Both the position numbers and the translations under genes were made by a program. From an uncultured Actinomycetes bacterium (lineage in GTDB: Bacteria; Actinomycetota; Thermoleophilia; UBA2241): a stretch of 64,000 nt of DNA. The notes under the pieces were generated by a model. That model searched no databases. It was given only the letters and a program-made list of their open reading frames with translations, and was not told the DNA's origin. Shown one piece after another: positions 1 through 64,000 of the stretch; position 1 is the stretch's first letter, and each line of letters opens with the position of its first letter. The stretch spans positions 40,775 through 104,774 of the forward strand of contig CAVWIH010000026.1 in NCBI GenBank assembly GCA_963755025.1. Reading direction: 5' to 3'.

Positions 1-336
1 GTGACCACCCCGGCCGGCACGAGCGCCCTCACCGGCGGCGACACCTACAGCTACCTCCCCGTGGTGCTCGGCCTCAGCTCCTACGTCGGTGACCTCGACG
101 GGGGCGCCACCATCACGATCACCGGCGAAGGCTTCACCGGCGTTACAGCGGTCGCCTTCGGTGTGAACGACCCGGCCACCGACGTCGTCGTCGTCAACGA
201 CACGCACATCACCTGCACCGTGCCCGCCTGGATCCCCCAGATCTCGCAGCACGCGAGTGTGACGGTGACCGGTCCGGCCGGCACGAGCAACGGCGCGTTC
301 GACGGCGTCTCTTACTACTACTACGAGATGGACTGA
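1..336 (+). CDS. IPT/TIG-domain surface protein, C-terminal part (5' end outside window)
   Basis: GGATITITGEGFTGVTAVAFG...ITCTVPAW...VTVTGPAGTSNG is an IPT/TIG repeat and parallels the C-terminus of 799..3000. Confidence 0.85.
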   Translation: MTTPAGTSALTGGDTYSYLPVVLGLSSYVGDLDGGATITITGEGFTGVTAVAFGVNDPATDVVVVNDTHITCTVPAWIPQISQHASVTVTGPAGTSNGAFDGVSYYYYEMD

Positions 337-429
337 CCGGCGCGCCGCACCGGCCCGCACGCTGGACCGGACCAGAGGGGCGACCGGGGCGTTGGACTCA
401 AAGCAGCCGGCGGTCTCACAGGCGCATGA

Positions 430-477
430 GCAAGACGGCGAGGGGGCCCGCGAAAGCGGGCCCCCTCGCCGTCTTGC
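430..477 (+). terminator. Perfect 22-bp GC stem with GAAA tetraloop, likely terminator
   Basis: GCAAGACGGCGAGGGGGCCCGC-GAAA-GCGGGCCCCCTCGCCGTCTTGC downstream of the IPT gene; near-identical hairpin at 3106-3143. Confidence 0.7.
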
Positions 478-617
478 CGCGCTTGTCCGAGCGCCCGAGC
501 GACGCCGTCTGCCGCGCTTGTCCGACGCCCGAGCGACGCCGTCTGCCGCGCTTGTCCGGCGCCCGAGCGACGCCGTCCGCCGCGCCTGTCCGACGCCCGA
601 GCGACGCCGTCTGCCGC
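476..617. repeat. Intergenic tandem repeat, ~4 copies of a 34-bp unit
   Basis: Unit GCCGCGCTTGTCCGACGCCCGAGCGACGCCGTCT repeated head-to-tail without spacers. Confidence 0.9.
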
Positions 618-622
618 CAGAC

Positions 623-705
623 CTGGGTACCCGACCCCACCCTCGCTAGGCAAGCTCCGCACTCTTGTCCCACTCCCTCAACTCCGCTCCCGTACGAGCC
701 GATGA
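623..705 (+). promoter_or_regulatory. Conserved upstream box plus sigma28 (FliA/WhiG)-like promoter
   Basis: TAGGCA-N3-TCCGCACTCTTG (647-667), then TCAA-N16-GCCGATGA (678-705); same architecture at 8103-8186. Confidence 0.6.
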
Positions 706-798
706 GGTTGGTACGACCCCGGCGACTGGGCGCACCTCAGCCATTGGCCTGAACTAGGAGCCGGCGGCAGCCAGACCCCGCGTTCGAGGAGACAGCCC

Positions 799-3000
799 AT
801 GTCCGCAAGCCGCGCAGGCGCCCCGTCGCACCGATCGGCGCCACCGCCGCACCCGGCGGTCGCGCCACCGCACCCCACTGCCACATCGCCGCACCCGGCG
901 GTCGCGCCACCGCACCCGTCTGCCACATCGCCGCACTCGTCCCACCGCCCGCGCGCGGCGCGCTCGCGGGCCGTGCCCCAGCTCGCGCTCGGTCTGATCG
1001 GCTTGGCCCTGGTCGCAGTCTTCCTGGTGGGCATGGCCGCCCCGAGCGCCGCCTTTGCGGCCAACAAGAAGCCCTCCGTCACGAGCCTCAGCCCGGCCAG
1101 TGGCACCACGGCGGGCGGCACCATCGTGACGGTCGACGGCCGCGCCTTCACCAGCTTCGGCCGCAGCCTGGTCACCAAGGTCACGTTCGGCAAGAAGGCG
1201 GCGCGTTACCACGTGAACGCCTATAGCCAGGTGATCTGCACGGCGCCCCCCGGCAAGGGCACCGTGAACGTGATCATCACGACCAAGGGTGGCACCACCG
1301 CCAAGGTGAGCGCCGACCATTACACCTACAAGGCTCCCATCGTGGCGCCGGCCATCACCGCCTTCAGCCTTCCGGTGGACGACGCCACCGTCCACGGCGT
1401 CATCGACCAGAGCGCCCACACCATCGCCGTGACCTTGCCCTACGGCACCAGCGTCACCGCGCTCGTCGCGAGCTTCACCACCACCGGCTCCGCCGTCAAA
1501 GTGGGGGGCGTCGCCCAGGTCAGCGGCGTCACCGCCAACGACTTCAGCGCGCCGGTCATCTATACGGTGAGCGCCGCCGGCGCCCCGTCGCAGAGCTACA
1601 CGGTGACCGTCACCGTCGCGCCCAGTTCGGCCAAGGCGATCACCTCGTTCGGTTTTGCGAACACCGAACCCGGCGTGACCGGCACGATCGACCAGAGCGC
1701 TCACACCATCGCCGTGACCGTTCCCTACGGCACCCCGCTCGACGGACTGGTCGCGAGCTTCACGACCACCGGCGCCGCGGTCAAGGTCGGCGACGTCACC
1801 CAGGTTAGCGGCACGACCCACAACGACTTCAGCGACCCGGTCGTCTACACCGTGACCGCGGCCGACGGCTCGACCCAGGACTACACCGTGAACGTCACGG
1901 TCGCCCTCAACCCAGCCAAGGCGATCACCGCCTTCAGCTTCGACGGCCTCGATCCCGCCGTCACCGGCACGATCGACCAGACCGCGCACGCCATCACGCT
2001 GACACTGCCGTTCGGCGCCAGCACGAGCGGCCTTGTGGCGAGCTTCACGACCAGCGGCGCCTCGGTCGCGGTCGGCGACGTCGCTCAGGTCAGCGGCACC
2101 ACCGCCAACGACTTCAGTGAGTCGCTGGTCTACACGGTGACCGCCGCCGACGGCTCCACGCAGGACTACACGGTGACCGTCACGGTCGCGCTCAACCCCG
2201 CCAAGGCGATCACCGACTTCGACTTCTACGGCCCCGATCTTGCCGTCGGCATGATCGACCAGAGCGACCACAGCATCGCCGTGACGGTGCCGGGCGGCAC
2301 CGACGTGAGCGACCTGGTGGCGAGCTTCACGACCACTGGCGCCTCGGTCGCCGTGGGCGACGTCGCCCAGGTCAGCGGCACGACCGCCAACGACTTCAGC
2401 GACCCCGTCACCTACACGGTGACCGCCGCCGACGGATCCACGCAGGACTACACGGTTACCGTGACCGCCGTGTGGGCGCGTCCCGAGGTCGACGAGATCG
2501 CTCCGTCGAGCGGTCCACTCATCGAGGGTGGGGACGTCGATGTCTTCGGCCGCGGCTTCACCGGCGCCACCGCGGTGCACTTCGGTACGCAGGAGGCCAT
2601 GGACTTCTTCGTGATGGATGACTCGGAGATGATCTGCTTCGCGCCGCCCGCTATGGAGACCGGCAGAGTCGACCTGACTGTGACCTCACCGGCCGGCACG
2701 AGCGCCACCTCGAGCAGCGACCAGTTCACCTACCTGCCCGAGGTCGACCGCGTCAGTCCGAACAGCGGTGACACTGATGGCGGCTACACCGTCACGATCG
2801 AAGGCATGGGTCTCGACGGCGCCACCAACGTCGACTTCGGTGCCAACAACCCGGCCGTCATCACCTACGATGACTATGATGAGATCCAGTGCATCGTGCC
2901 CGCCTGGTTGCCGCAAGACCCCCTGGACTCGCCGGTCACGGTCACCGTCCCGGCGGGCACGAGCAACGGCTGGCTCACGTTCCACTACGAAGCCGACTGA
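799..3000 (+). CDS. Secreted surface protein: IPT/TIG domains flanking four ~90-aa Ig-like (DUF5018-like) repeats
   Basis: RBS GAGGAG; hydrophobic segment ending SAAFA; four repeats AITxFxF...IDQSAHTIAVT...VSGTTANDFS..YTVTAADGSTQDYTV; IPT repeats at both ends. Confidence 0.88.
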   Translation: MSASRAGAPSHRSAPPPHPAVAPPHPTATSPHPAVAPPHPSATSPHSSHRPRAARSRAVPQLALGLIGLALVAVFLVGMAAPSAAFAANKKPSVTSLSPASGTTAGGTIVTVDGRAFTSFGRSLVTKVTFGKKAARYHVNAYSQVICTAPPGKGTVNVIITTKGGTTAKVSADHYTYKAPIVAPAITAFSLPVDDATVHGVIDQSAHTIAVTLPYGTSVTALVASFTTTGSAVKVGGVAQVSGVTANDFSAPVIYTVSAAGAPSQSYTVTVTVAPSSAKAITSFGFANTEPGVTGTIDQSAHTIAVTVPYGTPLDGLVASFTTTGAAVKVGDVTQVSGTTHNDFSDPVVYTVTAADGSTQDYTVNVTVALNPAKAITAFSFDGLDPAVTGTIDQTAHAITLTLPFGASTSGLVASFTTSGASVAVGDVAQVSGTTANDFSESLVYTVTAADGSTQDYTVTVTVALNPAKAITDFDFYGPDLAVGMIDQSDHSIAVTVPGGTDVSDLVASFTTTGASVAVGDVAQVSGTTANDFSDPVTYTVTAADGSTQDYTVTVTAVWARPEVDEIAPSSGPLIEGGDVDVFGRGFTGATAVHFGTQEAMDFFVMDDSEMICFAPPAMETGRVDLTVTSPAGTSATSSSDQFTYLPEVDRVSPNSGDTDGGYTVTIEGMGLDGATNVDFGANNPAVITYDDYDEIQCIVPAWLPQDPLDSPVTVTVPAGTSNGWLTFHYEAD

Positions 3001-3105
3001 GCTCTGCGTCGGGCTGGACCTGCGCAGAGGGCCGGCCCTGCGCGTCGGGCCCACCTTGCGCGTCGGGCCGGGTGGGCCGACGGTCTCACAAGCGGCGCGC
3101 GTACG

Positions 3106-3143
3106 AACGGCGAGGGGCCCGCGAAAGCGGGCCCCTCGCCGTT
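3106..3143. terminator. GAAA-loop hairpin between convergent genes
   Basis: AACGGCGAGGGGCCCGC-GAAA-GCGGGCCCCTCGCCGTT. Confidence 0.7.
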
Positions 3144-3214
3144 GTCTTCGCTCGGCTCACATCGCGCGGCGCTCCGCGCCGGGCGGCCGACCCCGCGCCC
3201 GCGCGGGGCGCGCG

Positions 3215-4426
3215 CTACCTCACCGAGAACGTCTTCATCGCGGACTTGCAGGCCGTGCAGCCCTTCGTGCTCGAGTAGGTCACCTGCATCTCCCACGCGC
3301 CCGCGTAGGCGAGCTTGCCCGAGGCGGTGAGCTTGCCCGACGAGCTCGCCCTCATCGTCAGCGTGCTGCGCAGGTGCCAGAACAGTACCTTCTTGCCGTT
3401 CACCGTCTTGGTCTCGCGGTGCCAGAGACGCAGTCTCGACGTGCCTTTGGCGGCCGCGGCGGGCGGCGTCAGCGTGGCCGCGAAGGCGAGCTTCTTGCCG
3501 TGGGTCAGCCGGGCCCCCTTGGCGGCGGACACGCTCGGCCTGGTGAGGCTCGTCGAGACCAGAAGGTTCATGGTGATCGGCGACGCCGTGTTCGACTCGA
3601 CCTCGAAGTGCCCCACGCCCTTCCCAGTCGACTGGCCGGCGTCGTCGACGCCCGCCTTGTAGGGCACGCCGCCGAGCCAGACCTTGGCGTAGCCGTCTTC
3701 GTCGAACAGCAGGGTGTACCAGCTGTCGGTCGCCAACGTGGGGTCGGCGGAGTAGGTGAACCGGCCGTTCGCGTCGGTCGTGACCTGGTTCTCGTCGATG
3801 GGCGTGTCGCCCACCGTCACCTTGTCGTAGTGGAAGATCGACACCGTGACGTTCTGAAGCGGCAGGCCGGTGCTCGCGTCGAGCACGGTGCCGTCGATGG
3901 TGCCGGCGTAGGGTTCGAGGACGGCGTCGACGCCGGTCTTGTAGATGCCGGTCGGGGCGACGGCGAAGCTCGACGCGATCTCCTGCGCCTGCCAGTCCCA
4001 CTGCCAGATGTCCGCCTGGGCGAAGAAGCCTTCGGCGTTGTCGTACCACTGCGGCCGGTAGATCGTGTCGACCCCCACGGTGGGGGCCCAGAACAGCACG
4101 GCGTAGGTGCCTTCGTAGCCGGGATCGTTCTGGTCGGGGGGTCCCCAATAGCCCGTGTCGTAGGAGAGTGTGTAGTCGCCGTCGATGTCGGTGTACTCGT
4201 CGTCGGCGGCGAACCAGGGGTCGTCCGCGTCGGGGGTGATCGTGTTGCGATAGAGGATCACGTGCACGTCCTGGAGCGGCGCGCCGGAGCCGTCGGTGAC
4301 CTGGCCGGAGACGTGGAAGGGGGGAATGGTGTCGGCGCGGGCCTGGCCCGCCCAGACCGCCATGGCGGCCGCGCCGGCGACCACCAGCGCGACGCACAGG
4401 AGCAAATGCATGCGGTTGCCGATCAT
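3215..4426 (-). CDS. Secreted protein with two carboxypeptidase-regulatory-like (Cna-B type) domains and a basic C-terminal domain
   Basis: Signal peptide ending ARA-D; VSGQVTDGSGAPLQDVHV and IDGTVLDASTGLPLQNVTV repeats. Confidence 0.75.
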   Translation of the reverse strand: MIGNRMHLLLCVALVVAGAAAMAVWAGQARADTIPPFHVSGQVTDGSGAPLQDVHVILYRNTITPDADDPWFAADDEYTDIDGDYTLSYDTGYWGPPDQNDPGYEGTYAVLFWAPTVGVDTIYRPQWYDNAEGFFAQADIWQWDWQAQEIASSFAVAPTGIYKTGVDAVLEPYAGTIDGTVLDASTGLPLQNVTVSIFHYDKVTVGDTPIDENQVTTDANGRFTYSADPTLATDSWYTLLFDEDGYAKVWLGGVPYKAGVDDAGQSTGKGVGHFEVESNTASPITMNLLVSTSLTRPSVSAAKGARLTHGKKLAFAATLTPPAAAAKGTSRLRLWHRETKTVNGKKVLFWHLRSTLTMRASSSGKLTASGKLAYAGAWEMQVTYSSTKGCTACKSAMKTFSVR

Positions 4427-4639
4427 CTTGAACCCCCCAGTCCTGGACCCGATTGACCCTGCTCGAGTCGGCCCCTGCCTCAGAGAGATCCTGAAGCGAA
4501 AGGCCCTACGATAATGACCATCTTATGTGAGCAGGGAGCGCGGGCGCCAGCGGTCGCCCGGCGGGCCTGACGCACCGGCTCGACAAGCCCATCGCGCCGG
4601 CCGTATCGTGGAAGGCCTGCTACGAAAGGCGTGTCTGGC

Positions 4640-7600
4640 ATGTCCCGCTTGCTCTACCGACTCGGCGCCTGGTGCGCGCGGCGCAAGGTCGTCGTCTTTC
4701 TGGCTTGGCTGGCGGTCATCGCCCTGGTGGCGGCCGGCGTGGTCGCCTTTGGGCTGCGCACCAACAACGACGTCACTCTGCCGGGCACCGGCGCCCAGCA
4801 CGCCTCCGACATCCTGCGCCAGAGCTTTCCGCCCCAGCAGAACAGCCAGAGCCCGGTCGTCTTTCACGCAACGCAGGGCAAGGTCACCGACGCCGGCAAC
4901 AAGCGCGCCATCGAGAGCTCGCTCGCCGCCATCGCGCACGCCGGCCACGTGGCCACTGTCACGAGCCCCTTCTCGCCGCGCGCCGGCAAGCCGCAGGTGA
5001 GCGCCGACGGCACCACGGCCGTCGCCGAGGTGCTGCTCGACGTCAACGGCTTTCAGCTCACCAAGCAGGTCGCCGCCAGCGTGATGGCCGGCGCCGACCC
5101 GGCGCGCAAGGCCGGCCTGCAGGTCGAGGCCGGCGGGTCGCTGGGCACCGTGATCTCGCAGACCAAGCCGCGCGGCAGCGAGCTGATCGGTACCGTGGCG
5201 GCGGTCATCATCCTGGCCTTCACCTTCGGCTCGCTGGTCGCCGCCGGGCTGCCGCTGGTGACCGCCCTGATCGGGCTGGGGATAGGGCTGGGCCTCGTCG
5301 GCCTGCTCGGCCACCTCGTCGCCATTCCCGACTCGGGGCCCACCGTGGCGGCCATGATCGGCCTGGGCGTGGGCATCGACTACGCGCTCTTCATCGTCTT
5401 TCGCCACCGCGACGAGCTCGCCGCCGGCACGCCGGTCGCCGAGTCGATCGCGCGCACCATGGCGACCTCGGGCAGCGCCGTGGTGTTCGCCGGCTGCACG
5501 GTCATCATCGCGCTGCTCGCCTTGCTCGTGTCGCGCGTGCCGCTGCTGGGGGCGATGGGCTACGCCGCCGGCATCGCCGTGCTGGTGGCGGTGCTGGCCG
5601 CGATCACGCTGCTGCCCGCCCTGCTCTCGCTGCTCGGCCACCGCATCGACGGGCTGCGGCTCGGCGGGCGCCGGGCCGCTGTGCGGCAGGGCGCCGGGGC
5701 GGCGACGGTCGCCGCCGGGGCGGCGGGGGAGGCCGATGCGCAGACCGCCGCTACGGCGGCGGGGGAGACTGGTGCGCAGCCTGCCGCGCGTTCGGGCGCC
5801 GACAACGTCTGGGGGCGCTGGGCGGCGCTCGTCACCCGGCACCCGTGGCTGGCCCTCGGCGCCGCCCTGCTCGTCATGGTGCCGCTGGCGCTGCCCACGC
5901 TCACCCTCAAGCTCGGTCAAGAGGACGTGGGCGTGACGCCCACCTCGACCACGCAGCGCCGCGCCTTCGACCTGGTCTCCTCGGCCCTCGGCCCGGGCGC
6001 CAACGGCCCGCTGGCGATCGCCTCGCGGTTCGACCCGGTGGCCACGCCCAGCACCGAGTACACCACTGACAACAACAAGGCGCAGGCCCTCAAGCGCCAG
6101 ATCGACGCCGGCCGGCGCAGCCTGAGCGCGAAGAGCGCGGCGCTCAAGAAAGAGCACGCCGCGCTGACCGCCGACCAGGCCGCGCTGCAGGCGCAGTCGG
6201 CGCAGCTGCACGCCGGCCAGAGCGCGCTGCAGTCACAGGCGGCCGCCTTGCAGGCACAGAGATCGCAGTTACTCGGCGAGGAGGCGGCTCTGACGGCAAG
6301 AAAGGATCGCCTCGCCGCCGAGTCGCAGGCCCTGGCCGCCAGGGGCAAGGCGCTGGCCGCGCAGATCGCCGCCGTGCAGCAGCAGATCGCCGCCTCGAGC
6401 GACCCGGCGCAGGTAGCGCAGCTCGAGGCGCAGCTCGCCGCGCTCGCGGCGCAGGCCCAATCGGTCCAGGCGCAGAGCGCGGCGCTGCAGAAGCAGGCGG
6501 CGCCGCTGGTCGCCCAGGGCAAGCGGCTCGCCGCTCAGGGCGACGCGCTCGCTGCGCAGGGCGATACGCTCAGCGCGCAGGGCGCGGCGCTGCAGGCCAA
6601 GGCGAACGACCTCGCGGCTCAGGGCGCGGCGCTGAAGCGCCGCGCCGCCAGCCTCACGAGCCGGGCCGACCAGCTCCGCCAGGAGCAGCGCCGTCTCACC
6701 GCCCAGGGCAAGCAGGCCGAGGCGCTCAAGAAGAAGCTCACGGCTATGCTCACCAAGGCGGGCGGCGAGGCGCGCGCCACCGACCCGCGCGTGGTGGCGC
6801 TGCAGGACGCGCTGGCGCGCACGGCCGGCGTGGCCTCGGTCTCCCCGCCGCGCGTCGACAAGGGCGGCGACGCCGTCATGCTCGGCGTCACCGCCACGAC
6901 GCGCCCGGCCGACCCCAAGACGGTCGCCCTCGTGCGGCGCCTGCGCGACACTGTGATCCCGGCGGCCACCAAGGGCCAGGGCGTGACCGCCTACGTGGGC
7001 GGCAAGACGGCGGCCTTCGTCGACCTGGCGACGCTCATCGGCGCGCGCCTGCCGCTCGTGATCGCCACCGTGCTGGCGCTGAGCTTTCTCGTGCTGCTGC
7101 TCGCCTTTCGCTCGCTGCTCGTGCCGCTCAAGGCGATCCTCTGCAACCTGCTCGCGGTCGCCGCGGCCTTCGGCATCATCACGGCCGTCTTTCAGTGGGG
7201 CTGGGGGCTGAGCCTGGTCGGCCTGGCCAACCCCTACGGCACCGTGCCGATCGTGAGCTACGTGCCGCTGCTCATGTTCGCCGTGCTGTTCGGCATGTCG
7301 ACCGACTACGAGGTCTTTCTCATCAGCCAGATCTTTCAGTTCCACGCGGCGGGGCAGGGGCCGCACGAGGCGGTGCGCTCCGGCGTGGGCACGAGCGCCC
7401 GGGTGATCACCGCCGCGGCCGCGATCATGGTGACGGTCTTCGCCAGCTTCGTCTTGAACGGCGACCCGGTGATCAAGGAGTTCGGCGTGGGCCTGTCGAT
7501 CGCCATCCTGCTCGACGCCACCATCGTGCGCCTGGTCATCGTGCCGGCCACCATGGTGCTGCTCGGCGAGTGGAACTGGTACCTGCCGCGCTGGCTGCAG

Positions 7601-7687
7601 TGGCTGCCGCGCATCGACCTGCCGCAAGAGGCGCCGGCCGGCGGCGCCGGCGAGGCGCCGGCCGGCGAAGCCGCGCCGGCGGGGTGA
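4640..7687 (+). CDS. MMPL/RND-family transporter with a long coiled-coil insertion
   Basis: MIGLGVGIDYALF and LFGMSTDYEVFL motifs in the two halves; Ala/Gln/Leu heptad region at ~6070-6760. Confidence 0.92.
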   Translation: MSRLLYRLGAWCARRKVVVFLAWLAVIALVAAGVVAFGLRTNNDVTLPGTGAQHASDILRQSFPPQQNSQSPVVFHATQGKVTDAGNKRAIESSLAAIAHAGHVATVTSPFSPRAGKPQVSADGTTAVAEVLLDVNGFQLTKQVAASVMAGADPARKAGLQVEAGGSLGTVISQTKPRGSELIGTVAAVIILAFTFGSLVAAGLPLVTALIGLGIGLGLVGLLGHLVAIPDSGPTVAAMIGLGVGIDYALFIVFRHRDELAAGTPVAESIARTMATSGSAVVFAGCTVIIALLALLVSRVPLLGAMGYAAGIAVLVAVLAAITLLPALLSLLGHRIDGLRLGGRRAAVRQGAGAATVAAGAAGEADAQTAATAAGETGAQPAARSGADNVWGRWAALVTRHPWLALGAALLVMVPLALPTLTLKLGQEDVGVTPTSTTQRRAFDLVSSALGPGANGPLAIASRFDPVATPSTEYTTDNNKAQALKRQIDAGRRSLSAKSAALKKEHAALTADQAALQAQSAQLHAGQSALQSQAAALQAQRSQLLGEEAALTARKDRLAAESQALAARGKALAAQIAAVQQQIAASSDPAQVAQLEAQLAALAAQAQSVQAQSAALQKQAAPLVAQGKRLAAQGDALAAQGDTLSAQGAALQAKANDLAAQGAALKRRAASLTSRADQLRQEQRRLTAQGKQAEALKKKLTAMLTKAGGEARATDPRVVALQDALARTAGVASVSPPRVDKGGDAVMLGVTATTRPADPKTVALVRRLRDTVIPAATKGQGVTAYVGGKTAAFVDLATLIGARLPLVIATVLALSFLVLLLAFRSLLVPLKAILCNLLAVAAAFGIITAVFQWGWGLSLVGLANPYGTVPIVSYVPLLMFAVLFGMSTDYEVFLISQIFQFHAAGQGPHEAVRSGVGTSARVITAAAAIMVTVFASFVLNGDPVIKEFGVGLSIAILLDATIVRLVIVPATMVLLGEWNWYLPRWLQWLPRIDLPQEAPAGGAGEAPAGEAAPAG

Positions 7688-7733
7688 GCGCCCCACCCCG
7701 CGTAGGCAGCGTCCGCACACTTGCTGGCGGTCC

Positions 7734-7992
7734 CTGAGCGCGGAGTCCGGGGGCAAAGGCGGCGGCGATCTCATCACCATCACTGGGGCGGGCTTTACGG
7801 GCGCCACCGAGGTCGACGTTGGCGCGGGCAACCCGGCCGGCGATGTGAGCGTCGACTCCGATTCGCAGATCACCTGCACCGTCCCCGCCTGGGACCCGAG
7901 CGGCACCGAGCTTCCGTACGTGACGGTGACGGTCCCGGCCGGCACGAGCGGGGGCGCTCGACGGCGTCACCTACCACTACCTGAGGCGCTGA
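7734..7992 (+). pseudogene. Isolated IPT/TIG C-terminal domain remnant
   Basis: GGGDLITITGAGFTGATEVDVG...ITCTVPAW...VTVPAGTS matches the C-termini of the two IPT genes; no in-frame start ahead of the domain. Confidence 0.7.
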
Positions 7993-8102
7993 CCGGCGGC
8001 GGTGAGCGGCCGGAGCGCGCGAAGCGTGACGCGCGCGCGGAGCGCTCTCGCGCCGCCCGATCGGTCGCAGGCGACGCCGGCAGCGCGGACCAGGCGCCCC
8101 CG

Positions 8103-8186
8103 CTGGGTACTGCGCCCCAGCCCTGCTAGGCACCCTCGGCACACTTGCTCTGGGGCCGTTAACTCCGGCCTGGCGGGGGTCGATAG
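8103..8186 (+). promoter_or_regulatory. Conserved upstream box plus sigma28-like promoter
   Basis: TAGGCA-N3-TCGGCACACTTG (8127-8147), then TTAA-N16-GTCGATAG (8159-8186). Confidence 0.6.
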
Positions 8187-8275
8187 CTTCAAGTAGACCC
8201 CGGCAAGGGGACGGATCGGCCGCTTGGCAGACCCGCGCGGTTCGAAGCCGGGAGCTAAGCGGCAGGAGGCAGATC

Positions 8276-8636
8276 GTGGGCGAGCAAGACGTGGGGCGGG
8301 CGGGCCGGCACACGGTACCGGCAGCGCCGCGGCTCACTCGTTTGGGCGCTCGCGAGGGCGCGTCGTTGGCACGGTCGGGTTCGCGCCGGCCGTCGTCGTC
8401 GCCCTTCGGCTTTCATGTAGAGGCCCCGGCGTTGCCGGGCGCCGGTGAGGTCGTGGCGTGGCTGCCGGGAACCGACGAGCTCGCGCCGTCGCTGTTCGGC
8501 GCCGCGGAGCTCGAGCCGGCTTCGCCGGGCGACCCGAAGACGCGCCCTGTCGCGTATAGCGTCGCTGTTCACCGCGGGCCTGCTCGGTGTCGTCGTGGCG
8601 CTCCTGTTCGTGCTCGCCGCGGCCGCGCCGCGATGA
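8276..8636 (+). CDS. Small hypothetical protein with C-terminal TM helix (one apparent frameshift near 8540-8570)
   Basis: AGGAGG RBS before GTG 8276; continues in another frame as IASLFTAGLLGVVVALLFVLAAAAPR*. Confidence 0.45.
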
Positions 8637-8655
8637 CCGTGTCGTTACAGCAGAA

Positions 8656-8705
8656 CGTCGCCGAAACGACGCCCGCGGTGGTACCCGCGGGCGTCGTCGG
8701 CGACG
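8656..8705. terminator. Hairpin between convergent transcription units
   Basis: ACGACGCCCGCGG-TGGTAC-CCGCGGGCGTCGT with outer CGTCGCCG/CGGCGACG pairing. Confidence 0.6.
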
Positions 8706-8776
8706 CCTGCTTGTGCGCCCGTCTGGCGGGCGGCTACGTCAGCGCGATCGAGCGCGCACGACTTAGCGGGAGTCGG

Positions 8777-8869
8777 TCAGTCCCACTTCCACCACGCGCC
8801 GCTGGCGACGGCCAGGGCGACGACGAGCGCCAGGCCGATCACGACTCTGCTGTACATGAACCTTTTCAT
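8777..8869 (-). CDS. 30-aa peptide MKRFMYSRVVIGLALVVALAVASGAWWKWD
   Basis: Translated by hand (below the ORF-track cutoff); purine-rich RBS GAGAGAGGGAAC-ATG; paralogous to the adjacent peptide. Confidence 0.75.
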   Translation of the reverse strand: MKRFMYSRVVIGLALVVALAVASGAWWKWD

Positions 8870-8923
8870 GTTCCCTCTCTCTCGTTCACAGTTCCGCTGT
8901 GCGCCTTGGGCTGCAGCCGTGGT

Positions 8924-9019
8924 TCAGCACCACTTCTTGGCCGCGCCACTCGCCAGGGCGATCGACGCGATCAGCGCCACCATCCCGAGCCTCGGGTACT
9001 TGCCGTACAAGACTTTCAT
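8924..9019 (-). CDS. 31-aa peptide MKVLYGKYPRLGMVALIASIALASGAAKKWC
   Basis: Strong RBS GGAGGTTGAG-ATG; shares the LA(V)ASGA-xxKWx ending with 8777..8869. Confidence 0.78.
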   Translation of the reverse strand: MKVLYGKYPRLGMVALIASIALASGAAKKWC

Positions 9020-9110
9020 CTCAACCTCCCTTCGGTGACCCTTCCTGCTTGACCCTGTCACCACGCGCCGGGTCTGCGCGCCGAGCATCGACTGGTCCCA
9101 CCGCTTCTCT

Positions 9111-9138
9111 ATATCGGCATCGCCTCTGTCGGACTTCA
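9111..9138 (-). promoter_or_regulatory. sigma28/SigD-like promoter for the peptide genes
   Basis: Minus strand TGAA-N16-GCCGATAT, about 90 bp upstream of ATG 9019. Confidence 0.6.
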
Positions 9139-9387
9139 CTTTTGAGGCTGGCGGCGTGAGCGCAGAAACTGCCTGCAAAACGCGGGAATCAGCGAAACGC
9201 GATACTAACGTGGCAACACGTACGCCGTTGGGGAGGGGTCGCGTGGGGTGGCCGGCGGCGCCGCGAGCAGCGCGCCGTGGCGTGTCCCCCAACGAGCCGC
9301 CGACGAGCGCATCCGAGCCTGCGGCGGTATGATGCCCGACACGGATGGCGCGCCCGGCGCCCCACGATCTCAGTGAAAGGCGGCCCG

Positions 9388-9786
9388 ATGAAACCCGAGA
9401 ACCTCGGCGAGTACCGCGGCCACCGCGTGACGCTGGACTGGCGCGAGGGCGGCATCGAAGAGCTGCGCATCGCCTGGACCGACTGGCTGCTCTCCATCGA
9501 CGAGCAGACCTTTTACCTGGGACAGGACACGCGCTTCGTCGAAGACGTCCTCGACTGCGACTTCGCCGACTTCGTGGCGGCGGCCCACAGGCGCGCCGAC
9601 CTGATCGTGCCGGTGGGCTCGCCGGCCGGCACCGACTACGACCACGAGCTGCTCAAGGCGACCCTGGCCGCCGGCGTGCTCGACGCGCTCGAGGCGCTCT
9701 ACCGCGAGCGCGGCGAGGAGTTCCTCGAGGTCGTGGGCGAGCTCGACCCCTGGGCGCTCACGGCGAACGCCAACTACGACTCGTAG
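9388..9786 (+). CDS. Hypothetical acidic protein
   Basis: RBS GAAAGG, ATG 9388 (MKPENLGEYRGH...), typical codon usage. Confidence 0.7.
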   Translation: MKPENLGEYRGHRVTLDWREGGIEELRIAWTDWLLSIDEQTFYLGQDTRFVEDVLDCDFADFVAAAHRRADLIVPVGSPAGTDYDHELLKATLAAGVLDALEALYRERGEEFLEVVGELDPWALTANANYDS

Positions 9787-9948
9787 GGGCGCCCATAGGG
9801 CCCACGGGCCGCAGGAGCGGCAAGCCTCAGCTTTCGCTAGAGGGTTAGCTCTGCGGTCTCGGGCTGTGCCGGCCGGCTCACGGTCTCGATTCGCGGCAAG
9901 CTCAGACACAGAGGTCGTGCCGAGCCCCGGCGGGGCCCCGATCGCCTG

Positions 9949-10299
9949 CTACTTCAGCCCGAGCGACACCTTGAGCGCCTGATCGACCGCCGCCATCGTG
10001 GGGCCGGACAGCGTTGCGAGCCTGTCTTCGAGCCAGGCGCTGGGCACTGTGCTGATGGTCTCGCAGTGGACGACGGCGGCCTGGCCGGGCTCGGCGGCCG
10101 CCAGCCTGACGAGGAAGGGGTAGTCGGGCCGCGGAGCGGTGGAGACGAGCGCCACGATGGTGCTCGGCGACGAACGGTTGCCGACGTCGTTCTGCACGAT
10201 GAGCGCCGGACGGCGCCCCACGGGCGCCGGGAATGTGACCCAATAGACGTCGCCGCGCGCGGGCGCTGCCCGAGGCGCGGCCGGGGCGGCCGGAGTCAC
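9949..10299 (-). CDS. mazF: PemK/MazF-family toxin (endoribonuclease)
   Basis: RGDVYWV...RRPALIVQNDVGN...TIVALVS motifs. Confidence 0.9.
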   Translation of the reverse strand: MTPAAPAAPRAAPARGDVYWVTFPAPVGRRPALIVQNDVGNRSSPSTIVALVSTAPRPDYPFLVRLAAAEPGQAAVVHCETISTVPSAWLEDRLATLSGPTMAAVDQALKVSLGLK

Positions 10300-10381
10300 T
10301 CGAGGCCCACTCGCACGGGCGCGCCGTACGGGCGCGTGTCTGGTACGACGGGCGGGGCTTTGACCGGCGGAGCGGCCGGCA

Positions 10382-10624
10382 TCATTCGGGGAACGCTCGG
10401 ACGGCGACGTTCGCGAGCGCCGCGACGACGTCGAGCTGGCTGGCTCCGACGTCGGCGTAGCCCTGCGCCAGGCGTTCGGCCAGCAGATGGTCGCGCAACA
10501 GATCGAGAGCTTCGATCACGATCTGCGTTTTGCTTTCGTGGCGATCGGCGGCGAGCTGCGTGAGGAAGGCGTTGGCGGTGTCGGGCAGACGCACCTGCAC
10601 CGGCGTGGTAGCGACACGAGACAT
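10382..10624 (-). CDS. Ribbon-helix-helix antitoxin (MazE/NdoAI-like)
   Basis: VQVRLPD...ESKTQIVIEAL...LAQGYAD; directly upstream of the toxin. Confidence 0.75.
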   Translation of the reverse strand: MSRVATTPVQVRLPDTANAFLTQLAADRHESKTQIVIEALDLLRDHLLAERLAQGYADVGASQLDVVAALANVAVRAFPE

Positions 10625-10676
10625 GAGCCGACTCCATTCTTCATGACCACAAGTATCAGTCGGCCGCGTGCCGCCT

Positions 10677-10730
10677 GCAAGCATTGTGCACCGCACGTCT
10701 GCATGTCTTCAACCATGCAAAGATGCTTGC
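10677..10730 (-). promoter_or_regulatory. Palindromic operator/promoter of the TA operon
   Basis: GCAAGCAT...ATGCTTGC and TGCATG...CATGCA inverted repeats overlapping TTGAAG-N18-CACAAT (minus strand). Confidence 0.5.
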
Positions 10731-10872
10731 GAGAAGCGGCGCGCGACGGGCGGGAGCGCTTGCACCAGGCCCCGTCACGACCGGCAGAACGGCCCCGACG
10801 CCCGATCGACGGCTCGGGCGAGCCCTTCTGTTAGATTCTGATAGAATCCGACACTCCCGATTTGGAGCGGTC

Positions 10873-11888
<1,016 letters not shown>

Positions 11889-11892
<4 letters not shown>

Positions 11893-14201
11893 GCGCCGCC
11901 GGCTGGCTGTTCGAGATCGGCGTCGAAGAGCTGCCCTACAAGACCTGTCAGTCGGTCCTTGCGCAGCTGCAGGGCAAGGCCACGGCCGAGTCGCCGGGCA
12001 TGGTCTACGAGGCGCTCGCCGCCGCGCGCCTGCTGGGCGACGGCGGCGCGGCGGCCGACCGCGCCACCGACCCCGCCGGCTTCGCCGAGGCGCGCCTGAA
12101 GGTGATGATCGCGCCGCGGCGCATCGCCGTGTGGGTCAAGAACGTGCCGCGCGAGCAGACCGCCCAGACGCTGCGCCACCGCGGCCCACTCGCCAAGGTC
12201 GCCTTTGGCCCCGACGGCGCGCCGACCAAGGCCGGCGAGGGCTTTGCCCGCGGCAAGGGCATCAAGCCCGGGCAGCTCGTGCGCGAGACGGTCGACGGCA
12301 ACGAGTTCGTGGTCGCCGTGGTCGAAGCCGAGCGCCTGCCCGCCGAGCGCGTGCTGCCCGACATCTGCCGGCGCCTCATCACCGGCCTGCAGATCCCGCG
12401 CGGCATGCGCTGGGGCGCGCGCCCGGCCGGCGCCGACGACTACCTGCGCTTCTCGCGTCCCATCCGCTGGCTGGTCTGCATCTTCGCCGGCCAGCCCGTG
12501 CCCTTCGACTTTTACGACCTGCGCGCCGGCGCGGTCACGCAGGGCCACCGCGTGCTCGGCCGGCCGCTGATCGTCGACCACGCCAGCCACTACGAGCGCC
12601 ACCTGCGCGAGCAGCACGTGATCGCCGACCATAACGAGCGCCGCCGCCTTATCGTCGAGGGCCTGCACGCGGCCGCCGGCCGGCTCGGCGGGCGCTGGTC
12701 CGACCCGGCCGGCGTGCTCGAAGAGAACATCTACCTGGCCGAGTGGCCCAGCGTGCACTCCGGCGCCTTCGACGAGCGCCACCTGCGCCTGCCGAGCGAG
12801 GTCCTGATCACCGCCATGCAGGCCCACCAGCGCTACTGCCCGGTCGAAGACGCGCCGGCGAGCTGCGCCCCGCCTTTCTCTACGTCTCCAACGCCGACCC
12901 GGCTGCCGCCGCGCTCATCACGCACGGCAACGAGCGCGTGCTCGAGGGCCGCCTGGCCGACGCCGAGTTCAGCTACGACCGCGACCTGGCCGAAGGGCTC
13001 GAGGCCATGGCCGGCCGCCTGGGCGAGGTCGTCTTTCACGCCAAGCTGGGCTCGCTCGCCGACAAGTCGGCGCGCATGGTGGCCCTCACGCAGTGGCTGG
13101 CCGGCGTGGTCACCGCGCGCGACGGCGGCCGGCCGCGCGCTCGCCGCAGCCGCCGACACCGCCGCCGCGGTCGCCGCGGCCGCCGACCAGGGCCTCACCG
13201 TGCGCGTCACCGACGAGCTCGCCGCCGCCGTGATCGCCGCCAAGTTCGCCAAGGCCGACCTGGTCAGCCAGGTCGTCATCGAGTTTCCCAGCCTGCAGGG
13301 CCGCGTGGGCGGCCACTACGCCGACAAGGCCGGCGCCGCGCCGGCCGTCGCTCAGGCGATCGCCGACCACTACCAGCCGCTCTCGGCCGTGGCGCCGCTG
13401 CCCGGCAGCCTGGCCGGCAGCCTGGTGGCCGTCGCCGACAAGATCGACAACATCGCGGGCGCCTGGCTGGCCGGCAACAAGCCGTCGGGCTCGCGCGACC
13501 CCTACGGCCTGCGGCGCGCCGCCATGGGCATCGTGCGCATCGCCTTAGAGCACGACCTGCGGGTCTCGCCGCGCACCCTTGCCGCGGCGGCCGTGCGCGT
13601 CTACGCGCAGCCCGCCGACGCGACCAAGGCGGTGCTGCCCTCGAAGGCGTCGGGCCCCGACCCCGAGGGCGCCATCGCGGCCTTCATCTGGGAGCGCCTC
13701 GAAGCGTTGCTGCTCGACGAAGGCCTGCCCTTCGCGCTGGTCGAAGCGGCGCTGGGCGCCGCCGCCCAGGGCGCCGACCTGTCGCGCGTGGCCGCGCTCG
13801 CGCGCACCTTCGCGCGCGTCGAACACGAAGCGTTCTTCAACGACCTCGTGGTGGCCTTCTCGCGCCCGGCGGCCCTGGCCGCCAAAGCCGAGGCCGAGCC
13901 CGGCGGCGTGGCCGCCGCGCCCGACCCTGCGCTGTTCGCAGACGAGGCCGAGCACGCCCTGGCCGCCGCGCTCACCGAGGTGCGCGGCCCCATCGGCACG
14001 GCGCTGGCCGGCGGCGACATCGAGGCGGCGCTCTGCGCCGCCGCCGCCCTGCGCGCCCCGGTCGACCGCTACTTCGAGGCCGTCCTGGTCATGGACAACG
14101 ACCCCGCCGTGCGCGCGAATCGACTCGCGCAGCTGCGGCAGGTAACCTTCCTGCTCGGCGGCCTCGGCGATCTCGCCCGGCTGCCCGTTCAGCAAAGTTG
14201 A
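11889..14201 (+). CDS. glyS: Glycine--tRNA ligase beta subunit (compensating frameshifts ~12850-13135)
   Basis: [26 protein letters not shown]..Vx[16 protein letters not shown]; [13 protein letters not shown] lies in the alternate frame. Confidence 0.93.
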
Positions 14202-14400
14202 CGAGCGTTCCGTCACAGTCGACGAACGCCCGCGTATGAGAAGGCGAGCGCCTCGTCCCATCCGGCGCGCGCTCGCGTTGCACAAACACGAAAGGTGAAC
14301 ACTGCTTCCCAGGCGCAAGGCAAGCCGCGCCTGGGCCGATGAATGCCGACGGGGAGAACGAGACAGCCCCGGGACCGTGGTGCTCCAGGAGGAAGAATCG

Positions 14401-17118
<2,718 letters not shown>

Positions 17119-17140
17119 GCCCAGAGAAGGGGACGGCGCG

Positions 17141-17806
17141 GTGGCCGGCACGAACGTGCTTTCCACGGCCGACGGCCGGACGCTGCTCGTGCGTCCGGGC
17201 GTGCGTACCGACGCGCGCGCCGTCCGCGACCTGATCGACGCGGTCGCGGCCGAGCCCGAGGTGCCGTTGCTCGCCACCCCGGGCAGCATCGCCCTGCACG
17301 ACATACGGGGCCTCATAGTGAAGAGCGCGCACGACTCGCGCAGTCTCTTCCTGGTAGCCGAGGTTGCCGGCGTTCTCGCCGGCAACCTCGGCGGTTCCGG
17401 GGTCGGTTTTGCGCCTTCGGCCCACGTCTTCGAGTTCGGCATGTCGGTGGGCGCCGACTACCGCGGCGTGGGGGTGGGCGGCGCCCTGCTCGAAGCGGCC
17501 GTCGCCTGGGCGACCGAGCAGCGCTACCTCAAGGTCGTGCTTTCGGCCTTTCCCCACAACACGCGGGCCATCGCCTTTTACGAACGTCACCGGTTCACGT
17601 TCGAGGGCCGCCGCGCCCGCCAGTTCCACCGCGGCGACCGCTACATCGACGAAGTCCTCATGGCGCGCCCGATCGGGGCGTGGGCGGCCGAGAGCGGCGG
17701 GGCCGGGGTCGGCGGAGGGCCCGCGGCCGAGCCCGGTGGCGAGCCCGCGGCCGAGACCGGCGGGCAGCTCTCCGAGCCCGGCGGCGAGCCTGCGGCCGGG
17801 GCTTGA
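17141..17806 (+). CDS. GNAT-family N-acetyltransferase
   Basis: GMSVGADYRGVGVGGALL and NTRAIAFYERH motifs. Confidence 0.85.
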   Translation: MAGTNVLSTADGRTLLVRPGVRTDARAVRDLIDAVAAEPEVPLLATPGSIALHDIRGLIVKSAHDSRSLFLVAEVAGVLAGNLGGSGVGFAPSAHVFEFGMSVGADYRGVGVGGALLEAAVAWATEQRYLKVVLSAFPHNTRAIAFYERHRFTFEGRRARQFHRGDRYIDEVLMARPIGAWAAESGGAGVGGGPAAEPGGEPAAETGGQLSEPGGEPAAGA

Positions 17807-17808
17807 CC

Positions 17809-18360
17809 GTGAAACGCTACGGACGAGTCCTGGTGCCCATCGGCTGGCTCATCCTCATGCCGCTGCCGGCTCTCGCCTTCTACTGGCTGGGGCTGATCAA
17901 GATCAGCCGGGCCCACGGCACGCTCATCTCGCACGGTGCCCTGCACGACACCACCGCGCCGGGGGTATGGGCGGGGCTTGCCGTCGTGTATCTTGTGTGG
18001 ATCGTGGCCCTCACGGTGGCCAGCATCTGGACGCTCGACCACCTCGGTTACCACTATCAGGCGTACGACCGGCCCAAGCGCCCCACGCGTCGCCAGCGGC
18101 GCCGCCAGCGAGCCGGCCTGCGCTACCAGGCGGCGCGCCAGCAGGCCAACCGCGACGCGCTCGCCGAGATCGCGCGCGAGTCGCGCAAGGCGGCTCGCCA
18201 GGTCGACGACGAGGGAGCCGGGCAGGGCGGCGGCGCGCCGAACGTGCAGGGCGGCGGCGCCGCAGGCGCCGCCGACGGTGCGAGCGACGGTCCCGGCCAC
18301 GACGCCGCCGAGAAACGCGGCCACGACGCCGCCGACGAAGGCGGCCACGAAAGGAAGTAG
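17809..18360 (+). CDS. Hypothetical two-TM membrane protein
   Basis: Two hydrophobic helices followed by a basic tail; fills the gap between the GNAT gene and dnaG. Confidence 0.6.
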   Translation: MKRYGRVLVPIGWLILMPLPALAFYWLGLIKISRAHGTLISHGALHDTTAPGVWAGLAVVYLVWIVALTVASIWTLDHLGYHYQAYDRPKRPTRRQRRRQRAGLRYQAARQQANRDALAEIARESRKAARQVDDEGAGQGGGAPNVQGGGAAGAADGASDGPGHDAAEKRGHDAADEGGHERK

Positions 18361-18362
18361 TC

Positions 18363-20204
18363 CTGGCGCGCATCGTCAAAGCCAGCATCGAACGGGTCGT
18401 GGCCACCGCCGACATGCTCGAGGTGGTCGGCCAGTACACCCAGCTAAAGAAGGCCGGCGCCAACTACATGGGGCGCTGCCCGTTCCACGACGAAAAGACG
18501 GGCTCGTTCTCGGTCAACCCGGTCGAGAAGCTCTACTACTGCTTCGGCTGCGGCGAGGGCGGCGACCTGCTCTCGTTCGTGCAGAAGAAGGAGAACCTCG
18601 ACTTCGCCCAGGCGGTCGAAGCCCTGGCCGACCGCTTCGGCGTGCAGCTCGACTACGAAGAGTCGAGCGGCCGCATCGACGCCGACCGCAAGCGCCGCGA
18701 TCGTCTCATCCGCCTGCTCGACCTTACGCGCGTCTACTACGAACGCGTGCTGTGGGAGGCGCGGGCGGCGCAAGCCGCCCGCGCCTACCTGGCCGCGCGC
18801 GGCCTGGGCGAAGAGGTCTGTCGCGAGTTCCAGCTGGGGTTCTCGATGGCGGGCTGGGCCAACCTGCGCGACTCCGCCGCCAAAAAAGGCTTCAGCGAGC
18901 GCGAGCTCATCGACGCCGGCCTTGTCGTGCCGGGCAAGAAGGGCGGCGTCTACGACCGCTTTCGCGGGCGCCTCATGTTCCCGCTCTCCGACGAGCGCGG
19001 CCGCGTGCTGGGCTTTGGCGCACGCACGCTGGGCGACGACAAGCCCAAGTACCTGAACTCGCCCGAGACCGCGCTCTACCACAAAAGCGAGGCCCTCTTT
19101 GGCCTCGACCGCGCCAAGGCGAGCGCCGCCAAGCTCGATCGCCTGTTCGTGGTCGAGGGCTACACCGACGTCATCGCCCTGGTGCAGGCCGGCGTGACCA
19201 ACGTGGTCGCCTCGATGGGCACGGCCTTCACCGAGGAGCAGCTCAAGCGCCTCACGCGCCACACGCGCAACCTCTTTCTGTGCTTCGACGCCGACGCCGC
19301 CGGCCTGGGGGCCATGAACCGTGCCCTCGAGCTCGCCCGGCGCCTCGGCGCGACCATGCACGTGGTGCGCATTCCCGACGGCTTAGACCCCGCCGACTAC
19401 GTGCTCGCCGGCAACGACGGCGAGGCGTTCGGGGCGCTTGCCGCTCGAGCGCAGACTCTGCTACAGTTCCAAACTCACACCGTGCTTGCTTCTCACGACC
19501 TTCAGACCGTGGACGGTCGTATGCGGGCATTTGCCGTCTTGCGGGGCATCCTCGCACAGGCGGCCGGCCCCCTCGAGCGTGACGAAGAGGTCCGGTACGT
19601 CGCCGACAGGCTGCAGCTGAGCGAAGACAACGTCAGGTTCTTGCTCAGCGACGAAGCGGCCTCCGCCGGCGCGCGGCGCGCGGCCCTCATGGGTGGCGCG
19701 ACGGGCGGCGGGGCGCGACCGCGTCCCGAGACCCGTCGCTCAGCCGAGGAGCGCGTCCTGATGGGCACGCACGAGCTCGAGGTGAGTTTCCTCGCCGCCT
19801 GCCTGGCGTTGCCCGACCCGGGGCGCGACTATCTCCTCGCCATCGACGAGGGCTTCTTCTCAAGCGAGCCGTCGCGAGGGGCTTACCGCACCGTCGCTGC
19901 GCGGTTAAGCCCCCAAGCTGCAGGGAAAAAGAGCCAAGGGCACGGGAAGGTGAGAGACGGGGACGCCGCCGACGACGGCACTGTGGCAGCCGTCGTGGTG
20001 AGGGCGGCGGGCGAGTCGTTTTCGCCGGTCGTCTTACAGGAGCTGTTTCTGAGGGTGCAGGAGGCCCAGGTCGGTCGCCTCATCGCGAAACTCAAGGCGA
20101 CCGTCTCGCATGACGACTCTGAGGAAGAGGCCAGGCTGATCGAGCTCGAAAGCATGCGCCGCCAGATCCGCGAGGAGCTGCGCGGCCTGCCCGTCGAGGC
20201 GTGA
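18363..20204 (+). CDS. dnaG: DNA primase (apparent CTG start)
   Basis: CPFHDEKTGSF..YYCFGC zinc finger, KYLNSPET, VVEGYTDV, FDADAAG TOPRIM motifs. Confidence 0.95.
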   Translation: MARIVKASIERVVATADMLEVVGQYTQLKKAGANYMGRCPFHDEKTGSFSVNPVEKLYYCFGCGEGGDLLSFVQKKENLDFAQAVEALADRFGVQLDYEESSGRIDADRKRRDRLIRLLDLTRVYYERVLWEARAAQAARAYLAARGLGEEVCREFQLGFSMAGWANLRDSAAKKGFSERELIDAGLVVPGKKGGVYDRFRGRLMFPLSDERGRVLGFGARTLGDDKPKYLNSPETALYHKSEALFGLDRAKASAAKLDRLFVVEGYTDVIALVQAGVTNVVASMGTAFTEEQLKRLTRHTRNLFLCFDADAAGLGAMNRALELARRLGATMHVVRIPDGLDPADYVLAGNDGEAFGALAARAQTLLQFQTHTVLASHDLQTVDGRMRAFAVLRGILAQAAGPLERDEEVRYVADRLQLSEDNVRFLLSDEAASAGARRAALMGGATGGGARPRPETRRSAEERVLMGTHELEVSFLAACLALPDPGRDYLLAIDEGFFSSEPSRGAYRTVAARLSPQAAGKKSQGHGKVRDGDAADDGTVAAVVVRAAGESFSPVVLQELFLRVQEAQVGRLIAKLKATVSHDDSEEEARLIELESMRRQIREELRGLPVEA

Positions 20205-20293
20205 GCGCGAGAGCTCAGGTCGCAGGCCACGACCGCACACCGCAGGCAGGATCGCCCGGCCGCACACGAGGTTAGAAGGCAGTGAGGAGAACG

Positions 20294-21412
<1,119 letters not shown>

Positions 21413-21547
21413 TGCGGCGCGCGCCGACCGATCGCCAGCCGGCTCGCGACGGGCGCACCGCTCGCCGAAGCCGACGACCGCACGCCGAGGCCAGACCGCA
21501 CCCCTAGGCCAGAACGCTCACCCAGACCTACCAAAGGACACACCCGC

Positions 21548-21955
21548 ATGAGCGACTCCGCCGTCACCGGCGCAAGCGAACCTACGCCGGGCGTCGAAGT
21601 ACCAGTACGCGGTGGCATCTCAGGCACGGTGGTCAGGGTGCGGCTCGGGGTGGTCCTCGGGTTCGTCGCCCTGATCGTGGCGTTCGCGCTGCTCGCCGTC
21701 GTGATCTCGGGCGAGCATCTGTGGTGGGGCGTGCCGCTCGCCGTCGTGGCCCTCGCCGTCTCGGGCTACGCCGCCTTTCTGGGTATCTACGGCGTGATCC
21801 GCTACGGCCTGTTCACCGAGGGCAACACGGGCAGCGAGGTCGCCGGCGAGCTGCACCTGTCAAAGATCGCCTGGACCGCCGGCATCGTCTCCGAGATCGC
21901 CCTGCTGCTCACGGTGGCCCTGTGCGTGGCGCTCATCGTGAGGGCAGTGGGCTAA
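21548..21955 (+). CDS. Hypothetical membrane protein (about 3 TM)
   Basis: RBS AAAGGA; hydrophobic segments. Confidence 0.65.
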   Translation: MSDSAVTGASEPTPGVEVPVRGGISGTVVRVRLGVVLGFVALIVAFALLAVVISGEHLWWGVPLAVVALAVSGYAAFLGIYGVIRYGLFTEGNTGSEVAGELHLSKIAWTAGIVSEIALLLTVALCVALIVRAVG

Positions 21956-22068
21956 AGGCCCCGCCCTGCGGCGCAAAGGCGCCGCCTCGCGGCTGCCCTT
22001 GGGCCGCCGCGCTTGCGAGCTGCGGCTCGGCCGCGTCGCGGCTACGGCTCGCGGCCGCGGGCGCACGT

Positions 22069-22097
22069 TTGAGCGACAGGCTGGCGTGGCCTATACT
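22069..22097 (+). promoter_or_regulatory. sigma70-type promoter of tRNA-Asn
   Basis: TTGAGC-N17-TATACT. Confidence 0.7.
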
Positions 22098-22115
22098 TCG
22101 TCGGCCGGAGCCCGT

Positions 22116-22191
<76 letters not shown>

Positions 22192-22202
22192 AATTTTGCA
22201 GG

Positions 22203-22259
22203 AGTCCCCGCAAGCGGGGAGCGTCGGCCCAAGGCCGACGCCGCTTGCGGGGACTTTTT
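22203..22259 (+). terminator. Intrinsic terminator after the tRNA
   Basis: AGTCCCCGCAAGCGG...CCGCTTGCGGGGACT followed by a T run. Confidence 0.75.
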
Positions 22260-22423
22260 GCGCTCCGGTCGTATTCCGACTCCTCAGGCGTCCCGCGCGA
22301 CGATAGGGCCGCCCGCGGGCGCCGGCTGGCGACGCGCTGAGGTCGTCGCTGCAGATCCCACCAATGAGCTTCGTCTTGCCGCCACGCGCGGACTGCCGAT
22401 GGCCGGAGGCGGCCACGTCGTTG

Positions 22424-23164
22424 CTATGGGGACGGCGGCGCTTCGAATCTCGTCGTCAGTGACGTAGCCGCCATGGCCGCGACGAGCCTGTCGTAGTCGT
22501 ACGGCACGCGCACGAATTCGGCCAACGTCTCGCCCGTTTCGAGCCTCTCAGGTTGCACGATGGCATAACACACACGCCAGTCACCGTCCTTGGGCCTCCC
22601 GCCGCTGCCCACATTGACGAAGGCCGTGCCGTCGACCTCGCGGACGTAGGGGATGTGGGTGTGGCCAAAGATGATCGCCCGATACGGGTTCGCCGCAGCC
22701 AGGCGGGCAAGGCTGGTCTGCGGGCGATCCTCGAAGAGGTACTCGTTGATACGCCGCGGGCTGCCATGCACGGCGAGCAGCTCGCCGGCGGGCGTCTCCA
22801 GCACGAAACGATCCACGAGGGTGCGCAGGTAGGCGCGCGTCTCGGGGTTCGTCGTCTGCTCGGTCCAGGCGAGCGAAGCGGCGCCCTCGGCGCGCTGCTC
22901 GTCGGTCTTATAGGCGCAGCCGCAGTCGCCGGTCTCGAAACCGATGCCCTGGTCGTAGTTGCCCATCACGGTGGGGATGGCGCGATCGCGCACCAGTTGG
23001 GCGACCTCGTTGGGAGAGGGACCGTAGCCCACGAGGTCGCCGAGGCAGAGCACGTCGGGCACACCTCGTCGATCGACATCGGCGAGGATGGCCTCGAGGC
23101 CGGGGAGGTTGCCGTGCACGTCGGAGAACACCGCGATCGGCCCGTTCATCGTCAGTCGCTTCAT
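22424..23164 (-). CDS. Calcineurin-like metallophosphoesterase
   Basis: SDVHGN, LGDLVGYG, MGNYD, GHTH motifs; extra DCGCAY motif. Confidence 0.88.
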   Translation of the reverse strand: MKRLTMNGPIAVFSDVHGNLPGLEAILADVDRRGVPDVLCLGDLVGYGPSPNEVAQLVRDRAIPTVMGNYDQGIGFETGDCGCAYKTDEQRAEGAASLAWTEQTTNPETRAYLRTLVDRFVLETPAGELLAVHGSPRRINEYLFEDRPQTSLARLAAANPYRAIIFGHTHIPYVREVDGTAFVNVGSGGRPKDGDWRVCYAIVQPERLETGETLAEFVRVPYDYDRLVAAMAATSLTTRFEAPPSP

Positions 23165-23171
23165 GGCACAC

Positions 23172-23607
23172 TCACCGCGCGGCCAGCTCGTCGAGCCATT
23201 CGCGGATACGCATCTCGATGGCGTCGCGGACCTCACGATAGACCGGCAGACGTTCGTCGTGGTCGCCCTGGACGGCGTCCGGATCGGCAAACGGCCAGTG
23301 CAGCCGCGTCCCCATCCCGGGGAACGTCTTGGGACACTCGCGGTTGGCGCGCTCGCAGACCGTGATCACATAAGCCGAAGTGGAGCTTGCCGAGGTACTC
23401 GGCGAGGTCCTTGGCGCGCGCGCCGCTAATGTCGATGCCGCGCTCGGCCATGGCCTCGATGGCGAGGGGGTCGACGGTGGTCGCCTCGAGGCCGGCGCTG
23501 AACGCCTCGAAGCGATCGGGCGCCAGCTCACGCAGGAACGCCTCGGCCATCTGACTGCGGCAACTGTTGTGGACGCACATGAACAGCACCCTGGTCTTGT
23601 TGTCCAA
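23172..23607 (-). CDS. arsC: LMW-PTP-type arsenate reductase (one frameshift ~23375)
   Basis: FMCVHNSCRSQMAE P-loop; YVITVC...CP..HWPFADP in the second frame; RBS GAGGAGG before TTG. Confidence 0.88.
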
Positions 23608-23680
23608 GACCGCCTCCTCCTCGACGAGTCGATGTCGCAGACTACCCGGCTTGTGTCAGGAAACGATGAGCTCGCCAATC

Positions 23681-23721
23681 ATAAACGCACGTTGACCATA
23701 AAGCGAAGTGTATGCGATAAT
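23681..23721 (+). promoter_or_regulatory. acr3 promoter overlapped by two ArsR-type operator-like sites
   Basis: TTGACC-N18-GATAAT overlapping ATAAA-N6-TTGAC (23681-23696) and ATAAA-N6-TGTAT (23698-23713). Confidence 0.55.
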
Positions 23722-23762
23722 CAGGGACGCCAAACCGCTTGGATCTCGGGAGAAGACACCGC

Positions 23763-24953
23763 ATGGTGACCATAGCCAAGAAGCGCCTCTCGTTCCTCGA
23801 CCGCTACCTGACGGCCTGGATCTTCCTGGCCATGGCGATCGGCGTGTTTTTGGGCTGGGCCTTTGCCGGCGTGCCCGCCTTCATCGACCGCTTCAACTCG
23901 GGCACGACCAACATCCCCATCGCCATCGGTCTGATCGTCATGATGTATCCGCCGCTTGCCCGGGTGCGCTACGAGGAGCTCGGCGACGTCTTTCGCGACT
24001 ACCGCATCCTTGGTCTCTCGCTCGTGCAGAACTGGGTGATCGGCCCGTTCCTCATGTTCTTCCTGGCGATCATCTTTCTGCACAGCTACCCGCAGTACAT
24101 GGTCGGTCTCATCATGATCGGCTTGGCGCGCTGCATCGCCATGGTCATCGTCTGGAACCAGCTCGCCGACGGCGACACCGAGTACGCCGCCGGACTGGTG
24201 GCCTTCAACGCCGTCTTCCAGGTGCTCTTCTACAGCCTCTTCGCCTGGGTCTTCGTGACTAAACTGCCGCCGCTGTTCGGCTTGCACGGCGCGGCGGTCG
24301 ACGTCTCGATCGGCCAGATCGCAAAGAGCGTCTTCATCTACCTCGGCATCCCGTTCCTGGCCGGTATGCTGACGCGCTACCTCGGGCTCAAGTACAAGGG
24401 CCGTGAGTGGTACGAGAAGACGTTCATCCCGCGCATCAGCCCGCTGACACTGATCGCCCTGCTGTTCACGATCGTCGTCATGTTCAGCCTTAAGGGGCAT
24501 CTCATCGTCAAACTGCCGCTCGACGTCGTGCGCATCGCCATCCCCCTGCTCATCTACTTCGTCGTCATGTTCTTCGTGAGCTTCTACCTGGGCCGCAAGA
24601 TCGGCGCCGACTACTCGAAGACCGCGACGTTGTCGTTCACGGCGGCCAGCAACAACTTCGAGCTGGCGATCGCCGTGAGTATCGCCGTGTTCGGCATCGG
24701 TTCGGGGGTGGCCTTCGCGGCCGTCATCGGGCCCCTCGTCGAGGTGCCGGTGATGATCGGCCTGGTCAACGTGGCACTATGGATGGGGCGCAGGTACTGG
24801 GGCCTGAGCGATCAGCCCCTGCCGGCCGCGCTCGCGGCCGCACGCGACGAGGTCGCCTGCGAGCCCCAGAAAGAACACGATCGCCCTGGCGTGCAGGCGG
24901 CCACAGATGCGCCCGCACAGCCTCGGCCTACAGCTAACCCGGAGGCAAGATGA
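23763..24953 (+). CDS. acr3: ACR3-family arsenite efflux transporter
   Basis: [44 protein letters not shown]. Confidence 0.96.
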
Positions 24954-25348
24954 ACGTCGTCAAGAACGTTGTCAAAGAGCCCGCGACGCCCGACAGCCTT
25001 GTCGATGTGGTGCCGTTCTTCAAGGTGTTCTGCCACCCGACGCGCGCCCAGATCATCGACTTCCTGCTGAGCGGCGAACGCTGCGTCTGTGAGATGACCG
25101 GGCCGCTCGACCAGAGCCAGCCCCTGGTCTCGCACCACCTCGCCCTGCTGCGCGACGCCGGCATCGTGCGCATGCGCAGCGAGGGCGCGCGTACCTACTA
25201 CTCCATCGACTGGGAGCGGTTCGACGGCGAGCTCAAGGGCTTCCTCGACTACGTCGCGCAGCGGCGCAGCGCGCCGCACCCCGCGAGCGAGACCCGCAGC
25301 GCCTGCGCGGTCGCCGCCAAGCCGGCGAAAAGGCGCAACGCCTCATGA
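24950..25348 (+). CDS. arsR: ArsR/SmtB-family metalloregulator
   Basis: [15 protein letters not shown]...[16 protein letters not shown] wHTH with CVC metal site; ATGA overlap with acr3. Confidence 0.9.
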
Positions 25349-26641
25349 CGACAGGAAGAGAGTGGGCCATGGCAGACGACGCGACAGGTGTGAAGGAAAC
25401 CGACGAGCAAGGTCCGGGAGGCGGCGCCTGCTGTAGTTCGTCGCCGGCCTCCGGCGGATCGTGCTGCGGTAGCACCGTGAAGCCTGTCACGGCGAGCTCG
25501 CAGAGCGCCTGCTGTGGCGCGCCGACCAAACGGCCGCCACAGGAGCGCCGGCAAAGCTCCTGCTGCGGCGCACCGGCGACGCCCCCGGCCGACTACCCCT
25601 ACGGCCCCGCTGCCTACGTCGTCGGCGCCACCGAGACGCCGGTCGGCGCCGTCCCCCGGGTGTCTCGCGAGGTCGCTCGCGGCGATCGCCTGGGCGCCTG
25701 GCGGGTGCGCTGGGGCTTCGGGCGCGACGACTACCGGGTGAAGCCGGGCCTGTACGCCGTGGGAGCACCGGACGCCGCCGCGCCTGTGCTGGTCACCGCC
25801 AACTACAAGCTCACCTTCGACGCGCTGCGCTCGTCGCTCGCCGATCTCGACGCCTGGCTGCTGGTCGCAGACACGCGCGGCATCAACGTCTGGTGCGCGG
25901 CCGGCAAGGGCACCTTCTGCGCCGACGAGGTCGCGCGCGTGGTCCACGAGACGCGACTCGCCGAGGTCGTCGCGCACCGGCGCCTCGTGCTGCCGCAGCT
26001 TGCGGCGCCGGGAGTCGCCGCTCACCAGGTCAAAGAAGCCTGTGGCTTTCGGGTGACCTTCGGGCCGGTGCGGGCCGCCGACCTGCCGGCCTTTCTGGCC
26101 GCCGGCATGAAGGCCGACTCGCGCATGCGCGCCGTCACCTTCGATGCCCGAGAGCGCGCCGTGCTCGCGCCCGCAGAGCTGCAGGTCGCCTGGGACCGCC
26201 GCATGATGCTGGCTTACGCCGGCATCCTGGCCGTCTCGGCGATCGGCCGCGACGGCGTCTCGCTCGGCCGGGCCGCGCGCCGCGGCGCGCCGGTGGTCGG
26301 CGCCGCCTGGCTTGCCCTGCTGGCGGGTGGCGCCGTAACGCCGCTCGCCCTGCCCTGGTTGCCCGGCCGCGCCTTCTCCGCGAAAGGCGCTGTGGCCGGA
26401 GGCGTGGCGGCGGTGGGTGCCACGGCGGCTGTTTCGCCATCGGCTCTCGCCGGCCGCAAAGCTCGCCCTGCTGGCCGGCGTGCCGGCCGTCTCCTCCTAT
26501 GCCGCCATGAACTTCACCGGCTCCTCGCCGATCACCTCGCCATCGGGCGTCGAGCTCGAGATGCGCCGGGCGCTGCCTTGGCAGGTCGCGGCATCGGTCG
26601 TTGCTGCCGGCGCCTGGCTTGCCAGCAGAGCGGGAAGGTGA
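25345..26641 (+). CDS. hgcA: Mercury methylation corrinoid protein HgcA (one frameshift ~26430-26450; alternative start 25369)
   Basis: VTANYKLTFD and cap helix GINVWCAAGKGTF; TM region; C-terminal MNFTGSSPITSPSGVELEMRRALP in frame 26417..26641. Confidence 0.93.
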
Positions 26642-26646
26642 GTGCG

Positions 26647-26924
26647 ATGCCGAAGCTACGCTACATCGACCAGGCCGTCACCCTGCGAACTCGACGCCGG
26701 ACTGTTGCAACGGTTGTGGACTGTGCGTAGCCGTCTGTCCGCGTGCCGTGTTCGCGCTCGTGAACGGCCGCGCTTCGCTGGCGGACCGAGGCGCCTGCAT
26801 CGAGTGCGGCGCCTGCGCCCTCAACTGCGTGTCGGGCGCCATCAGCGTCGATCCCGGCGTAGGCTGTGCACAGGCGATCATTCACGGCTGGCTGACCGGC
26901 GGCGAGCCGAGTTGCGATTGCTAA
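26647..26924 (+). CDS. hgcB: Mercury methylation ferredoxin HgcB (frameshift near 5' end)
   Basis: MPKLRYID...; CNGCGLCVAVCP and CIECGACALNC; GVGCA and terminal SCDC; directly after hgcA. Confidence 0.9.
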
Positions 26925-27087
26925 GGCGATCGACGAGGCTCCGGCGTGCTCTGAGCTCGGAGCACGACCTCTGAGGCTGGGGCCGGGTCGGCTTTCCGTC
27001 AGACCGCCCCGCGCGACAATGGGGCCGTGAACCGGTCGCGGCCATCCGGGGCTGGGCGTGGCGTCCTACAACGCAGGAGGGGAGAAC

Positions 27088-27934
27088 ATGGGGCCCGAAT
27101 GGAAGCTCTACGAGCGACTGCTCGCTGAACTGCCCGACGACGAGCAGGTACGCGCCTGCCTCGTGGGCAGCGCCTGGACGCTGGTCGAGGCTGCAGGGGT
27201 GGGCATGGCGATGTCGTTCCACGACGGTACCTGGCTGTCGTGCCCCACGTCGCCGATCGCCGGTCGGCCACTCGCCGAGGTGGCCGGCCAGCTGACGAGC
27301 TGGAACCTGATCGAGGCCGCCATCGGCCTGGCCGCCCTGAACGCGCACTACAACTACAGGGAGCGCGTCGAGCACTGGCTGGGCCGGCGCATCGGCGACA
27401 GCGAGGACAGCCCCGTCTTTCGCTCGCTGGAAGACGAGCTCGCGGGCACGAAGGTGGGCGTGATTGGCCACTTCCCCGGTCTCGAGCGTCTCGCCGCCCG
27501 TTGCGAGCTCACGGTCTTCGAACGCCGCCCGCAGCCAGGCGATCTGCCCGACTACGCCGAGGACTACCTGCTGCCCTCCATGGACTGGGTGCTCATCACC
27601 GGCACGGCGTTGACGAACAAGACCCTGCCCCACCTGCTCGACATCACGAGCAAGGCGCGTGTGGTGCTGGTCGGCCCGAGCGTGCCGCTCACGCCGCTGT
27701 GGTTCGAGCTCGGCGTCCACATGTTGGCCGGGAGCGTCGTGACGGACCGGGAGCGGCTGTGGCCCGTCGTGCAGGAGGGCTCCTGCTTCGAGGTGTTCAG
27801 GAACGGGGTCGCGAGGATCCAGGTCGCCGTGGACGACCTGCCCGGCGGTCGCGAGGGCGTAGCCCGGGCGGGGTCGACGTGCAGGGTCCGAGGCCGTGGG
27901 TGCGCTGCGATCAGAAAGCCGCGCTCCGTGGCGC

Positions 27935-27957
<23 letters not shown>
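27088..27957 (+). CDS. DUF364/DUF4213 Rossmann-like protein (putative heavy-metal chelation family)
   Basis: SWNLIEAAIGLAALNA, KVGVIGHFP, ITGTALTNKTL, LVGPSVP; AGGAGG RBS. Confidence 0.8.
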
Positions 27958-29383
<1,426 letters not shown>

Positions 29384-29412
<29 letters not shown>

Positions 29413-31094
29413 CGGAGACCTCCAGCTCGGGGTAGACGGGCTGCCACATCGCTTCCTGGACGGCTTCGACTGGATCGGAGAGCTTCGCCCGCGCGACGCC
29501 CTCGGCGGCGGCCTGTCTCGCGACCGCGACGGCTACGGTAGCCGAAGCGGCTCGCAGGTTCTCGACGGCGGGCAACAGGCCCGCGCCGGGCCGGCTCACA
29601 TCGACCAGTCCGGCGATCGCCTCGGCGGCAGTGAGCAGCATGGCGTCGCTGACACCCCTGGCGCGAGAGACGATCGTGCCAAGGCCGATGCCGGGGTAGA
29701 CCAGGGCGTTGTTGGCCTGCCCTATGCGATAGTCGGTGCCTTTGAACGAGACCGGCTCCCAGGGGGTGCCGGTCGCCACCGAGACCGCGGCCCTCGGTCC
29801 AGCGGATCACATCGGCCGGTACGGCCTCGATCCGCTCGGTCGGGTTCGACATAGGAAAGATCATCGGCCGGTCGACGTGCTTGGCCATCTCGCGCAGGAT
29901 CGGTTCGGTGAAGGCACCGCCGACGGTCGAGGTGCCGACGATGATCGTCGGACGGACCTCGCCACGACCTCGCGAGATCCGATCGCGTCGTCGCGCCCAT
30001 TGCGCTCCAGCCGGCCACCTCCGGCCGCGCGGTCGCGCGTAGGGCTTTTGGAAGTCTCGCAGGTCCGTCATGTCGTCGACCAGCAATCCCTGCTTGTCGA
30101 CGCACCAGAACTGCGCGGTTGCGGCATCGATGCGGTCAGGCCGTCGTTGACCATGATGACCCGGATCTGATCGGCGATGCCGATGCCGGCCGTGCCCGAA
30201 CCGAAGATGACGACTCGCTGCTCGCTCGGGGCGGTTCCAGCCACACGCAGGCCGGCCAGTGCGGCGGCGAGGATGATCGCACCGGTTCCTTGGATATCGT
30301 CGTTGAAGACGGGAGCAGTGTCCCGGTACTTGTTCAGGATGCGCCTCGCGTTGGAAGGTCCGAAGTCCTCGAAGTGCAAGAGGGCCTTCGGGAACCGACT
30401 GCCTGGCCGTCTTGACGTAGCCGTCGATGAACGCGTCGTAGCGTGGGCCGCGCACCCGACTGTGGTGATTGCCGACGTACAGTGGATCGTTGAGTAGCGA
30501 CTCGCGGTCGGTGCCTACATCGAGCATCACCGGGATCACGCGTTCGGGGTCTATGCCGGCCGCCGCCGTGTAGACCGCGAGCTTGCCGATCGAGATGGCC
30601 ATGCCGTTGGCGCCCCAGTCGCCGATCCCGAGGATCTCTTCGGCGTCGGTGGCGACCAGCAGGTCGACGTCGTCGGCGCCGAGCCCGTAGTTGCGAAAGG
30701 CGGTCTCGATGCCGGCGTCGTCGTCGATGGAGAGGTAGACCCCGCTGGGTCGGCGGTACTCGTGGCTCAGGCGCTCTATCGCCTGGGCGATCACGGGATC
30801 GTACACGACTGGCAGCATCTCGGTGAGATGGTCGGCCAGCAGCTTGTAGTAGAGGACCTGATTGCGCTCCTCGAGGGCGGCCAGAAAGGTGTTGCGCGCC
30901 AGGTCGTCGGGCTGAGCCCGATACTGCGCGTAGGAGCGCTTCGCCTGCTCTTCCAGGGTGAGGACCGCTGCGGGCAACAACCCGTCCAGGCCCAGGACAG
31001 TGCGCTCCTCGTCAGTGAACGCCGTCCCGCGATTGAAGCGCGAGTCGTGCAGCAGAGCCCGTCCGCTGGAAAGCTTCGTCGGTTTCGTCGACAT
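29384..31094 (-). CDS. maeA: NAD-dependent malic enzyme, frameshifted
   Basis: [45 protein letters not shown]. Confidence 0.88.
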
Positions 31095-31192
31095 GGTGGC
31101 CCACTCCCTTGGGCGCCACCCTGCGGCACTTCACGTGGCCGCCCGTCGTGGTCTTTTGGGATTTTCGGTCTGGGTACCCAGACGGGCACGCC

Positions 31193-32254
31193 TTAGGCCG
31201 CGGCCTCCGTCGTCGCCTCCTGTGCCAGCGGCTGCGCCGGCACGACGTACGGGAAGCGGCCGGCGCGAAGATGCCGGGCCACCGAGGGCGTGAGGCCCGA
31301 GGGCACGGCGGCGTTGGCGACGAGGGACAGCATGACCTCCGGCGCGTTGTCGGCCAGCGTGCGCCCGTTGAAGGCGGCGAAGCCGTACATCGCCGGCGTC
31401 CCGATCACGTAGGGCAGGACGTCGGGGAACAGGCGCCGCGCCACGGTCTGGCCGTAGCCCTCGGGGTCGTCCGAGGTGCCGCTCGCCGACACGACAGCCG
31501 CGACCTGCTTGCCGATGTACTCCGCGGCCGCCTCGACGTCGGCCGACGGGTGCCGGGTGTTGGCGGGGTTGGAGAAGTCGGTGTCGTGCGGCCAGAAGAT
31601 CGGCCACATCATGGGGTGACCGGCGCGGTTGATCTGTCGCCAGCCGCCCGCATCGGTGGCGAGCTTAGTCGCGGCCCAGACGCCGATGCGGCGGCCGGGG
31701 CGCAGCTGGCCATCCCGGTGCGATATCTCCAGCACGATCGATTCGACCGTCGTGTCGGCAAAGCTGTTGCGCGCGGTCTCGGGGCGCCACGCCGACAGGT
31801 CGACGGCAGTGCCGTTCTTGATCGCGGCGTCCACGATGTCCAGGAGCGAGAGGTCGATGTAGAACGAGTCGTTGATGCGCCCGGCCCAGATCCGCGCGCC
31901 GCTTGCCGTCGCCGGCTCGCCTGTGCGGCCTTTGAGCACAAGCTCACCGGCCTCGGCGTCGTCGCGCGCCTGGTCGCCGGTGATGGCGTGCAGTTGCAGG
32001 TACTGTCGACCATCCGCCTCTGGTGCGCCAAAGGACACGCGGTAGGTCAGCGCCTCGAACTCGGCTCCGTCGATGTGCACCTTGAACTCGTACCGTGCCT
32101 CGTGGTGAAAACCCGGCTGCACGTGGACCCCAGTGACGTCGGAGTTGACGTCCATCACGAACACCGTGCTGTTGTCGCCCTGAAAGACGTACAGGTCGTC
32201 GAGGTAGAGCTGGCCGTTCTGACTTGCAAGAGGCGTGTCGAGATGATGCGACAT
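31193..32254 (-). CDS. DUF4331-family protein
   Basis: MSHHLD start, DDLYVF, WRQINRAGHP, NGRTLADN. Confidence 0.78.
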   Translation of the reverse strand: MSHHLDTPLASQNGQLYLDDLYVFQGDNSTVFVMDVNSDVTGVHVQPGFHHEARYEFKVHIDGAEFEALTYRVSFGAPEADGRQYLQLHAITGDQARDDAEAGELVLKGRTGEPATASGARIWAGRINDSFYIDLSLLDIVDAAIKNGTAVDLSAWRPETARNSFADTTVESIVLEISHRDGQLRPGRRIGVWAATKLATDAGGWRQINRAGHPMMWPIFWPHDTDFSNPANTRHPSADVEAAAEYIGKQVAAVVSASGTSDDPEGYGQTVARRLFPDVLPYVIGTPAMYGFAAFNGRTLADNAPEVMLSLVANAAVPSGLTPSVARHLRAGRFPYVVPAQPLAQEATTEAAA

Positions 32255-32541
32255 GGGGCCCTCCTTCTCCGTTTGTGCTTGCGAGGCTTGTGCGTGGCTC
32301 GACGGCGGGCCACGTAGTCGGTCGGCGACCATGACTGAGTCTCTTTAGGACGGCCCGAGCGGGCGGTCGATAAACAGGTCTGCCGTTGCCCTCCCGCCGC
32401 GCGTCCGGCCCCGAGCCGGCGCGCTGACGAGCGTCGGGTAACGGGGTTTGCCGTTTGCCCAAGGGGTAGCCAAAACCGTATGGGCCAAGCGAAGTCCCGA
32501 GGGGAAGTTCCTGCAAACGGTAGTAAAAGGAGGTCCGTCTG

Positions 32542-33775
32542 ATGGGCCGTGAGGAGGATTCCTCTATTCGTCCGTTTTCGGCTGAGAACGTGCCGGAGGC
32601 AGAGCTCTCGGAACTGCGCAGGCGCATCGACGCGACGAAGTGGCCTGACCGGGAAACGGTCACAGACGCATCCCAAGGCGTGCAGCTCGCGACCATGCAG
32701 GCACTCGCGCGCTATTGGGCGACAGATTACGACTGGCGCAGGTGCGAGGCGCGGCTGAGCGCCCTGCCGCAGTTCATCACCACCATCGACGGGCTGGACA
32801 TCCACTTCATCCACGTGCGCTCCCGGCACGAGGATGCGCTGCCGCTCATCGTCACACACGGCTGGCCCGGCTCAGTGGTGGAGCAGATGAAGATCATCGA
32901 GCCGCTGACCGATCCCACGGCGCACGGCGGCAGCGCAGCCGACGCGTTCCATATCGTGGTTCCGTCGCTGCCGGGCTACGGCTACTCCGGCCGACCCACC
33001 AGCCCCGGCTGGGACGTGGCCCACATCGCTCGCGCCTGGACCGTGCTGATGAAGCGCCTCGGGTACAAGGAGTTCGTGGCGCAGGGCGGCGATTGGGGGG
33101 CACTCGTCACCGAGCAGATGGGTGTGCAGGCGCCCCCGGAGCTGCTCGGCATCCACACCAACATGCCCGGCGTCTTTCCGGCCGAGATCGACAAGGCGGC
33201 TCTTGCCGGCGACCCGCCGCCGTCGGGTCTCTCAGCCGATGAGAAGCGCGCCTACGATCAGCTCGAGCTTCGTCTATGAGAAGGGCATCGCCTACGGGTC
33301 GAGATGGGATTGCGCCCGCAGACGCTGTACGGGATCGCGGACTCACCCATCGGCTTGGCCGCGTATATCCTCGACCACGACGCGCGCAGCTACGCGCTGA
33401 TCGCGCGCGTCTTCGAGGGAGAGCCTGAGGGCCTCTCGCGCGACGACGTCCTCGACAACATCACCATCACCTGGCTGACGAACACGGCGCTTTCCGGCGC
33501 TCGTCTCTATTGGGAGAACTGGGGCAAACTCGGCTATTTCAATGTCAAAGGCGTGAAGATCCCGGTCGCAGTGAGCGTCTTTCCCGACGAGCTCTACCCG
33601 GCCCCGCGGAGCTGGGCCGAGCAGGCGTTCCCCAAGCTCGTGCACTACAACAGGGTCCCTAAGGGCGGCCACTTCGCGGCCTGGGAGCAGCCGGCGCTGT
33701 TCTGCAGCGGAGGTGAGGGCGGGGTTCAGGCCGGTGAGACAGGCCGCCCGAGGCGAGGAGCGGGCCGCCGCCTAG
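32542..33775 (+). CDS. Epoxide hydrolase (microsomal/EHN type), frameshifted ~33270 and near the 3' end
   Basis: [23 protein letters not shown] nucleophile motif, [10 protein letters not shown]. Confidence 0.88.
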
Positions 33776-33858
33776 CGGCGACCGCGAAGACCGGCGTTCC
33801 ACGCTCCGAAGACCGTCAGAGCTTCGCGCTCCGAGTGGCGGGCCTCGCAGCGGCGACC

Positions 33859-36134
33859 TCAGGCCTCTTCAAAGGCGAAGCGCCCTTCGCGCATGAGGCG
33901 CAGGCAGGCCGCGCAGACCGCGGTGTCGTAGCGGCGGCCGCTGCCCTTCTCGATCTCGGCGAGGGCGGCCTCGAGCGGCAGGCGCGGGGCGGTAGGGCCG
34001 GTGGCTGACCATCGCCTCGACGATGTCGGCCACCGCCAGGACGCGCGCCTCGGGAAGGATCTCCGCCGCCCTTCAGACCGGCCGGGTAGCCCGAGCCGTC
34101 GAGGCGCTCGTGGTGCTGGCGCACCATCGCCGCGACGTCGCCGCCGAAGTCGATGTCGGCGAGGATCTCGGCGCCGGCCGCGGCGTGCTGGCGGATCAGC
34201 AGGAACTCGGTCGCGTTCAACGTGCCCGGCTTGCTCAGGATCTCGGCCGGCACGATGATCTTGCCGAGGTCGTGGAGCAGCGCGGCGATGCGCAGCAAGG
34301 CGATCCGCTCCTCGCTCCCAGCCGAGCTCGGCGGCGAGCGCGCAGGCGAGCTGCGGCCACGCGGCGCTGATGACCGGCGGTGTAGGGGTCGCGCAGCTCG
34401 GCCGTCGTGCCCAGCGCGGCGACGCCGGCCTGCAGGGTGCGCTCGAGCCGCGCCGTCGTGTGCGCGAGCTCGCGCTCGGTGCGCTTGCGGGCGGTCACGT
34501 CGCGGACCACGCTCAGCAGGAGGGTCTCGCCGCCGAGCGTGGCGACGCCGCGGGCGCTCACCTCGACGGGGAACACCGAGCCGTCCTTGCGGCGATGCTC
34601 GGTCTCGAAGAGGACGCCGCCGGCCGCCGCCGCGCTCGATCTGCTCCGCGAGCAGCGGGCTCGCGGCCCATCGGTGCGCAGGGCGCGAGATGTCGAGCTC
34701 GCAGGAGCTCCTCGCGCGTGTAGCCGTAGGCCGCCTCGGCGGCCGCGTTGGCCTCGACGATGCGGCCGTCGGTGGCGCGCACGAAGAGCATGATGTCGCG
34801 CGCCTCGGCGAACAGCAGCCGGTAGCGCGGCAGCAGGTCGTCGGCCCGGCGGCGCTCGCTCACGTCGACGTCGGCGACGTAGACGCGATCGAAGGTGTCC
34901 TCGTGACCGGGGGCGACGATGCAGGTCTCCATCACGTGCAGCGCGCGGCCGGCGAGCGTCAGGTTGATCTCCTCGTAACTGGCGTGCGCCCGCCGGCCAG
35001 CATCGCCGCCCAGAAGACGGCAAGCCCCCGGGAGCCGGGCGGATAGAGTCGGCCTGGCGCTCGAGCAGCTCCTCGCGGCTCGACGCCTCGAGAGCGCCAC
35101 GGCGGCGTGGTTCACGTCGAGGGTGCGGGCCAGCGACACGCAGCGGCGTACTCGGCCGGGTGCTCGCGCAGGAAGCTCGCGAGGTCGTCGACCCCCGAGG
35201 CCATGAGCTGCTCGAGATAGGCCTTGGCCGCCGAGTGGTCCTCTTCCCACAGGGCCACCGGCGAGTCCTCGAAGAGCGGAGCGGTAGCGGCGCTCGCTCT
35301 CGGCGAGCGCCTCCGGTCGCGCACTCTGCGGGCGGTGACGTCATGTGTGACGCCGAGCACCGCCATGATCTGATCGTCGTCGTCGAAGCGCGACAAGCCG
35401 CGTGTTCACCCAGCGCTCGCCGTTGGGGTAGACGATCTGCGATTCGGTCTCGTGGGGTTCGCCGGTCGCCAGCACGTTCTCGACGGCCGCCATGATCCGG
35501 GTCGCGGTCGGGCCCTGGAACATGGTCGTGAGCGGCGTGCCGACGAGCTGCTCGGCGGGCACGCCGAAGCTCGTGCGCCGCGGTCGTTCACGAACTGCAC
35601 GCGGCCGTCGGCGCCGACCAGGTAGATCATGTCGGGCGAGGCCTCGGTGACCAGGCGGTAGCGCTGTTCGCTGACGCTCAAACGGCGCTCGCTCAGCACG
35701 CGGTCGGTGACGTCGCGGGCGCTGATCAGGATGCCGCGCACGGCTTCATCGTCGAGGTGGCTGCTGGCCGTCCACTCGATCCAGTGCAGTGAGCCGTCCT
35801 TCGCGCGGATGCGCGTGGTCCCCGTGCTGGGCGCCGGGTCGGTCGCCGCGCTCGCCCGCGGATGGAGGGCCGCGAGCTGCGCCAGATCGTCGTCGGGGAT
35901 GAGCTCGTAGGCGATCAGGCCCGTGACTTCGTCCTGGCTGTACCCGATGAGGCGCTCCACCGAGGGGCTGCAGTACGTCACCCGGGCGTCGGCATCGACG
36001 ATGAGAAGCAGGTCGGAGCTGTGCTCCACGAGCAGCCGTAAGCGGCGTTCGTCGGCGCTTGCACTCGCGCTCGCCGGCGCGCCGCCGTTCGGCGGGCGCC
36101 TGGACGTCCCTGGACCTGTGCTGCTGCGGCCCAA
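33859..36134 (-). CDS. Multi-PAS HD-GYP phosphodiesterase, multiply frameshifted
   Basis: Several PAS/PAC segments; RDPYTAGHQRRV, LHDLGK, HHERLDGSGYP, HRPYR. Confidence 0.85.
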
Positions 36135-36182
36135 GTGGGAACCACCTCTCCGACACCAGCCGTTTTAGAGCCTGCACGCCCA

Positions 36183-36209
36183 CTATCGACAAGGGCGCGG
36201 TTTTTCTGA
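36183..36209 (-). promoter_or_regulatory. sigma28-like promoter of the HD-GYP gene
   Basis: Minus strand TCAG-N15-GTCGATAG, about 50 bp upstream of the start. Confidence 0.55.
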
Positions 36210-36237
36210 ACCGCAAGGCCGCCGGCGGAGGGCGGAC

Positions 36238-36323
36238 GTACAGGCGTCTACCTCGGCGGCTCGAGCCACCTTCGGTCGGAAGTACAGGCGTCTACCTCGG
36301 CGGCTCGAGCCACCTTCGGTCGG
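36238..36323. repeat. 42-bp exact tandem duplication covering the peroxidase gene 3' end
   Basis: GTACAGGCGTCTACCTCGGCGGCTCGAGCCACCTTCGGTCGG at 36238-36279 and 36282-36323. Confidence 0.9.
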
Positions 36324-37090
36324 TCGCCGGCGGCCCCTGCAGGGTCTGGAGAAAGGCGATCAGCTGCGACTTCTGCTGTTCGGTCAGGCCGAGCGGCTTG
36401 ATCAGGCTGCGCCCGATCGGGGGGTCGGGCGCGCGGCTGTAGAAGTCGATCACCTGTTCGAGAGTCGCGAACTGCCCGGCCTGCATGTAGGGAGCGAGCT
36501 CGCCGACGTTGCGCAGCGAAGGCGTCTTGAACTGGCCGGCAAGGCTCGGGCTGTGGACGATCATCGTGTCGAGCTTGGCGGAACCGGCACCCGGCGCGTC
36601 GCTGTAACGACCCGCGCCGTTGAACTCGTTCTGCAGCACCAGCTTCACGCCGTTCTGCCTTCCCGGGGCGGGCGGCAGGCCGGGGGCGGCGGGTACGCCG
36701 ACGTTCTCAAAGGCGTGGTTTGTGAGGAGCGGGCCGTTGTGGCAGGCGATGCACCCCGCCGCTCCGATGAACAGACGCAGGCCTGCGACCTGGTCGCCGT
36801 CATAGATGGTCTTCGCCCGGCCCAGGTGGCCGGTCAGGACGGCTTGAGCGTAGCGGTCGAAGCGGGCGGGCCCCGGGTTGATCTTGCGCTCGTAGGCTTC
36901 GATGGCCTTACCGAGGTTGGCCAGCACCCGCGAGACCGCCCCGCGGTCGGCGCTCGACAGGTGGCCCCAGTTCGCCCGTGTCGTGGCGTCGCCTTCTGGC
37001 CCGGCGTGAGCCGGCAGACGAGCGAGATCGGCCGGCAGGGGGCCGAAGAGGGCCTCGTACTGCCGCCGCCGTTCAGCGGCTGCCGGCGTC
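36292..37090 (-). pseudogene. Di-heme cytochrome c peroxidase (CCP/MauG family), C-terminal half only
   Basis: GKAIEAYER, GLRLFIG..GCIACHNGP, FKTPSLRNV, APYM; N-terminal heme domain absent. Confidence 0.75.
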
Positions 37091-37231
37091 GCGCCCCGAC
37101 CGTGACCGGACAGACCTTCGGACGGGCGCCGGTCCGCGGTTCCAGACGGGCCCGCGCTGGGTAGAACGAGGTGCCGCGTCGCTCGTCTGGAGCCGGCGAC
37201 GTTCGAGGCGCAACCAGGGGGGTCTGACACG

Positions 37232-37870
37232 ATGGATCGCAAGTTCGGGCGGCGGCTGGCCGTACTCGTCGCCGTGGCGACGATCACGCTCCTGCTCGGG
37301 GCTGCGCCTGCCTGGGCTCACGAAGCGCGCGACGTGGGCGCCTACCACTTTCTGGTGGGCTGGGGTAGCGAGCCCGCGTTCGTCGGACAGGAGAACAGCA
37401 TCCAGCTCGTCCTCACCGACCGCGCGACCGGCAAGCCGGTGCTGAACCTCGGCACCCTCAAGGTAACGGCCGTCTTTGGCTCGCAGACCATGGTGTTCGC
37501 ACTCGAGCCGACGTTCGACCCGGACACCGGCCTGGGCACGCCCGGCGACTATCGCGCCTGGCTGTTCCCCACGGCGCCGGGCGACTACACGTTCCACTTC
37601 ACCGGCACGATCGGATCGCAGAAGGTCGATCAGAGCTTTACGAGCGGCCCCACCACGTTCAACCCGGTACAAGACCCCACGACGGTCGAGTTTCCGCTGC
37701 AGATGCCGACCATGACCGAGCTCTCGCAGCGGGTCAGCGTTGCGCTGCCGCGTCTGGCGAGCTCCTCGCAAAGCTCACGCGCACAGCTGTTCGGCATCGT
37801 CGGCATGGTCGTCGGCGCGCTTGGCCTGGCCGTCGCGGTCGTCGCGCTCGCCACCAGCAGAAGAGCCTGA
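37232..37870 (+). CDS. Secreted, C-terminally anchored protein with a predicted mature N-terminal His (possible copper binding)
   Basis: Signal peptide ending AWA-H; VGW..EPA; C-terminal TM helix. Confidence 0.7.
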   Translation: MDRKFGRRLAVLVAVATITLLLGAAPAWAHEARDVGAYHFLVGWGSEPAFVGQENSIQLVLTDRATGKPVLNLGTLKVTAVFGSQTMVFALEPTFDPDTGLGTPGDYRAWLFPTAPGDYTFHFTGTIGSQKVDQSFTSGPTTFNPVQDPTTVEFPLQMPTMTELSQRVSVALPRLASSSQSSRAQLFGIVGMVVGALGLAVAVVALATSRRA

Positions 37871-37877
37871 GGTCGGG

Positions 37878-39545
37878 GTGCGCGGCCGGGCCGCGGTGGC
37901 TCTTCGCGTCGGTGCGCTCGCCGTGCTGCTCGCGGTCGGCTGGCTTGCGCTACGCCCGCCCCCGGCCACGGCGCACGCCCTGCTGATCCGCGCGGTCCCG
38001 GCCGTCAACGGCACGGTAGCGACGTCGCCGACAGAGCTCTTGCTGACCTTCACCGAGCCGGTCGACCCGACCCTGTCACACGTGCAGGTGGTCGACACGC
38101 GCGGGCGGGCGGTCCCCGGCGTACTCCCGTCGCGGGCCGTGCCCGGCGACGCGCAGCAGCTCCGGGTGCCACTGGCCCGCGCCCTGCCTCACGGCGTCTA
38201 CACGGTCGATTGGCAGACGGTCTCAGCGCTCGACGGTCACCTCGCCGGGGGCGCCTACGCCTTCGGGGTCGGCGTCGCCAACGTCGGCGCCGTGGCGCCC
38301 TTCGGCAAGTACGTGCGCACCTCCCGCTGGTTGACGGGGACCGCCGCGGCGGGCCGCTGGTCGCTGTGGACGGGGCTCGTCTTGTTGTTTGGTGCGGCCT
38401 GTGTGTGTCTGATCGTGTGGCGAGGCTCGCTGCCGGCCGGTGGCGGAGCGCTCCTCGGGCTGGGCTGGCTGCTCGCCGCGGTGGGCGTGTCGACCGTCAT
38501 CCTCACCGAGCGCGCCATCGTACGGGCGCCATCGCTGCTGCCGCTCTTCGAGACGCACGAGGGGATGGTGCTGCTCGGACAGGGCGCGGCCGTGCTCGTC
38601 GCCTGCGGCCTTGCCGTGTACGCGGTGAACGCGCTGCCGCGGAGCGCCACGCTGGTCGGGCTCGCCGCCGCGGCCGCCGTGGCTATGCTGTCCGTCGTCT
38701 GGGGGAGCCACGCCAACGGCGTCTCCGTCTACCGGCCGGTCGACCTTACCTTGCAGTGGCTGCACGTCGTCGCCGTCGGCGCCTGGATCGGCGGACTGGC
38801 CTGGCTCCTGCTCGGGCTGCGGGGGCTGGGACGATCCGACCGGGCCGCCGCCGCCCGCCGCTTCTCGGCCGTCGCCACGGTGAGTCTGGGCGTGGTCCTG
38901 CTCACCGGCCTCGCGCGGGCCGTGGCCGAGGTCGGCACCCTGGCGAATCTTGTGCACACGAGCTTTGGGACGCTTCTCCTCGTCAAACTGGCGCTGTTCT
39001 GCGTGCTGATCGCGCTCGGAGCTCGCAACCACTTCGTGCTCGTCCCTGCCCAGGCGCGCGACGACGCGGCGGCTCCCTTTCGACGCACGCTACGCGGCGA
39101 GCTGGTCCTGGGGGTGGGCATCATCGCCGTGACGGGCGTGCTCGGCGGGCTCGCCCCGGCGACGTTCAGCGCCGCGGCGGCCAAGGCTGCGGCCTCGAGC
39201 CGTGTCGTGCTGGCGGGCAGCGACTACGCCACGACGGTCCGCGTGCGACTCGTCGTCAGCCCCGGGACCGTCGGTTCCAACCAGTTCACCGCGACCGTCG
39301 ACGAGTACGCGACGGGGCGGCCGCTGAGCGGAGTGCGCAGCGTCGACCTTGGCTTCTCCCTACCGGGCCAGGTCGTGGTGCAGCCCTCGTCGCTGGCCCT
39401 CGGCGGAGGCCCGGGCGGCGTCTGGCGAGGGTCCGGGCTCGAGCTTTCGGTCGAGGGGCGCTGGAACGTCCGCGTGTTGGTCGAGCAGGCGACGTCGGCG
39501 GTCGAGGTGCCGCTCGTGATCGACGTCGCCCGGCCGGGCGGGTAG
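37878..39545 (+). CDS. CopC-CopD fusion copper resistance/uptake protein (YcnJ-like)
   Basis: ATA-HALL..P; WQTVSALDGH; LH..AVGAWIGGL; RRFS CopD motifs. Confidence 0.85.
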   Translation: MRGRAAVALRVGALAVLLAVGWLALRPPPATAHALLIRAVPAVNGTVATSPTELLLTFTEPVDPTLSHVQVVDTRGRAVPGVLPSRAVPGDAQQLRVPLARALPHGVYTVDWQTVSALDGHLAGGAYAFGVGVANVGAVAPFGKYVRTSRWLTGTAAAGRWSLWTGLVLLFGAACVCLIVWRGSLPAGGGALLGLGWLLAAVGVSTVILTERAIVRAPSLLPLFETHEGMVLLGQGAAVLVACGLAVYAVNALPRSATLVGLAAAAAVAMLSVVWGSHANGVSVYRPVDLTLQWLHVVAVGAWIGGLAWLLLGLRGLGRSDRAAAARRFSAVATVSLGVVLLTGLARAVAEVGTLANLVHTSFGTLLLVKLALFCVLIALGARNHFVLVPAQARDDAAAPFRRTLRGELVLGVGIIAVTGVLGGLAPATFSAAAAKAAASSRVVLAGSDYATTVRVRLVVSPGTVGSNQFTATVDEYATGRPLSGVRSVDLGFSLPGQVVVQPSSLALGGGPGGVWRGSGLELSVEGRWNVRVLVEQATSAVEVPLVIDVARPGG

Positions 39546-39555
39546 GGCTGACTGC

Positions 39556-40755
39556 ATGAGGTTCCGCGGTCTTAGCGAGCTCGCCCTCCGCGATCTCGCC
39601 GGCAACGAGCTGCGCAGCTGGTTGCTCGGCTTGTGCGCTCTGTGCATCGCCGCGTTCGCGGTCGCCACCGTGCTCGTCGTGCACGGCGCCCAGGAGAGCC
39701 TGCACCTGGCCGCCGATCGCCTGGGCGCCGACGTCGTCGTGGTGCCGCGCGGCGCCGAGACCCAGGTCGACGGGGCGCTGCTGATGGGCACCGTCTCCAG
39801 GGTCTGGATGCCGAGCTCGACGGTCGCCCGAGTCGCTGCCGTGCGCGGCGTCGCTGTGGCCTCGCCACAGATCTACCTGGAGTCGCTCCCGCACGCGTCG
39901 TGCTGCGCCGTGAACCACCTGTTCATCGTCGCCTACGACCCGCGGACGGACTTCACCGTGGGGCCGTGGCTGCACCGGGGGTTGGGCGGCGATCTGGGCC
40001 TGGAGCAGGCCGTGGGCGGCTGTCGCGTGACCGTGCCCGTCGATCACAACGTCATGCTCTACGGCTACACGATGTGGCTGCGCGGCAAGCTCGAGCCCAC
40101 CGGCACCAACCTCGACCACACCCTGTTCATCACCCTGCCCACGGCCTACGCCATGGCGCGCAGCTCGCGCACGACGGCGGTGCGTGCGCTGGTCATCCCA
40201 AAAGACAGCGTCTCCTCGGTCATGGTAAAGGTGAGGCCCGGGGCCGATCCGGGCGCCGTCGCCCGTGCCATCTCCGCCACGGTCCCCGGTGTGGCGGCGA
40301 TCGTCAGCCCGCGGATGTTCGCCACCTACCGGGCGCAGATCGGCGACCTGCTGCACCTGATGCTCGTGGTGCTCGGTCTCCTGCTGGTCATGGCCGCGGC
40401 CGTCACGGCCGCCCTCTTCGCCATGGCCGCCAACGAGCGGCGCCGCGAGCTCGGCGTGCTGCGCGCCCTGGGCGCCACCCGCGGCGCCGTCCTCGCTTCG
40501 CTGCTGGGAGAGGCACTGATCCTGGCGCTGGCCGGCGGCCTGGCCGGCGCCGTCGTGGCCGCAGCCGGCGTTGCGCTGTTCCACACGCTGCTCGCGTCAG
40601 TGCTGGGCTTTCCGTTCCTGTTCCCCTCGTTCGGCCGGCTCGCCGGCGAAGTCGCGCTGGGGCTCGCCCTCGCGCTGGCCGTGGTCGGCGCCGCGGCCGC
40701 GCTGCCGGCCCTGCGCGTCAGCCGCCAAGAGCCGGCCGTCGCCATGCGCGAATGA
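39556..40755 (+). CDS. ABC transporter permease (MacB/FtsX type)
   Basis: RLGADVVVVP, ERRRELGVLRALGA; extracytoplasmic ASCC motif. Confidence 0.88.
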   Translation: MRFRGLSELALRDLAGNELRSWLLGLCALCIAAFAVATVLVVHGAQESLHLAADRLGADVVVVPRGAETQVDGALLMGTVSRVWMPSSTVARVAAVRGVAVASPQIYLESLPHASCCAVNHLFIVAYDPRTDFTVGPWLHRGLGGDLGLEQAVGGCRVTVPVDHNVMLYGYTMWLRGKLEPTGTNLDHTLFITLPTAYAMARSSRTTAVRALVIPKDSVSSVMVKVRPGADPGAVARAISATVPGVAAIVSPRMFATYRAQIGDLLHLMLVVLGLLLVMAAAVTAALFAMAANERRRELGVLRALGATRGAVLASLLGEALILALAGGLAGAVVAAAGVALFHTLLASVLGFPFLFPSFGRLAGEVALGLALALAVVGAAAALPALRVSRQEPAVAMRE

Positions 40756-41525
40756 GCGCGACGATCTGCCTGCGCGGCGTCGCCAAGCGCTACGAGACCG
40801 GTCGCGACCGACCTGTCGAAGCCTTGCGCGCGATCGACCTCGACATCGATCGGGGGGAGTTCGTCGTCGTCACCGGTCGTTCGGGGGCGGGCAAGACCAC
40901 CCTGCTCAACGTGGTCGCCGGCCTCGCGCGACCGACCAGCGGCACGGTCACGGTCGACGGGGTCGACCTCTGGCAGCTTTCCGACCGGCGACTCTCGCGC
41001 CTGCGCAACCGGCGCATGGGCTGCGTCTTTCAGTTTCCCAGCCTGCTGGCATCGCTGCCCGTCCTGCAAAACGTGCTGCTACCGCTCTCGTTTGCCGGCG
41101 CCGCAGACGGCGCTGGGCGAGCGCGGGCCGTCGAGCTGCTGACCATGGTCGGTCTCGGTGACAGGCTGACGGCGTATCCGCGGCAACTGTCGGCGGGCCA
41201 GCAGCAGCGCGTCGTCGTCGCCCGGGCGCTCGTCAACCGTCCCGCGCTGTTGCTGGCCGACGAACCAAGTAGCGACCTCGACGAGGGGACCGAGGCCGAG
41301 ATCATGGACCTGTTCCGCCGCGTGCACGCGGAGACCGGCGTGACGATCGCCCTGGTCACCCACACCACGCAGCTCGTCGCTTACGGCACGCGCCACATCG
41401 CCATGGCGGAGGGGGCGATCGCCGCCGCCGCATGTCCTGGGGGCGGCGCGCGCCTGCCGGGCGCGGCCGACGCGCCGGCCGATGTCCGTTGGGCCTCGCC
41501 TGCGGGGAAGACTGCAGACCTATGA
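40752..41525 (+). CDS. ABC transporter ATP-binding protein (LolD-like)
   Basis: GRSGAGKTT, LSAGQQQR, LLADEP; ATGA overlap with the permease. Confidence 0.92.
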   Translation: MSATICLRGVAKRYETGRDRPVEALRAIDLDIDRGEFVVVTGRSGAGKTTLLNVVAGLARPTSGTVTVDGVDLWQLSDRRLSRLRNRRMGCVFQFPSLLASLPVLQNVLLPLSFAGAADGAGRARAVELLTMVGLGDRLTAYPRQLSAGQQQRVVVARALVNRPALLLADEPSSDLDEGTEAEIMDLFRRVHAETGVTIALVTHTTQLVAYGTRHIAMAEGAIAAAACPGGGARLPGAADAPADVRWASPAGKTADL

Positions 41526-42351
41526 TCGCCTACATCACCATCAATATCGACCCCATCATCGGCCACCTCGGTCCCTTCGCCGTGCGCTGGTATCCGCTGA
41601 TCATGGTCCTCGGGGTCATCGTCGGCGCCTTCATCTTCGCCGGTCAGCTGCGCCGTAAGGGCATCGAGTCGGGGCACGTGACCGCCATGCTCGCCGTCGT
41701 CGTGCCCAGTGCGATCGTCGGCGCCCGCCTCTTCAGCGTGCTCGACAACTGGAGCTACTACTCGCACCACCTGCTCGCCATCGTCAAACCGCCCTACGTG
41801 GGCCTGGCGATCTACGGCGTGCTCACCGGCGGCCTGCTCGCCCTGGCCATCTACTGCCGCGTGAAGAAGCTCCCCGTGCTGCGCGTGCTGGACTGCCTCG
41901 CCCTGGCCATCCCGGTCGGCCAGATCATCGGTCGATGCGCCAACATCATCAACGGCGACACCTGGGGCTCGCCCACACGGCTGCCGTGGGGCTTTGTCTA
42001 CACCAATCCGCACGCCTGCTGCCGGCCGACCTGCTCGGCGTGCCGACGCACCCCACGCCGGTCTACGAGCAGCTCTGGCTGGCAGTCATGGTCGCCATCC
42101 TCTGGTATGCCGTGCCACGACTGAAGACCGACGGCATGGCCATACTGCTCTATCTCGGTCTCTACTCGTTCGGCCGCTTCTTCATCTCGTTCTACCGGGT
42201 CAACAACATCATCGTGCTCGGCCTGAGGGAGGCGCAGATCGTCGCCCTGGTCGTGCTCGTGGCGGTGGGACCGGCGGCGTGGCTGCTGCGCCGCCGCGCC
42301 CGGCGAGCGGGTGCCGCGGCAGCCCCCACACAACGGCGACGCGCCGCCTGA
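41522..42351 (+). CDS. lgt: Prolipoprotein diacylglyceryl transferase (frameshift ~42015)
   Basis: VRWY, IVGARL, GLAIYG, GQIIGRCANIINGD, HPTPVYE. Confidence 0.85.
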
Positions 42352-42384
42352 CCCGATCGCGTCGCGCCGCCGCGACGTTGCCGG

Positions 42385-43863
42385 CTATCGCACCGCGACG
42401 CCCTTCTCGGCGGCTGCGGCGGCGATGACGTTTTCGATGTGCTGGGCGGCGCCGTCGGGCAGCGGCAGGGGGTGGTGGGTGGCGAGGATCTCGTCGACCC
42501 TGTCGGTGACGCGTTGCGCTTCGGATCTGCCCTCGGCCACCCAGCCGTCGTACGAGCCGCGCACGAAGAGCTGCGGCAGCTGCAGCTCGCCGCTGCGCAG
42601 GAAGCGGCGCGTCTCGCGGGCGGCCAGGAAGTGGCCGCCCGGCCCCACCCGCGCCGTGACGTCGAACATGACGTGCTCGTCGTCGAAGGCGACGCCGGCC
42701 ATGAGGCGCTGGCCCTGGCGGATGAGCTCGGCGTCGAGCAGCATCTTGGGCAGGTAGAGCAGCTGGGCCGAGTCGAGCATGCCGACGCCGGTCAGCAGGT
42801 CGGCTCCGGCGAGCATGGTGCAGTACGCCATCGGCGCGCCGTCGGAGCCGACCTGCACGCAGAGCTCCTTGGCGTCTGACGACAGGCCGCAGGAGAGCAC
42901 CGGCACGCCGTAGTGGCGCCCCATCTCGGTGAGCGCCAGGTTGAGCAGGACCTCTTCGGGGCCGGCCGAGGTGTAGGTCGAGGTGCGCATGTCCATGATG
43001 CCGGCGTTGCCCACGTAGATCAGCGGGCAGCCCGGCACGGCGAGCTGCAGGATGGCGAAGGCGGCCAGGCCCTCGGCGTTGGTCTGCACGGCGGTGCCGG
43101 CCAGGGTGAGCGGCGCGGTGGCGCCGGCCATGGCCAGGCTGTAGACGGTGATGGGCACGCCCTGCTCGGCGAGCAGGATGGCCGCCTCGAGGCTGTCGGC
43201 GTCGTGCTGCAGCGGGCTCACCGGGCAGTAGACGATCGAGAAGATGGGGCGCTCGGGCCGCCACACGCCGCCCGGGCTCGCGGCCGCGAGGATCTCCATG
43301 ACGTAGGGCACGTCGGCGGGGTCGGTGACCTCGCCCTGCACGTGCTTGGCGCTGCCGGTGAGCATGGCCTGCAGGCCGCGCAGCGACTGCAGGTCGGGCT
43401 CTTCGTCGCAGGGGTAGGCGGTGTACCAGAGCACGCCGACCTCGTCGAGCGCGTCGGCGACGGTCATGGCCTCGCGCAGGTCGCGGGCCGTCGAGGGGCG
43501 CCGCTCGCCGGTACGGTGGTCGAGGCACATGGCGCCCATGCCGTCGTGGGTGGCCCAGGTGCGCGTGTGGTCGAGCAGCGCGTCCTTTTCGGGGTCGCGC
43601 GCGGCCAGCAGCACGTGCTGGGGGGCGCGGGCGAGGGCCGACTCGACGAGCTCGCGCGGCAGGCGCACGATCTGCGTCTCTTCGTCGACCGCGGCGCCCG
43701 CGTCGCGCAGCAGCGCCTGGGCGCGGGCCAGCGGCACGCGCACGCCGACCTCGGCGAGCAGCCGCAGCGACTGCGCGTGCACGTAGTCGATGGCCGCTTC
43801 GTCGAGCATGCTCAGTCGCGGGCGCAGCACGCCGGCGAAGCCGCCGCCCGTCGGGGAGCTCAT
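42385..43863 (-). CDS. MttB-superfamily methyltransferase, non-pyrrolysine
   Basis: LAARDP, SPLQ, MAGATAPLTLAG, DMRT, SDAK, VGPGGHFL; no in-frame amber codon. Confidence 0.88.
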   Translation of the reverse strand: MSSPTGGGFAGVLRPRLSMLDEAAIDYVHAQSLRLLAEVGVRVPLARAQALLRDAGAAVDEETQIVRLPRELVESALARAPQHVLLAARDPEKDALLDHTRTWATHDGMGAMCLDHRTGERRPSTARDLREAMTVADALDEVGVLWYTAYPCDEEPDLQSLRGLQAMLTGSAKHVQGEVTDPADVPYVMEILAAASPGGVWRPERPIFSIVYCPVSPLQHDADSLEAAILLAEQGVPITVYSLAMAGATAPLTLAGTAVQTNAEGLAAFAILQLAVPGCPLIYVGNAGIMDMRTSTYTSAGPEEVLLNLALTEMGRHYGVPVLSCGLSSDAKELCVQVGSDGAPMAYCTMLAGADLLTGVGMLDSAQLLYLPKMLLDAELIRQGQRLMAGVAFDDEHVMFDVTARVGPGGHFLAARETRRFLRSGELQLPQLFVRGSYDGWVAEGRSEAQRVTDRVDEILATHHPLPLPDGAAQHIENVIAAAAAEKGVAVR

Positions 43864-44020
43864 GCGAGCACCAGGCCGAAGCCGCCGCTGCGCGGCCGGC
43901 CGGCGAACAGGTTCCGTTTCACGCGGTGACCTCCGTTCGGGGAGCGAGCATACCGGCGACCGCGTGGGGCGGGGCCGGTGACTGCGCTGATTAAGTCAGT
44001 CGGATGAATCATTCTGTGGT

Positions 44021-44048
44021 AGTCTACGAGCCTGTAGCGGACTGTCAA
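44021..44048 (-). promoter_or_regulatory. sigma70-type promoter for the MttB gene
   Basis: Minus strand TTGACA-N16-TAGACT in the divergent mttB/tetR intergenic region. Confidence 0.55.
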
Positions 44049-44105
44049 GCGGTGCCGCGGGCGGTCCGGCTGCCGAGTCGTCACGCCGTCAACGGGGGGT
44101 CGTCG

Positions 44106-44789
44106 ATGTCACAGGAGAAGAACGCGCGTCGCTGGGAGGTCGGCGGCCGTCCGGCGCCGGGCGCCGACCCTGCCGCCGACCTCGCGCCGACGGCGGCGCG
44201 CATCCTCGAGGCCAGCAAGCGCTTGCTCGACGAAAAAGGGTTCACCGGCCTCACCTTCGAGGCGATCGCCGCCGAGGCCCACGAGAACAAGGGGAGCATC
44301 CGCTACCACTTCGGCAACAAGGCCGGGCTGATCGAGGCCCTGGCCGACTCGGTGGTCCACGACGACAACGTCGCGCTGCTCAAGGCCCTGCGCAAGCCCG
44401 GCGCCGGCGGCGCCGACCACGTGGCCATGCTGCTGGCCATGCACCGGCGCTCGACCAAGGCGCAGCTGGGCTACCGGCGCTTCTGGGACCTCTTTCCGCA
44501 GCTCATTCGCGACGAGGAGCTGCGGCCGCGCATGGCCGAGCTGTACCGCTGGTATCGCGACCTCGACGAGTGGGCGCTGGCGCCCGACGCCGACGCGCGC
44601 CTCAAGCGCGAGCTCGACCCGCTGGCGGCCCTCACGGTGGCCGTCTGCGACGGCCTCGCCGAGCAGGTCGCCGCCGACCGCGACTTCGACGTCGACGCCG
44701 TGTTCGACTACTGGGAGGTCGTCGTGCGCGAGCTGCGCGACCGGGCCTTTCGCGCGGCCGGGCTCGAGCCTGGAGAGCCGCGGCCGTAG
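44106..44789 (+). CDS. TetR-family transcriptional regulator
   Basis: RILEASKRLLDEKGFTGLTFEAIA...IRYHFGNK HTH. Confidence 0.9.
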   Translation: MSQEKNARRWEVGGRPAPGADPAADLAPTAARILEASKRLLDEKGFTGLTFEAIAAEAHENKGSIRYHFGNKAGLIEALADSVVHDDNVALLKALRKPGAGGADHVAMLLAMHRRSTKAQLGYRRFWDLFPQLIRDEELRPRMAELYRWYRDLDEWALAPDADARLKRELDPLAALTVAVCDGLAEQVAADRDFDVDAVFDYWEVVVRELRDRAFRAAGLEPGEPRP

Positions 44790-44882
44790 TCGCGAAGGCG
44801 AGCCGCGGCTCTCGTGCCGGCGTGAGCCGTGGCCCCTGTGCCGGCGCGAGCCGCGGCCCCCGCGCGCGGCTCGCCGGCCGGT

Positions 44883-45724
44883 CTACCCCAGGATGAGGCG
44901 CTGCGGGTCGACCTCGTCGCGCAGGATGCGCAGCTCGTCGGCGGTCGGCGGCACGGCGTCGACGGCGCGCGAGGTGTCGAGCGCGAATCCCGTGTTGTCG
45001 GCGATGTGGGCGTCGCTCACGCCGGGGTAGCGCTCGGCCAGGTACATCTCGTGGCTGGTCTCGTCGAACTTGAGCACGCAGAGGTCGGTGACCACGGCCA
45101 GCGGGCCGCCGCGGCGAAAGCCGGCCTTGTGGCGGCTGTCGCCGCCCTCGAGCCAGCCGGGGCTCGTGAGGTAGTCGAGGCGTCTCCACGAACTTGCGCC
45201 GTCCGTGCTGCATGAAGACGATGAAGGCCGAGGCCAGCGAGGCCGCGTCGCTGGCGCCGCCGCTGCCCGAGAAGCGCACGGTGGGGTGCTCGTAGTCGCC
45301 GATGCAGGTCGAGTTCAGGTTGCCGTAGCTTGTCGATCTGGGCGGCTCCCAGAAAGGCGATCGTGTGCAGCCGCGGGCTGGCGATGTACGAGAACGCCTC
45401 GATGATGCCGGCGTTGATGCAGGTGCCGTCCATGACGCGCGGGTCGGCCACCGCGAGCGGGATCTCGTCGAGCGACGGGTCGATGCCGCCGGTCTCGACG
45501 AACACCACGGCGCCCGGCGCGTGGATGCGCTTTGCGCAGCCGGCGGCGAGCAGCGCCACGCCGGTGCCGGCGAACAGGATGTCGCCGTCCGACACAAAGC
45601 GCCCGGCGGCGATCGCCATCATCTCGCGCGGGGTGAAGGGTTGCGTGTTGGCCACGGGCTGCGCGTCGGCCAAAGGCTGCGCGTCGGCCGTTCGCTGCGC
45701 GTCGCTGTCGAGTCGCTCGCTCAT
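44883..45724 (-). CDS. CoA-transferase subunit B (glutaconate CoA-transferase-like), frameshifted
   Basis: FAGTG, FLGAAQID, GNLNST, SGSGGASD, VTDLCVL. Confidence 0.82.
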
Positions 45725-45728
45725 CGCC

Positions 45729-46722
45729 TCACCGCCTGTCCAGTCCGATGGCGTAGCCGCGCACCGGGTCGGCCTTGATGCGCGCGAGCTGGTCGGCGCC
45801 GATCTCTGGCCACGTACTCGTCGTGGCCGGCGAGCGCCGTAGACCCACTCGTCGAGAAACGCCGCCCAGGCCTGGTCGTCGCGCGCGGCGCGCGCGTAGT
45901 CGTTCAAAAAGCCGGGGTCGTAGTCGTAGAAGAAGCGGCAAGCGGTGGGGTGGGCGCCGTAGTGGCACGCACACGATGGCGTCGACCAGGAACGGCGGCA
46001 GCGCGTTCTGGTCGGGGTCGGCGCGCAGCGTCGGCGGCCGGCACGATCTCCTCGCAGGTCACGACGACCGCCTTGGCGGCCTTGGCCTGCTCCAAGTCGG
46101 CGAAGGTCAGGCCCTTGATGCGCACGGTGCCGTCGTCGCCCACGGTCTGCACGTGCAGCACGGTCAGGTCGGGCGTGAGGGCGGGCAGCAGCACGAGGTC
46201 GCCGCCGTCGGCCTCGCCGTCGCCGTCAAACGGGTCGGGCATGACGACGAGCTTCTGGGCGGGCAGGCCGTGGGCGGCTCGGTAGGCCGGCGAGAAGCCC
46301 TGACGGGCGACGAGGTCGGTGTGCAGGCCCGACTTGGTGGGGATGAAGGGCACGTTCAGCGCGCCCGCCAGAAAGCGCAGCGCCATGTGGTAGTTGGAGT
46401 AGTCCTCGACAGCGACCTCGCCGCGCTCGGCCGCGCGGCGAAAGCGCACGCAGGTGGGGGCGAAGCGGCCGTTGCCGCCGTAGGCCACCTCGATGCGGCT
46501 CACGCAGCCGGCCCCGACCAGCGTGTCGAGCGCCTGGCCGTTGGAGTGCGCCACGAGGTGCAGGCCGCGCACGCGGCGGCGCGCCATCTCGTAGACGAAG
46601 GCCATGGGGTTGCGGTTGATGGTGAAGCCGCCCAGGGCCACCACGCCGCCGTCGTGCGCAAAGCGCTCCACGGCGTCGCCTAGGGTCGTGAGCTTGCCGC
46701 CGATGTCTGACGCCGCAGTCAC
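45729..46722 (-). CDS. CoA-transferase subunit A (glutaconate CoA-transferase-like), frameshifted
   Basis: ALGGFTINRNP, LRFLAGALNVPFIP, PALTPD..LHVQ..D..G. Confidence 0.82.
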
Positions 46723-46774
46723 TGCCGTGCCTTTCGATCGCCACCGCTGTCGCTCCGGGCGCCCGGGTGGTCGC

Positions 46775-46876
46775 GAGAATGCGAAAGCCCCCAGGCAGCC
46801 GTGTGCGCTCGCTGGGGGCCCGTGGCCGCGCTGGACGGCCGGTGAAGCGGCGTCGTCCGAGCTACGGAAGCAGCGC
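46775..46876 (-). promoter_or_regulatory. Structured 5' leader with terminator hairpin, copy A (candidate attenuator/riboswitch)
   Basis: Follows TTGCGC-N16-TAGGAT; shares GCCCCCAGCGAGCGCACACGGC and predicted fold with 47517-47620. Confidence 0.6.
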
Positions 46877-46976
46877 TGCCATCCTATCGCGCAGCGGCGG
46901 CGGCGCAAGGCCGGGTCGGGTAGACTACGGGCGTCGTGGCGCGGCCCCCGGGGCCGCGCGCGCCGGAGGTGACGCT

Positions 46977-47338
46977 CTGCAGACGTATCTGTTTTCGGGT
47001 TACGCACGCCTGCCGCAAGACGTCTCGCACCAGAACGTCAATCGCCGCGTGGGCATCGTGGTCGAGCTCGACGAGCGCGGCGTGGTCACCGCCTGCTCGA
47101 GCACGCTCCTCATGGACCTCGCCCGCGACTTCTTCGCGCGCCTGCTGACCGGCCGCTCGCTCGTCACCGAGCGCGCCGAGATCGAGGCGACATCCACACC
47201 TTCTACCTGGGCCACTCCCAGGCCGCTCTGCTGTTCGCCCTGCATCAGGTCTTCGAGGCCGTCGACCTCTCGACGGCGCCGTTCGCGGCCGGGGGCGCCA
47301 CGCCGAGGGCTCGGCGCCGACCGGCGGTCGGCGAGTAG
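46977..47338 (+). CDS. DUF3870-family protein (apparent CTG start, frameshift ~47190)
   Basis: TYLFSGYARLPQ...GIVVELD..GVV..CSSTL pattern; GGAGGT RBS 6 nt before CTG. Confidence 0.6.
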
Positions 47339-47516
47339 CCCGAAGGGCCGCAACGACAGGCGGAGGCGAGTAGCCCGAGGGGCTCGGCGCCGACGGGCGG
47401 CGGGTTGCCACGGCGCCGGAGGCGTGGCCCGAGGGGCCGCGACGGACCAGTCGCCCGGCCGGCGCGGGACACGCCGTCACGTTGTCGGCGGCGCGGCGGC
47501 GCGTATATGATTCGTG

Positions 47517-47620
47517 GTGCTGCACACATGGCTCGGCGCGGCCTTTCCGGTCGGCGCCGCAGCGGCCATGAGCCCCCAGCGAGCGCACACGGCGCGTCTC
47601 TGGGGGCGTTCTTGCTTTTC
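47517..47620 (+). promoter_or_regulatory. Structured 5' leader with terminator hairpin, copy B
   Basis: Follows TTGTCG-N18-TATGAT; GCCCCCAG...CTGGGGGC followed by GTTCTTGCTTTTC. Confidence 0.6.
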
Positions 47621-47687
47621 GGGGGCGCCGGACGCGCGATGGCGAGCAAGAGCGCGGCCGGTCGCCGGTCGCGACGAGGAGGAGCGC

Positions 47688-48923
47688 ATGGACTTCAGGT
47701 ACTCGACCGAGCAGAACCTTTACCGCCAGGCCATCCGCGAGTGGCTCACCAAGAACCTCGAGCCGCGCGCCCGCGCCATCGACGCCGCCGAAGACGGCAT
47801 TCCCGACGACATCACGGCCGGCATGGCCGAGCTCGGCATCTTCGGCGTGACCATCCCCGAGGAGTACGGCGGCCTGCCGCTGCCCGACGACGAGCGCCTG
47901 ATCTACGCCATGATCACGGTCCACGAGATCGCCCGCGCCGACCTAGTCGATGAGCACGCCGGTCTACACGCTGCTCACCATGGGCTGGTCGTACATGATC
48001 AACCGCTACGGCACCGAGGAGCTCAAGCAGGAGGTCCTGCCGCTGGCCGCCCAGGGCAAGACCTTCGTGGGCATCAACACCACCGAACCCGGCGGCGGCT
48101 CCGACCTGGGCGCCATCAAGACCACCGCCATCTGGAACGACGACAAGCAGGTCTTCATGCTGAACGGCGAGAAGGCCTACGTCTCCGGCCCCAAGGAGTG
48201 CGCCAAGCTGGGTCCGCCCAGCGGCCACTGCACGCTGGTCAAGACCGACCCCGACTCGGGCCACAAGGGCATGACCTTCATCTGGGTGCCCGCCCACCTG
48301 CGACGGCATCCAGTGACACGTCTACGACGACATGGGCCGCATGGGCCTGTCGACCGGCGGCTGGATCTACAACGACGTCGAGCTGCCCCGCAAGTACGTG
48401 CTGGGCGAAGAGGGCAAGGGCTTCTACGCCGTCATGGACGGCTTCAACACGGCGCGCGTGCTGGTCGGCGGCCGCCTGTCTGGGCGGCGCCGAGAAGGCG
48501 CTCGAGATCAGCGGCGAGTACACCGCGCAGCGCACCACGTTCGGCAAGCCGCTCGGCAAGAACGAGGGCATCTCGTTCGAGATGGCCGACGACTGGATGA
48601 TGCTCGACATGGTCAAGCTCAACCTGCTGCGCGGCGCCTGGATGATCGGCCAGGAGCACACCAACCCGGGCACGTTCTCGCGCAAGGAGATCAACAAGGT
48701 CATCAGCACCTGCAAGTGCCAGGCGCCGCCGCTGGCCCACGAGATCGCGCGTCACGGCATGATGTACCACGGCGCCTTCGGCTACACCAAGGAGACGCCG
48801 CTCGAGATGATGCTGCGCGGCGTCATGAGCTACGAGGTCGGCGCCGAGGGCGGCCTCATGGTCATGCGCGGCGTGATCGCCCGCGACGAGTGGGGCGAGA
48901 CGCACAACCCGTTCAAAGACTAG
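47688..48923 (+). CDS. Acyl-CoA dehydrogenase (several frameshifts)
   Basis: MDFRYSTEQ, IPEEYGG, TEPGGGSD, LNGEKAYVS, QRTTFGKPL, HGAFGY. Confidence 0.88.
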   Translation: MDFRYSTEQNLYRQAIREWLTKNLEPRARAIDAAEDGIPDDITAGMAELGIFGVTIPEEYGGLPLPDDERLIYAMITVHEIARADLVDEHAGLHAAHHGLVVHDQPLRHRGAQAGGPAAGRPGQDLRGHQHHRTRRRLRPGRHQDHRHLERRQAGLHAERREGLRLRPQGVRQAGSAQRPLHAGQDRPRLGPQGHDLHLGARPPATASSDTSTTTWAAWACRPAAGSTTTSSCPASTCWAKRARASTPSWTASTRRACWSAAACLGGAEKALEISGEYTAQRTTFGKPLGKNEGISFEMADDWMMLDMVKLNLLRGAWMIGQEHTNPGTFSRKEINKVISTCKCQAPPLAHEIARHGMMYHGAFGYTKETPLEMMLRGVMSYEVGAEGGLMVMRGVIARDEWGETHNPFKD

Positions 48924-49079
48924 GCGCGCAACGCAGTCGCGCACGCCTGAGCGGCGACGACGGAGTCGGTCGACGGACTAGGCGCGCAACGAAGTAGCGC
49001 AGCCTGAGCGGCGACGACGGAGTCGGTCGACGGACTGAGCGGCGACGACGAAGTCGATCGACAGACTGAGCGGCGACGC
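48918..49079. repeat. Nested intergenic direct repeats (31-bp unit)
   Basis: CTGAGCGGCGACG starts at 48947, 49004, 49035, 49066; GACTAGGCGCGCAACG at 48918 and 48976. Confidence 0.85.
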
Positions 49080-49099
49080 AACCCGAGGAGGCGGGCGAC

Positions 49100-50389
49100 G
49101 TGGAGAAGGTCGAATGCATCGTGGTGGGCGGCGGCCTCGCCGGCCTCGCGGCCGCCTACGGGCTGGCCCGTGACGGCGTCGAGGTCATGGTGCTCGAGCG
49201 CGGCAACTACTCGGGCTCAAAGAACGTCACCGGCGGCCGGCTCTACGTGCGCGCCTTGCGCCACGTCTTTCCCGAGCTCTGGGACGACGCGCCCTTCGAG
49301 CGGCCGGTCGCACACGAGCTGATCACCCTGCTCGGCGACGGCGCGGCCACCACGGTCGAGCTCGCCTCGCAGCGCCTCGCGGGGCCGTCGCCGCAGTCCT
49401 ACACGGTGCAGCGCGCCCGCTTCGACCAGTGGTTCGCCGACAAGGCGACCGCTGCCGGCGCCATGGTCGTCAGCGACATGAAGGCCGACGAGCTGCTGCT
49501 CGACGGCGACCGGGTGATCGGCGTGCGCGCCGGCGGCGACGAGGTCGGCGCCGACGTGACGATCGTCGCCGAGGGCGTGCTGGGCTTGCTGGCGAGCGGG
49601 GCGGGGCTGCGCGAGCAGCCCCGCCCCGCCGACCACGCCGTCGGCTTCAAAGAGATCATCGAGCTGCCGGCGGGTGTCATCGAAGACCGCTGGCGCCTGA
49701 ACGAAGGCGAGGGCGCCGCGCAGCTCTTCATGGGCGAGGTCAGCCGCGGCATGACCGGCGGCGGCTTTCTCTACACCAACCGCGACTCGATCGCCCTGGG
49801 CGTGGTGGTCGCCATGGACCAGCTGCGCACGCGCACCGACGGCCTCGAGTCGTGGCAGCTGCTCGACGCCTTCAAGGAGACCGCCCAGATCAAGCCGCTG
49901 GTGCGCGGCGGCACGCTCGCCGAGTACTCGGCGCACGCCGTCTTCGAGGGCGGCGCCGACCGCCTGCCGCGGCCCTACGGGGCGGGCTACCTGCTGGCCG
50001 GCGAGACCGCCGGCTTTGCCCTGAACGCCCTGGTCACCGTGCGCGGCATGGACCTTGCCATCGCCTCTGGGTGGGCGGCGGCGCGGGCGGCCCTGGCCGC
50101 CCGCGCCGCCGGCGACTCGTCGGCCGCCACGCTGTCGGTCTACGAGCGCTTTCTGCGCGAGACCTTCGTCACGGCCGCCATGCAGGCCGGGCGCGGCGTG
50201 CCGCAGGCCATCGAGAACCGCCGCCTGTTCACCGAGTACCCCGGCGCCGTGGCGCGCCTGCTCGAGGGCTTCTTCGCGGTCGACGACGATAGCCAGGCGA
50301 CGCTGCTGCGCACCAGCCTGCGCGGCGCGCGCCGCGAGTTCCTGAAGGTCGACACGCTCAAGGACCTCTGGTCCTTGCGCAAGGTCTAG
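49100..50389 (+). CDS. fixC: FixC-like ETF:quinone oxidoreductase
   Basis: VVGGGLAG, ERGNYSGSKNVTGG, GGGFLYTN, RGMDLAI. Confidence 0.9.
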   Translation: MEKVECIVVGGGLAGLAAAYGLARDGVEVMVLERGNYSGSKNVTGGRLYVRALRHVFPELWDDAPFERPVAHELITLLGDGAATTVELASQRLAGPSPQSYTVQRARFDQWFADKATAAGAMVVSDMKADELLLDGDRVIGVRAGGDEVGADVTIVAEGVLGLLASGAGLREQPRPADHAVGFKEIIELPAGVIEDRWRLNEGEGAAQLFMGEVSRGMTGGGFLYTNRDSIALGVVVAMDQLRTRTDGLESWQLLDAFKETAQIKPLVRGGTLAEYSAHAVFEGGADRLPRPYGAGYLLAGETAGFALNALVTVRGMDLAIASGWAAARAALAARAAGDSSAATLSVYERFLRETFVTAAMQAGRGVPQAIENRRLFTEYPGAVARLLEGFFAVDDDSQATLLRTSLRGARREFLKVDTLKDLWSLRKV

Positions 50390-50402
50390 AGGTGATGCCG
50401 TC

Positions 50403-50771
50403 GTGAGCGAGCCCACCGATCGCGCGCCCGACAGCGGCGCCCCCGAGAACGCGGCGCCCGGCGGCGCATCGAGCGGCGCCGCGGGTCAGCCGCCGGGTGG
50501 CGTCGACGCCAAGCTCGGCGCCGACGTCTTCAAGCTCGACACCGAGCCGCACATCGTGATCGACGTCGAGAAGTGCCGCACGGTCTGCACGCAGCGCGCC
50601 TGCCTGCTGGTCTGTCCGGCCGACCTGTACGAGCTGAACGACCAGGGCGACATGACGGTCAACTGGGAGGGCTGCCTCGAGTGCGGCACCTGCCTGATCT
50701 GCTGCGACCCCCAGGCCCTGAGCTGGCAGTACCCGCGCGGCGGCTTCGGCGTGCAGTACCGGATGAGTTAG
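50403..50771 (+). CDS. fixX: FixX ferredoxin-like protein
   Basis: CPADLY, GCLECGTC, WQYPRGGFGV. Confidence 0.9.
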   Translation: MSEPTDRAPDSGAPENAAPGGASSGAAGQPPGGVDAKLGADVFKLDTEPHIVIDVEKCRTVCTQRACLLVCPADLYELNDQGDMTVNWEGCLECGTCLICCDPQALSWQYPRGGFGVQYRMS

Positions 50772-50785
50772 GAGAGGTGAAGGCT

Positions 50786-51595
50786 GTGGAGATCGCCGTG
50801 TGCGTGAAGACCAACCCCGACCTGCAGCTCATGCGCGTCAAAGACCGCGTGCCGGTGCTCGAGGCGGTGCCCTTCAAGGTGGGCGACCTCGAGAAGAACG
50901 CCCTCGAGGCGGCCCTGCAGCTGCGCGACGCCGCCGGCGGCGGGCGCATCGTGGCGGTCGCCGTGGCGCAGGGCGACCGCAAGATCCGCGAGACCATGAA
51001 AGAGGCCCTGGCGATCGGCGCCGACGAAGCCGTGATCGTCGCCGACCCGGCTCTCGACGAAACGGATCAGGCCGGCGTCGCGCTCGCCCTCGCGCGCGCG
51101 CTTGAGAAGTCGGGGCCGTTCGACCTGGTGCTGTTCGGCGAGGGCTCGACCGACGGCTACTCGGGTCAGGTGCCCTCGCGGGTCGCCGAGCTGCTCGGCC
51201 TGCCCGAGCTCGGCTACGCGCGCGCCCTCGAAGTCACAGGCGTCGGTCCCGACGCCGGCGGCTCCGGCGCCGTGCTGCGCGCCGAGCGCACCATGGGCGA
51301 CACGCTCGAGACGCTCGAGGCGGCGCTGCCCGCCGTGGCCACCGTGGTGAGCGAGATCAACGAACCCCGCATTCCCACCCTCATGAGCATCATGAAGGCC
51401 GGCAAGAAGCCGGTGGCCGAACTCACCCTGGCCGACCTGTCCCTCGACGCCGCGGCGCTGGCGCCGCTGCGCGCCGTCAAGTCAAACCTGGCCGAGGAGC
51501 AGTCACGCAAGCGCGTGCTGTTCGACGGCGAACCGGCCGCCCAGGCCGAGGCCCTGATCAACGCGCTGGTCGCCGAAGGCGTCCTGGGAAGGTGA
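50786..51595 (+). CDS. etfB: Electron transfer flavoprotein beta subunit
   Basis: IAVCVK..PD, ALAIGADEA, STDGYSGQV, INEPRIP. Confidence 0.92.
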   Translation: MEIAVCVKTNPDLQLMRVKDRVPVLEAVPFKVGDLEKNALEAALQLRDAAGGGRIVAVAVAQGDRKIRETMKEALAIGADEAVIVADPALDETDQAGVALALARALEKSGPFDLVLFGEGSTDGYSGQVPSRVAELLGLPELGYARALEVTGVGPDAGGSGAVLRAERTMGDTLETLEAALPAVATVVSEINEPRIPTLMSIMKAGKKPVAELTLADLSLDAAALAPLRAVKSNLAEEQSRKRVLFDGEPAAQAEALINALVAEGVLGR

Positions 51596-51600
51596 GGGCG

Positions 51601-52560
51601 ATGACCGCGATCCTCGTGTATTCGGAACAGCTCGACACGGCCCTCGAGCTGCTGGGCGCCGCCCAGACGCTCGCCCCGCAGCTCGACCTGACGGTGAGCG
51701 CGGCGGTGCTGGGCGCCGAGGCGGCCGCGCAGGCGGCCGCCCTGGCCGCCCGCGGCGCCGCGCCGGTCTACCTGTGCACCGAGCCCGCCCTCGAGGGGCT
51801 CGACACAGGCGTAGCCGCCCAGGCGCTCGCCCACATCGCCGAACAGGCCGGCGCGAGCCTCGTGCTGCTCGGCTCGACGCGCCGTGGCCGGGCGCTCGCC
51901 GGCCGCCTCGCGCAGCGGCTGGGCGCCGGCTGCGTGACCGACGCCGGCTCGCTGGCCGTCGAAGACGGCCTGCTCGTGGCCGGCCGCTACAACCTGGGCG
52001 GCGCCACCGTGCAGCGCGAGGCGCTCACCTCGGCCGTGCAGGTGGTGGCCGTCATGCCCAAGGTCTTCGCCGCCGACGAGGCGGGCGCCGCCGCCGCGGG
52101 CGCCGACGCCATCGTCGAGGTCTCGCCGGGCCTCGCCGCGCCCGCCGTGCGCGTCGTCGACCGCCGGCCCAAAGAGGGCGAGGCCGTCGACCTGGCCGCC
52201 GCCGCGCGTATCGTGGGCGTGGGCCGCGGCCTCGCCAAGCGCGACGACGTGACGCTCGGCGAGGGACTGGCCGCGGCCCTCGGCGCCGAGCTGGCCTGCA
52301 CCAAGAGCCTGGCCGATTTCGGCTGGATGTCCGACGACCGCATCGTCGGGCTCTCGGGCGCCAAGACGAGCCCCGAGGTCTACCTGGCGGTGGGCATCTC
52401 GGGCCAGGTGCAGCACACCGTCGGCATGGCGCAGGCGCGGGTCGTGGCGGTCGTCAATCAGGACAAGGACGCGCCCATCTTCGCCTTGGCCGACTACGGC
52501 GTGGTCGGCGACCTCTACCAGATCGTGCCCGCGCTGATCGAGCGCCTCAAGACGCTGTAG
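51601..52560 (+). CDS. etfA: Electron transfer flavoprotein alpha subunit
   Basis: VGVGRG, YLAVGISGQVQH, NQDKDAPIF..ADYGVVGD. Confidence 0.92.
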   Translation: MTAILVYSEQLDTALELLGAAQTLAPQLDLTVSAAVLGAEAAAQAAALAARGAAPVYLCTEPALEGLDTGVAAQALAHIAEQAGASLVLLGSTRRGRALAGRLAQRLGAGCVTDAGSLAVEDGLLVAGRYNLGGATVQREALTSAVQVVAVMPKVFAADEAGAAAAGADAIVEVSPGLAAPAVRVVDRRPKEGEAVDLAAAARIVGVGRGLAKRDDVTLGEGLAAALGAELACTKSLADFGWMSDDRIVGLSGAKTSPEVYLAVGISGQVQHTVGMAQARVVAVVNQDKDAPIFALADYGVVGDLYQIVPALIERLKTL

Positions 52561-52729
52561 CGCCCCCGCGCGCCGTCGCCGCCGCTTGGCATAGACTCTG
52601 GTTGCGGCGCGTCGGCTGCGCTCGTCTGCGGGCCGGCGGCCGCCGGTGGCGGCCATTCACGGCAGGCCGTGCGCCGACGTTCCGATCGGATACCATCGAG
52701 CCAGTCGATCAGGCCACGGGCAGGAGGTC

Positions 52730-54925
52730 ATGGAGCTCATGGAGCTCTCGCAGCAGCCCCCCGAACGGGCGTCGCAGATCGTCGCGGGAGCGCTGGCGGC
52801 GGGCCGTGGCGCTCTCGACGAGCACGAGGGCAAGGCTCTGCTCGCCGCCTACGGCGTGTCGGTGCCGGCCGGCGGCCTCGCTCACTCGCGCGACGAGGCC
52901 CTCGCCCTGGCCGCCTCGATCGACGCCCCCGTGGCGCTCAAAGCAGTGGGCGAGAAGGTCCAGCACAAGACCGAACGGCGCCTGGTGCTCCTCGGCCTGC
53001 GCAGTCCCGACGAGGTGGCCGCCGCCTACGACGGTCTCACCGAGCGCGCCGGCGACGCCCTCGAAGCCATCCTGGTCGAAGAGATGGTGGCCGGCGCGCG
53101 CGAGTTCATGGTCGGCATGAAGCGCGACGCGGCCTTCGGCCCTGTGGTGGCCTTCGGCGTGGGCGGCGTGTTCACCGAGGCCCTCGCCGACGTGGCGCTC
53201 GCCCTGGCGCCGGTCGACGAACACGAGGCCGCCGACCTGCCCGGACTGATTCGCGCCAGGCGCCTGCTGGGCCGGTTCCGCGGCTTGCCGGCGGTCGACC
53301 AGCGACGACTCGCCCAGGTCATCCAGGCCGTGGGACGCATCGCCGTCGATCACCCCCAGATCGCTGAGATCGACCTGAACCCGCTCATCATCTCGGGCGA
53401 CCGGCCGGTGGCGGCCGATGCCCTGGTCGTGCTCTCGAGCGCGCCGGCTGCGCCGGCGCCTGCGGAGCGCCCCGTCGCCGACCTGCGGGCCGTCTGTGCG
53501 CCGCGTTCGGTGGCCATCGTGGGCGCCTCAGACGACGTCGGCAAATGGGGCGGCTCCGCCTTGCGCAACATCTTGGACGGCGGCTTCGAAGGCGCCATCT
53601 ACCCGGTCAGCCCCCACGGCGGCGCCTTCTTCGGCCTGCCCGTGTACGCGAGCCTCGCCGACCTGCCCCAGGCCCCCGACCTGGCCCTGCTGGCCGTCGG
53701 CGCATGGCAGGCCGCCGGCCTGGTCGAGCAGTGCGGACGGGCCGGCGTGCGGGCCGCCGTGGCCATCGCCGCCGGCTTCTCTGAGACCGGCGACGAGGGC
53801 GGCCAGGCCGAGCTCGAGCTGGCCGCGGCGGCCGCCGCCGCCGGCGTCACCCTGATAGGCCCCAACTGCATGGGGCTGGTCACCAACGAGACCCACCTGC
53901 ACGCCACCGGTTTCATCACGCTGCACCCGCCCGAGGGTCCACTCAGCCTGGTCTCGCAGTCGGGCAACCTCGGCGTGCAGCTGGTCAAAGCTTCCGAGCG
54001 GCGCGCCATAGGGCTCGACAAGTTCATCGGCGTGGGCAACGAGGCCCGCGTGAGCGCCGTCGACGTGCTCGACTACCTGCGCACCGACGACCGCACCCGC
54101 TGCGTCCTCATGTACCTCGAGGGCATCGACGACGGCCGCCGCTTCACCGAGGTGGCCGCCCGCACGACCGCCGTCAAGCCGGTCGTCGTGATGCGCGGCG
54201 GCCTGACCGACCAGGGCGGCCGGGCGGCCGCCTCGCACACCGGCGCCCTGGCCGGTTCGGCCGCCGTGTACGAGGCCGCCGCCCGCGAGGCCGGCGTGAT
54301 CACCTGCACGGCATCAGACGACGCGCTCGACCTGGGCGTCGCCCTGGCCTACCTGCCGCCGCCGCGCGGCCGCCGCGTGGCGGTCATCACCAACGGCGGC
54401 GGGGCCGGCGTGCTGGCCGCCGACGAAGTGGCCCGTCACGACCTGACGCTCGCCGACCTGCCCGAGGCGCTGCTCGCCGAGCTCGACGCCCTGCTGCCGC
54501 CGTTCTGGAGCCGCCGCAACCCGCTCGACCTGGTGGCGTCGGCCGGCGGCGACGTGGCCCGGCTCGTGCTCACCGCCGTCGCCGGCAGTGACTCAGTCGA
54601 CGCCGTCATCATGCTCTCGGTACTGGGCGTGTCGAACACCGGCGACGACCAGCGCCCCGAGAGCGCCGGCGGCGAGTACGACGGCTTCAGCCCCTGGGAG
54701 ACCGAGTTCCTCGCCTGCGCCGCCGCGCTCATGGAGACCACCGGCAAGCCCATCATCAACGTGCCCGACCTGCCGATCCGCCAGGCCGTGCCGGCCGGCG
54801 ACGGCCGCTACGCGCCGGTCGTGCTGCCGTCGCCGCGGGCCGCCGCGCAGGCGCTCGACCGCCTGGCCTGGTACGGCGACCATCGCCGGCGCCACGCGGC
54901 GGGCTTGCCTCACGATCGCGAGTAA
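52730..54925 (+). CDS. NDP-forming acyl-CoA synthetase, beta-alpha fusion
   Basis: N-terminal ATP-grasp (HKTE, FGPVVAFG, EIDLNP), then SVAIVGAS, IGPNCMG, SQSG, SHTGALAG. Confidence 0.88.
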   Translation: MELMELSQQPPERASQIVAGALAAGRGALDEHEGKALLAAYGVSVPAGGLAHSRDEALALAASIDAPVALKAVGEKVQHKTERRLVLLGLRSPDEVAAAYDGLTERAGDALEAILVEEMVAGAREFMVGMKRDAAFGPVVAFGVGGVFTEALADVALALAPVDEHEAADLPGLIRARRLLGRFRGLPAVDQRRLAQVIQAVGRIAVDHPQIAEIDLNPLIISGDRPVAADALVVLSSAPAAPAPAERPVADLRAVCAPRSVAIVGASDDVGKWGGSALRNILDGGFEGAIYPVSPHGGAFFGLPVYASLADLPQAPDLALLAVGAWQAAGLVEQCGRAGVRAAVAIAAGFSETGDEGGQAELELAAAAAAAGVTLIGPNCMGLVTNETHLHATGFITLHPPEGPLSLVSQSGNLGVQLVKASERRAIGLDKFIGVGNEARVSAVDVLDYLRTDDRTRCVLMYLEGIDDGRRFTEVAARTTAVKPVVVMRGGLTDQGGRAAASHTGALAGSAAVYEAAAREAGVITCTASDDALDLGVALAYLPPPRGRRVAVITNGGGAGVLAADEVARHDLTLADLPEALLAELDALLPPFWSRRNPLDLVASAGGDVARLVLTAVAGSDSVDAVIMLSVLGVSNTGDDQRPESAGGEYDGFSPWETEFLACAAALMETTGKPIINVPDLPIRQAVPAGDGRYAPVVLPSPRAAAQALDRLAWYGDHRRRHAAGLPHDRE

Positions 54926-55108
54926 GGCATGGCGAAGGGTCTGTCGGCGGCCACACCCTGACCGTCGACGGGTTCGGTTGTCACGGCTTCGGGTAGCAAC
55001 CCCGAAATCGCCGGGTGGATCGCGTGGCGCGGCGACGATCACTATCGTCAGTTGGTCAAGGGGGGCGAGGCGGTGCTCGGCCGATCCAGGGGAAGCGGCG
55101 TCGGGTCG

Positions 55109-56137
55109 ATGGATGACGGACAGCCCGGACGGCCCCTCGATACGGTCGGGCACATCGGTGTGCCCGACGGCGTTCGACTCAGCACGATCCTGCCCGGCGA
55201 CTCGACTGGTGTCGCCCGCCACCGTGGCGCCGCGCCACGAGTCGGCCTGGGGCTGCCGGCCGCGATCTTCGACTTCTCGCGCGGCAAGCAGGCGCTGCTC
55301 ACAATCGCGCAGCCGGCGCTAGGGGCGCTGCTGGCGCTCGGCGGCCTGCCCGGCTGGCGCATCATCGCCATCGGCCTGCCGGCGGCCTGCGCCGCCTCGT
55401 TTGCGCTCTACGCGCTGAACGACCTGCTCGACCGCAAGGTCGACGCGCGCTCGCTCGCGGCCGGCAAGTCGACGGTCCCCCGCCACGACGTCGACACCAC
55501 CTTCATGCGTCACCCCCTGGCGCGAGGCGTCCTCAGTCTGCGGATCTCGGTGGCCTGGGTCGCGGGACTCGCCGCAGTGGCCGTTGTGGGCACCGCGCTT
55601 CTCAATCCGCTCTCGCTGTTGTTCTTCGCCGCCGCCGTGGCGACCCAGTTCGTGTACTGCGCGTTGCGCGCGGTCACGCCCTGGAAGACGGTGCTGTCGG
55701 GCGTCATGGTGGGCTTTGGCGGCCTCGCCGGCTGGGTGGCGGTGGCCCCGCTGCGCTGGAGCGCCCTCACCGTCTTCGTCTTTCTCGCTTGCTGGGAGAT
55801 CGGGGGCCGCAACATCGTCAACGACCTGAGCGACCTCGAAAGCGACGCTCCCGTAGGTATTCGCACCGTCGCCAGCGTGTACGGCGAGGCGGCCGCCGCG
55901 CGCGCCGCCGCGGCGGTCGCCGCCGCCTGTCTGGTCTCGACGGCGCTGCTGCCCATGCCGGCGGCGGCGGTCGCGCTGGCGCTGGCGCTCGGCGCCTGGT
56001 CGCTGGCCTGGCCGGCGGTCGAACTGCTGCGCCGGCCCACACCGGCGCAGGCCGCCTCGTACTTCAACCGCGGCAGCCTCTACCCCGACCTCGTGCTGCT
56101 GGCGGCGCTGGTGGGCCTTGCCCTGAGCGGCCTCTAG
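55109..56137 (+). CDS. UbiA-family prenyltransferase (start uncertain)
   Basis: NDLLDRKVD and NDLSDLESD Asp-rich motifs, multiple TM helices. Confidence 0.82.
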   Translation: MDDGQPGRPLDTVGHIGVPDGVRLSTILPGDSTGVARHRGAAPRVGLGLPAAIFDFSRGKQALLTIAQPALGALLALGGLPGWRIIAIGLPAACAASFALYALNDLLDRKVDARSLAAGKSTVPRHDVDTTFMRHPLARGVLSLRISVAWVAGLAAVAVVGTALLNPLSLLFFAAAVATQFVYCALRAVTPWKTVLSGVMVGFGGLAGWVAVAPLRWSALTVFVFLACWEIGGRNIVNDLSDLESDAPVGIRTVASVYGEAAAARAAAAVAAACLVSTALLPMPAAAVALALALGAWSLAWPAVELLRRPTPAQAASYFNRGSLYPDLVLLAALVGLALSGL

Positions 56138-56937
56138 TGCGCGACGGGGGCACAGGCGACGTTCGGCGTGCGCCGCACGCGGCGCCCGACCTCGAGCCGG
56201 CGCACGTCGCCGCGCTGTTCGACCGCAACGCGGCCACTTACGACCGCGTCAACACGGTCATCACGTTCGGACTCGACGCGCTCTGGCGCCGCTGGGCCGC
56301 GCGGCAGGCGGCGCCGCAGGCGCCGCCGCTCGGCCGCGCGCACGCGGCGCCGCTCGGGCCCTCGCCGACCTCGCCGCCGCCGCGGGTGCTCGACGCCTGC
56401 GCCGGCACCGGCCTGCTCACGCTCGACCTGGCGCGCCGCGGGGCGGCCGTGACGGCCGCCGACGCGGCGCCGGGCATGCTGGCCGTGGCGCGCGACCGGC
56501 TGGCGGCAGCCGGGCTGCCGCTGCGCACGGTGGCCGTCGATCTGGCGAGCGCGGAAGCGGCCGCCACGCTCGGCGGGCCCTTCGAGGCCATCACGCTGGG
56601 CTTTGGGCTGCGCTACTTCGCCGACCCCGGCGCCGTGCTGCGGCCGCTGCGCGAGCTGCTGGTGCCCGGCGGGCGGCTGGTCGTGGTCGAGGCGGTGCGC
56701 CCGCCGCGCGACCTGCTCGGGGCGGCGGCCGGCTTCTACTTCTTCGAGGTGGCGCCTCGGGTGGGCTCGGTCCTCGCCGGGCAGGCAGCGCTGTACGAGT
56801 TCCTCACCGCTTCGACCCGCGCCCTGGGCAGCGCCGACGACGTGGCCGCGCACCTGGGCCGCGCCGGCTTTGCCGTCACGGCGCGGCGGCGCTTTGCCTG
56901 CGGCGTCGTCGCCGGCCTGGTCGCCCGCCCGGCCTGA
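56137..56937 (+). CDS. menG: UbiE/MenG-family quinone C-methyltransferase
   Basis: LFD..A..YDRVN.VITFGLD..WRR, VLDACAGTG, GFGLR, YEFL..S. Confidence 0.78.
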   Translation: MRDGGTGDVRRAPHAAPDLEPAHVAALFDRNAATYDRVNTVITFGLDALWRRWAARQAAPQAPPLGRAHAAPLGPSPTSPPPRVLDACAGTGLLTLDLARRGAAVTAADAAPGMLAVARDRLAAAGLPLRTVAVDLASAEAAATLGGPFEAITLGFGLRYFADPGAVLRPLRELLVPGGRLVVVEAVRPPRDLLGAAAGFYFFEVAPRVGSVLAGQAALYEFLTASTRALGSADDVAAHLGRAGFAVTARRRFACGVVAGLVARPA

Positions 56938-56959
56938 GCGCGCGCCTTCGCCCGAGGCT

Positions 56960-57448
56960 TCAGTAGCGCCGCAGCGTGTCGAGGCGTACGGCCAGAAAGC
57001 GGGCCGTGGCGCGCGCCTCGTCGAGTCCAAAGCGATGGTCGTGGGGCCACGTCGAGTCGGTGACCAGGGCGAGGGCCTCGCCGGGGCCACAGAGGGGCGC
57101 GTCGTGACCGGCGCCGGTGCGGAAGATCTCGATGCGGTGGGGAGCGGTGCGCTTGTAGCCTTCGGCGACCACCAGGTCGAAGCCGGCAAAATAGCGCCGC
57201 GCGATGGTGGCCAGCGGCACCTCGCCGTCGAGCCGCGTGATGTAGGCGAGGCGCTCAGGAGAGGCGATCACGTAGGCCTGCGCGCCGGCCCGGCCGTGGC
57301 GCCAGGAGTCCTTGCCGGGGTGGTCGATCTCGAAGCTGTGCGCGTCGTGTTTGATGGTGCCTACCTTGAGCCCGAGCCGCACGAGCTCGGGTACGAGCTT
57401 CTCGATGAGCGTGGTCTTGCCCGAATCGCTCTTGCCCACGACGGCCAC
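56960..57448 (-). CDS. mobB: Molybdopterin-guanine dinucleotide biosynthesis protein B (true start may be ATG 57513 across a frameshift)
   Basis: VVGKSDSGKTTL, IKHDAH.FEIDHPGKDSWRH, EGYK. Confidence 0.9.
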   Translation of the reverse strand: MAVVGKSDSGKTTLIEKLVPELVRLGLKVGTIKHDAHSFEIDHPGKDSWRHGRAGAQAYVIASPERLAYITRLDGEVPLATIARRYFAGFDLVVAEGYKRTAPHRIEIFRTGAGHDAPLCGPGEALALVTDSTWPHDHRFGLDEARATARFLAVRLDTLRRY

Positions 57449-57509
57449 GAGCGCGGGGCCGGCCGGCGCGCCGCGTCAGGGCCCACGCGGCGCGCCGGCC
57501 TGGCGGTAC

Positions 57510-58077
57510 TCATCCATCGTGTTGACGCGCTGAAGGCCGCTCGCTGTCAAGGTCACCGGCGCGAGGTCGATCTCGTCGTAGGCGTCGACGATGCGGTGGC
57601 TGCCCTGCCCTCAACATGGCCGTCATGGGCTCGAGGCAACCCGGGACCGTAGGCGGCGAACAGCGGCTGGAAGTGGCGCCCGATGGACGGTACGGCGGCA
57701 TCGTGACCGCAGAAAGCGGCAGCACCCGGGCGCCGCGCCGAGCGGCTGGGGAACGCCATGTCAACGGCCAGGGCGAAAACGGAGCCCGGTAGCGCGTCGA
57801 GGGCGGTCGACGATACCGGCCAGCGGCGACGAGCCCGGCCATTCGTCGTTGACATCACGGTGTCGCCCAAGTCGGCGGCATCGCCCAGGTCGAGCACGTG
57901 GCCCGGCGCCAGAGAAAGCACCACGGTGGGGAAGAGGCGGTGCAGGAACGCGAGGTTGCGCTGCAGCAGGGTGCGGCCCTCGAGGACCAGAAAGCGCTTG
58001 TCGATGCCGGCGCGGCTGCCGTCGCCCCCGGCGAGCAGCACGCCGATAGTCACGTGCTTGTCGGTGCGATCGTCCAT
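57510..58077 (-). CDS. mobA: Molybdenum cofactor guanylyltransferase, frameshifted
   Basis: LLAGGDGSR.G.DK, LAVDM, QPLFAAY. Confidence 0.8.
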
Positions 58078-58271
58078 CGTCGTCAGGCAGGAGTGTATCA
58101 GCGTCGGCCCGGAGGGGCCGACCACGGCCCGCGAGTGCGCCGTCGCCTTCGGCGGTGTAGGCTCGGCACTGATGGCCGCGCGGCGTGGACCGCTCCGGCC
58201 ATGCCCGCGGACGGCGCAGTCGTCACGAGCAGGGCCGTGGGCGCGGCGAACGTTCCAACGAGAGGGGCCGG

Positions 58272-60081
58272 GTGGACTTCTACACGGGCGAGGTGCTGCG
58301 CATCGACATGACCGCGCAGTGCGCTACGGTCGAGCCGCTGAACACCGACTGGGCGGCGCTGTACGTCGGGGGCAAGGGTCTGCTGTTCCGGTACCTGTGG
58401 GAGTACGTGCCGCCCGGGGTCGATCCCGGGTCGCCCGAGAACCCGCTCTTTCTCATGACCGGGCCGTTCGCCGGCACCAACGTCTCGACGACCTCGCGCC
58501 TGGTGGTGGGCGCCAAAAGCCCCACGACGGGCATCCTGAACGACAGCTACGTCGGCGGCTCCTTCGCGCCCGAGATGAAGTTCGCAGGCTACGACGCGAT
58601 CATCGTCGTCGGCAAGGCGCCGCAGCCCACGATCGTCACGATCCGCAACGACGTCGTCGAGTTCCTGCCCGCCGAGCCCAAGTACTGGGGCATGAAGACC
58701 TCTGAGATCGAGCAGGCCCTGCGCGACGACTTCGACCCAGAGGCCAAGACCCTGTCCATCGGGCCGGCCGGCGAGACGCCAACCCCTGGGCCTGCCTGTC
58801 GACCGACCAGTATCACAAGGCCGGCCGGGGCGGTCACGGCGCCCTTATGGGCTCCAAGAACCTCAAGGCGATCGCCGTGCGCGGTACCGGCAGCGTGACG
58901 GTCGGCGACGCGGGGCGTTCCTCGCCGACATGGAGCGCATCCAGCGCGAGTTCGTGCTGACCGACGACAACCTCTGGGCACACGAAGAAGGCACGCCGAT
59001 CCTGGTCGATCTCGTCAACGCCGCCGGCGCCATGCCCACGCGCAACTGGTCGGCGGGCGTACTTCGAGGGCGCCAAGAACTGAACTCCGAATCGTTCCAG
59101 AAGATCCGCGTCAAGAAGCGCGCCTGCTACCAGTGCGCCATCGGCTGCCGCAACGTGCACGCCGCCACGTGGCACGGCGCCAAGGTCATGGGCGAGGGTC
59201 CCGAGTACGAGACCATCGCCCTGGGCGGCGCCAACTGCGGCATCGACGACATCGACGCGCTCATGAAGTTCAACGACGAGTGCGACCAGTGGGGCCTCGA
59301 CACGATCTCCTCCGGCGCCGTGATCGGCCTCGCCATGGACATGACCGAAAAGGGCATCCACGACTTCGGCGTGCGCTTCGGCGAGAGCGAGCGGTACGTG
59401 CAGCTGCCGGGCCTGATCGCCCGCAAGGAGGGCGTCGGCGCCGAGCTGGCGCTGGGCGTGCGCAAGCTTTGCGCGAAGTACGGTGTGCCCGAGCTCTCGA
59501 TGGAGGTCAAGAACCTCGAGATGCCCGGCTACGACCCGCGAGGCGCCTTCGGCATGAGCATCAGCTACGCCACGTCCGACCGCGGCGGCTGCCACATGCG
59601 CACCTACTCGGTCGGCGACGAGATCCTCTCGGGCGCCGTGCCGGCCGCCACCATGGAGGGCAAGGTCGAGGGCGCGATCGGCAACCGCCCGCCGACTTCA
59701 TCAGCCAGAACTTCAGCTCGATCAAGTTCTGCGGCATCTGGTGCGACTTCTGGGCGGTCAACCCCGGCCAGGTCTCGCAGATGCTCATGCACCTCTACGA
59801 CCGGCGAGCTGTCCGAAGACGAGGTCATGCTCATCGGCGAGCGCGTCTGGAACCTCGGTCGCCTGTTCAACCTGCGCGAAGGCGTCGAAGCCGACACGCT
59901 GCCCAAGAAGCTCTACAGCGAAGAGTGCGCCCACACGAGCGGGCCGTCGGCCGGGCAGGCGATCGGCGAAGCGACCTGGATCGAGTCGCTGCGGCGCTAC
60001 TACGAGCTGCGCGGCTGGGACGACCGGGGCGTGCCCACCGAGGCAAAGCTCACCGAGCTCGGCGTCGACGTCCGCCTGTAG
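58272..60081 (+). CDS. Aldehyde:ferredoxin oxidoreductase (AOR family), frameshifted
   Basis: GGKGL, AKSPTTG, IGPAGE, MGSKNLKAI, EGPEYET, GLDTIS, YDPRG, RGGCH, YY.LRGWD. Confidence 0.9.
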
Positions 60082-60108
60082 GCGGCACCGAAAGGACAGG
60101 GAGACGTC

Positions 60109-60610
60109 ATGCCCCACGTCATGATCGCACGCAAGAAGTGCACCGCCTGCCACATGTGCGAGTTGGCCTGCTCGCTCTACCACGAAGGCGCCTACCGGCC
60201 GTCGCTGGCCCGGCTGCGCTCCGAGTGCAACCCCACGACGACCGAGATCAAGGGCTTCACCTGCCTGCAGACGGGCTGCGCCAAGTGCCAGAAGGCGTGT
60301 CCTGCCGGCGCCATCACCACCAGGGCGGTCCCGCTCAAGCTCGACGGCGCCTTCGACAGCGCCGCCAGGTTCGAGGGGCGTCGCGCAAGGCCATGTGTTG
60401 ATCGTCGATGAGGACAAGTGCACGAACTGTGGCGACTGCTACGACGTCTGCCCCTACGGCGTGATCCACGAGCACCCCGAGCGCAAGGTCGCCTTCAAGT
60501 GCGACCTGTGCGACGGCACGCCGCAGTGCATCGTCTTCTGCCAGAACCCGCACGTGCTGGCCGTCGACCTCAAGCTCGACAAGGCCGACCGGCCGCCAAG
60601 ACCGGAGTAG
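60109..60610 (+). CDS. 4Fe-4S dicluster protein partnered with AOR (frameshift ~60385)
   Basis: CTACHMCELAC, CQKACP, CTNCGDCYDVCP, KCDLCDGTPQC. Confidence 0.85.
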
Positions 60611-60620
60611 CAGACCCGCC

Positions 60621-61412
60621 GTGGCCTCGACGCCCGTCCCCGACAGGTACTCGCGGCAGGTCCTTTTCGGCGGCATCGGCGCCGAAGGCCAGCGGGCCGT
60701 CATGCAGGCGCGCGTGGCCGTCGTCGGCTGCGGCGGCCTGGGCTCGCTGCAGGCCATGCTGCTCGTGCGCGCCGGCGTCGGCTTCGTGCGCCTGATCGAT
60801 CGCGACTTCGTCGAAGAGAGCAACCTGCAGCGCCAGCTCCTGTACACCGAAGACGACGCGCGCACCGTGCAGCCCAAGGCGGCCGGGCCGCTCGGGCCCT
60901 GCGGCTGGTCAACTCGCAGGTGGAGATCGAAGGGCTGGTCGACGACCTGACTCACGAAAGCGCCGCCCGGCTGCTCGGTGGCGTCGACCTCATCCTCGAC
61001 GCCACCGACAACTTCGCCGCTCGCTACCTGCTGAACGACTACGCGGTCGAGACCGGCACGCCGTGGATCTACGGGGCCTGCGTGGCCTCGTACGGCGTGA
61101 CCTTCACCGTCGTGCCCGGCGAGACCGCCTGCCTGCGTTGCGTGTTCGAAAGCGCGCCGCCGCTCGAGTCGAGCGCCGACCTGCGACACGGCCGGCGTGC
61201 TGAGCCCGATCGTCGGCGCCGTGGCCTCGCTGCAGGTCGCCGAAGCGCTCAAGCTCGCCGCCGGGCGCCGCGCCGCTCTCAGCCACAAGATCACCATGCT
61301 CGACGTCTGGCAGAACACCAACGACGAGGTCGCCTTGCCCGACGCCGACCCTAGCTGCCCCTGCTGTGGGCAGCGCCGCTTCGACTATCTCGAGGGGCGC
61401 GAGGGCCGCTAG
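60621..61412 (+). CDS. moeB: MoeB/ThiF-family adenylyltransferase, frameshifted
   Basis: RYSRQ, VGCGGLG, SNLQRQ, DATDN, CLRC, CPCC. Confidence 0.82.
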
Positions 61413-61446
61413 ACACGGGCGTCGGGGCCGTCGGCGGCGAAGGGCC

Positions 61447-61713
61447 TTAGCCGCCGGCGATCGGCGGCACGATGCGGATCACGTCGCCGTCGGCGACCGG
61501 CGTGGCAAAGCCCCCCAGGCTGCGCATGTTGCGGTCGTTGACGAAGACGCCGACGTACAGCTTGCCGTCCCTGAAGATGCGCGCCTCGAGGCGCGGTTCG
61601 GCGGCGATGGCAGCCTTGACCACAGCTTCGACCGTCGCGCCCTCGCATTCGAGGTCTCTCCGGGGGCCCGGGTGCGTGACGCCGAGCGGCAACCTCACGC
61701 GGACCTTGGCCAT
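61447..61713 (-). CDS. moaD: MoaD/ThiS sulfur-carrier protein
   Basis: VFVND...DGDVIRIVPPIAGG with C-terminal diglycine. Confidence 0.85.
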   Translation of the reverse strand: MAKVRVRLPLGVTHPGPRRDLECEGATVEAVVKAAIAAEPRLEARIFRDGKLYVGVFVNDRNMRSLGGFATPVADGDVIRIVPPIAGG

Positions 61714-61840
61714 CGACGATCCTCCTCGTACCGGTTTGCGACGCGACTCCTCGCCGGCATTGTAACAGGGCGGCCGTGGCGGGGCCGGGGGCGGTCGCAT
61801 GACCGTGGCGCCGCCGCACGACCGGGGCGCCCGGCGGCGC

Positions 61841-62899
61841 TCAGGCCGGGTAGACCACCACCTCGGTAGCCTTCACCGAGGCCCACACGGGACCGCCGTC
61901 GTCCAGGTGCAGGGCGCTCACAGCCGCCGGCGTGACCTCGGCCACGAGCGGCACGGCGCCGCCGACCTGCACGCGCACGCGGTCGCCGGCGACCTCGAGC
62001 CCTTCGGCCGTGCCGGGCCAGACGTTGCGCGGCGAGCCTTGCGGGCGCTCGCGGTAGAGCGCGACGGCTCGCGGGTGGACGGCCGCGAAGACCTCGCCCA
62101 CCAGATGGTCGTCGTCGACGGCGACGAGCTGATCGCCGCCGGCGAGCTCGACCACACCGGCGGCGGCGCGCCCGCGCAGCAGGTTGAGTCCGACGAGGTC
62201 GGCGACGTAGCGCGAGCGCGGCCGCGAACGCACTTCGTCGGGGGTCCCGGTCTGGGTCACGTGTCCCGCTTCGACGACGATCAGCTTCTCGGTCATGGTC
62301 ATGGCCTCGAGTGGGTCGTGGGTGACGAGCAGGCAGGACCCAGCGAACGAGGCGAGATGTGCGCGCAGCTCGCGCCGCAGGTCGGCGCGCGCCCCGGCGT
62401 CGAGGGCCGACAGCGGTTCGTCGAGCAGCAGCAGTCGCGGGTCGGTCACCAGGGCGCGGGCCAGCGCCACGCGCTGCGCCTGGCCGCCCGACAGCGACTT
62501 GGGCCGCGACTCGAGCTGCCCGGCCAGGCCGAGTCGCGCGAGCCACTCGGCGGCGTGCCGGCGCGCGTCGGCGCGCGACACGCCGCGGGAGCGCAGCCCG
62601 AAGGCGACGTTCTCGAGGGCCGACAGGTGCGGGAACAGCAGGTAGTCCTGAAAGACCAGGCCGATGTGGCGGCGATCGGGCGGCACGCGGATGCCGGCGG
62701 CGGGGTCGTCGAGCACGTCGTCGTCCAGCACGACGCGGCCGCCGCTCAGCGGCGTCAGGCCGGCGAGGGCGCGCAGCAGGGTGGTCTTGCCGGCCGCGTT
62801 GGGGCCCAGCAGGCCGACCACCTCGCCGCTCGCGGCGTCGAGCGCGGCGTCGACCGCGAGCGTGCCCACCTGCAGGGCGATGGCCGCCTGCAGGCTCAT
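61841..62899 (-). CDS. modC: Molybdate/tungstate ABC transporter ATPase with TOBE domain
   Basis: GPNAAGKTT, LSGGQAQR, GSPRN TOBE region. Confidence 0.9.
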   Translation of the reverse strand: MSLQAAIALQVGTLAVDAALDAASGEVVGLLGPNAAGKTTLLRALAGLTPLSGGRVVLDDDVLDDPAAGIRVPPDRRHIGLVFQDYLLFPHLSALENVAFGLRSRGVSRADARRHAAEWLARLGLAGQLESRPKSLSGGQAQRVALARALVTDPRLLLLDEPLSALDAGARADLRRELRAHLASFAGSCLLVTHDPLEAMTMTEKLIVVEAGHVTQTGTPDEVRSRPRSRYVADLVGLNLLRGRAAAGVVELAGGDQLVAVDDDHLVGEVFAAVHPRAVALYRERPQGSPRNVWPGTAEGLEVAGDRVRVQVGGAVPLVAEVTPAAVSALHLDDGGPVWASVKATEVVVYPA

Positions 62900-62936
62900 G
62901 CGCGCCCTCGCGACGCGGCCGGTCGGGCGGCGCCGC

Positions 62937-63761
62937 TCACAGGTTGCCGAACCAGTGGTCGCGCAGCGCGACGAGCACCACCAGCGAGATGACGAGCATC
63001 ACCAGGCTGAGGGCGATGGCGGCGCCGAGGTTGTTCTGCAGCGCGACGTAGACGGCCAGCGGCATGGTCTGGGTGGTGCCGGGCAGGTTGCCGGCAAAGG
63101 TGATCGTGGCGCCGAACTCGCCGAGGGCGCGCGCCCAGCACAGGGCGGCGCCGGCGCCCAACGAGGGCGCGATCAACGGCAGGGTGACGCGCCGAAAGGT
63201 CGTCCAGCGACCGGCGCCCAAGGTGGCGGCCGCGTCTTCGTAGCGCTGCCCGAGGGAGCGCAGCCCCGCCTCGACGGTGATCACCAGGAAGGGCATGGCG
63301 ACGAAGGTCTCGGCCATGATGGCCGCCGTCGTGGTGAACGGCAGGGTGATGCCGAAGGCGCGATCGAGCCACTGCCCGATGAGGCCGTAGCGGCCGAAGG
63401 CCAGCAGCAGGGCGACGCCGCCCACGACCGGCGGCAGCACCATAGGCAGGATCACGACGGCGCGCGCGATGTTGCGGCCCGGGAACGAGACCCGGGCGAA
63501 CACCCAGGCGAGCGGCACGCCGATCACGGCCGACACCGCGACGGCGGCGACCGAGCACTCCAGGGAGAGCCGCAAGGCGGTCGCCACGCCGGGCGCGGCG
63601 AGGTCGGCGGGGAGTTGGCGCCAGGGCGCCCGCACGACCAGGCCGACGATCGGCAGCGCCAGAAAGACGATGGCGACGGCGGCCAGCGGACGAAGCGAGC
63701 GCGCGCCGCGGGCCGGGCGCGCACGCGCCCGGCCCGCTCGTCGGCTCAGACCGACGTGCAC
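62937..63761 (-). CDS. modB: Molybdate ABC transporter permease
   Basis: LPMVLPPVVGG, WARALGEFGATITFAGN. Confidence 0.92.
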   Translation of the reverse strand: MHVGLSRRAGRARARPARGARSLRPLAAVAIVFLALPIVGLVVRAPWRQLPADLAAPGVATALRLSLECSVAAVAVSAVIGVPLAWVFARVSFPGRNIARAVVILPMVLPPVVGGVALLLAFGRYGLIGQWLDRAFGITLPFTTTAAIMAETFVAMPFLVITVEAGLRSLGQRYEDAAATLGAGRWTTFRRVTLPLIAPSLGAGAALCWARALGEFGATITFAGNLPGTTQTMPLAVYVALQNNLGAAIALSLVMLVISLVVLVALRDHWFGNL

Positions 63762-63774
63762 GTCGCCGGCTCCC

Positions 63775-64000
63775 TTACTTGGGCGGCGGACCGAACCCCG
63801 CGGGCCTTCAGCAGGGCCTGGCCCTGACTGCCCAGCACGAAGCTCGTGAACTGCTGGGCGACCGAGGCGCTCTTCGAGGCTTTGACCACCGCGATCGGGT
63901 AGGTGGGGATGGGCTGCGCCGAGGTGGGGATGTCGATGGTCTTGACGTGATCGCCGGCGGCCATGGCGTCGGTCACGTAGGCGAAGCCCGCGTCGGCGTT
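63775..64000 (-). CDS. modA: Molybdate-binding protein, C-terminal part (5' end outside window)
   Basis: ADAGFAYVTD, YPIAVVKAS, FVLGSQGQALL. Confidence 0.85.

Follow-up and report, generated by a model that had tools for sequence, protein, structure and literature searches.

Small membrane-protein regulators that act on a sensor are represented by MgrB and SafA, both directed at PhoQ; to our knowledge, neither is encoded before its sensor and both are restricted to enterobacteria. KdpF and CydX are operon-encoded micro-subunits of transporters and oxidases, KdpF being the product of the first gene of kdpFABC. On the side of the sensors, MASE9 is often met as the membrane input domain in HD-GYP, GGDEF/EAL and kinase proteins. 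No Agr-like autoinducing-peptide circuit is known in Actinomycetota.

The two micro-ORFs described here, ORF-A and ORF-B, lie in a 64-kb stretch of DNA analysed as a whole (hereafter, the window) from a member of an uncultured Thermoleophilia family. They represent a family that is probably a missing input part of cyclic-di-GMP (c-di-GMP) signalling. Like MgrB and SafA, A and B would be single-helix proteins of less than 50 residues acting on the membrane part of a sensor, and their expression could similarly be tied to the pathway as a feedback, in this case via a WhiG-type promoter and c-di-GMP. In contrast to MgrB and SafA, they belong to a family that is operon-linked to the sensor across a phylum, carries an [AS]GAxxKW motif and has as proposed partner MASE9 with c-di-GMP or kinase outputs. 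With KdpF and CydX they share a predicted single helix of about 30 residues and an operon that also encodes a polytopic membrane partner, and kdpF, too, comes first in its operon. However, the partners of KdpF and CydX are not sensors, there is no sequence similarity, and neither satellite copies nor an alternative-sigma promoter are known for them.

Peptide-based systems offer further points of comparison. As with AgrD/AgrB/AgrC and ComC/ComD of Firmicutes, a tiny gene stands next to one for a polytopic sensor, another membrane protein is encoded in the cluster, and some outputs are histidine kinases. Unlike these systems, the loci have no AgrB (the neighbour is a DUF5317 protein, and Pfam scans of the neighbour genes detected no AgrB), no conserved thiolactone Cys, nor a double-glycine leader or ABC exporter; the presumed mature segment shows conservation instead of hypervariability, and the outputs are mostly c-di-GMP enzymes. 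The signal-peptide-like N-terminal part followed by a short C-terminal stretch recalls the Phr peptides of RRNPP systems, but Phr precursors are 38-57 aa long versus 24-36 aa across the present family, whose tail is conserved and not variable. The window and the Pfam-scanned related loci show no conserved gene for a cytoplasmic Rap/TPR-type receptor and no conserved Opp genes, the exceptions being a weak TPR_14 match in L005 and an SBP_bac_5 gene in L006.

Two micro-ORFs and their transcript

The window had previously been described from its letters alone (hereafter, the sequence-only reading) as carrying two ORFs of 30/31 aa, each with a ribosome-binding site, behind a TGAA-N16-GCCGATAT promoter and closed by a hairpin. 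All of these elements were found:

9135..9138, minus strand: TGAA, -35 element of a WhiG/sigma-28-type promoter (sequence reading and conserved motif upstream of A)
9111..9118, minus strand: -10 element GCCGATAT; the strict promoter site TGAA-N16-GCCGATAT spans 9138-9111
9020..9104, minus strand: 5' leader of about 85 nt, with a probable transcription start near 9100-9104
8927-9019, minus strand: coding part of ORF-A, type A micro-protein, 31 aa, ending in ...ASGAAKKWC; stop codon at 8924-8926 (MKVLYGKYPRLGMVALIASIALASGAAKKWC)
8777-8869, minus strand, including the stop codon (MKRFMYSRVVIGLALVVALAVASGAWWKWD): ORF-B, type B micro-protein, 30 aa, ending in ...ASGAWWKWD
8647..8714, minus strand: strong GC-rich hairpin, likely 3' end of the A-B transcript (folding and end of RNA cover)

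ORF-A and ORF-B start with ATG behind purine-rich ribosome-binding sites (GGGAGG and GAGAGGGAA), and both elements are present at each A or B copy examined. The peptides are built of MKxR, an Ala-rich hydrophobic core, [AS]GA and a short tail, the hydrophobic span between flanking charges being 13-20 residues by our count in a peptide of less than 50 aa. A and B differ chiefly at two tail positions before KW. Type A is further characterized by an N-region G-K/R-Y/F-P-K/R-L/V that is kept across genera, and by two Lys directly after the putative cut site. The L-[AS]-[AS]-G-A stretch resembles a lipobox. Instead of an invariant +1 Cys, the residue that follows is A, G, W, N or Q, and neither the 28-sequence alignment nor the HMM matches contained a conserved Cys.

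Metatranscriptome contigs from four runs of four studies cover positions 8691-9149, with none in 8600-8690 or 9150-9300, two flanks that provide an internal contrast to the covered middle and not a proof of silence. A and B are joined on two of these contigs, 343 and 382 nt long. RNA cover ends at 8691-8719, near the hairpin; at the opposite side, two studies gave contigs that stop at 9090 and 9092, short of the expected start by about 10-14 nt, and one contig, from a relative, extends to 9149, all of them being strandless and unable to mark a transcription start. Altogether, 20 metatranscriptome runs from 18 studies contain part of the stretch, including the four whose cover was mapped. The hairpin, located about 65-130 nt downstream of ORF-B, folds at -93.1 kcal/mol (z = -7.1), with 0 of 200 shuffles folding as well. 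The simple/consensus terminator scan did not call it at 8647-8714 because a T-run is absent.

The leader contains two blocks, CACTGGGACCAG and GGTCGATCTGGTGGGGATC, that are kept in 15 genus-level leaders. Single-sequence folding gave z-scores from 0.17 (the window copy) to -2.5, RNAalifold on a MAFFT alignment returned 3 pairs only, and Rfam had no match below E = 0.5 on 8500-9400. Neither a structured leader nor a riboswitch is claimed.

A conserved and unnamed family

With 21 distinct DNA sequences of A, dN/dS was 0.33; with 20 of B, it was 0.23. A motif regex had served to choose these sequences, so that an invariant motif is to be expected in them. Synonymous codon variation is seen at the invariant residues of both peptides. 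Purifying selection and transcription thus identify A and B as real genes, and, together with genus-wide and HMM matches, bear out the earlier suggestion of conserved genes from an unnamed family. All other genomes of the genus have matches (11/11), and the own genome has another A+B pair, behind a promoter of the same type, on contig C17. An HMM made from 28 sequences matched 46 cluster representatives among 1.84 billion, all of them small and ending in [AS][SG]GAxxKW plus 0-3 residues, apart from two with a frame running past the motif, one SSAG variant, one TTGF variant and one with a tail E.

Conservation in these peptides is highest at the C-terminus (SGAxxKW), and N-terminal residues vary more. 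All 28 sequences have the K and the W, with S-G-A close to invariant, and the tail is nearly invariant in the 21 (A) and 20 (B) regex-picked sequences of the genus, which represent 12 species. Among the unbiased HMM matches reaching the C-terminal tail, 43 of 44 kept KW, the remaining one displaying a KW-to-KR-like change seen in L024. Five residues follow ASGA in the window and in most of the genus, as the sequence-only reading had it for the two window peptides; this spacing does not extend to some B variants, which carry SGFFHVVPMWLKWD, nor to tails of 2-8 residues found elsewhere. The proposal that variable pentapeptides are released in the manner of Phr is unsupported because the tail is the most conserved part, and its length varies. 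The more general description as signal-peptide-like precursors or membrane micro-proteins agrees with the appearance of the sequences.

No Pfam family was matched by more than one of the 28 members (best E = 0.041), NCBIfam returned only ETRAMP for ORF-B (E = 0.15), and a search of the ESM Atlas with ORF-A gave only unnamed clusters of 29-34 aa at 0.90-0.91. An exact look-up of ORF-A pointed to a cluster representative that is an unrelated 446-aa transporter-like protein, a clustering artefact. Database entries for these ORFs are nameless or labelled 'hypothetical protein', and standard gene callers seldom name them. As neither the literature nor the family databases searched contained a family name or a paper for these peptides, A and B belong to an unnamed, undescribed family.

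Genomic neighbourhood in the Thermoleophilia family

On contig C17, the operon comprises A, B, a MASE9-HD-GYP phosphodiesterase gene and a DUF5317 gene, in this order. This module recurs in all six pair-bearing genera of the family. Within the genus, the pair followed by MASE9-HD-GYP and then DUF5317 was observed at L007/35, L009/30 (where the contig stops inside the MASE9 gene), L011/33, L012, L032, L036, L037 and L039, DUF5317 itself being confirmed in C17, L035 and L036 only. The same order was found in the genera represented by G012, G022, G019 and G288. DUF5317 comes directly after the pair in G024 and G013, ahead of a MASE9-HD-GYP-GAF-GAF-GGDEF gene; in G058, DUF5317 and PMT follow the pair, with no space for an HD-GYP gene. 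PMT-like genes are also found downstream in several loci of the genus. DUF5317 occurs in 13 of 55 family genomes, exactly the 13 with credible pair matches, these related genomes not being independent samples.

The window copy is organized differently, with its own hairpin and neither a sensor gene beside the pair nor a downstream gene. It is a satellite duplicate of the operon-borne C17 pair, the ancestral locus being a pair directly before a MASE9-HD-GYP gene and DUF5317. The absence of an adjacent receptor noted by the sequence-only reading is confined to the satellite copy. The promoter type that this reading also ascribed to the HD-GYP gene of the window was not confirmed, as neither a strict nor a loose match was found upstream of that gene. 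The own genome contains four MASE9 matches and two A+B pairs; one of the four MASE9-type genes has an adjacent pair and none was found upstream of the C13 MASE9 gene, which led us to reject the idea of one pair per MASE9 gene.

Similar micro-ORFs in other Actinomycetota

Single or tandem micro-ORFs of similar build (MKxR, Ala-rich stretch, [AS]GA and a tail mostly ending in K/R-W) were found in other Actinomycetota, just upstream of genes with a MASE9-type or unannotated membrane domain; their consensus was established by reading the sequences and not by a family-wide alignment. DUF5317 was detected in 149 of 401 sampled Actinomycetota genomes, a tally that includes ten unpublished ones. In other families of the class, a similar micro-ORF was present in 19 of 20 loci picked by DUF5317, most of them just upstream of a membrane-anchored GGDEF-HD-GYP, HD-GYP or GGDEF-EAL protein, with no Pfam match to MASE9 in the N-terminal regions of these proteins. 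In other classes, micro-ORFs were found at 7 of 20 DUF5317-picked loci; in every case the gene directly downstream encodes a membrane-anchored signalling protein whose output is HD-GYP, GGDEF-EAL or a (GAF-)histidine kinase, and Pfam recognized MASE9 in 4 of these 7. Histidine-kinase outputs were found at three loci. The motif is kept across classes of very different GC content.

Loci selected by DUF5317 (L059-L098) cannot show whether MASE9 or DUF5317 is the true partner. In an independent set of loci picked by MASE9, a micro-ORF was present immediately upstream of the sensor gene; the strict filter found one in 9 of 20 loci, versus 0.67 expected, a looser look added four, and 7 of the 20 were without any by the filters used.

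A WhiG-type promoter

In the window, the strict motif T[ACG]AA-N16-GCCGATA has a single match, the promoter before A, and 13 sites were counted genome-wide in 6.74 Mb of strand. A loose form (T.AA-N16-.[CT]CGAT[AG]) recurs at a conserved spacing of 63-118 nt before the start codon of A in 21 of the 29 distinct upstream regions, against a genome background of 0.0022 per 250 nt, and the strict form in 14 of 29. The consensus T(A/C)AA-N16-GCCGATAA given for WhiG2 in a preprint (bioRxiv 10.64898/2026.01.14.699351) fits the window promoter with one departure at -35 (TGAA), while the C17 pair has TAAA-N16-GCCGATAC. Judged by its sequence, the A-B promoter matches the WhiG (sigma-28 family) type.

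Consistent with this, a WhiG-family sigma gene was identified at C7:4210-4887 (TIGR02479, 271.5 bits versus a cut-off of 189.6), flanked by dprA-like ORFs and rpsB-tsf-pyrH, and a WhiG-like site was found before a pilin-like gene of the same genome. The RsiG motif E-x3-S-x2-R-x3-Q-x3-D, exact or loosened, and flagellin (PF00669) were not found in this 84%-complete genome. A flagellar reading of the sigma-28 promoter was set aside, no flagellin having been found. The link to c-di-GMP and motility proposed from the sequence alone therefore stands for c-di-GMP, more firmly than could then be seen (the pair precedes MASE9-HD-GYP and DUF5317), and not for motility, given a WhiG-type promoter and no flagellin.

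The promoter type of the pair is shared with the WhiG regulon of basal Actinobacteria. According to the main-text passages of two reports (PMC8325347; bioRxiv 10.64898/2026.01.14.699351), genes for c-di-GMP enzymes and type IV pili are over-represented among WhiG targets in Rubrobacter and phylum-wide; these passages treat annotated genes downstream of the promoters and do not include the present micro-ORFs.

DUF5317 and predicted structures

DUF5317 is a polytopic membrane protein of 180 aa with an invariant D140 and an S-x-G-D158 motif, and in several loci it is fused to or adjoins MFS (MFS_3-type) exporters. These residues suggest a putative intramembrane aspartyl protease; its confidently predicted model (pLDDT 90.4) matches no protease fold. 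Searched by sequence, the PDB gave no match, the best Foldseek hit had E = 2.0, and a wide structure search with VIA reached a best Z of 6.7, on generic helices. A literature search found no paper mentioning DUF5317. Modelling A, B and the MASE9 part (residues 1-240) of the HD-GYP protein encoded on C17 as a complex gave an ipSAE of 0.00 in both runs, a result that came without controls and counts neither way.

Possible role of the peptides

The reading that we favour, and hold tentatively, is that A and B form a co-transcribed paralogous pair of single-helix membrane micro-proteins of about 30 residues, which would act intact, as membrane-resident cognate partner or ligand of MASE9 sensors. 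Their basic N-terminus would probably be cytoplasmic, followed by 15-20 Ala/Leu/Val-rich residues, and the invariant Lys-Trp tail behind the small-residue [AS]GA would probably lie at the outer interface of the membrane. Staying in the membrane, the intact peptides would bind the MASE9 domain, possibly together with DUF5317, and this binding would control how active the output domain joined to MASE9 is; in this lineage, that domain is an HD-GYP phosphodiesterase of c-di-GMP. In the Thermoleophilia family, A and B would have arisen by duplication of the gene and come under a WhiG-type promoter; the satellite copy of the window may raise the dosage or act on other MASE9 proteins of the genome. 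Family members are encoded directly before genes for MASE9-type sensors, with a DUF5317 gene as the usual neighbour. Across these loci the output domain changes and the MASE9-type membrane domain does not, which ties the peptide to the sensor input, and Galperin and Chou (bioRxiv 10.1101/2021.11.05.467447) inferred that MASE9 binds its ligand within the membrane. Against this partner model, [AS]GA fits, in our reading, the -3/-1 rule of signal peptidase I, and the fusion or adjacency of DUF5317 to MFS proteins would suit export of a processed product. The Ala/Ser/Gly-rich stretch also counts about 13-16 residues between charges in some members (L104, L092/L093), a length typical of signal peptides and small for a helix that would span the membrane stably. 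One of the four MASE9-type genes of this genome has an adjacent pair, 7 of 20 MASE9 loci are without a micro-ORF, and the window copy is without a sensor.

An alternative is an Agr-like signal, a prospect that we regard as serious and yet doubtful, in which signal peptidase or DUF5317 would cleave the precursors behind [AS]GA, a tail peptide xx-K/R-W-x would be released or exported, possibly via DUF5317-MFS, and the neighbouring MASE9 protein would sense it as an autocrine or quorum signal. It agrees with the signal-peptide build (MKxR, an Ala-rich core of 13-19 residues, small residues at -3/-1) and with a gene order, peptide first, polytopic sensor next and a 180-aa polytopic membrane protein in the cluster, that follows the logic of agrBDCA and comCDE. 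Also on its side are the three loci with histidine-kinase outputs, the identical tandem copies in L088 and L093 and the duplication of the whole pair in L024, the invariant residues and exporter association of DUF5317, A/B differences lying mainly at two tail positions before KW, and the recurrence of the stretch in metatranscriptome runs. However, what would be the mature peptide is the best-conserved region, with hardly any variation among 12 species of the genus, unlike the pherotypes of Agr, ComC and Phr; the released product would count 2-6 residues only; two Lys stand right behind the putative type A cut site; and conservation of the type A N-region across genera would be unusual for a mere leader. 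AgrB, ABC exporter and Opp genes are not conserved at the loci, and the DUF5317 model is without a protease-fold match, which carries little weight. The full version of this scheme appears rather unlikely to us: a three-part cassette made of a 24-36-aa precursor, DUF5317 (sometimes MFS-fused) for processing and export, and a MASE9 receptor driving c-di-GMP turnover or a histidine kinase, as an Agr-like autoinducing circuit of many Actinomycetota that is WhiG-wired in this Thermoleophilia family.

It seems improbable that the peptides are instead a small subunit or substrate of DUF5317 or of a PMT-like glycosyltransferase, the sensor gene being merely a co-regulated neighbour. The exact co-occurrence of pair and DUF5317 in the family, the G058 arrangement, the micro-ORFs that abut a DUF5317 fusion in L063, L068 and L070, and the PMT-like genes that follow in several genus loci would all be expected in that case. 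Yet where DUF5317 is divergent (L081, L086, L088, L089), the micro-ORF sits on the same strand directly before the MASE9 or membrane-sensor gene, as it does immediately before the sensor gene in the MASE9-picked sample. A position as the first operon genes, always behind a long conserved leader, could also denote upstream ORFs whose translation controls the HD-GYP operon, the peptide itself being functionless; we give this very little credence in view of satellite copies such as that of the window, which have their own hairpin and no downstream gene, of selection on the amino-acid sequence along its whole length, and of a motif conserved across classes differing widely in GC content. Least credible of all are type I toxin-like or membrane-damaging peptides in several chromosomal copies: small size, hydrophobicity, multiple copies, lineage restriction and the nameless family are what such toxins would show, but sense co-transcription with signalling genes across a phylum and paired paralogues under a developmental sigma-factor promoter point elsewhere, and no antisense RNA feature was seen (nothing in Rfam; strandless RNA contigs).

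Implications for c-di-GMP signalling in Actinomycetota

Read as partners of MASE9, these peptides would define an unannotated class of tiny genes linked to c-di-GMP control. A conserved micro-protein encoded directly before the sensor is a testable candidate for the missing ligand or co-sensor of MASE9. Published predictions of the WhiG regulon, as presented in the passages cited above, take the first annotated gene after the promoter and can thus skip the true first genes of an operon. Should the three-part cassette prove true, it would constitute an Agr-like circuit in a phylum without a known one, coupled in this family to the WhiG switch.

Paired micro-protein genes in the window

ORF-A and ORF-B, on the minus strand of the window, are genes, each with an ATG start preceded by GGGAGG or GAGAGGGAA, and with G or C at nearly all third codon positions (manual count; window GC content, 70.6%). 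The arrangement described by the sequence-only reading, with two small ORFs bearing ribosome-binding sites, a promoter upstream and a hairpin downstream, was recovered in full:

9138-9111, minus: promoter-like TGAA-N16-GCCGATAT, sole strict match of its type within the window
8927-9019 (stop 8924-8926), minus: ORF-A, 31 aa, MKVLYGKYPRLGMVALIASIALASGAAKKWC
8777-8869 (stop included), minus: ORF-B, 30 aa, MKRFMYSRVVIGLALVVALAVASGAWWKWD
about 8647-8714, minus: strong hairpin 3' of ORF-B (folding z = -7.1)
4631-7687: MMPL transporter gene, neighbour of the pair
9277-9786, plus: 169-aa ORF of no family, neighbour of the pair

The 8647-8714 hairpin was not called by a consensus terminator scan. Further neighbours include a MazF/PemK-like ORF, glyQ and glyS. 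The MazF/PemK-like toxin ORF (9949-10299, minus) lies between the 169-aa ORF and glyQ and may be an insertion, since a 176-aa ORF abuts glyQ directly in a relative (loci L002/L027). Between the MMPL gene and ORF-B, positions 7700-8640 (plus) hold no clean long ORF; one fragment (7845-8129) resembles by eye an IPT/TIG-type repeat, another (8445-8636) terminates in a hydrophobic helix plus Arg, and the stretch may be a decayed surface-protein gene.

Conservation of the pair

The own assembly (3.37 Mb, 39 contigs, 84% complete) contains a second A+B pair on contig C17, in which gene order is kept and a TAAA-N16-GCCGATAC site lies at equal distance. Each of the other 11 genomes in the genus had matches, mostly several, and length, ATG and ribosome-binding site were kept in every ORF copy examined. 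Invariant residues of A and B are encoded by several synonymous codons, and pairwise Nei-Gojobori dN/dS came to 0.33 over 21 distinct DNA sequences of A and to 0.23 over 20 of B, all picked by motif regex, so that motif invariance is partly built in. As an unbiased check, an HMM of 28 family sequences was run against 1.84 billion cluster representatives (E <= 0.001). The homologues sought were found: 46 matches, all small and ending, with few exceptions, in [AS][SG]GA-x-x-KW plus 0-3 residues. The exceptions were two frames reading on beyond the motif, one SSAG and one TTGF variant, and one E in the tail.

Genome G022 carries two identical pairs in inverted duplication about 6.3 kb apart (L019, G022:C2:272000-281000), one heading an HD-GYP operon and the other facing tig-clpP-clpX-lon. 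In G009, two tandem pairs lie 960 nt apart (L024, G009:C37:94000-97500), and one B copy has a C-terminal KRD in place of KWD. In a 90% protein clustering, the 31-aa ORF-A is represented by an unrelated 446-aa transporter-like protein; this placement is a clustering artefact, of a kind that can hide these peptides.

Genomic neighbourhood within the Thermoleophilia family

Downstream of the C17 pair, and on its strand, lies a gene combining MASE9, a membrane sensor domain, with HD-GYP (HD_5), whose stop overlaps the start of a gene for the membrane protein DUF5317. The same order was found in genus loci L007/35, L009/30, L011/33, L012, L032, L036, L037 and L039, although the L009/30 contig stops within the MASE9 gene and DUF5317 itself was confirmed in only L035 and L036. 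At genus loci, a PMT-like glycosyltransferase gene is often found downstream and a divergent GPR1/FUN34/YaaH gene upstream. The pair precedes MASE9-HD-GYP and then DUF5317 in G012, G022, G019 and G288, DUF5317 and then MASE9-HD-GYP-GAF-GAF-GGDEF in G024 and G013, and DUF5317 and then PMT in G058. DUF5317 occurred in 13 of 55 family genomes, exactly the 13 with credible pair matches in the same sample; G104, with only weak pair matches inside long ORFs, was counted as spurious.

The window locus is a satellite like L002/L027: it adjoins a 169-176-aa ORF and glyQS and lacks a sensor gene. That no receptor is adjacent thus holds for this satellite but not for C17, where the MASE9-HD-GYP gene directly follows the pair. 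At other satellites the neighbouring gene encodes GGDEF-GAF (L038) or EAL (L003). In several genomes of the genus, satellite pairs adjoin an ORF of 169-177 aa that neither Pfam nor NCBIfam matched (window 9277-9786, plus; L002:631-1161; L006:672-1205; L027:3281-3811; L029:4532-5065).

DUF5317 of C17 (L025:73-636, minus; 187 aa) gave a confident model (pLDDT 90.4) with five long helices and a small sheet, which no solved structure resembles. Its invariant residues are N100, G102, M104, P105, D140, S155, G157 and D158 (alignment A8). An MFS_1/MFS_3 transporter is fused to or follows DUF5317 in several genomes (L068, L086, G022).

Occurrence beyond the family

A first sample comprised 20 DUF5317-picked loci from the other families of the class. 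A micro-ORF with the C-terminus [AS]GAG-x-[KR]W-x was present in 19 of them, single in 18 and double in L065. At most of these loci it lies directly 5' of a gene whose product (610-800 aa) carries some 240 aa of unannotated membrane region at its N-terminus. Pfam found no MASE9 match in these proteins; outputs were GGDEF-HD-GYP, HD-GYP or GGDEF-EAL, and DUF5317 followed. In L063, L068 and L070, a DUF5317 fusion abuts the micro-ORF instead.

Across the phylum, 149 of the 401 genomes sampled carry DUF5317, a tally that takes in ten unpublished genomes, none of which contributed a locus. Among 20 DUF5317-picked loci from other classes, seven had a similar micro-ORF (L081, L083, L086, L088, L089, L092, L093), including in genomes of 36-49% GC, always directly 5' of a membrane-anchored signalling gene that shares its strand. 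Four of these seven signalling genes gave a Pfam match to MASE9, and the outputs of the seven were HD-GYP (L083, L092, L093), GGDEF-EAL (L081), HisKA-HATPase (L086) or GAF-HisKA-HATPase (L088, L089). DUF5317 was downstream in L083 and L093 and divergent in L081, L086, L088 and L089, its position in L092 being unconfirmed.

A third sample of 20 loci was picked by MASE9 alone, removing selection on DUF5317. A strict filter found a micro-ORF in nine, against 0.67 expected from the filter's own-genome rate; a tenth match (L101) was dropped as not hydrophobic. Measured against the first candidate start of the sensor ORF, the ends of the nine range from 101 nt upstream to 34 nt into that ORF. A looser look added L100, L106, L115 and L116, giving 13 of 20. 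Read by eye from the sequences rather than from a family-wide alignment, the recurring build is M-K-x-R, 13-20 Ala/Leu/Ser-rich residues, [AS]-G-A and a tail of 2-8 residues, usually with K/R-W.

Promoter and transcription

Of 29 distinct upstream regions, 21 carry the loose motif T.AA-N16-.[CT]CGAT[AG] at 63-118 nt 5' of the A start codon (genome background, 0.0022 per 250 nt) and 14 carry the strict form; the eight without the loose motif (e.g. L004/5, L024) have other sequence there. No WhiG-type site was found in the 20 loci of the first sample. The own genome encodes a FliA/WhiG-family sigma factor (271.5 bits; cut-off, 189.6), flanked by dprA-like ORFs and rpsB-tsf-pyrH, the surroundings that whiG has in Streptomyces. 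Flagellin was not found in this genome (84% complete), nor was an RsiG motif. WhiG-like sites precede a pilin-like gene with a prepilin N-methylation motif (site G000:C32:50129, plus, L049; gene C32:50425-50832) and an MFS_3-type transporter gene (G000:C3:19966, plus, L046) that is divergent from an adjacent MASE9-HD-GYP gene. The WhiG2 consensus appears as T(A/C)AA-N16-GCCGATAA in a recent preprint (bioRxiv 10.64898/2026.01.14.699351). For Rubrobacter, passages of one study place type IV pili under an RsiG-(c-di-GMP)-WhiG switch, with five of 12 mapped promoters preceding DGC or PDE genes (PMC8325347). In this family, WhiG control would tie the expression of both the peptides and the phosphodiesterase to a c-di-GMP-sensitive sigma switch.

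The HD-GYP gene of the window, earlier thought to share this promoter type, has no WhiG-type site in its upstream stretch. Its match (33816-35344, minus) covers model positions 42-120 only and sits at the overlap of two ORFs in different frames (33816-34298 and 34235-35344), which could reflect a frameshift, a pseudogene or an assembly error.

Twenty metatranscriptome runs from 18 studies contain part of 8600-9300, and RNA contigs from four runs of four studies were mapped. They span 8691-9149 only, with zero cover in 8600-8690 and 9150-9300, and two of them, of 343 and 382 nt, connect ORF-A with ORF-B. On the upstream side, contigs stop at 9090 and 9092, about 10-14 nt downstream of the start that the -10 element predicts, and one contig from a relative extends to 9149; downstream ends (8691-8719) lie at the hairpin. 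The contigs, which carry neither strand nor true ends, show a discrete RNA spanning the A-B unit rather than an exact start.

The leader (9020-9104, minus), about 90-100 nt from promoter to ORF-A, has conserved blocks CACTGGGACCAG and GGTCGATCTGGTGGGGATC flanking a variable hairpin (15 related leaders, alignment A3), enclosed in many copies by a long-range stem. Folding energies give z-scores of 0.17 to -2.5, a modest range, and the window copy does no better than shuffles; Rfam gave no match.

Possible function of the peptides

The output domain varies (phosphodiesterase, cyclase-phosphodiesterase hybrids, kinase) and the MASE9-type domain and micro-ORF stay paired, which suggests that the peptide acts at the input side of the sensor. 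Galperin and Chou, who defined MASE9, reasoned from the shortness of its loops and from its buried charged residues that it binds its ligand within the membrane (bioRxiv 10.1101/2021.11.05.467447). Given this proposal and the shared neighbourhood, the peptides are most likely the cognate partner of MASE9 sensors. The favoured mechanism, held tentatively and with comparative genomics as its sole basis, is that the peptide remains intact in the membrane: its N-terminus would be inside and its C-terminus outside, Lys-Trp would sit at the outer interface, and the membrane-held peptide would bind the MASE9 sensor. It is favoured because tail and helix are strongly conserved among 12 species and N-terminal residues variable, because the type A motif G-K/R-Y/F-P-K/R-L/V, cytoplasmic in this topology, is kept across genera, and because basic and Trp flanks anchor short membrane helices.

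Somewhat less probably, a precursor would be cut after [AS]GA to release a tiny C-terminal peptide, sensed by Agr-like logic, as suggested by the signal-peptide-like composition, the short hydrophobic cores of some members, the tandem copies, the invariant Asp residues of DUF5317 and its fusion or adjacency to MFS transporters. Lesser weight is given to the peptides serving DUF5317 or PMT as partner or substrate, and to ORF-A and ORF-B being regulatory uORFs or type I toxin-like peptides. The proposed likeness to Phr pheromones fails on receptor type and conservation pattern.

Relation to known systems

No Pfam family matched any of the 28 members and NCBIfam gave nothing for ORF-B; in databases, these proteins are named 'hypothetical protein' or not at all, and the ESM Atlas holds unnamed clusters only. 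In the searchable literature (subscription-only papers and supplementary tables excluded), work on MASE9 with HD-GYP did not describe such small proteins and DUF5317 was absent. The passages that argue for ligand binding by MASE9 within the membrane make no mention of small proteins (bioRxiv 10.1101/2021.11.05.467447). Among the papers listed on small membrane proteins and c-di-GMP phosphodiesterases, titles and abstract openings offered nothing relevant, nor did the literature on Thermoleophilia small proteins. Small membrane regulators of sensors (MgrB-type), operon-encoded micro-subunits (KdpF-type) and peptide-sensor cassettes (Agr/Com-type) are close in function, but the family belongs to none of them by sequence or defining parts.

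The peptides form a family of micro-proteins, unnamed and widespread, with ties to MASE9 sensors and DUF5317; in this lineage the family is duplicated and placed under WhiG-type promoters. The tandem tiny ORFs are a real finding, beyond a local oddity.

Follow-up and report, generated by a model that had tools for sequence, protein, structure and literature searches.

Mercury-methylation genes hgcAB in a putatively arsenite-responsive arsenic-resistance locus of an uncultured Thermoleophilia-type actinobacterium

Among the published clues to the native role of the mercury-methylation proteins HgcA and HgcB, arsenic stands first. In the 64,000-nucleotide stretch of DNA analysed here (the window), hgcA and hgcB lie directly behind genes of arsenic resistance. 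On balance, we favour as probable the reading that an uncultured Thermoleophilia-type actinobacterium here carries an arsenic-resistance locus which includes hgcAB and is derepressed by arsenite, and that the breaks in its reading frames are assembly errors.

The module consists of a metallophosphoesterase gene and arsC on the minus strand, and of acr3, arsR, hgcA, and hgcB, tightly packed, on the plus strand. Its features are as follows.

22424..23164, minus strand: metallophosphoesterase, calcineurin-like (YfcE-type), matching Pfam PF12850 and PF00149
23172..23607, minus strand: arsC, thioredoxin-type arsenate reductase (low-molecular-weight phosphatase fold), matching TIGR02691 in pieces and PF01451
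23692..23721, plus strand: promoter-like site TTGACC-18-GATAAT upstream of acr3, from a sigma-70 consensus scan
23763..24953, plus strand: acr3, arsenite efflux permease, matching TIGR00832 (455.9 bits, cutoff 282.8) and PF01758
24950..25348, plus strand: arsR, ArsR/SmtB repressor, matching NF033788 (81.9 bits, cutoff 55)
25369..26641, plus strand: hgcA, corrinoid protein for mercury methylation, matching NF040863 (343.3 bits, cutoff 275)
26647..26924, plus strand: hgcB, 2x[4Fe-4S] ferredoxin, matching NF040864 (94.3 bits on the 3' piece, cutoff 99)

The genes named in the first-pass annotation were found in their places, and the metallophosphoesterase gene should be added to the unit. It is co-directional with arsC, its ATG lying 7 nt past the arsC stop. 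The encoded protein scored 43.7 against TIGR00040, below the cutoff of 56.25, and is 70-73% identical in three related loci (L001, L002, and L004), where its gene adjoins or lies near the same module. arsC is divergent from acr3, as previously described, and starts at a TTG (23607, minus strand) with the ribosome site GAGGAGG ahead of it. As the gene is split, its frame pieces matched TIGR02691 separately, with 63.9 bits (profile positions 1-62) and 48.7 bits (positions 72-128) against a cutoff of 174.3. acr3 is the first gene of the plus-strand unit; it starts at ATG 23763, covers the TIGR00832 profile completely (1-327 of 327), and has no frame break.

The acr3 and arsR genes share 4 nt (ATGA at 24950-24953). 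A second ATGA overlap had been proposed for the start of hgcA; this ATGA exists (25345-25348), yet homologues begin at ATG 25369. The N-termini of close homologues fix the hgcA start at this codon, 20 nt behind the arsR stop. The hgcB ATG (26647) follows the hgcA stop (26639-26641) after 5 nt, exactly as annotated, and a purine-rich ribosome site precedes each start in acr3-arsR-hgcA-hgcB. With gaps of -4, 20, and 5 nt and one promoter-like site, the packing of the four genes is operon-like.

Of the HgcA and HgcB profiles, suggested as a check in the first-pass annotation, the former recognized hgcA above its cutoff and the latter matched a piece of hgcB. The first hgcA frame piece (25345-26460) spans positions 1-255 of 325 in NF040863 and by itself yields the score listed above; the second (26417-26641), in another frame, matches positions 264-323 of 325 with 60.9 bits and would encode the C-terminal membrane domain. 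HgcA thus combines an N-terminal arm rich in Cys, in which four Cys-Cys pairs occur, with the cap helix and, across the frame break, this membrane domain, which an identical public protein (P0065) has in one piece with the corrinoid domain. The cap-helix motif of HgcA, N(V/I)WCA(A/G)GK, holds the cobalt-ligating Cys. It reads NVWCAAGK here, in agreement with the earlier observation (25885-25908), and its columns are invariant in all 21 aligned sequences. The model for the HgcAB-like fusion paralogue, NF043039, gave 202.9 bits, under its cutoff of 285, and hgcB is a separate cistron; the protein is therefore HgcA and not the fusion paralogue.

By itself, the hgcB 3' piece falls short of its cutoff. 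It lacks the first 11 positions of the NF040864 profile, and the missing N-terminus was found in two other frames. Both CX2CX2CX3C cluster motifs of HgcB lie in the translation of 26706-26921. The protein ends in Cys-Asp-Cys and not in Cys-Cys, which is described as the last two residues of nearly all HgcB (10.1101/2022.07.06.499078). All five close HgcB homologues that we fetched share the Cys-Asp-Cys end, with or without a final Gly; it is a clade variant in which the two terminal cysteines stand one residue apart. From their sequences, this HgcA and HgcB are predicted to form methylmercury. An in-frame TGA after a Cys codon, seen in the HgcA N-terminal arm of related loci, was considered as a new feature and dropped, the Cys-Sec motif having been published already (10.1101/2022.07.06.499078).

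The first-pass annotation counted two frameshifts; we found four extra single bases in three genes, namely in arsC (around 23371-23373), in hgcA (a G at 26428), and in hgcB (26686 and 26705). The frame switch in arsC is visible in a GC3 plot. Together, the three hgcB pieces (13, 6, and 72 residues) run colinear with homologues of 91 aa, such as P0241, and add up to that length. These four breaks are, with high probability, consensus errors of the assembly and not gene decay. The public HgcA P0065 reads through the position of the hgcA break without interruption and matches the window at 100% identity before and after it. Furthermore, a scan of 79 ORF pieces of the window revealed at least seven genes outside the locus in which the match to a single Pfam family is divided between reading frames (glyS, fumarase, malic enzyme, lgt, aldehyde:ferredoxin oxidoreductase, a ThiF-family gene, and acyl-CoA dehydrogenase). 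Because indels occur window-wide and an identical intact HgcA exists, real frameshifts, a concern raised in the first-pass annotation, are very unlikely. The public matches contained no identical intact copy of hgcB (best representative, 97%) or of arsC; in their case, it is the window-wide pattern that supports an artefact.

The 1.6 kb of acr3 and arsR are free of breaks, all four being in arsC, hgcA, and hgcB, as would be expected if these three genes were decaying into pseudogenes in this strain and acr3-arsR were the part left functional. Two public proteins from other genomes (P0012 and P0120), in which HgcA runs out of frame into HgcB, point the same way. We regard such decay as highly improbable: genes such as glyS and lgt are split likewise, P0065 passes intact across the hgcA break, and on either side of each break GC3 remains high and homology continues at the residue level, without stop-rich decay. 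Split matches to Acr3 or HgcB also occur in L002 and L004, relatives on long contigs, in keeping with a technology-linked error. Indels in long-read assemblies of this high-GC clade leave hgcA and hgcB broken or create false HgcA-HgcB fusions, and can distort hgcAB surveys.

The RpoD of the window shares 86% identity with a protein named as Thermoleophilia and 91% with one further protein, and its HgcA groups with Actinomycetota genomes in a clade that has full support. Hence, the host is a Thermoleophilia-type actinobacterium, and the actinobacterial origin proposed in the first reading is supported by both markers. We assign the gene content and the actinobacterial host with high confidence. 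To our knowledge, the methylators tested in culture include no actinobacterium.

The conservation of the module was assessed in the best 80 of at least 594 hgcA loci, using only the window's own proteins as probes. acr3 and arsR adjoin hgcAB in four of the six nearest loci, and three of the six have the gene order of the window. L001, L002, and L004 share both this order and the promoter core. Additionally, L004 carries ArsA (756.5 bits, cutoff 650) and ArsD (127.9 bits, cutoff 90), while in L001 and L002 an MTH895/ArsE thioredoxin-like gene stands between arsR and hgcA. The remaining two of the six, L003 and L006, have no ars gene near hgcAB, indicating that the linkage is not obligatory. The flanks of the module are not syntenic with those of L002 or L004, indicating that it does move. 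A genomic island was considered, as a tRNA-Asn gene (22116-22191) lies about 230 nt ahead of the module and a 23-nt direct repeat (22289-22311 and 27005-27027; 20/23 matches) brackets it. We rejected the island and took the repeat as chance, since its two copies do not match beyond the 23 nt and this GC-rich DNA is full of similar repeats; no att site was seen at the module. Carriage on a plasmid was likewise tried and rejected, as tblastn with HgcA found nothing at E 1e-10 among 72,556 plasmid records. The DUF4213/DUF364 gene downstream (27058-27957) was tried as a member of the unit and discarded, as tblastn found it in none of the 80 related loci.

The promoter-like site, which has a TG before its -10 element, is the only sigma-70-like site in 22300-28200 (5.9 kb; shuffled sequences, 0.3 +/- 0.5), as judged by a consensus scan that may miss weak or non-sigma-70 promoters, including any inside acr3 or arsR, given that actinobacterial promoters often fit the consensus poorly. 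The -35 block of the promoter core, TTGACCAT, is invariant in an alignment of the window with L001, L002, and L004. For the operator-like sites reported over the acr3 promoter in the first-pass annotation, the symmetry is weak: the acr3/arsC intergenic region of the window contains no inverted repeat that we could find, and a separate dyad scan yielded only 5-of-6 arms, that is, weak dyad symmetry. The dyad is clearer in the three relatives, where TTGAC-N11-GTCAA extends over the -35 element and the spacer; in the window, the right arm is degenerate. A 15-nt direct repeat (23686 and 23760; 13/15 matches) was rejected as an operator because the relatives lack it. A scan of the locus detected no terminator-like site, and the fold of 26920-27060 was no better than shuffles (z -1.39), so that a terminator after hgcB was also rejected. 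We likewise abandoned riboswitch or leader control of hgcA: no Rfam element was found in the locus, and only the tRNA-Asn reaches its gathering score. The sub-threshold matches, to the L31-Actinobacteria leader (26979-27041, minus strand; 32.9 against 35) and to NiCo (19.6 against 37), are unconvincing.

When ArsR is aligned with SmtB (chain 1r1t_A), a Cys-Val-Cys sequence falls on the alpha-3 Cys region. It provides a pair of cysteines, where three might be looked for, and L001, L002, and L004 carry this pair as well. For E. coli ArsR, two alpha-3 cysteines are reported to suffice for arsenic binding (10.1101/2022.10.17.512643). The Cys-x-Cys pair at the alpha-3 position makes arsenite induction of the locus plausible. 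We propose that one sigma-70-type promoter upstream of acr3 would give a single acr3-arsR-hgcA-hgcB transcript, and that arsC and the metallophosphoesterase gene would be read divergently out of the same intergenic region. ArsR, through its alpha-3 arsenite site, would sit on the promoter region until released by As(III), upon which HgcA and HgcB would be made along with the arsenite pump. A single arsenite-derepressed transcript is, in our estimation, somewhat favoured, with co-transcription, ArsR binding, and induction each predicted from the DNA and protein sequences.

The closest experimental precedent is Pseudodesulfovibrio mercurii ND132, in which an ArsR-family gene also lies directly upstream of hgcAB, the genes are co-transcribed, and ArsR-controlled hgcAB expression responds to arsenic (Gionfriddo et al., 10.1101/2022.10.17.512643). 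As described in that work, no other ars gene is co-located in ND132, and its ArsR2 has a four-cysteine site away from alpha-3. The ArsR of the window, in contrast, has the alpha-3 Cys-x-Cys pair and follows acr3 in one unit, with arsC divergent. Among the screened loci, an ND132-like four-Cys ArsR precedes hgcA in L012, L026, L066, L068, and L071, and an alpha-3-type ArsR does so in actinobacterial and Bacillota loci.

Linkage of ars genes to hgcA had been attributed in the first-pass annotation to some deltaproteobacteria, which is too narrow: it has been published for diverse phyla and for lake genomes (PMC7438021, PMC11984097). McDaniel et al. (2020, PMC7438021) listed 17 hgcA-positive Actinobacteria, including Thermoleophilia, and described hgcAB flanked by acr3, arsC, arsM, and arsR in diverse phyla; the present locus resembles these in its Thermoleophilia hgcAB and in the flanking acr3 and arsC. 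acr3 or arsC beside arsR-hgcA was reported in lake genomes (PMC11984097), and arsA and arsD near hgcAB elsewhere (PMC10349881). Each element has thus been published before: hgcA in Actinobacteria, ars genes at the flanks of hgcAB, and the control of hgcAB by ArsR. Set beside the text of PMC7438021, the present analysis contributes a conserved promoter core and two variants of the module, one with arsD-arsA and one with arsE. A co-directional cluster of the five gene families acr3, arsR, hgcA, hgcB, and arsC, in the order arsR-hgcA-hgcB-acr3-arsC, occurs in the Bacillota loci L023 and L056 (and partially L051). L023 and L056 share the alpha-3 Cys-x-Cys ArsR and differ in their reversed order, with the regulator first and the pump and reductase after hgcB. 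Their HgcA lies on a distant branch of the tree, and the Bacillota linkage was therefore probably assembled independently. Ordinary ars operons (arsR, acr3, and arsC, with or without arsD-arsA) likewise combine repressor, pump, reductase, and a divergent promoter region, and L004 even has the full arsD-arsA set; the present locus differs from them by the extra cistrons hgcA and hgcB and by the conserved metallophosphoesterase gene on the divergent side.

Two other accounts of the arrangement were weighed. hgcAB could have its own promoter inside or after arsR, constitutive or answering to another signal, with arsenite not in control. The blindness of the consensus scan to weak or non-sigma-70 promoters and the occurrence of hgcAB without ars genes in L003 and L006 would allow this; moreover, hgcAB transcript levels predicted methylation poorly in ND132, where SAH was a further influence on expression (10.1101/2022.10.17.512643). 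The gap of only 20 nt between arsR and hgcA and the 4 nt shared by acr3 and arsR argue against it, as does the retention of the acr3-arsR-(arsE)-hgcA-hgcB order and the promoter core in three relatives whose HgcA identity is 72-75%. In lake metatranscriptomes, too, an upstream arsR-like gene was associated with lower hgcA/gyrB ratios (PMC11984097). We consider a separate promoter unlikely. A further account concerns function and not control: in the Thermoleophilia clade, hgcAB would be a working arsenic-resistance component of the ars operon and mercury methylation a by-product. For example, arsenic species bound by the Cys-rich N-terminal arm may receive a methyl group by corrinoid-dependent transfer. 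Consistent with this, hgcAB lies within varied, genuine ars clusters (with arsC in the window, arsD-arsA in L004, and arsE in L001 and L002), and acr3 linkage, which occurs in Thermoleophilia, Bacillota, and Syntrophorhabdus with differing gene orders, needs at least five changes on the HgcA tree. The four Cys-Cys pairs of the arm would also suit such a role; however, the Cys-rich arm is described as a general property of HgcA in different phyla, frequently with Cys-Sec, and is not peculiar to ars-linked copies (10.1101/2022.07.06.499078). In ND132, loss of hgcAB raised the sensitivity to As(V), but the knockout matched the wild type in As(III) resistance, and the same report describes ND132 cultures without detected mono- or dimethylarsenicals (10.1101/2022.10.17.512643). 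Furthermore, in 62 of the 80 best related loci the screen turned up neither an ArsR-family gene within 600 nt nor acr3 within 4 kb, 8 of these 62 being unjudgeable. An arsenic-resistance function of hgcAB appears quite unlikely on this evidence.

This clade offers a cleaner natural case than ND132, having a regulator of the classical arsenite-sensing type in a unit shared with the arsenite pump, and the neighbours are unmistakably ars genes in several of its relatives. If arsenite does switch on hgcAB, arsenic load could influence the methylmercury potential of soils and sediments in which such actinobacteria live.

Open reading frame analysis, combined with Pfam and NCBIfam profiles, revealed seven genes in the 22.4–26.9 kb region of the window, among them the following:

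23164 to 22424, minus strand: calcineurin-like metallophosphoesterase, ATG start, beginning 7 nt past the arsC stop
23607 to 23172, minus strand: arsC, TTG start at 23607 with a GAGGAGG ribosome site ahead, stop at 23172
23763 to 24953, plus strand: acr3, ATG start (TIGR00832, 455.9 bits; cutoff 282.8)
24950 to 25348, plus strand: arsR (NF033788, 81.9 bits; cutoff 55)
25369 to 26641, plus strand: hgcA, likely ATG start (NF040863, 343.3 bits from the first frame piece alone; cutoff 275)
26647 to 26924, plus strand: hgcB (NF040864, 94.3 bits from the 3' piece alone; cutoff 99)

The profile score verified the hgcA assignment of the first-pass annotation. Because the HgcAB-like fusion model stayed under its cutoff (202.9 vs 285 bits), the protein belongs to the true HgcA family; its cap-helix motif NVWCAAGK is encoded at 25885–25908. 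The divergent arsC and the 5-nt distance from the hgcA stop to the hgcB start were likewise confirmed, and the intergenic region between arsC and acr3 spans 155 nt. ATGA overlaps had been proposed at both acr3/arsR and arsR/hgcA. The former stands, with a common ATGA at 24950–24953. A second ATGA does exist at the arsR 3' end (25345–25348), but seven homologues in the HgcA alignment (P0001, P0002, P0003, P0005, P0009, P0011, and P0039) have N-termini in the same column as the window ATG at 25369. As they begin there, hgcA likely starts 20 nt past the arsR stop, with an AGGAAG-type site ahead. A DUF4213/DUF364 'putative heavy-metal chelation' gene (27058–27957, plus strand) lies 134 nt past hgcB; it is probably not a member of the unit, with tblastn matches in none of the 80 related loci described below.

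The frames of acr3 and arsR are intact. Instead of the two frameshifts annotated previously, we counted four breaks at the locus, each caused by one extra base (one in arsC, one in hgcA, and two in hgcB). Against the public protein P0065 (311 aa), hgcA matches in frame 1 up to 26428 and in frame 2 from 26429 at 100% (70/70 residues), placing the extra G at 26428. The hgcB product is read in three pieces, MPKLRYIDQAVTL (26647–26685), ELDAGL (26687–26704), and a third from 26706, with extra bases at 26686 and 26705; together they make up 91 aa, as long as close homologues such as P0241, with which they are colinear. The arsC gene matches TIGR02691 positions 1–62 in one frame and 72–128 in another, the frame changing near 23371–23373.

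The breaks might mark pseudogenes or arise from the assembly. The entire window was divided into segments by third-position GC, and a Pfam scan covered 79 frame pieces. One Pfam family was divided among different frames in seven genes beyond the ars-hgcAB locus (within 11841–14236, 27567–31130, 41273–42348, 47511–48920, 58173–60078, and 60465–61409): glyS (profile positions 2–287, then 286–371, then back), fumarase (three frames), malic enzyme, lgt (1–153 and 153–233), aldehyde:ferredoxin oxidoreductase (three frames), a ThiF-family gene (three pieces), and an acyl-CoA dehydrogenase. It is not possible for an essential tRNA synthetase gene and lgt all to be pseudogenes, so the indels must stem from the assembly; the window is rich in them throughout, like an unpolished long-read consensus. 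Consistent with this, tblastn gave split matches of the same sort in L002 and L004, related loci on long contigs. Based on the window-wide splits, those in the relatives, and the identical intact P0065, the breaks at the locus are very probably assembly artefacts. No identical intact copy of hgcB (best cluster representative 97%) or arsC was found. Also in keeping with assembly errors, in P0012 (511 aa) and P0120 (492 aa), from other genomes, HgcA is read out of frame through the membrane domain into hgcB by a +1 shift, the same kind as in the window. Such 'HgcA-HgcB fusion' entries could pass wrongly for natural fusions.

The window RpoD (20282–21412) showed 100%, 91%, and 86% identity to P0121, P0134, and a protein named Thermoleophilia RpoD, respectively. 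The search for related loci matched at least 596 stretches, at least 594 of them relatives; the six nearest hgcA loci among these are 65–77% identical and come from genomes whose titles name Thermoleophilia, Actinomycetes, or Actinomycetota. A quick maximum-likelihood tree built from 81 HgcA domains joins them with the window in a clade of seven (SH-aLRT 100), nested in a supported set of eleven (97) together with one row each from Coriobacteriia, Anaerosomatales, another Actinomycetota, and Acidobacteriota. The RpoD identities and this clade support the probable actinobacterial host proposed earlier.

Nine protein pieces from the window served as tblastn probes of the best 80 loci (L001–L080), and some ORFs were checked by NCBIfam. 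The window order, with a divergent phosphoesterase followed by acr3, arsR, hgcA, and hgcB, is kept in L001, L002, and L004. An MTH895/ArsE thioredoxin-like gene lies between arsR and hgcA in L001 and L002, and in L004 the phosphoesterase and acr3 are separated by genes for ArsD, joined to an AhpD domain, and ArsA. L005 has a divergent acr3 and an ArsR-family gene ahead of hgcA. No ars gene was found near hgcAB in L003 or L006, the latter with tRNA-Phe immediately upstream, and arsC at the window's position is absent from all six. At least 18 of the 80 loci carry an ArsR-family gene within 600 nt of hgcA (16 same-strand tblastn matches, L034 divergent, and L005 by ORF reading), and at least 8 carry acr3 within 4 kb (L001, L002, L004, L005, L023, L034, L051, and L056); both counts are lower bounds, as the probes were the window's own proteins only, and eight loci with less than 600 nt upstream of hgcA fell outside the ArsR judgement. 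The acr3 linkage requires at least five changes on the HgcA tree. It is divergent in a Syntrophorhabdus genome, and the Bacillota loci L023 and L056 have another order, arsR-hgcA-hgcB-acr3-arsC. The gene content, spacing, and conservation at the locus are matters of observation.

A YfcE-type metallophosphoesterase accompanies the module in the window (22424–23164, minus strand), divergent from acr3 in L001 (3022–3756) and L002 (7389–8114), behind arsD-arsA in L004 (5199–5933), and directly upstream of arsR-hgcA in L019, a Coriobacteriia genome (8825–9409, 47% identity). The phosphoesterase-to-hgcB block begins ~230 nt past tRNA-Asn (22116–22191) and is bracketed by a 23-nt direct repeat (22289–22311 and 27005–27027, 20/23). 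Neither L002 nor L004 shares the sequence flanking this block. The arrangement is suggestive of insertion, but the repeat match could not be lengthened and may have arisen by chance. The window also contains a MazF/PemK-like toxin domain (9952–10515, minus strand), a CopC-CopD copper-resistance fusion (37716–39542, plus strand), and a sub-threshold match to the L31-Actinobacteria leader (26979–27041, minus strand; 32.9 bits, gathering score 35), near which no L31 gene lies.

A scan of 22300–28200 detected a sole sigma-70-like site, TTGACC-18-GATAAT at 23692–23721 (shuffles, 0.3 ± 0.5), and no site resembling a terminator. Alignment of the window upstream region with those of L001, L002, and L004 shows the block TTGACCAT unchanged in all four. 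These three relatives show TTGAC-N11-GTCAA spanning the -35 and spacer; the window right arm at the same place is GTGTA, and a repeat search found no inverted repeat in its control region. The candidate operator in the window is therefore plausible by homology and weak in its own sequence, which tempers the operator-like sites annotated at the acr3 promoter. The window ArsR has a Cys-Val-Cys that falls, on alignment with SmtB, at the alpha-3 cysteine region; L001, L002, and L004 carry this pair too. According to a study of Pseudodesulfovibrio mercurii ND132 (10.1101/2022.10.17.512643), the E. coli ArsR site consists of alpha-3 cysteines, two of which suffice. The hgcAB-linked ArsR2 of ND132, as presented there, has four cysteines elsewhere, in contrast to the alpha-3 pair in the window, and arsR2-hgcAB has no other ars gene nearby, whereas acr3 and arsC adjoin in the window. 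Among the best 80 loci, hgcA follows an ArsR of the four-Cys type in L012, L026, L066, L068, and L071, and one of the alpha-3 type in the actinobacterial and Bacillota loci.

The window HgcA has a Cys-rich N-terminal arm with four Cys-Cys pairs, an arm widespread in HgcA across phyla. In 17 or 18 of the best 80 loci, Cys and an in-frame TGA replace Cys-Cys. The TGA lies ~105–111 codons before the cap helix, after Cys (L021, L028, L030, L034, L038, L039, L042, L045, L055, L059, L060, L069, L074, L075, L076, and L080) or before it (L063); L078 has a similar site at 123 codons. TGA accounts for 20 of the 25 in-frame stops listed 75–125 codons before the cap helix. The study 10.1101/2022.07.06.499078 already describes a Cys-Sec motif in this extension and calls a Cys-Cys end near-universal in HgcB. 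HgcB of this clade instead ends in Cys-Asp-Cys, sometimes followed by Gly, as seen in the window (26913–26921), P0241, P0242, P0243, P0256, and P0307. An unbroken gene for an MttB-family (corrinoid-dependent) methyltransferase lies 15 kb from hgcAB (42388–43995, minus strand). L006 contains putative MttB-like ORFs, read by eye, 1.3–3 kb downstream of hgcB (~4480–5960), and a stretch ~7.5 kb downstream (10482–11694) with ~73% DNA identity to the window gene.

Linkage of ars genes to hgcAB is, as a general phenomenon, already in print. PMC7438021 lists 17 Actinobacteria with hgcA, four of them Thermoleophilia, and describes acr3, arsC, arsM, and arsR at the flanks of hgcAB; in PMC11984097, arsR-hgcA has acr3 and arsC nearby, and hgcA is expressed at a lower level when arsR accompanies it. 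Our search for published hgcA in Thermoleophilia returned nothing beyond PMC7438021 (McDaniel) and its preprint, and literature from 2021 on hgcAB co-transcription in an arsenite-linked ars operon yielded only the ND132 paper as relevant. The exact clade-wide acr3-arsR-hgcAB module was not found described in the text passages and sections covered.

An arsenic function for HgcAB is a less likely reading, with ND132 results against it: methylated arsenic was not detected in cultures, and the hgcAB knockout had wild-type As(III) resistance, though its As(V) sensitivity was higher (10.1101/2022.10.17.512643). The first-pass observation was largely right and its interpretation is reasonable; we infer co-transcription, ArsR binding, induction, and methylation activity at the locus. 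Most likely, a single promoter drives acr3-arsR-hgcA-hgcB. ArsR would repress this promoter until released by As(III), and HgcAB would be made together with the arsenite pump.

Follow-up and report, generated by a model that had tools for sequence, protein, structure and literature searches.

Two divergent operons of acyl-CoA metabolism in the 64,000-nucleotide stretch of DNA analysed here (the window), which comes from an uncultured bacterium of the Thermoleophilia, are each preceded by a copy of the same leader RNA. These copies belong to an undescribed, structurally conserved leader RNA family of uncultured soil actinobacteria, which has a built-in terminator and looks like a new riboswitch-type switch. 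The element has five parts: an invariant 5' GCUGC, the helix P1, the hairpin P2, an invariant C-rich strand CCCCCAGC and the terminator. We tentatively propose that this cis-acting 5' leader RNA is a riboswitch-type ON switch that works by transcription attenuation, with a small molecule of the downstream pathway as its most likely effector.

If this proposal is true, Thermoleophilia, which are known almost exclusively from metagenome-assembled genomes, would yield a new well-supported cis-regulatory RNA family. It would also open a direct route to an acyl-CoA/electron-transfer flavoprotein pathway that is common among Thermoleophilia and as yet uncharacterised. Because the effector should be a substrate or an intermediate of this pathway, the identity of the ligand would name the pathway. 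Furthermore, the DUF3870 family, a member of which is encoded between the two leaders, would gain a testable function. Since the element is small and occurs naturally in about 110 distinct variants with two types of expression platform, it would be easy to test in vitro and is a potential sensor part.

Genomic context and distribution of the leader RNA

Each copy of the leader starts directly 3' of a sigma-70-type promoter (Table 1). The initial annotation had placed two copies of the leader just after -10 boxes, and the covariance-model matches lie at these places, with TAGGAT upstream of copy A and TATGAT upstream of copy B, both of which are conserved. The hexamers of the leader A promoter, which a simple promoter scan did not pick up, occur at the same sites 5' of 10 other A-type copies in an alignment of the upstream regions. 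A conserved promoter precedes all 24 copies of the first collected set, which counts in favour of a switch.

Table 1 Features of the leader RNA locus, in positions of the window (covariance-model matches converted from contig coordinates)
Feature	Position	Strand	Details
Promoter of leader A	46881..46908	-	-35 TTGCGC 46908-46903; -10 TAGGAT 46886-46881
Leader RNA copy A, core and terminator	46774..46877	-	model R1, 86 bits, E 1.8e-17; fold
Copy A core	46808..46877	-	model R2, 45.6 bits
Copy A helix P0	46874-46871 with 46814-46811	-	GCUG with CAGC
Copy A helix P1	46867-46861 with 46827-46821	-
Copy A hairpin P2	46858-46833	-
Copy A C-rich internal-loop strand	46820-46815	-
Copy A terminator	46775..46819	-	GCCCCCAG 46819-46812 with CUGGGGGC 46794-46787; U-rich tail 46786-46775
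Promoter of leader B	47482..47511	+	TTGTCG-18-TATGAT; flagged by promoter scan, conserved in upstream alignment
Leader RNA copy B, whole element	47516..47620	+	model R1, 89.9 bits, E 2e-18; fold z-score -2.86
Copy B core	47516..47583	+	model R2, 63.6 bits
Copy B helix P0	47519-47522 with 47577-47580	+	GCUG with CAGC
Copy B helix P1	47527-47533 with 47564-47570	+
Copy B hairpin P2	47534-47559	+
Copy B C-rich loop strand	47571-47576	+
Copy B terminator	47572..47619	+	GCCCCCAG 47572-47579 with CUGGGGGC 47600-47607; U-rich tail 47608-47619
DUF3870, small gene between both leaders	46977..47338	+	Pfam PF12986
Operon A, CoA-transferase	45017..46722	-	glutaconate CoA-transferase type; Pfam PF01144; PDB chain 1poi_A, E 1.6e-32
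CoA-transferase subunit A	46722-45904	-	
CoA-transferase subunit B	45907-45017	-	
Operon B	47688..54925	+	Pfam, NCBIfam
Acyl-CoA dehydrogenase, CaiA-like	47688-48923	+
FixC-like	49100-50389	+
FixX-like	50403-50771	+
ETF beta	50573-51595	+	ORF
ETF alpha	51592-52560	+
Acyl-CoA synthetase, ADP-forming	52646-54925	+

A covariance-model search of relatives, which the initial annotation had called for, finds the element in 65 of the 89 genomes of the window's family (uncultured Thermoleophilia), with one to three copies in each. Among the 99 family copies, 65 lie 5' of the dehydrogenase and 32 lie 5' of CoA-transferase subunit A, one is cut by a contig end and one is unmatched. This placement of 97 of the 99 copies in the two 5' leaders also counts in favour of a switch, and the element is always oriented with its downstream gene. 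A dispersed repeat of the REP or MITE type, which would have spoken against the initial annotation, is ruled out by the same placement and by the copy numbers, the window's own genome having two copies. A pattern scan of metagenomes with the loop and P1 gave at least 120 stretches, and the element is present at 11 of the 80 loci listed (15 copies).

The leader element belongs to no family of Rfam 15, the models of which cover 6C and other actinobacterial motifs, T-box, ANTAR-target and riboswitches; the initial annotation had likewise recognised no known family. At gathering thresholds, the sole match in the whole window is a tRNA (22116-22188). When the region 46600-47800 is searched with E values up to 10, only a chance match to CRISPR-DR23 appears (17.6 bits against a threshold of 45), and four related loci give no match at E values up to 1. 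Literature searches found no paper joining riboswitches and Thermoleophilia, and nothing relevant was among the matches listed either for riboswitches with carnitine or caiA or for orphan riboswitches with acyl-CoA or CoA-transferase.

A 22-mer that the initial annotation had described as identical in both leaders occurs exactly twice in the window, compared with 0.02 occurrences expected from 100 shuffles, and exactly twice in the whole genome (3.37 Mb, 84% complete). This identity holds for the two copies in the window but not beyond the window's own genome, G000, and its closest relative, G004. The terminator loops of copies A and B differ in the other eight genomes of the genus that have both copies, and the sequence that is conserved in general is GCCCCCAGC. 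The identical 22-mer is lineage-specific.

Structure and covariation of the core

The core shows strong covariation. In 111 distinct sequences, two-sided changes are found in six of the seven P1 pairs and in all nine P2 pairs. Pairing is kept in 89.4% of cells, compared with 28-45% when the partners are slid by 1-3 columns, and the covariation score of 0.364 (0.05-0.11 for slid partners) is reached by none of 500 shuffles. The covariation of P1 is already present in a MAFFT alignment, which is not fitted to structure, one pair being AU 13 times and GC 9 times. The core is a covarying structured domain in a 5' leader, as would be required of a riboswitch. The pairings that the initial annotation had read from the two copies, which differ in sequence, are recovered as P1 (CCGUAGC/GCCACGG in A, CAUGGC/GCCAUG in B) and P2 (GGACG/CGUCC and CGGCGC/GCGCCG, respectively).

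The helix P0, in which the 5' GCUG pairs with CAGC, is possible in all copies and would close the core of about 70 nt. GCUGC and CCAG are invariant in 111 or 110 of the 111 rows. The four P0 pairs show five changes in total, all of which are wobble-compatible, and no variation in P0 is found in the 15 metagenome copies from the 11 of 80 listed loci. Because P0 is invariant, it offers no compensatory change by which the helix could be proved. The minimum free energy (MFE) structure of the core by itself includes P0 in 102 of 106 unique cores, and that of the copy B core holds P0, P1 and P2. Two antiterminator pairings had been suggested by the initial annotation. One of them, YGCUG with CAGCG, is possible universally, whereas the other, GCUCG with CGAGC, is rejected, since neither partner is constant within the family and their changes do not compensate each other.

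The P2 loops are pyrimidine-rich and 4-7 nt long, with CCGUCUC in 56 of the 111 sequences and CCGUC, UUUC and CUUC among the others, and they vary freely within the window's own genus. An all-against-all column scan gave the P1, P2 and terminator pairs as well as G/U-column artefacts, and no conserved partner for the P2 loop. Beyond P0 and the C-run, strict conservation is limited to a few unpaired positions; it is lower than in most validated aptamers, and this argues against a riboswitch. The conservation of P0 could reflect recognition of both strands by a protein, which would also argue against it.

Other pairings and a leader peptide have been considered for the same region. A pseudoknot between the 5' GCUGC and GCAGC of the P2-P1 joining strand is seen only in copy B of G000. 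A longer antiterminator register, GYGCU-GC with GC-R-AGCGC, looked compensatory within the genus (G009_A, G010_A) but fails family-wide, where the 5' strand is invariant and the GAG triplet opposite to it is free to vary. A leader peptide could start at the AUG that copy B has in P1, but A-type copies lack this AUG and read CCGUAGC or CCGCGGC at the same place.

The terminator and competition for the C-rich strand

As described in the initial annotation, GCCCCCAG and CUGGGGGC form a hairpin that is followed by a U-rich tail. The terminator is 98.6% paired in 98 distinct copies, with two-sided changes in five of its eight pairs, for example from C-G to U-A in two sequences, and its loops are variable tetraloops or longer. 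Hairpin energies lie between -20 and -27 kcal/mol in all but one of 24 copies, the exception being G015_y at -10.0, and U-rich tails are present in all 24 aligned copies. Copy B is also flagged by a consensus terminator scan. By its structure, a G+C-rich hairpin and then a U-rich tract, the element is predicted to contain an intrinsic terminator.

One strand takes part in two helices: CCCCCAG(C) is common to the terminator and to P0 with its internal loop, and the 5' GCUG and the terminator compete for CCCCCAGC. The putative expression platform shares a strand with the sensor, P0 being predicted from its invariance and from thermodynamics. The terminator is present in the full-length MFE structure of 97 of 98 elements, and enforcing P0 in the full element has a median cost of 9.7 kcal/mol, suggesting that the default state is OFF. 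Because P0 has only 4-5 bp and leaves five C residues free, P0 alone would not block the terminator. In RNA-library contigs from four metatranscriptome runs, parts of both leaders are covered, and terminator B is bridged into the dehydrogenase gene.

Ten copies from more distant lineages, each of which has a single copy, keep the core, and only that of L154 has the terminator. In L166, L158 and L182, the partner of the C-rich strand is instead the Shine-Dalgarno region (GGUGGAGG, GCGCUGGAGG). The same set of genes persists even where the CoA-transferase is of another family (family III in L161, compared with family I here), indicating that the RNA is tied to the pathway and not to one enzyme.

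Copies A and B also make up a 32-nt inverted repeat with 94% complementarity, lying inverted around DUF3870, and GCCCCCAG...CUGGGGGC is itself an inverted repeat. Such symmetry would suit an element that acts at the DNA level, either a palindromic operator bound by a repressor dimer or a small mobile cassette that carries DUF3870 and has the two copies as its inverted ends. This explanation is, however, very improbable. The terminator arms are variably spaced, with compensatory changes in the inner stems, and the sequences of P1 and P2 change while the pairing stays, which points to selection on the single strand. The one to three copies per genome, their fixed orientation relative to the downstream gene and the single copies in distant lineages also argue against it.

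Proposed switching mechanism

In the riboswitch-type mechanism that we tentatively favour, transcription would begin a few bases 5' of the invariant GCUGC, and the nascent RNA would form the P2 hairpin and the P1 helix first. The emerging CAGC would then pair with the 5' GCUG to form P0, producing a closed core of about 70 nt with the invariant C run in an internal loop. The (G/A)CCCCCAG strand would double as the 5' half of the strong downstream terminator hairpin. When no effector is present, CUGGGGG would nucleate on the exposed C-run and displace P0, thereby stopping transcription as the default OFF state. An effector bound to the core of P0 and the C-rich loop would mask the shared strand and let RNA polymerase enter the operon. 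With a copy each, the CoA-transferase operon and the dehydrogenase/FixCX/ETF operon would be induced jointly. We infer the direction of the switch, and also that a metabolite and not a protein is the effector; small molecules of the pathway, its carboxylic-acid substrate or the CoA thioester, are the most likely candidates.

The absence from Rfam, the leader position, the covariation, the strand competition and the retention of the core with a Shine-Dalgarno platform support, at the level of sequence, the suggestion of the initial annotation that a ligand- or protein-controlled switch may govern an acyl-CoA pathway. The core of about 70 nt (P0, C-rich internal loop, P1 and P2) could represent the aptamer of a riboswitch class not described before, which would sense an intermediate of a CaiA/CaiB/FixABCX-like pathway, perhaps a CoA thioester. 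The C-rich switching strand would then form half of the terminator in some cases and act as an anti-Shine-Dalgarno sequence in others. To our knowledge, no natural riboswitch has a ligand of the CoA-thioester type.

A constitutive structured leader that does not switch, with control exerted by nearby DNA-binding regulators, is improbable. Such a leader could stabilise the 5' end, act as a pause or processing site, terminate DUF3870 transcripts or be the source of a small RNA of about 100 nt. A TetR gene lies beside operon A and a GntR-family gene upstream in L161, terminator B is the first terminator 3' of DUF3870, and the terminator is far more stable than P0, all of which this explanation would accommodate. 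However, with a strong terminator placed immediately after the promoter, both operons would stay silent unless the block were lifted, no gene precedes copy A on its strand whose transcripts it could terminate, and TetR is a neighbour in only 4 of 75 related loci. Moreover, cores that lack the terminator and whose strand pairs with the ribosome-binding site instead are hard to explain without a switch.

DUF3870 as a candidate protein effector

The same competition within the RNA could be controlled by a metabolite-sensing RNA-binding protein that causes antitermination, and DUF3870 is the prime candidate for it. It always adjoins the element, which counts against a riboswitch and fits a protein effector. 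All 12 genomes inspected for it have the gene between copies A and B. In all five distant-lineage genomes, the gene and the element share a strand, with the gene 170-210 nt 5' of the element despite the other CoA-transferase family, and all five genomes of genus g10 have it 1-30 kb 5' of the element, again with a shared strand. Among the 89 family genomes, 62 have both DUF3870 and the RNA, 20 have neither, four have DUF3870 only and three have the RNA only, and all seven discordant genomes are 53-90% complete. DUF3870 has no leader copy of its own, and contacts with a sequence-specific protein could account for the invariance of the two P0 strands. A weak hint that transcription of DUF3870 may stop at terminator B comes from a contig of an RNA library, which spans from 78 nt 5' of 47517 to 47628.

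Protein-mediated antitermination nevertheless appears less likely than a small-molecule effector. The co-occurrence of DUF3870 with the RNA is that of the whole gene cluster and hence is no independent evidence. The confidently predicted model of DUF3870 (AlphaFold pLDDT 90.6) resembles, with Z of 8.4 or less, IscU, the C-terminal domain found in CO-dehydrogenase/xanthine-dehydrogenase flavoproteins, the C-terminal domain of lipoate ligase and FMN-binding domains, and no known RNA-binding attenuation protein is among the listed fold matches. The protein, as judged from the G010 sequence, has no net positive charge. DUF3870 is single-copy in the window's genome. Paralogues occur in other acyl-CoA clusters with no element nearby, which suits a metabolic or flavoprotein accessory role. 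Furthermore, frames and an alignment to G004 show that the DUF3870 gene of the window has a 1-nt deletion near 47187 and lacks a canonical start codon, whereas its leaders and operons are intact; the broken reading frame could be an assembly error. A sequence search of the PDB with DUF3870 gave no match at E values up to 10, matches in the ESM Atlas scored no higher than 0.83, and a literature search found nothing about this protein type. In a second, bold reading, DUF3870 would be the first member of a new family of metabolite-sensing RNA-binding antiterminators.

Likeness to known regulatory systems

The pbuE (ydhL) adenine riboswitch is of the ON type, and its sensor closing helix shares a strand with an intrinsic terminator. 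By analogy, stabilisation of the sensor in the leader described here would prevent termination and turn on a catabolic or export operon. ON-type riboswitches also resemble the leader in having a sensor with platforms that differ by lineage, here a terminator or Shine-Dalgarno pairing. Unlike pbuE, the leader lacks a three-way junction and consists of a single irregular hairpin made up of P0, an internal loop, P1, a bulge and P2, and it has no similarity to pbuE in sequence or structure.

Leader B also resembles the HutP/hut, PyrR and ANTAR systems, being a leader with a terminator directly 3' of a small candidate regulator gene, DUF3870. In the hut arrangement, hutP is followed by the hut terminator, and the gene order here fits this. 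Among the listed matches of the predicted DUF3870 fold, there are IscU-like and flavoprotein domains and no attenuation protein. An ANTAR target consists of two hairpins in tandem, each with a hexanucleotide loop that has A at position 1 and G at position 4, and the second hairpin overlaps the terminator. Because the P2 loops are mostly CCGUCUC and both these and the terminator loops vary in length, the element is not an ANTAR-responsive leader.

The downstream genes resemble E. coli cai and fix in combining an enzyme of the acyl-CoA dehydrogenase type, a CoA-transferase and FixABCX-type electron transfer. The dehydrogenase scores far under the NCBIfam cut-offs for CaiA and for all other named enzymes. 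MttB, considered together with TetR as a neighbour that might give a clue to the substrate, is found at none of the 75 related loci; at these frequencies, both lie outside the conserved unit. The cai and fix operons of E. coli are divergent, and the genes in the window are likewise split into two divergent units that appear to be co-regulated. A passage of PMC12083890 describes CaiF as being activated by crotonobetainyl-CoA, a CoA thioester of the pathway. CaiF controls the cai and fix operons as a DNA-binding activator, whereas the control predicted here would be exerted by two copies of a leader RNA.

Two outward-facing leader RNAs between divergent operons

The minus-strand CoA-transferase operon (operon A) and the plus-strand acyl-CoA dehydrogenase operon (operon B) are separated by 965 bases containing two promoter–leader units that face outwards. 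As the initial annotation proposed, both leaders start just after promoters (copy B, TTGTCG-18-TATGAT; copy A, TTGCGC and TAGGAT), whose hexamers are kept in relatives. Copies A and B align at 79% column identity. The 22-mer is indeed identical in the two leaders; the window contains it twice, against 0.02 expected, and the entire 3.37-Mb genome also has just two copies. The described hairpins fold in each leader, with z-scores of -2.5 and -2.9 relative to shuffles.

The dehydrogenase of operon B scores far under every named NCBIfam cut-off, including those of acryloyl-CoA reductase (86 bits, cut-off 640) and crotonobetainyl-CoA dehydrogenase (34 bits, cut-off 540). Operon A is flanked by genes for an MttB-family methyltransferase and a TetR regulator. 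Because TetR recurs in only 4 of 75 related loci and MttB in none, these neighbours probably lie outside the conserved unit.

Table. Coordinates of the leader RNAs, genes and minor features (window positions unless a related locus is named)
Feature	Position	Strand	Remarks
MttB-family methyltransferase	42385-43863	minus	uninterrupted
TetR regulator	44004-44789	plus	
CoA-transferase subunit B, operon A	45907-45017	minus	PF01144
CoA-transferase subunit A, operon A	46722-45904	minus	PF01144; glutaconate CoA-transferase chain 1poi_A, E 1.6e-32
Region between operons	46723-47687		
Leader RNA, copy A	46877-46774	minus	
Palindrome	46940-46959		G+C-rich; CGCGGCCCCCGGGGCCGCGC; between promoter A and DUF3870 start
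DUF3870 gene	46977-47338	plus	small; between the two leaders
Short direct repeats	47307-47441	plus	GTAGCCCGARGGGC x3, GGGCTCGGCGCCGACNGGCGG x2; between DUF3870 stop codon and promoter B
Leader RNA, copy B	47516-47620	plus	
Second conserved segment	47620-47687	plus	3' of terminator B; (C)GGGGAGCGCCGGCGC, then GGCCGGTCGCCGGTCGC hairpin
Acyl-CoA dehydrogenase, operon B	47688-48923	plus	
FixC-like protein, operon B	49100-50389	plus	
FixX-like protein, operon B	50403-50771	plus	
ETF beta, operon B	end at 51595	plus	
ETF alpha, operon B	51592-52560	plus	
ADP-forming acyl-CoA synthetase, operon B	52646-54925	plus	
Diverged CoA-transferase-side copies, genus g10	L071:1595-1664, L054:2317-2386, L047:597-666, L056:745-814		found by core-only model

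The second conserved segment lies directly before the dehydrogenase Shine-Dalgarno sequence and is common to the B leaders of the genus. The palindrome is 85% complementary to 47422-47441 and is absent from the aligned upstream sequence of the closest relative, G004.

Conserved architecture of the RNA

The RNA begins with two or three variable bases followed by GCUGC, which is invariant in 111/111 distinct rows, and by two or three loop bases. Then come P1, a 7-bp helix closed by a C-G pair that hardly varies, and P2, an irregular 9-10-bp hairpin whose pyrimidine-rich loop reads CCGUCUC in 56/111 rows and varies within the window's own genus. A joining strand of 3-7 nt, the 3' strand of P1 and a purine-rich spacer of one or two bases lead to CCCC and then CAGC, at positions conserved in 104-111 of the 111 rows. 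In the window's family the terminator comes next, with a 5' strand that reads exactly (G/A)CCCCCAG.

The earlier claim that different sequences preserve the same pairing is borne out by the alignment of the core-only covariance model, in which changes on both sides occur in 6 of the 7 pairs of P1 and all 9 of P2. In this alignment, which was fitted to the model, 89.4% of cells form a standard pair, compared with 28-45% when the partners are slid by 1-3 columns, and the covariation score of 0.364 (0.05-0.11 when slid) is reached by none of 500 shuffles. The P1 covariation is already visible in an unfitted MAFFT alignment. The terminator is 98.6% paired with both-sided changes in 5 of 8 pairs; two sequences, for instance, pair CCUCC with GGAGG. 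Beside this covariation, the alternative that the element acts at the DNA level is given little weight.

Distribution of the element

Both copies are present in other genomes of the genus, as judged by DNA search. A covariance model of the whole element, the step recommended in the initial annotation, was built from 24 copies out of 13 genomes, all genomes compared being MAGs. Within the same family it gave 1-3 matches in each of 65 of 89 genomes, spread over 10 of 11 genera; in a sample of 150 other genomes of the class, it matched 16/25 within the family and 0/125 in ten other families. The gene downstream of 99 family copies (70 loci) encodes the dehydrogenase in 65 cases and CoA-transferase A in 32; of the remaining two, one lies at a contig end and one has no match. 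The related loci come from uncultured Thermoleophilia and Actinomycetota MAGs, and ten weaker matches lie in more distant lineages, among them records labelled Gaiellales. No match came from the six Anaerolineae/Chloroflexota loci with a homologous dehydrogenase.

The core-only model (about 70 nt) gave 113 matches in 94 loci. In the class sample it was positive in 2/25 genomes of a second family, f4, and a phylum-wide sample of 150 other genomes gave no match. In genus g10, the dehydrogenase-side copy scores 80-88 bits, and the CoA-transferase-side copy is far more diverged and is detected by the core-only model alone, at 30-39 bits.

A competing helix and a possible ON switch

GCUG can pair with CAGC to form P0, which closes the core. 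Because both strands are invariant, compensatory proof of P0 is lacking; only five changes are seen, four from G-C to G-U and one from U-A to U-G, and pairing is kept in all. When only the core is folded, thermodynamic prediction yields P0 for 102/106 unique sequences, its pairs having a median probability of 0.98. For full-length elements, the predicted minimum free energy (MFE) structure contains the terminator in 97/98 sequences, and enforcing P0 costs a median of 9.7 kcal/mol (range 1.4-15.9); in the window's own genome, the predicted energies are -65.9 versus -53.7 kcal/mol (copy B) and -52.7 versus -41.0 kcal/mol (copy A). By these predictions, therefore, termination should be the default state. 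P0 alone leaves the C-run unpaired and should not prevent termination, so that this model requires a factor that keeps the core closed. We regard a leader that is constitutive and does not switch as quite unlikely.

Our tentative preference, held at somewhat below an even chance, is an ON switch with a small-molecule effector. The effector would bind the closed core, formed by P0 and the C-rich loop, and would thereby mask the toehold for the G-run of the terminator, resulting in read-through; a copy on each operon would allow both to respond jointly. Crotonobetainyl-CoA is reported to activate CaiF, an activator of E. coli (PMC12083890), and in a gut bacterium the bbu cluster is described as containing both class III CoA-transferases and an enzyme resembling acyl-CoA dehydrogenases (PMC8364193). 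By these analogies only, the pathway acid or its CoA thioester may be considered the first candidate ligands.

ON-type transcriptional riboswitches and protein-dependent antiterminators follow the logic proposed here for this leader RNA. The Rfam 15 search, permissive thresholds included, gave no match, in agreement with the initial annotation, and literature searches found no described RNA family for the element. We file the leader as a new RNA family with a mechanism of known kind.

A putative second expression platform in distant lineages

The ten distant-lineage copies keep the promoter, GCUGC, P1, P2 with the loop CCGUCUC, and the strand RGCYYCCAGCG, and only one (L154) has the CUGGGGG terminator. 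In three of them (L166, L158 and L182), the C-rich strand finds its best partner within the next 330 nt in the Shine-Dalgarno region of the gene that follows, with which it also pairs in the MFE structure; in the other copies the partner is ambiguous. Depending on the lineage, the C-rich strand would thus either supply half of a terminator or act as an anti-Shine-Dalgarno sequence. Both riboswitches and protein-binding leaders are expected to show this pattern, in which a conserved sensor is joined to exchangeable platforms.

In the L161 operon, a family III (CaiB-type) CoA-transferase comes first instead of the family I enzyme, and the genes behind it, for the dehydrogenase, FixC, FixX and ETF, are unchanged in kind. 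The RNA is therefore associated with the pathway and not with one enzyme. The CaiB-type gene opens the element-controlled operon in place of the two-subunit enzyme at L161:1901-8830 and similarly in L157, L158, L163 and L166; a GntR-HAD fusion gene lies upstream on the opposite strand.

DUF3870 and the possibility of a protein effector

A protein effector in place of a small molecule is rather unlikely. In 12/12 genomes examined, DUF3870 lies between copies A and B; it precedes the element by 170-210 nt in 5/5 distant genomes, and in 5/5 genomes of g10 it is on the same strand, 1-30 kb upstream. Across the 89 family genomes, 62 have both RNA and DUF3870, 20 neither, 4 the gene only and 3 the RNA only; this co-occurrence tracks the whole gene cluster and is not independent evidence. 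The AlphaFold model of DUF3870 is confident (pLDDT 90.6), with three strands and then four helices. The structures that it most resembles are IscU, the C-terminal domains of molybdo-flavoprotein dehydrogenases and of lipoate ligase, and FMN-binding domains, with Z up to 8.4, values that may mean no more than a shared arrangement. Among the matches listed in this structure search, none is a known RNA-binding attenuator. Because DUF3870 paralogues also occur in other acyl-CoA gene clusters that have no element close by, an accessory role linked to flavoproteins or acyl-CoA is ranked above an RNA-binding one. In the same distant genomes, a second DUF3870 subfamily (start MAGDRC..GYAKLP) ends enoyl-CoA hydratase-type operons without a nearby leader element (L183-L187).

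The window's DUF3870 gene, the sole copy in its genome, has lost one nucleotide near 47187 in comparison with G004 and lacks a canonical start codon, with GCT where G004 has GTG. The gene is intact in 11 other genomes, and the extra base near 47187 is present in a relative's RNA-library contig. The disruption may mean that the gene has decayed into a pseudogene, or it may be an error in the MAG assembly. In relatives, the counterpart of the direct-repeat region codes for a variable Gly/Ala/Lys/Arg/Glu-rich tail on DUF3870.
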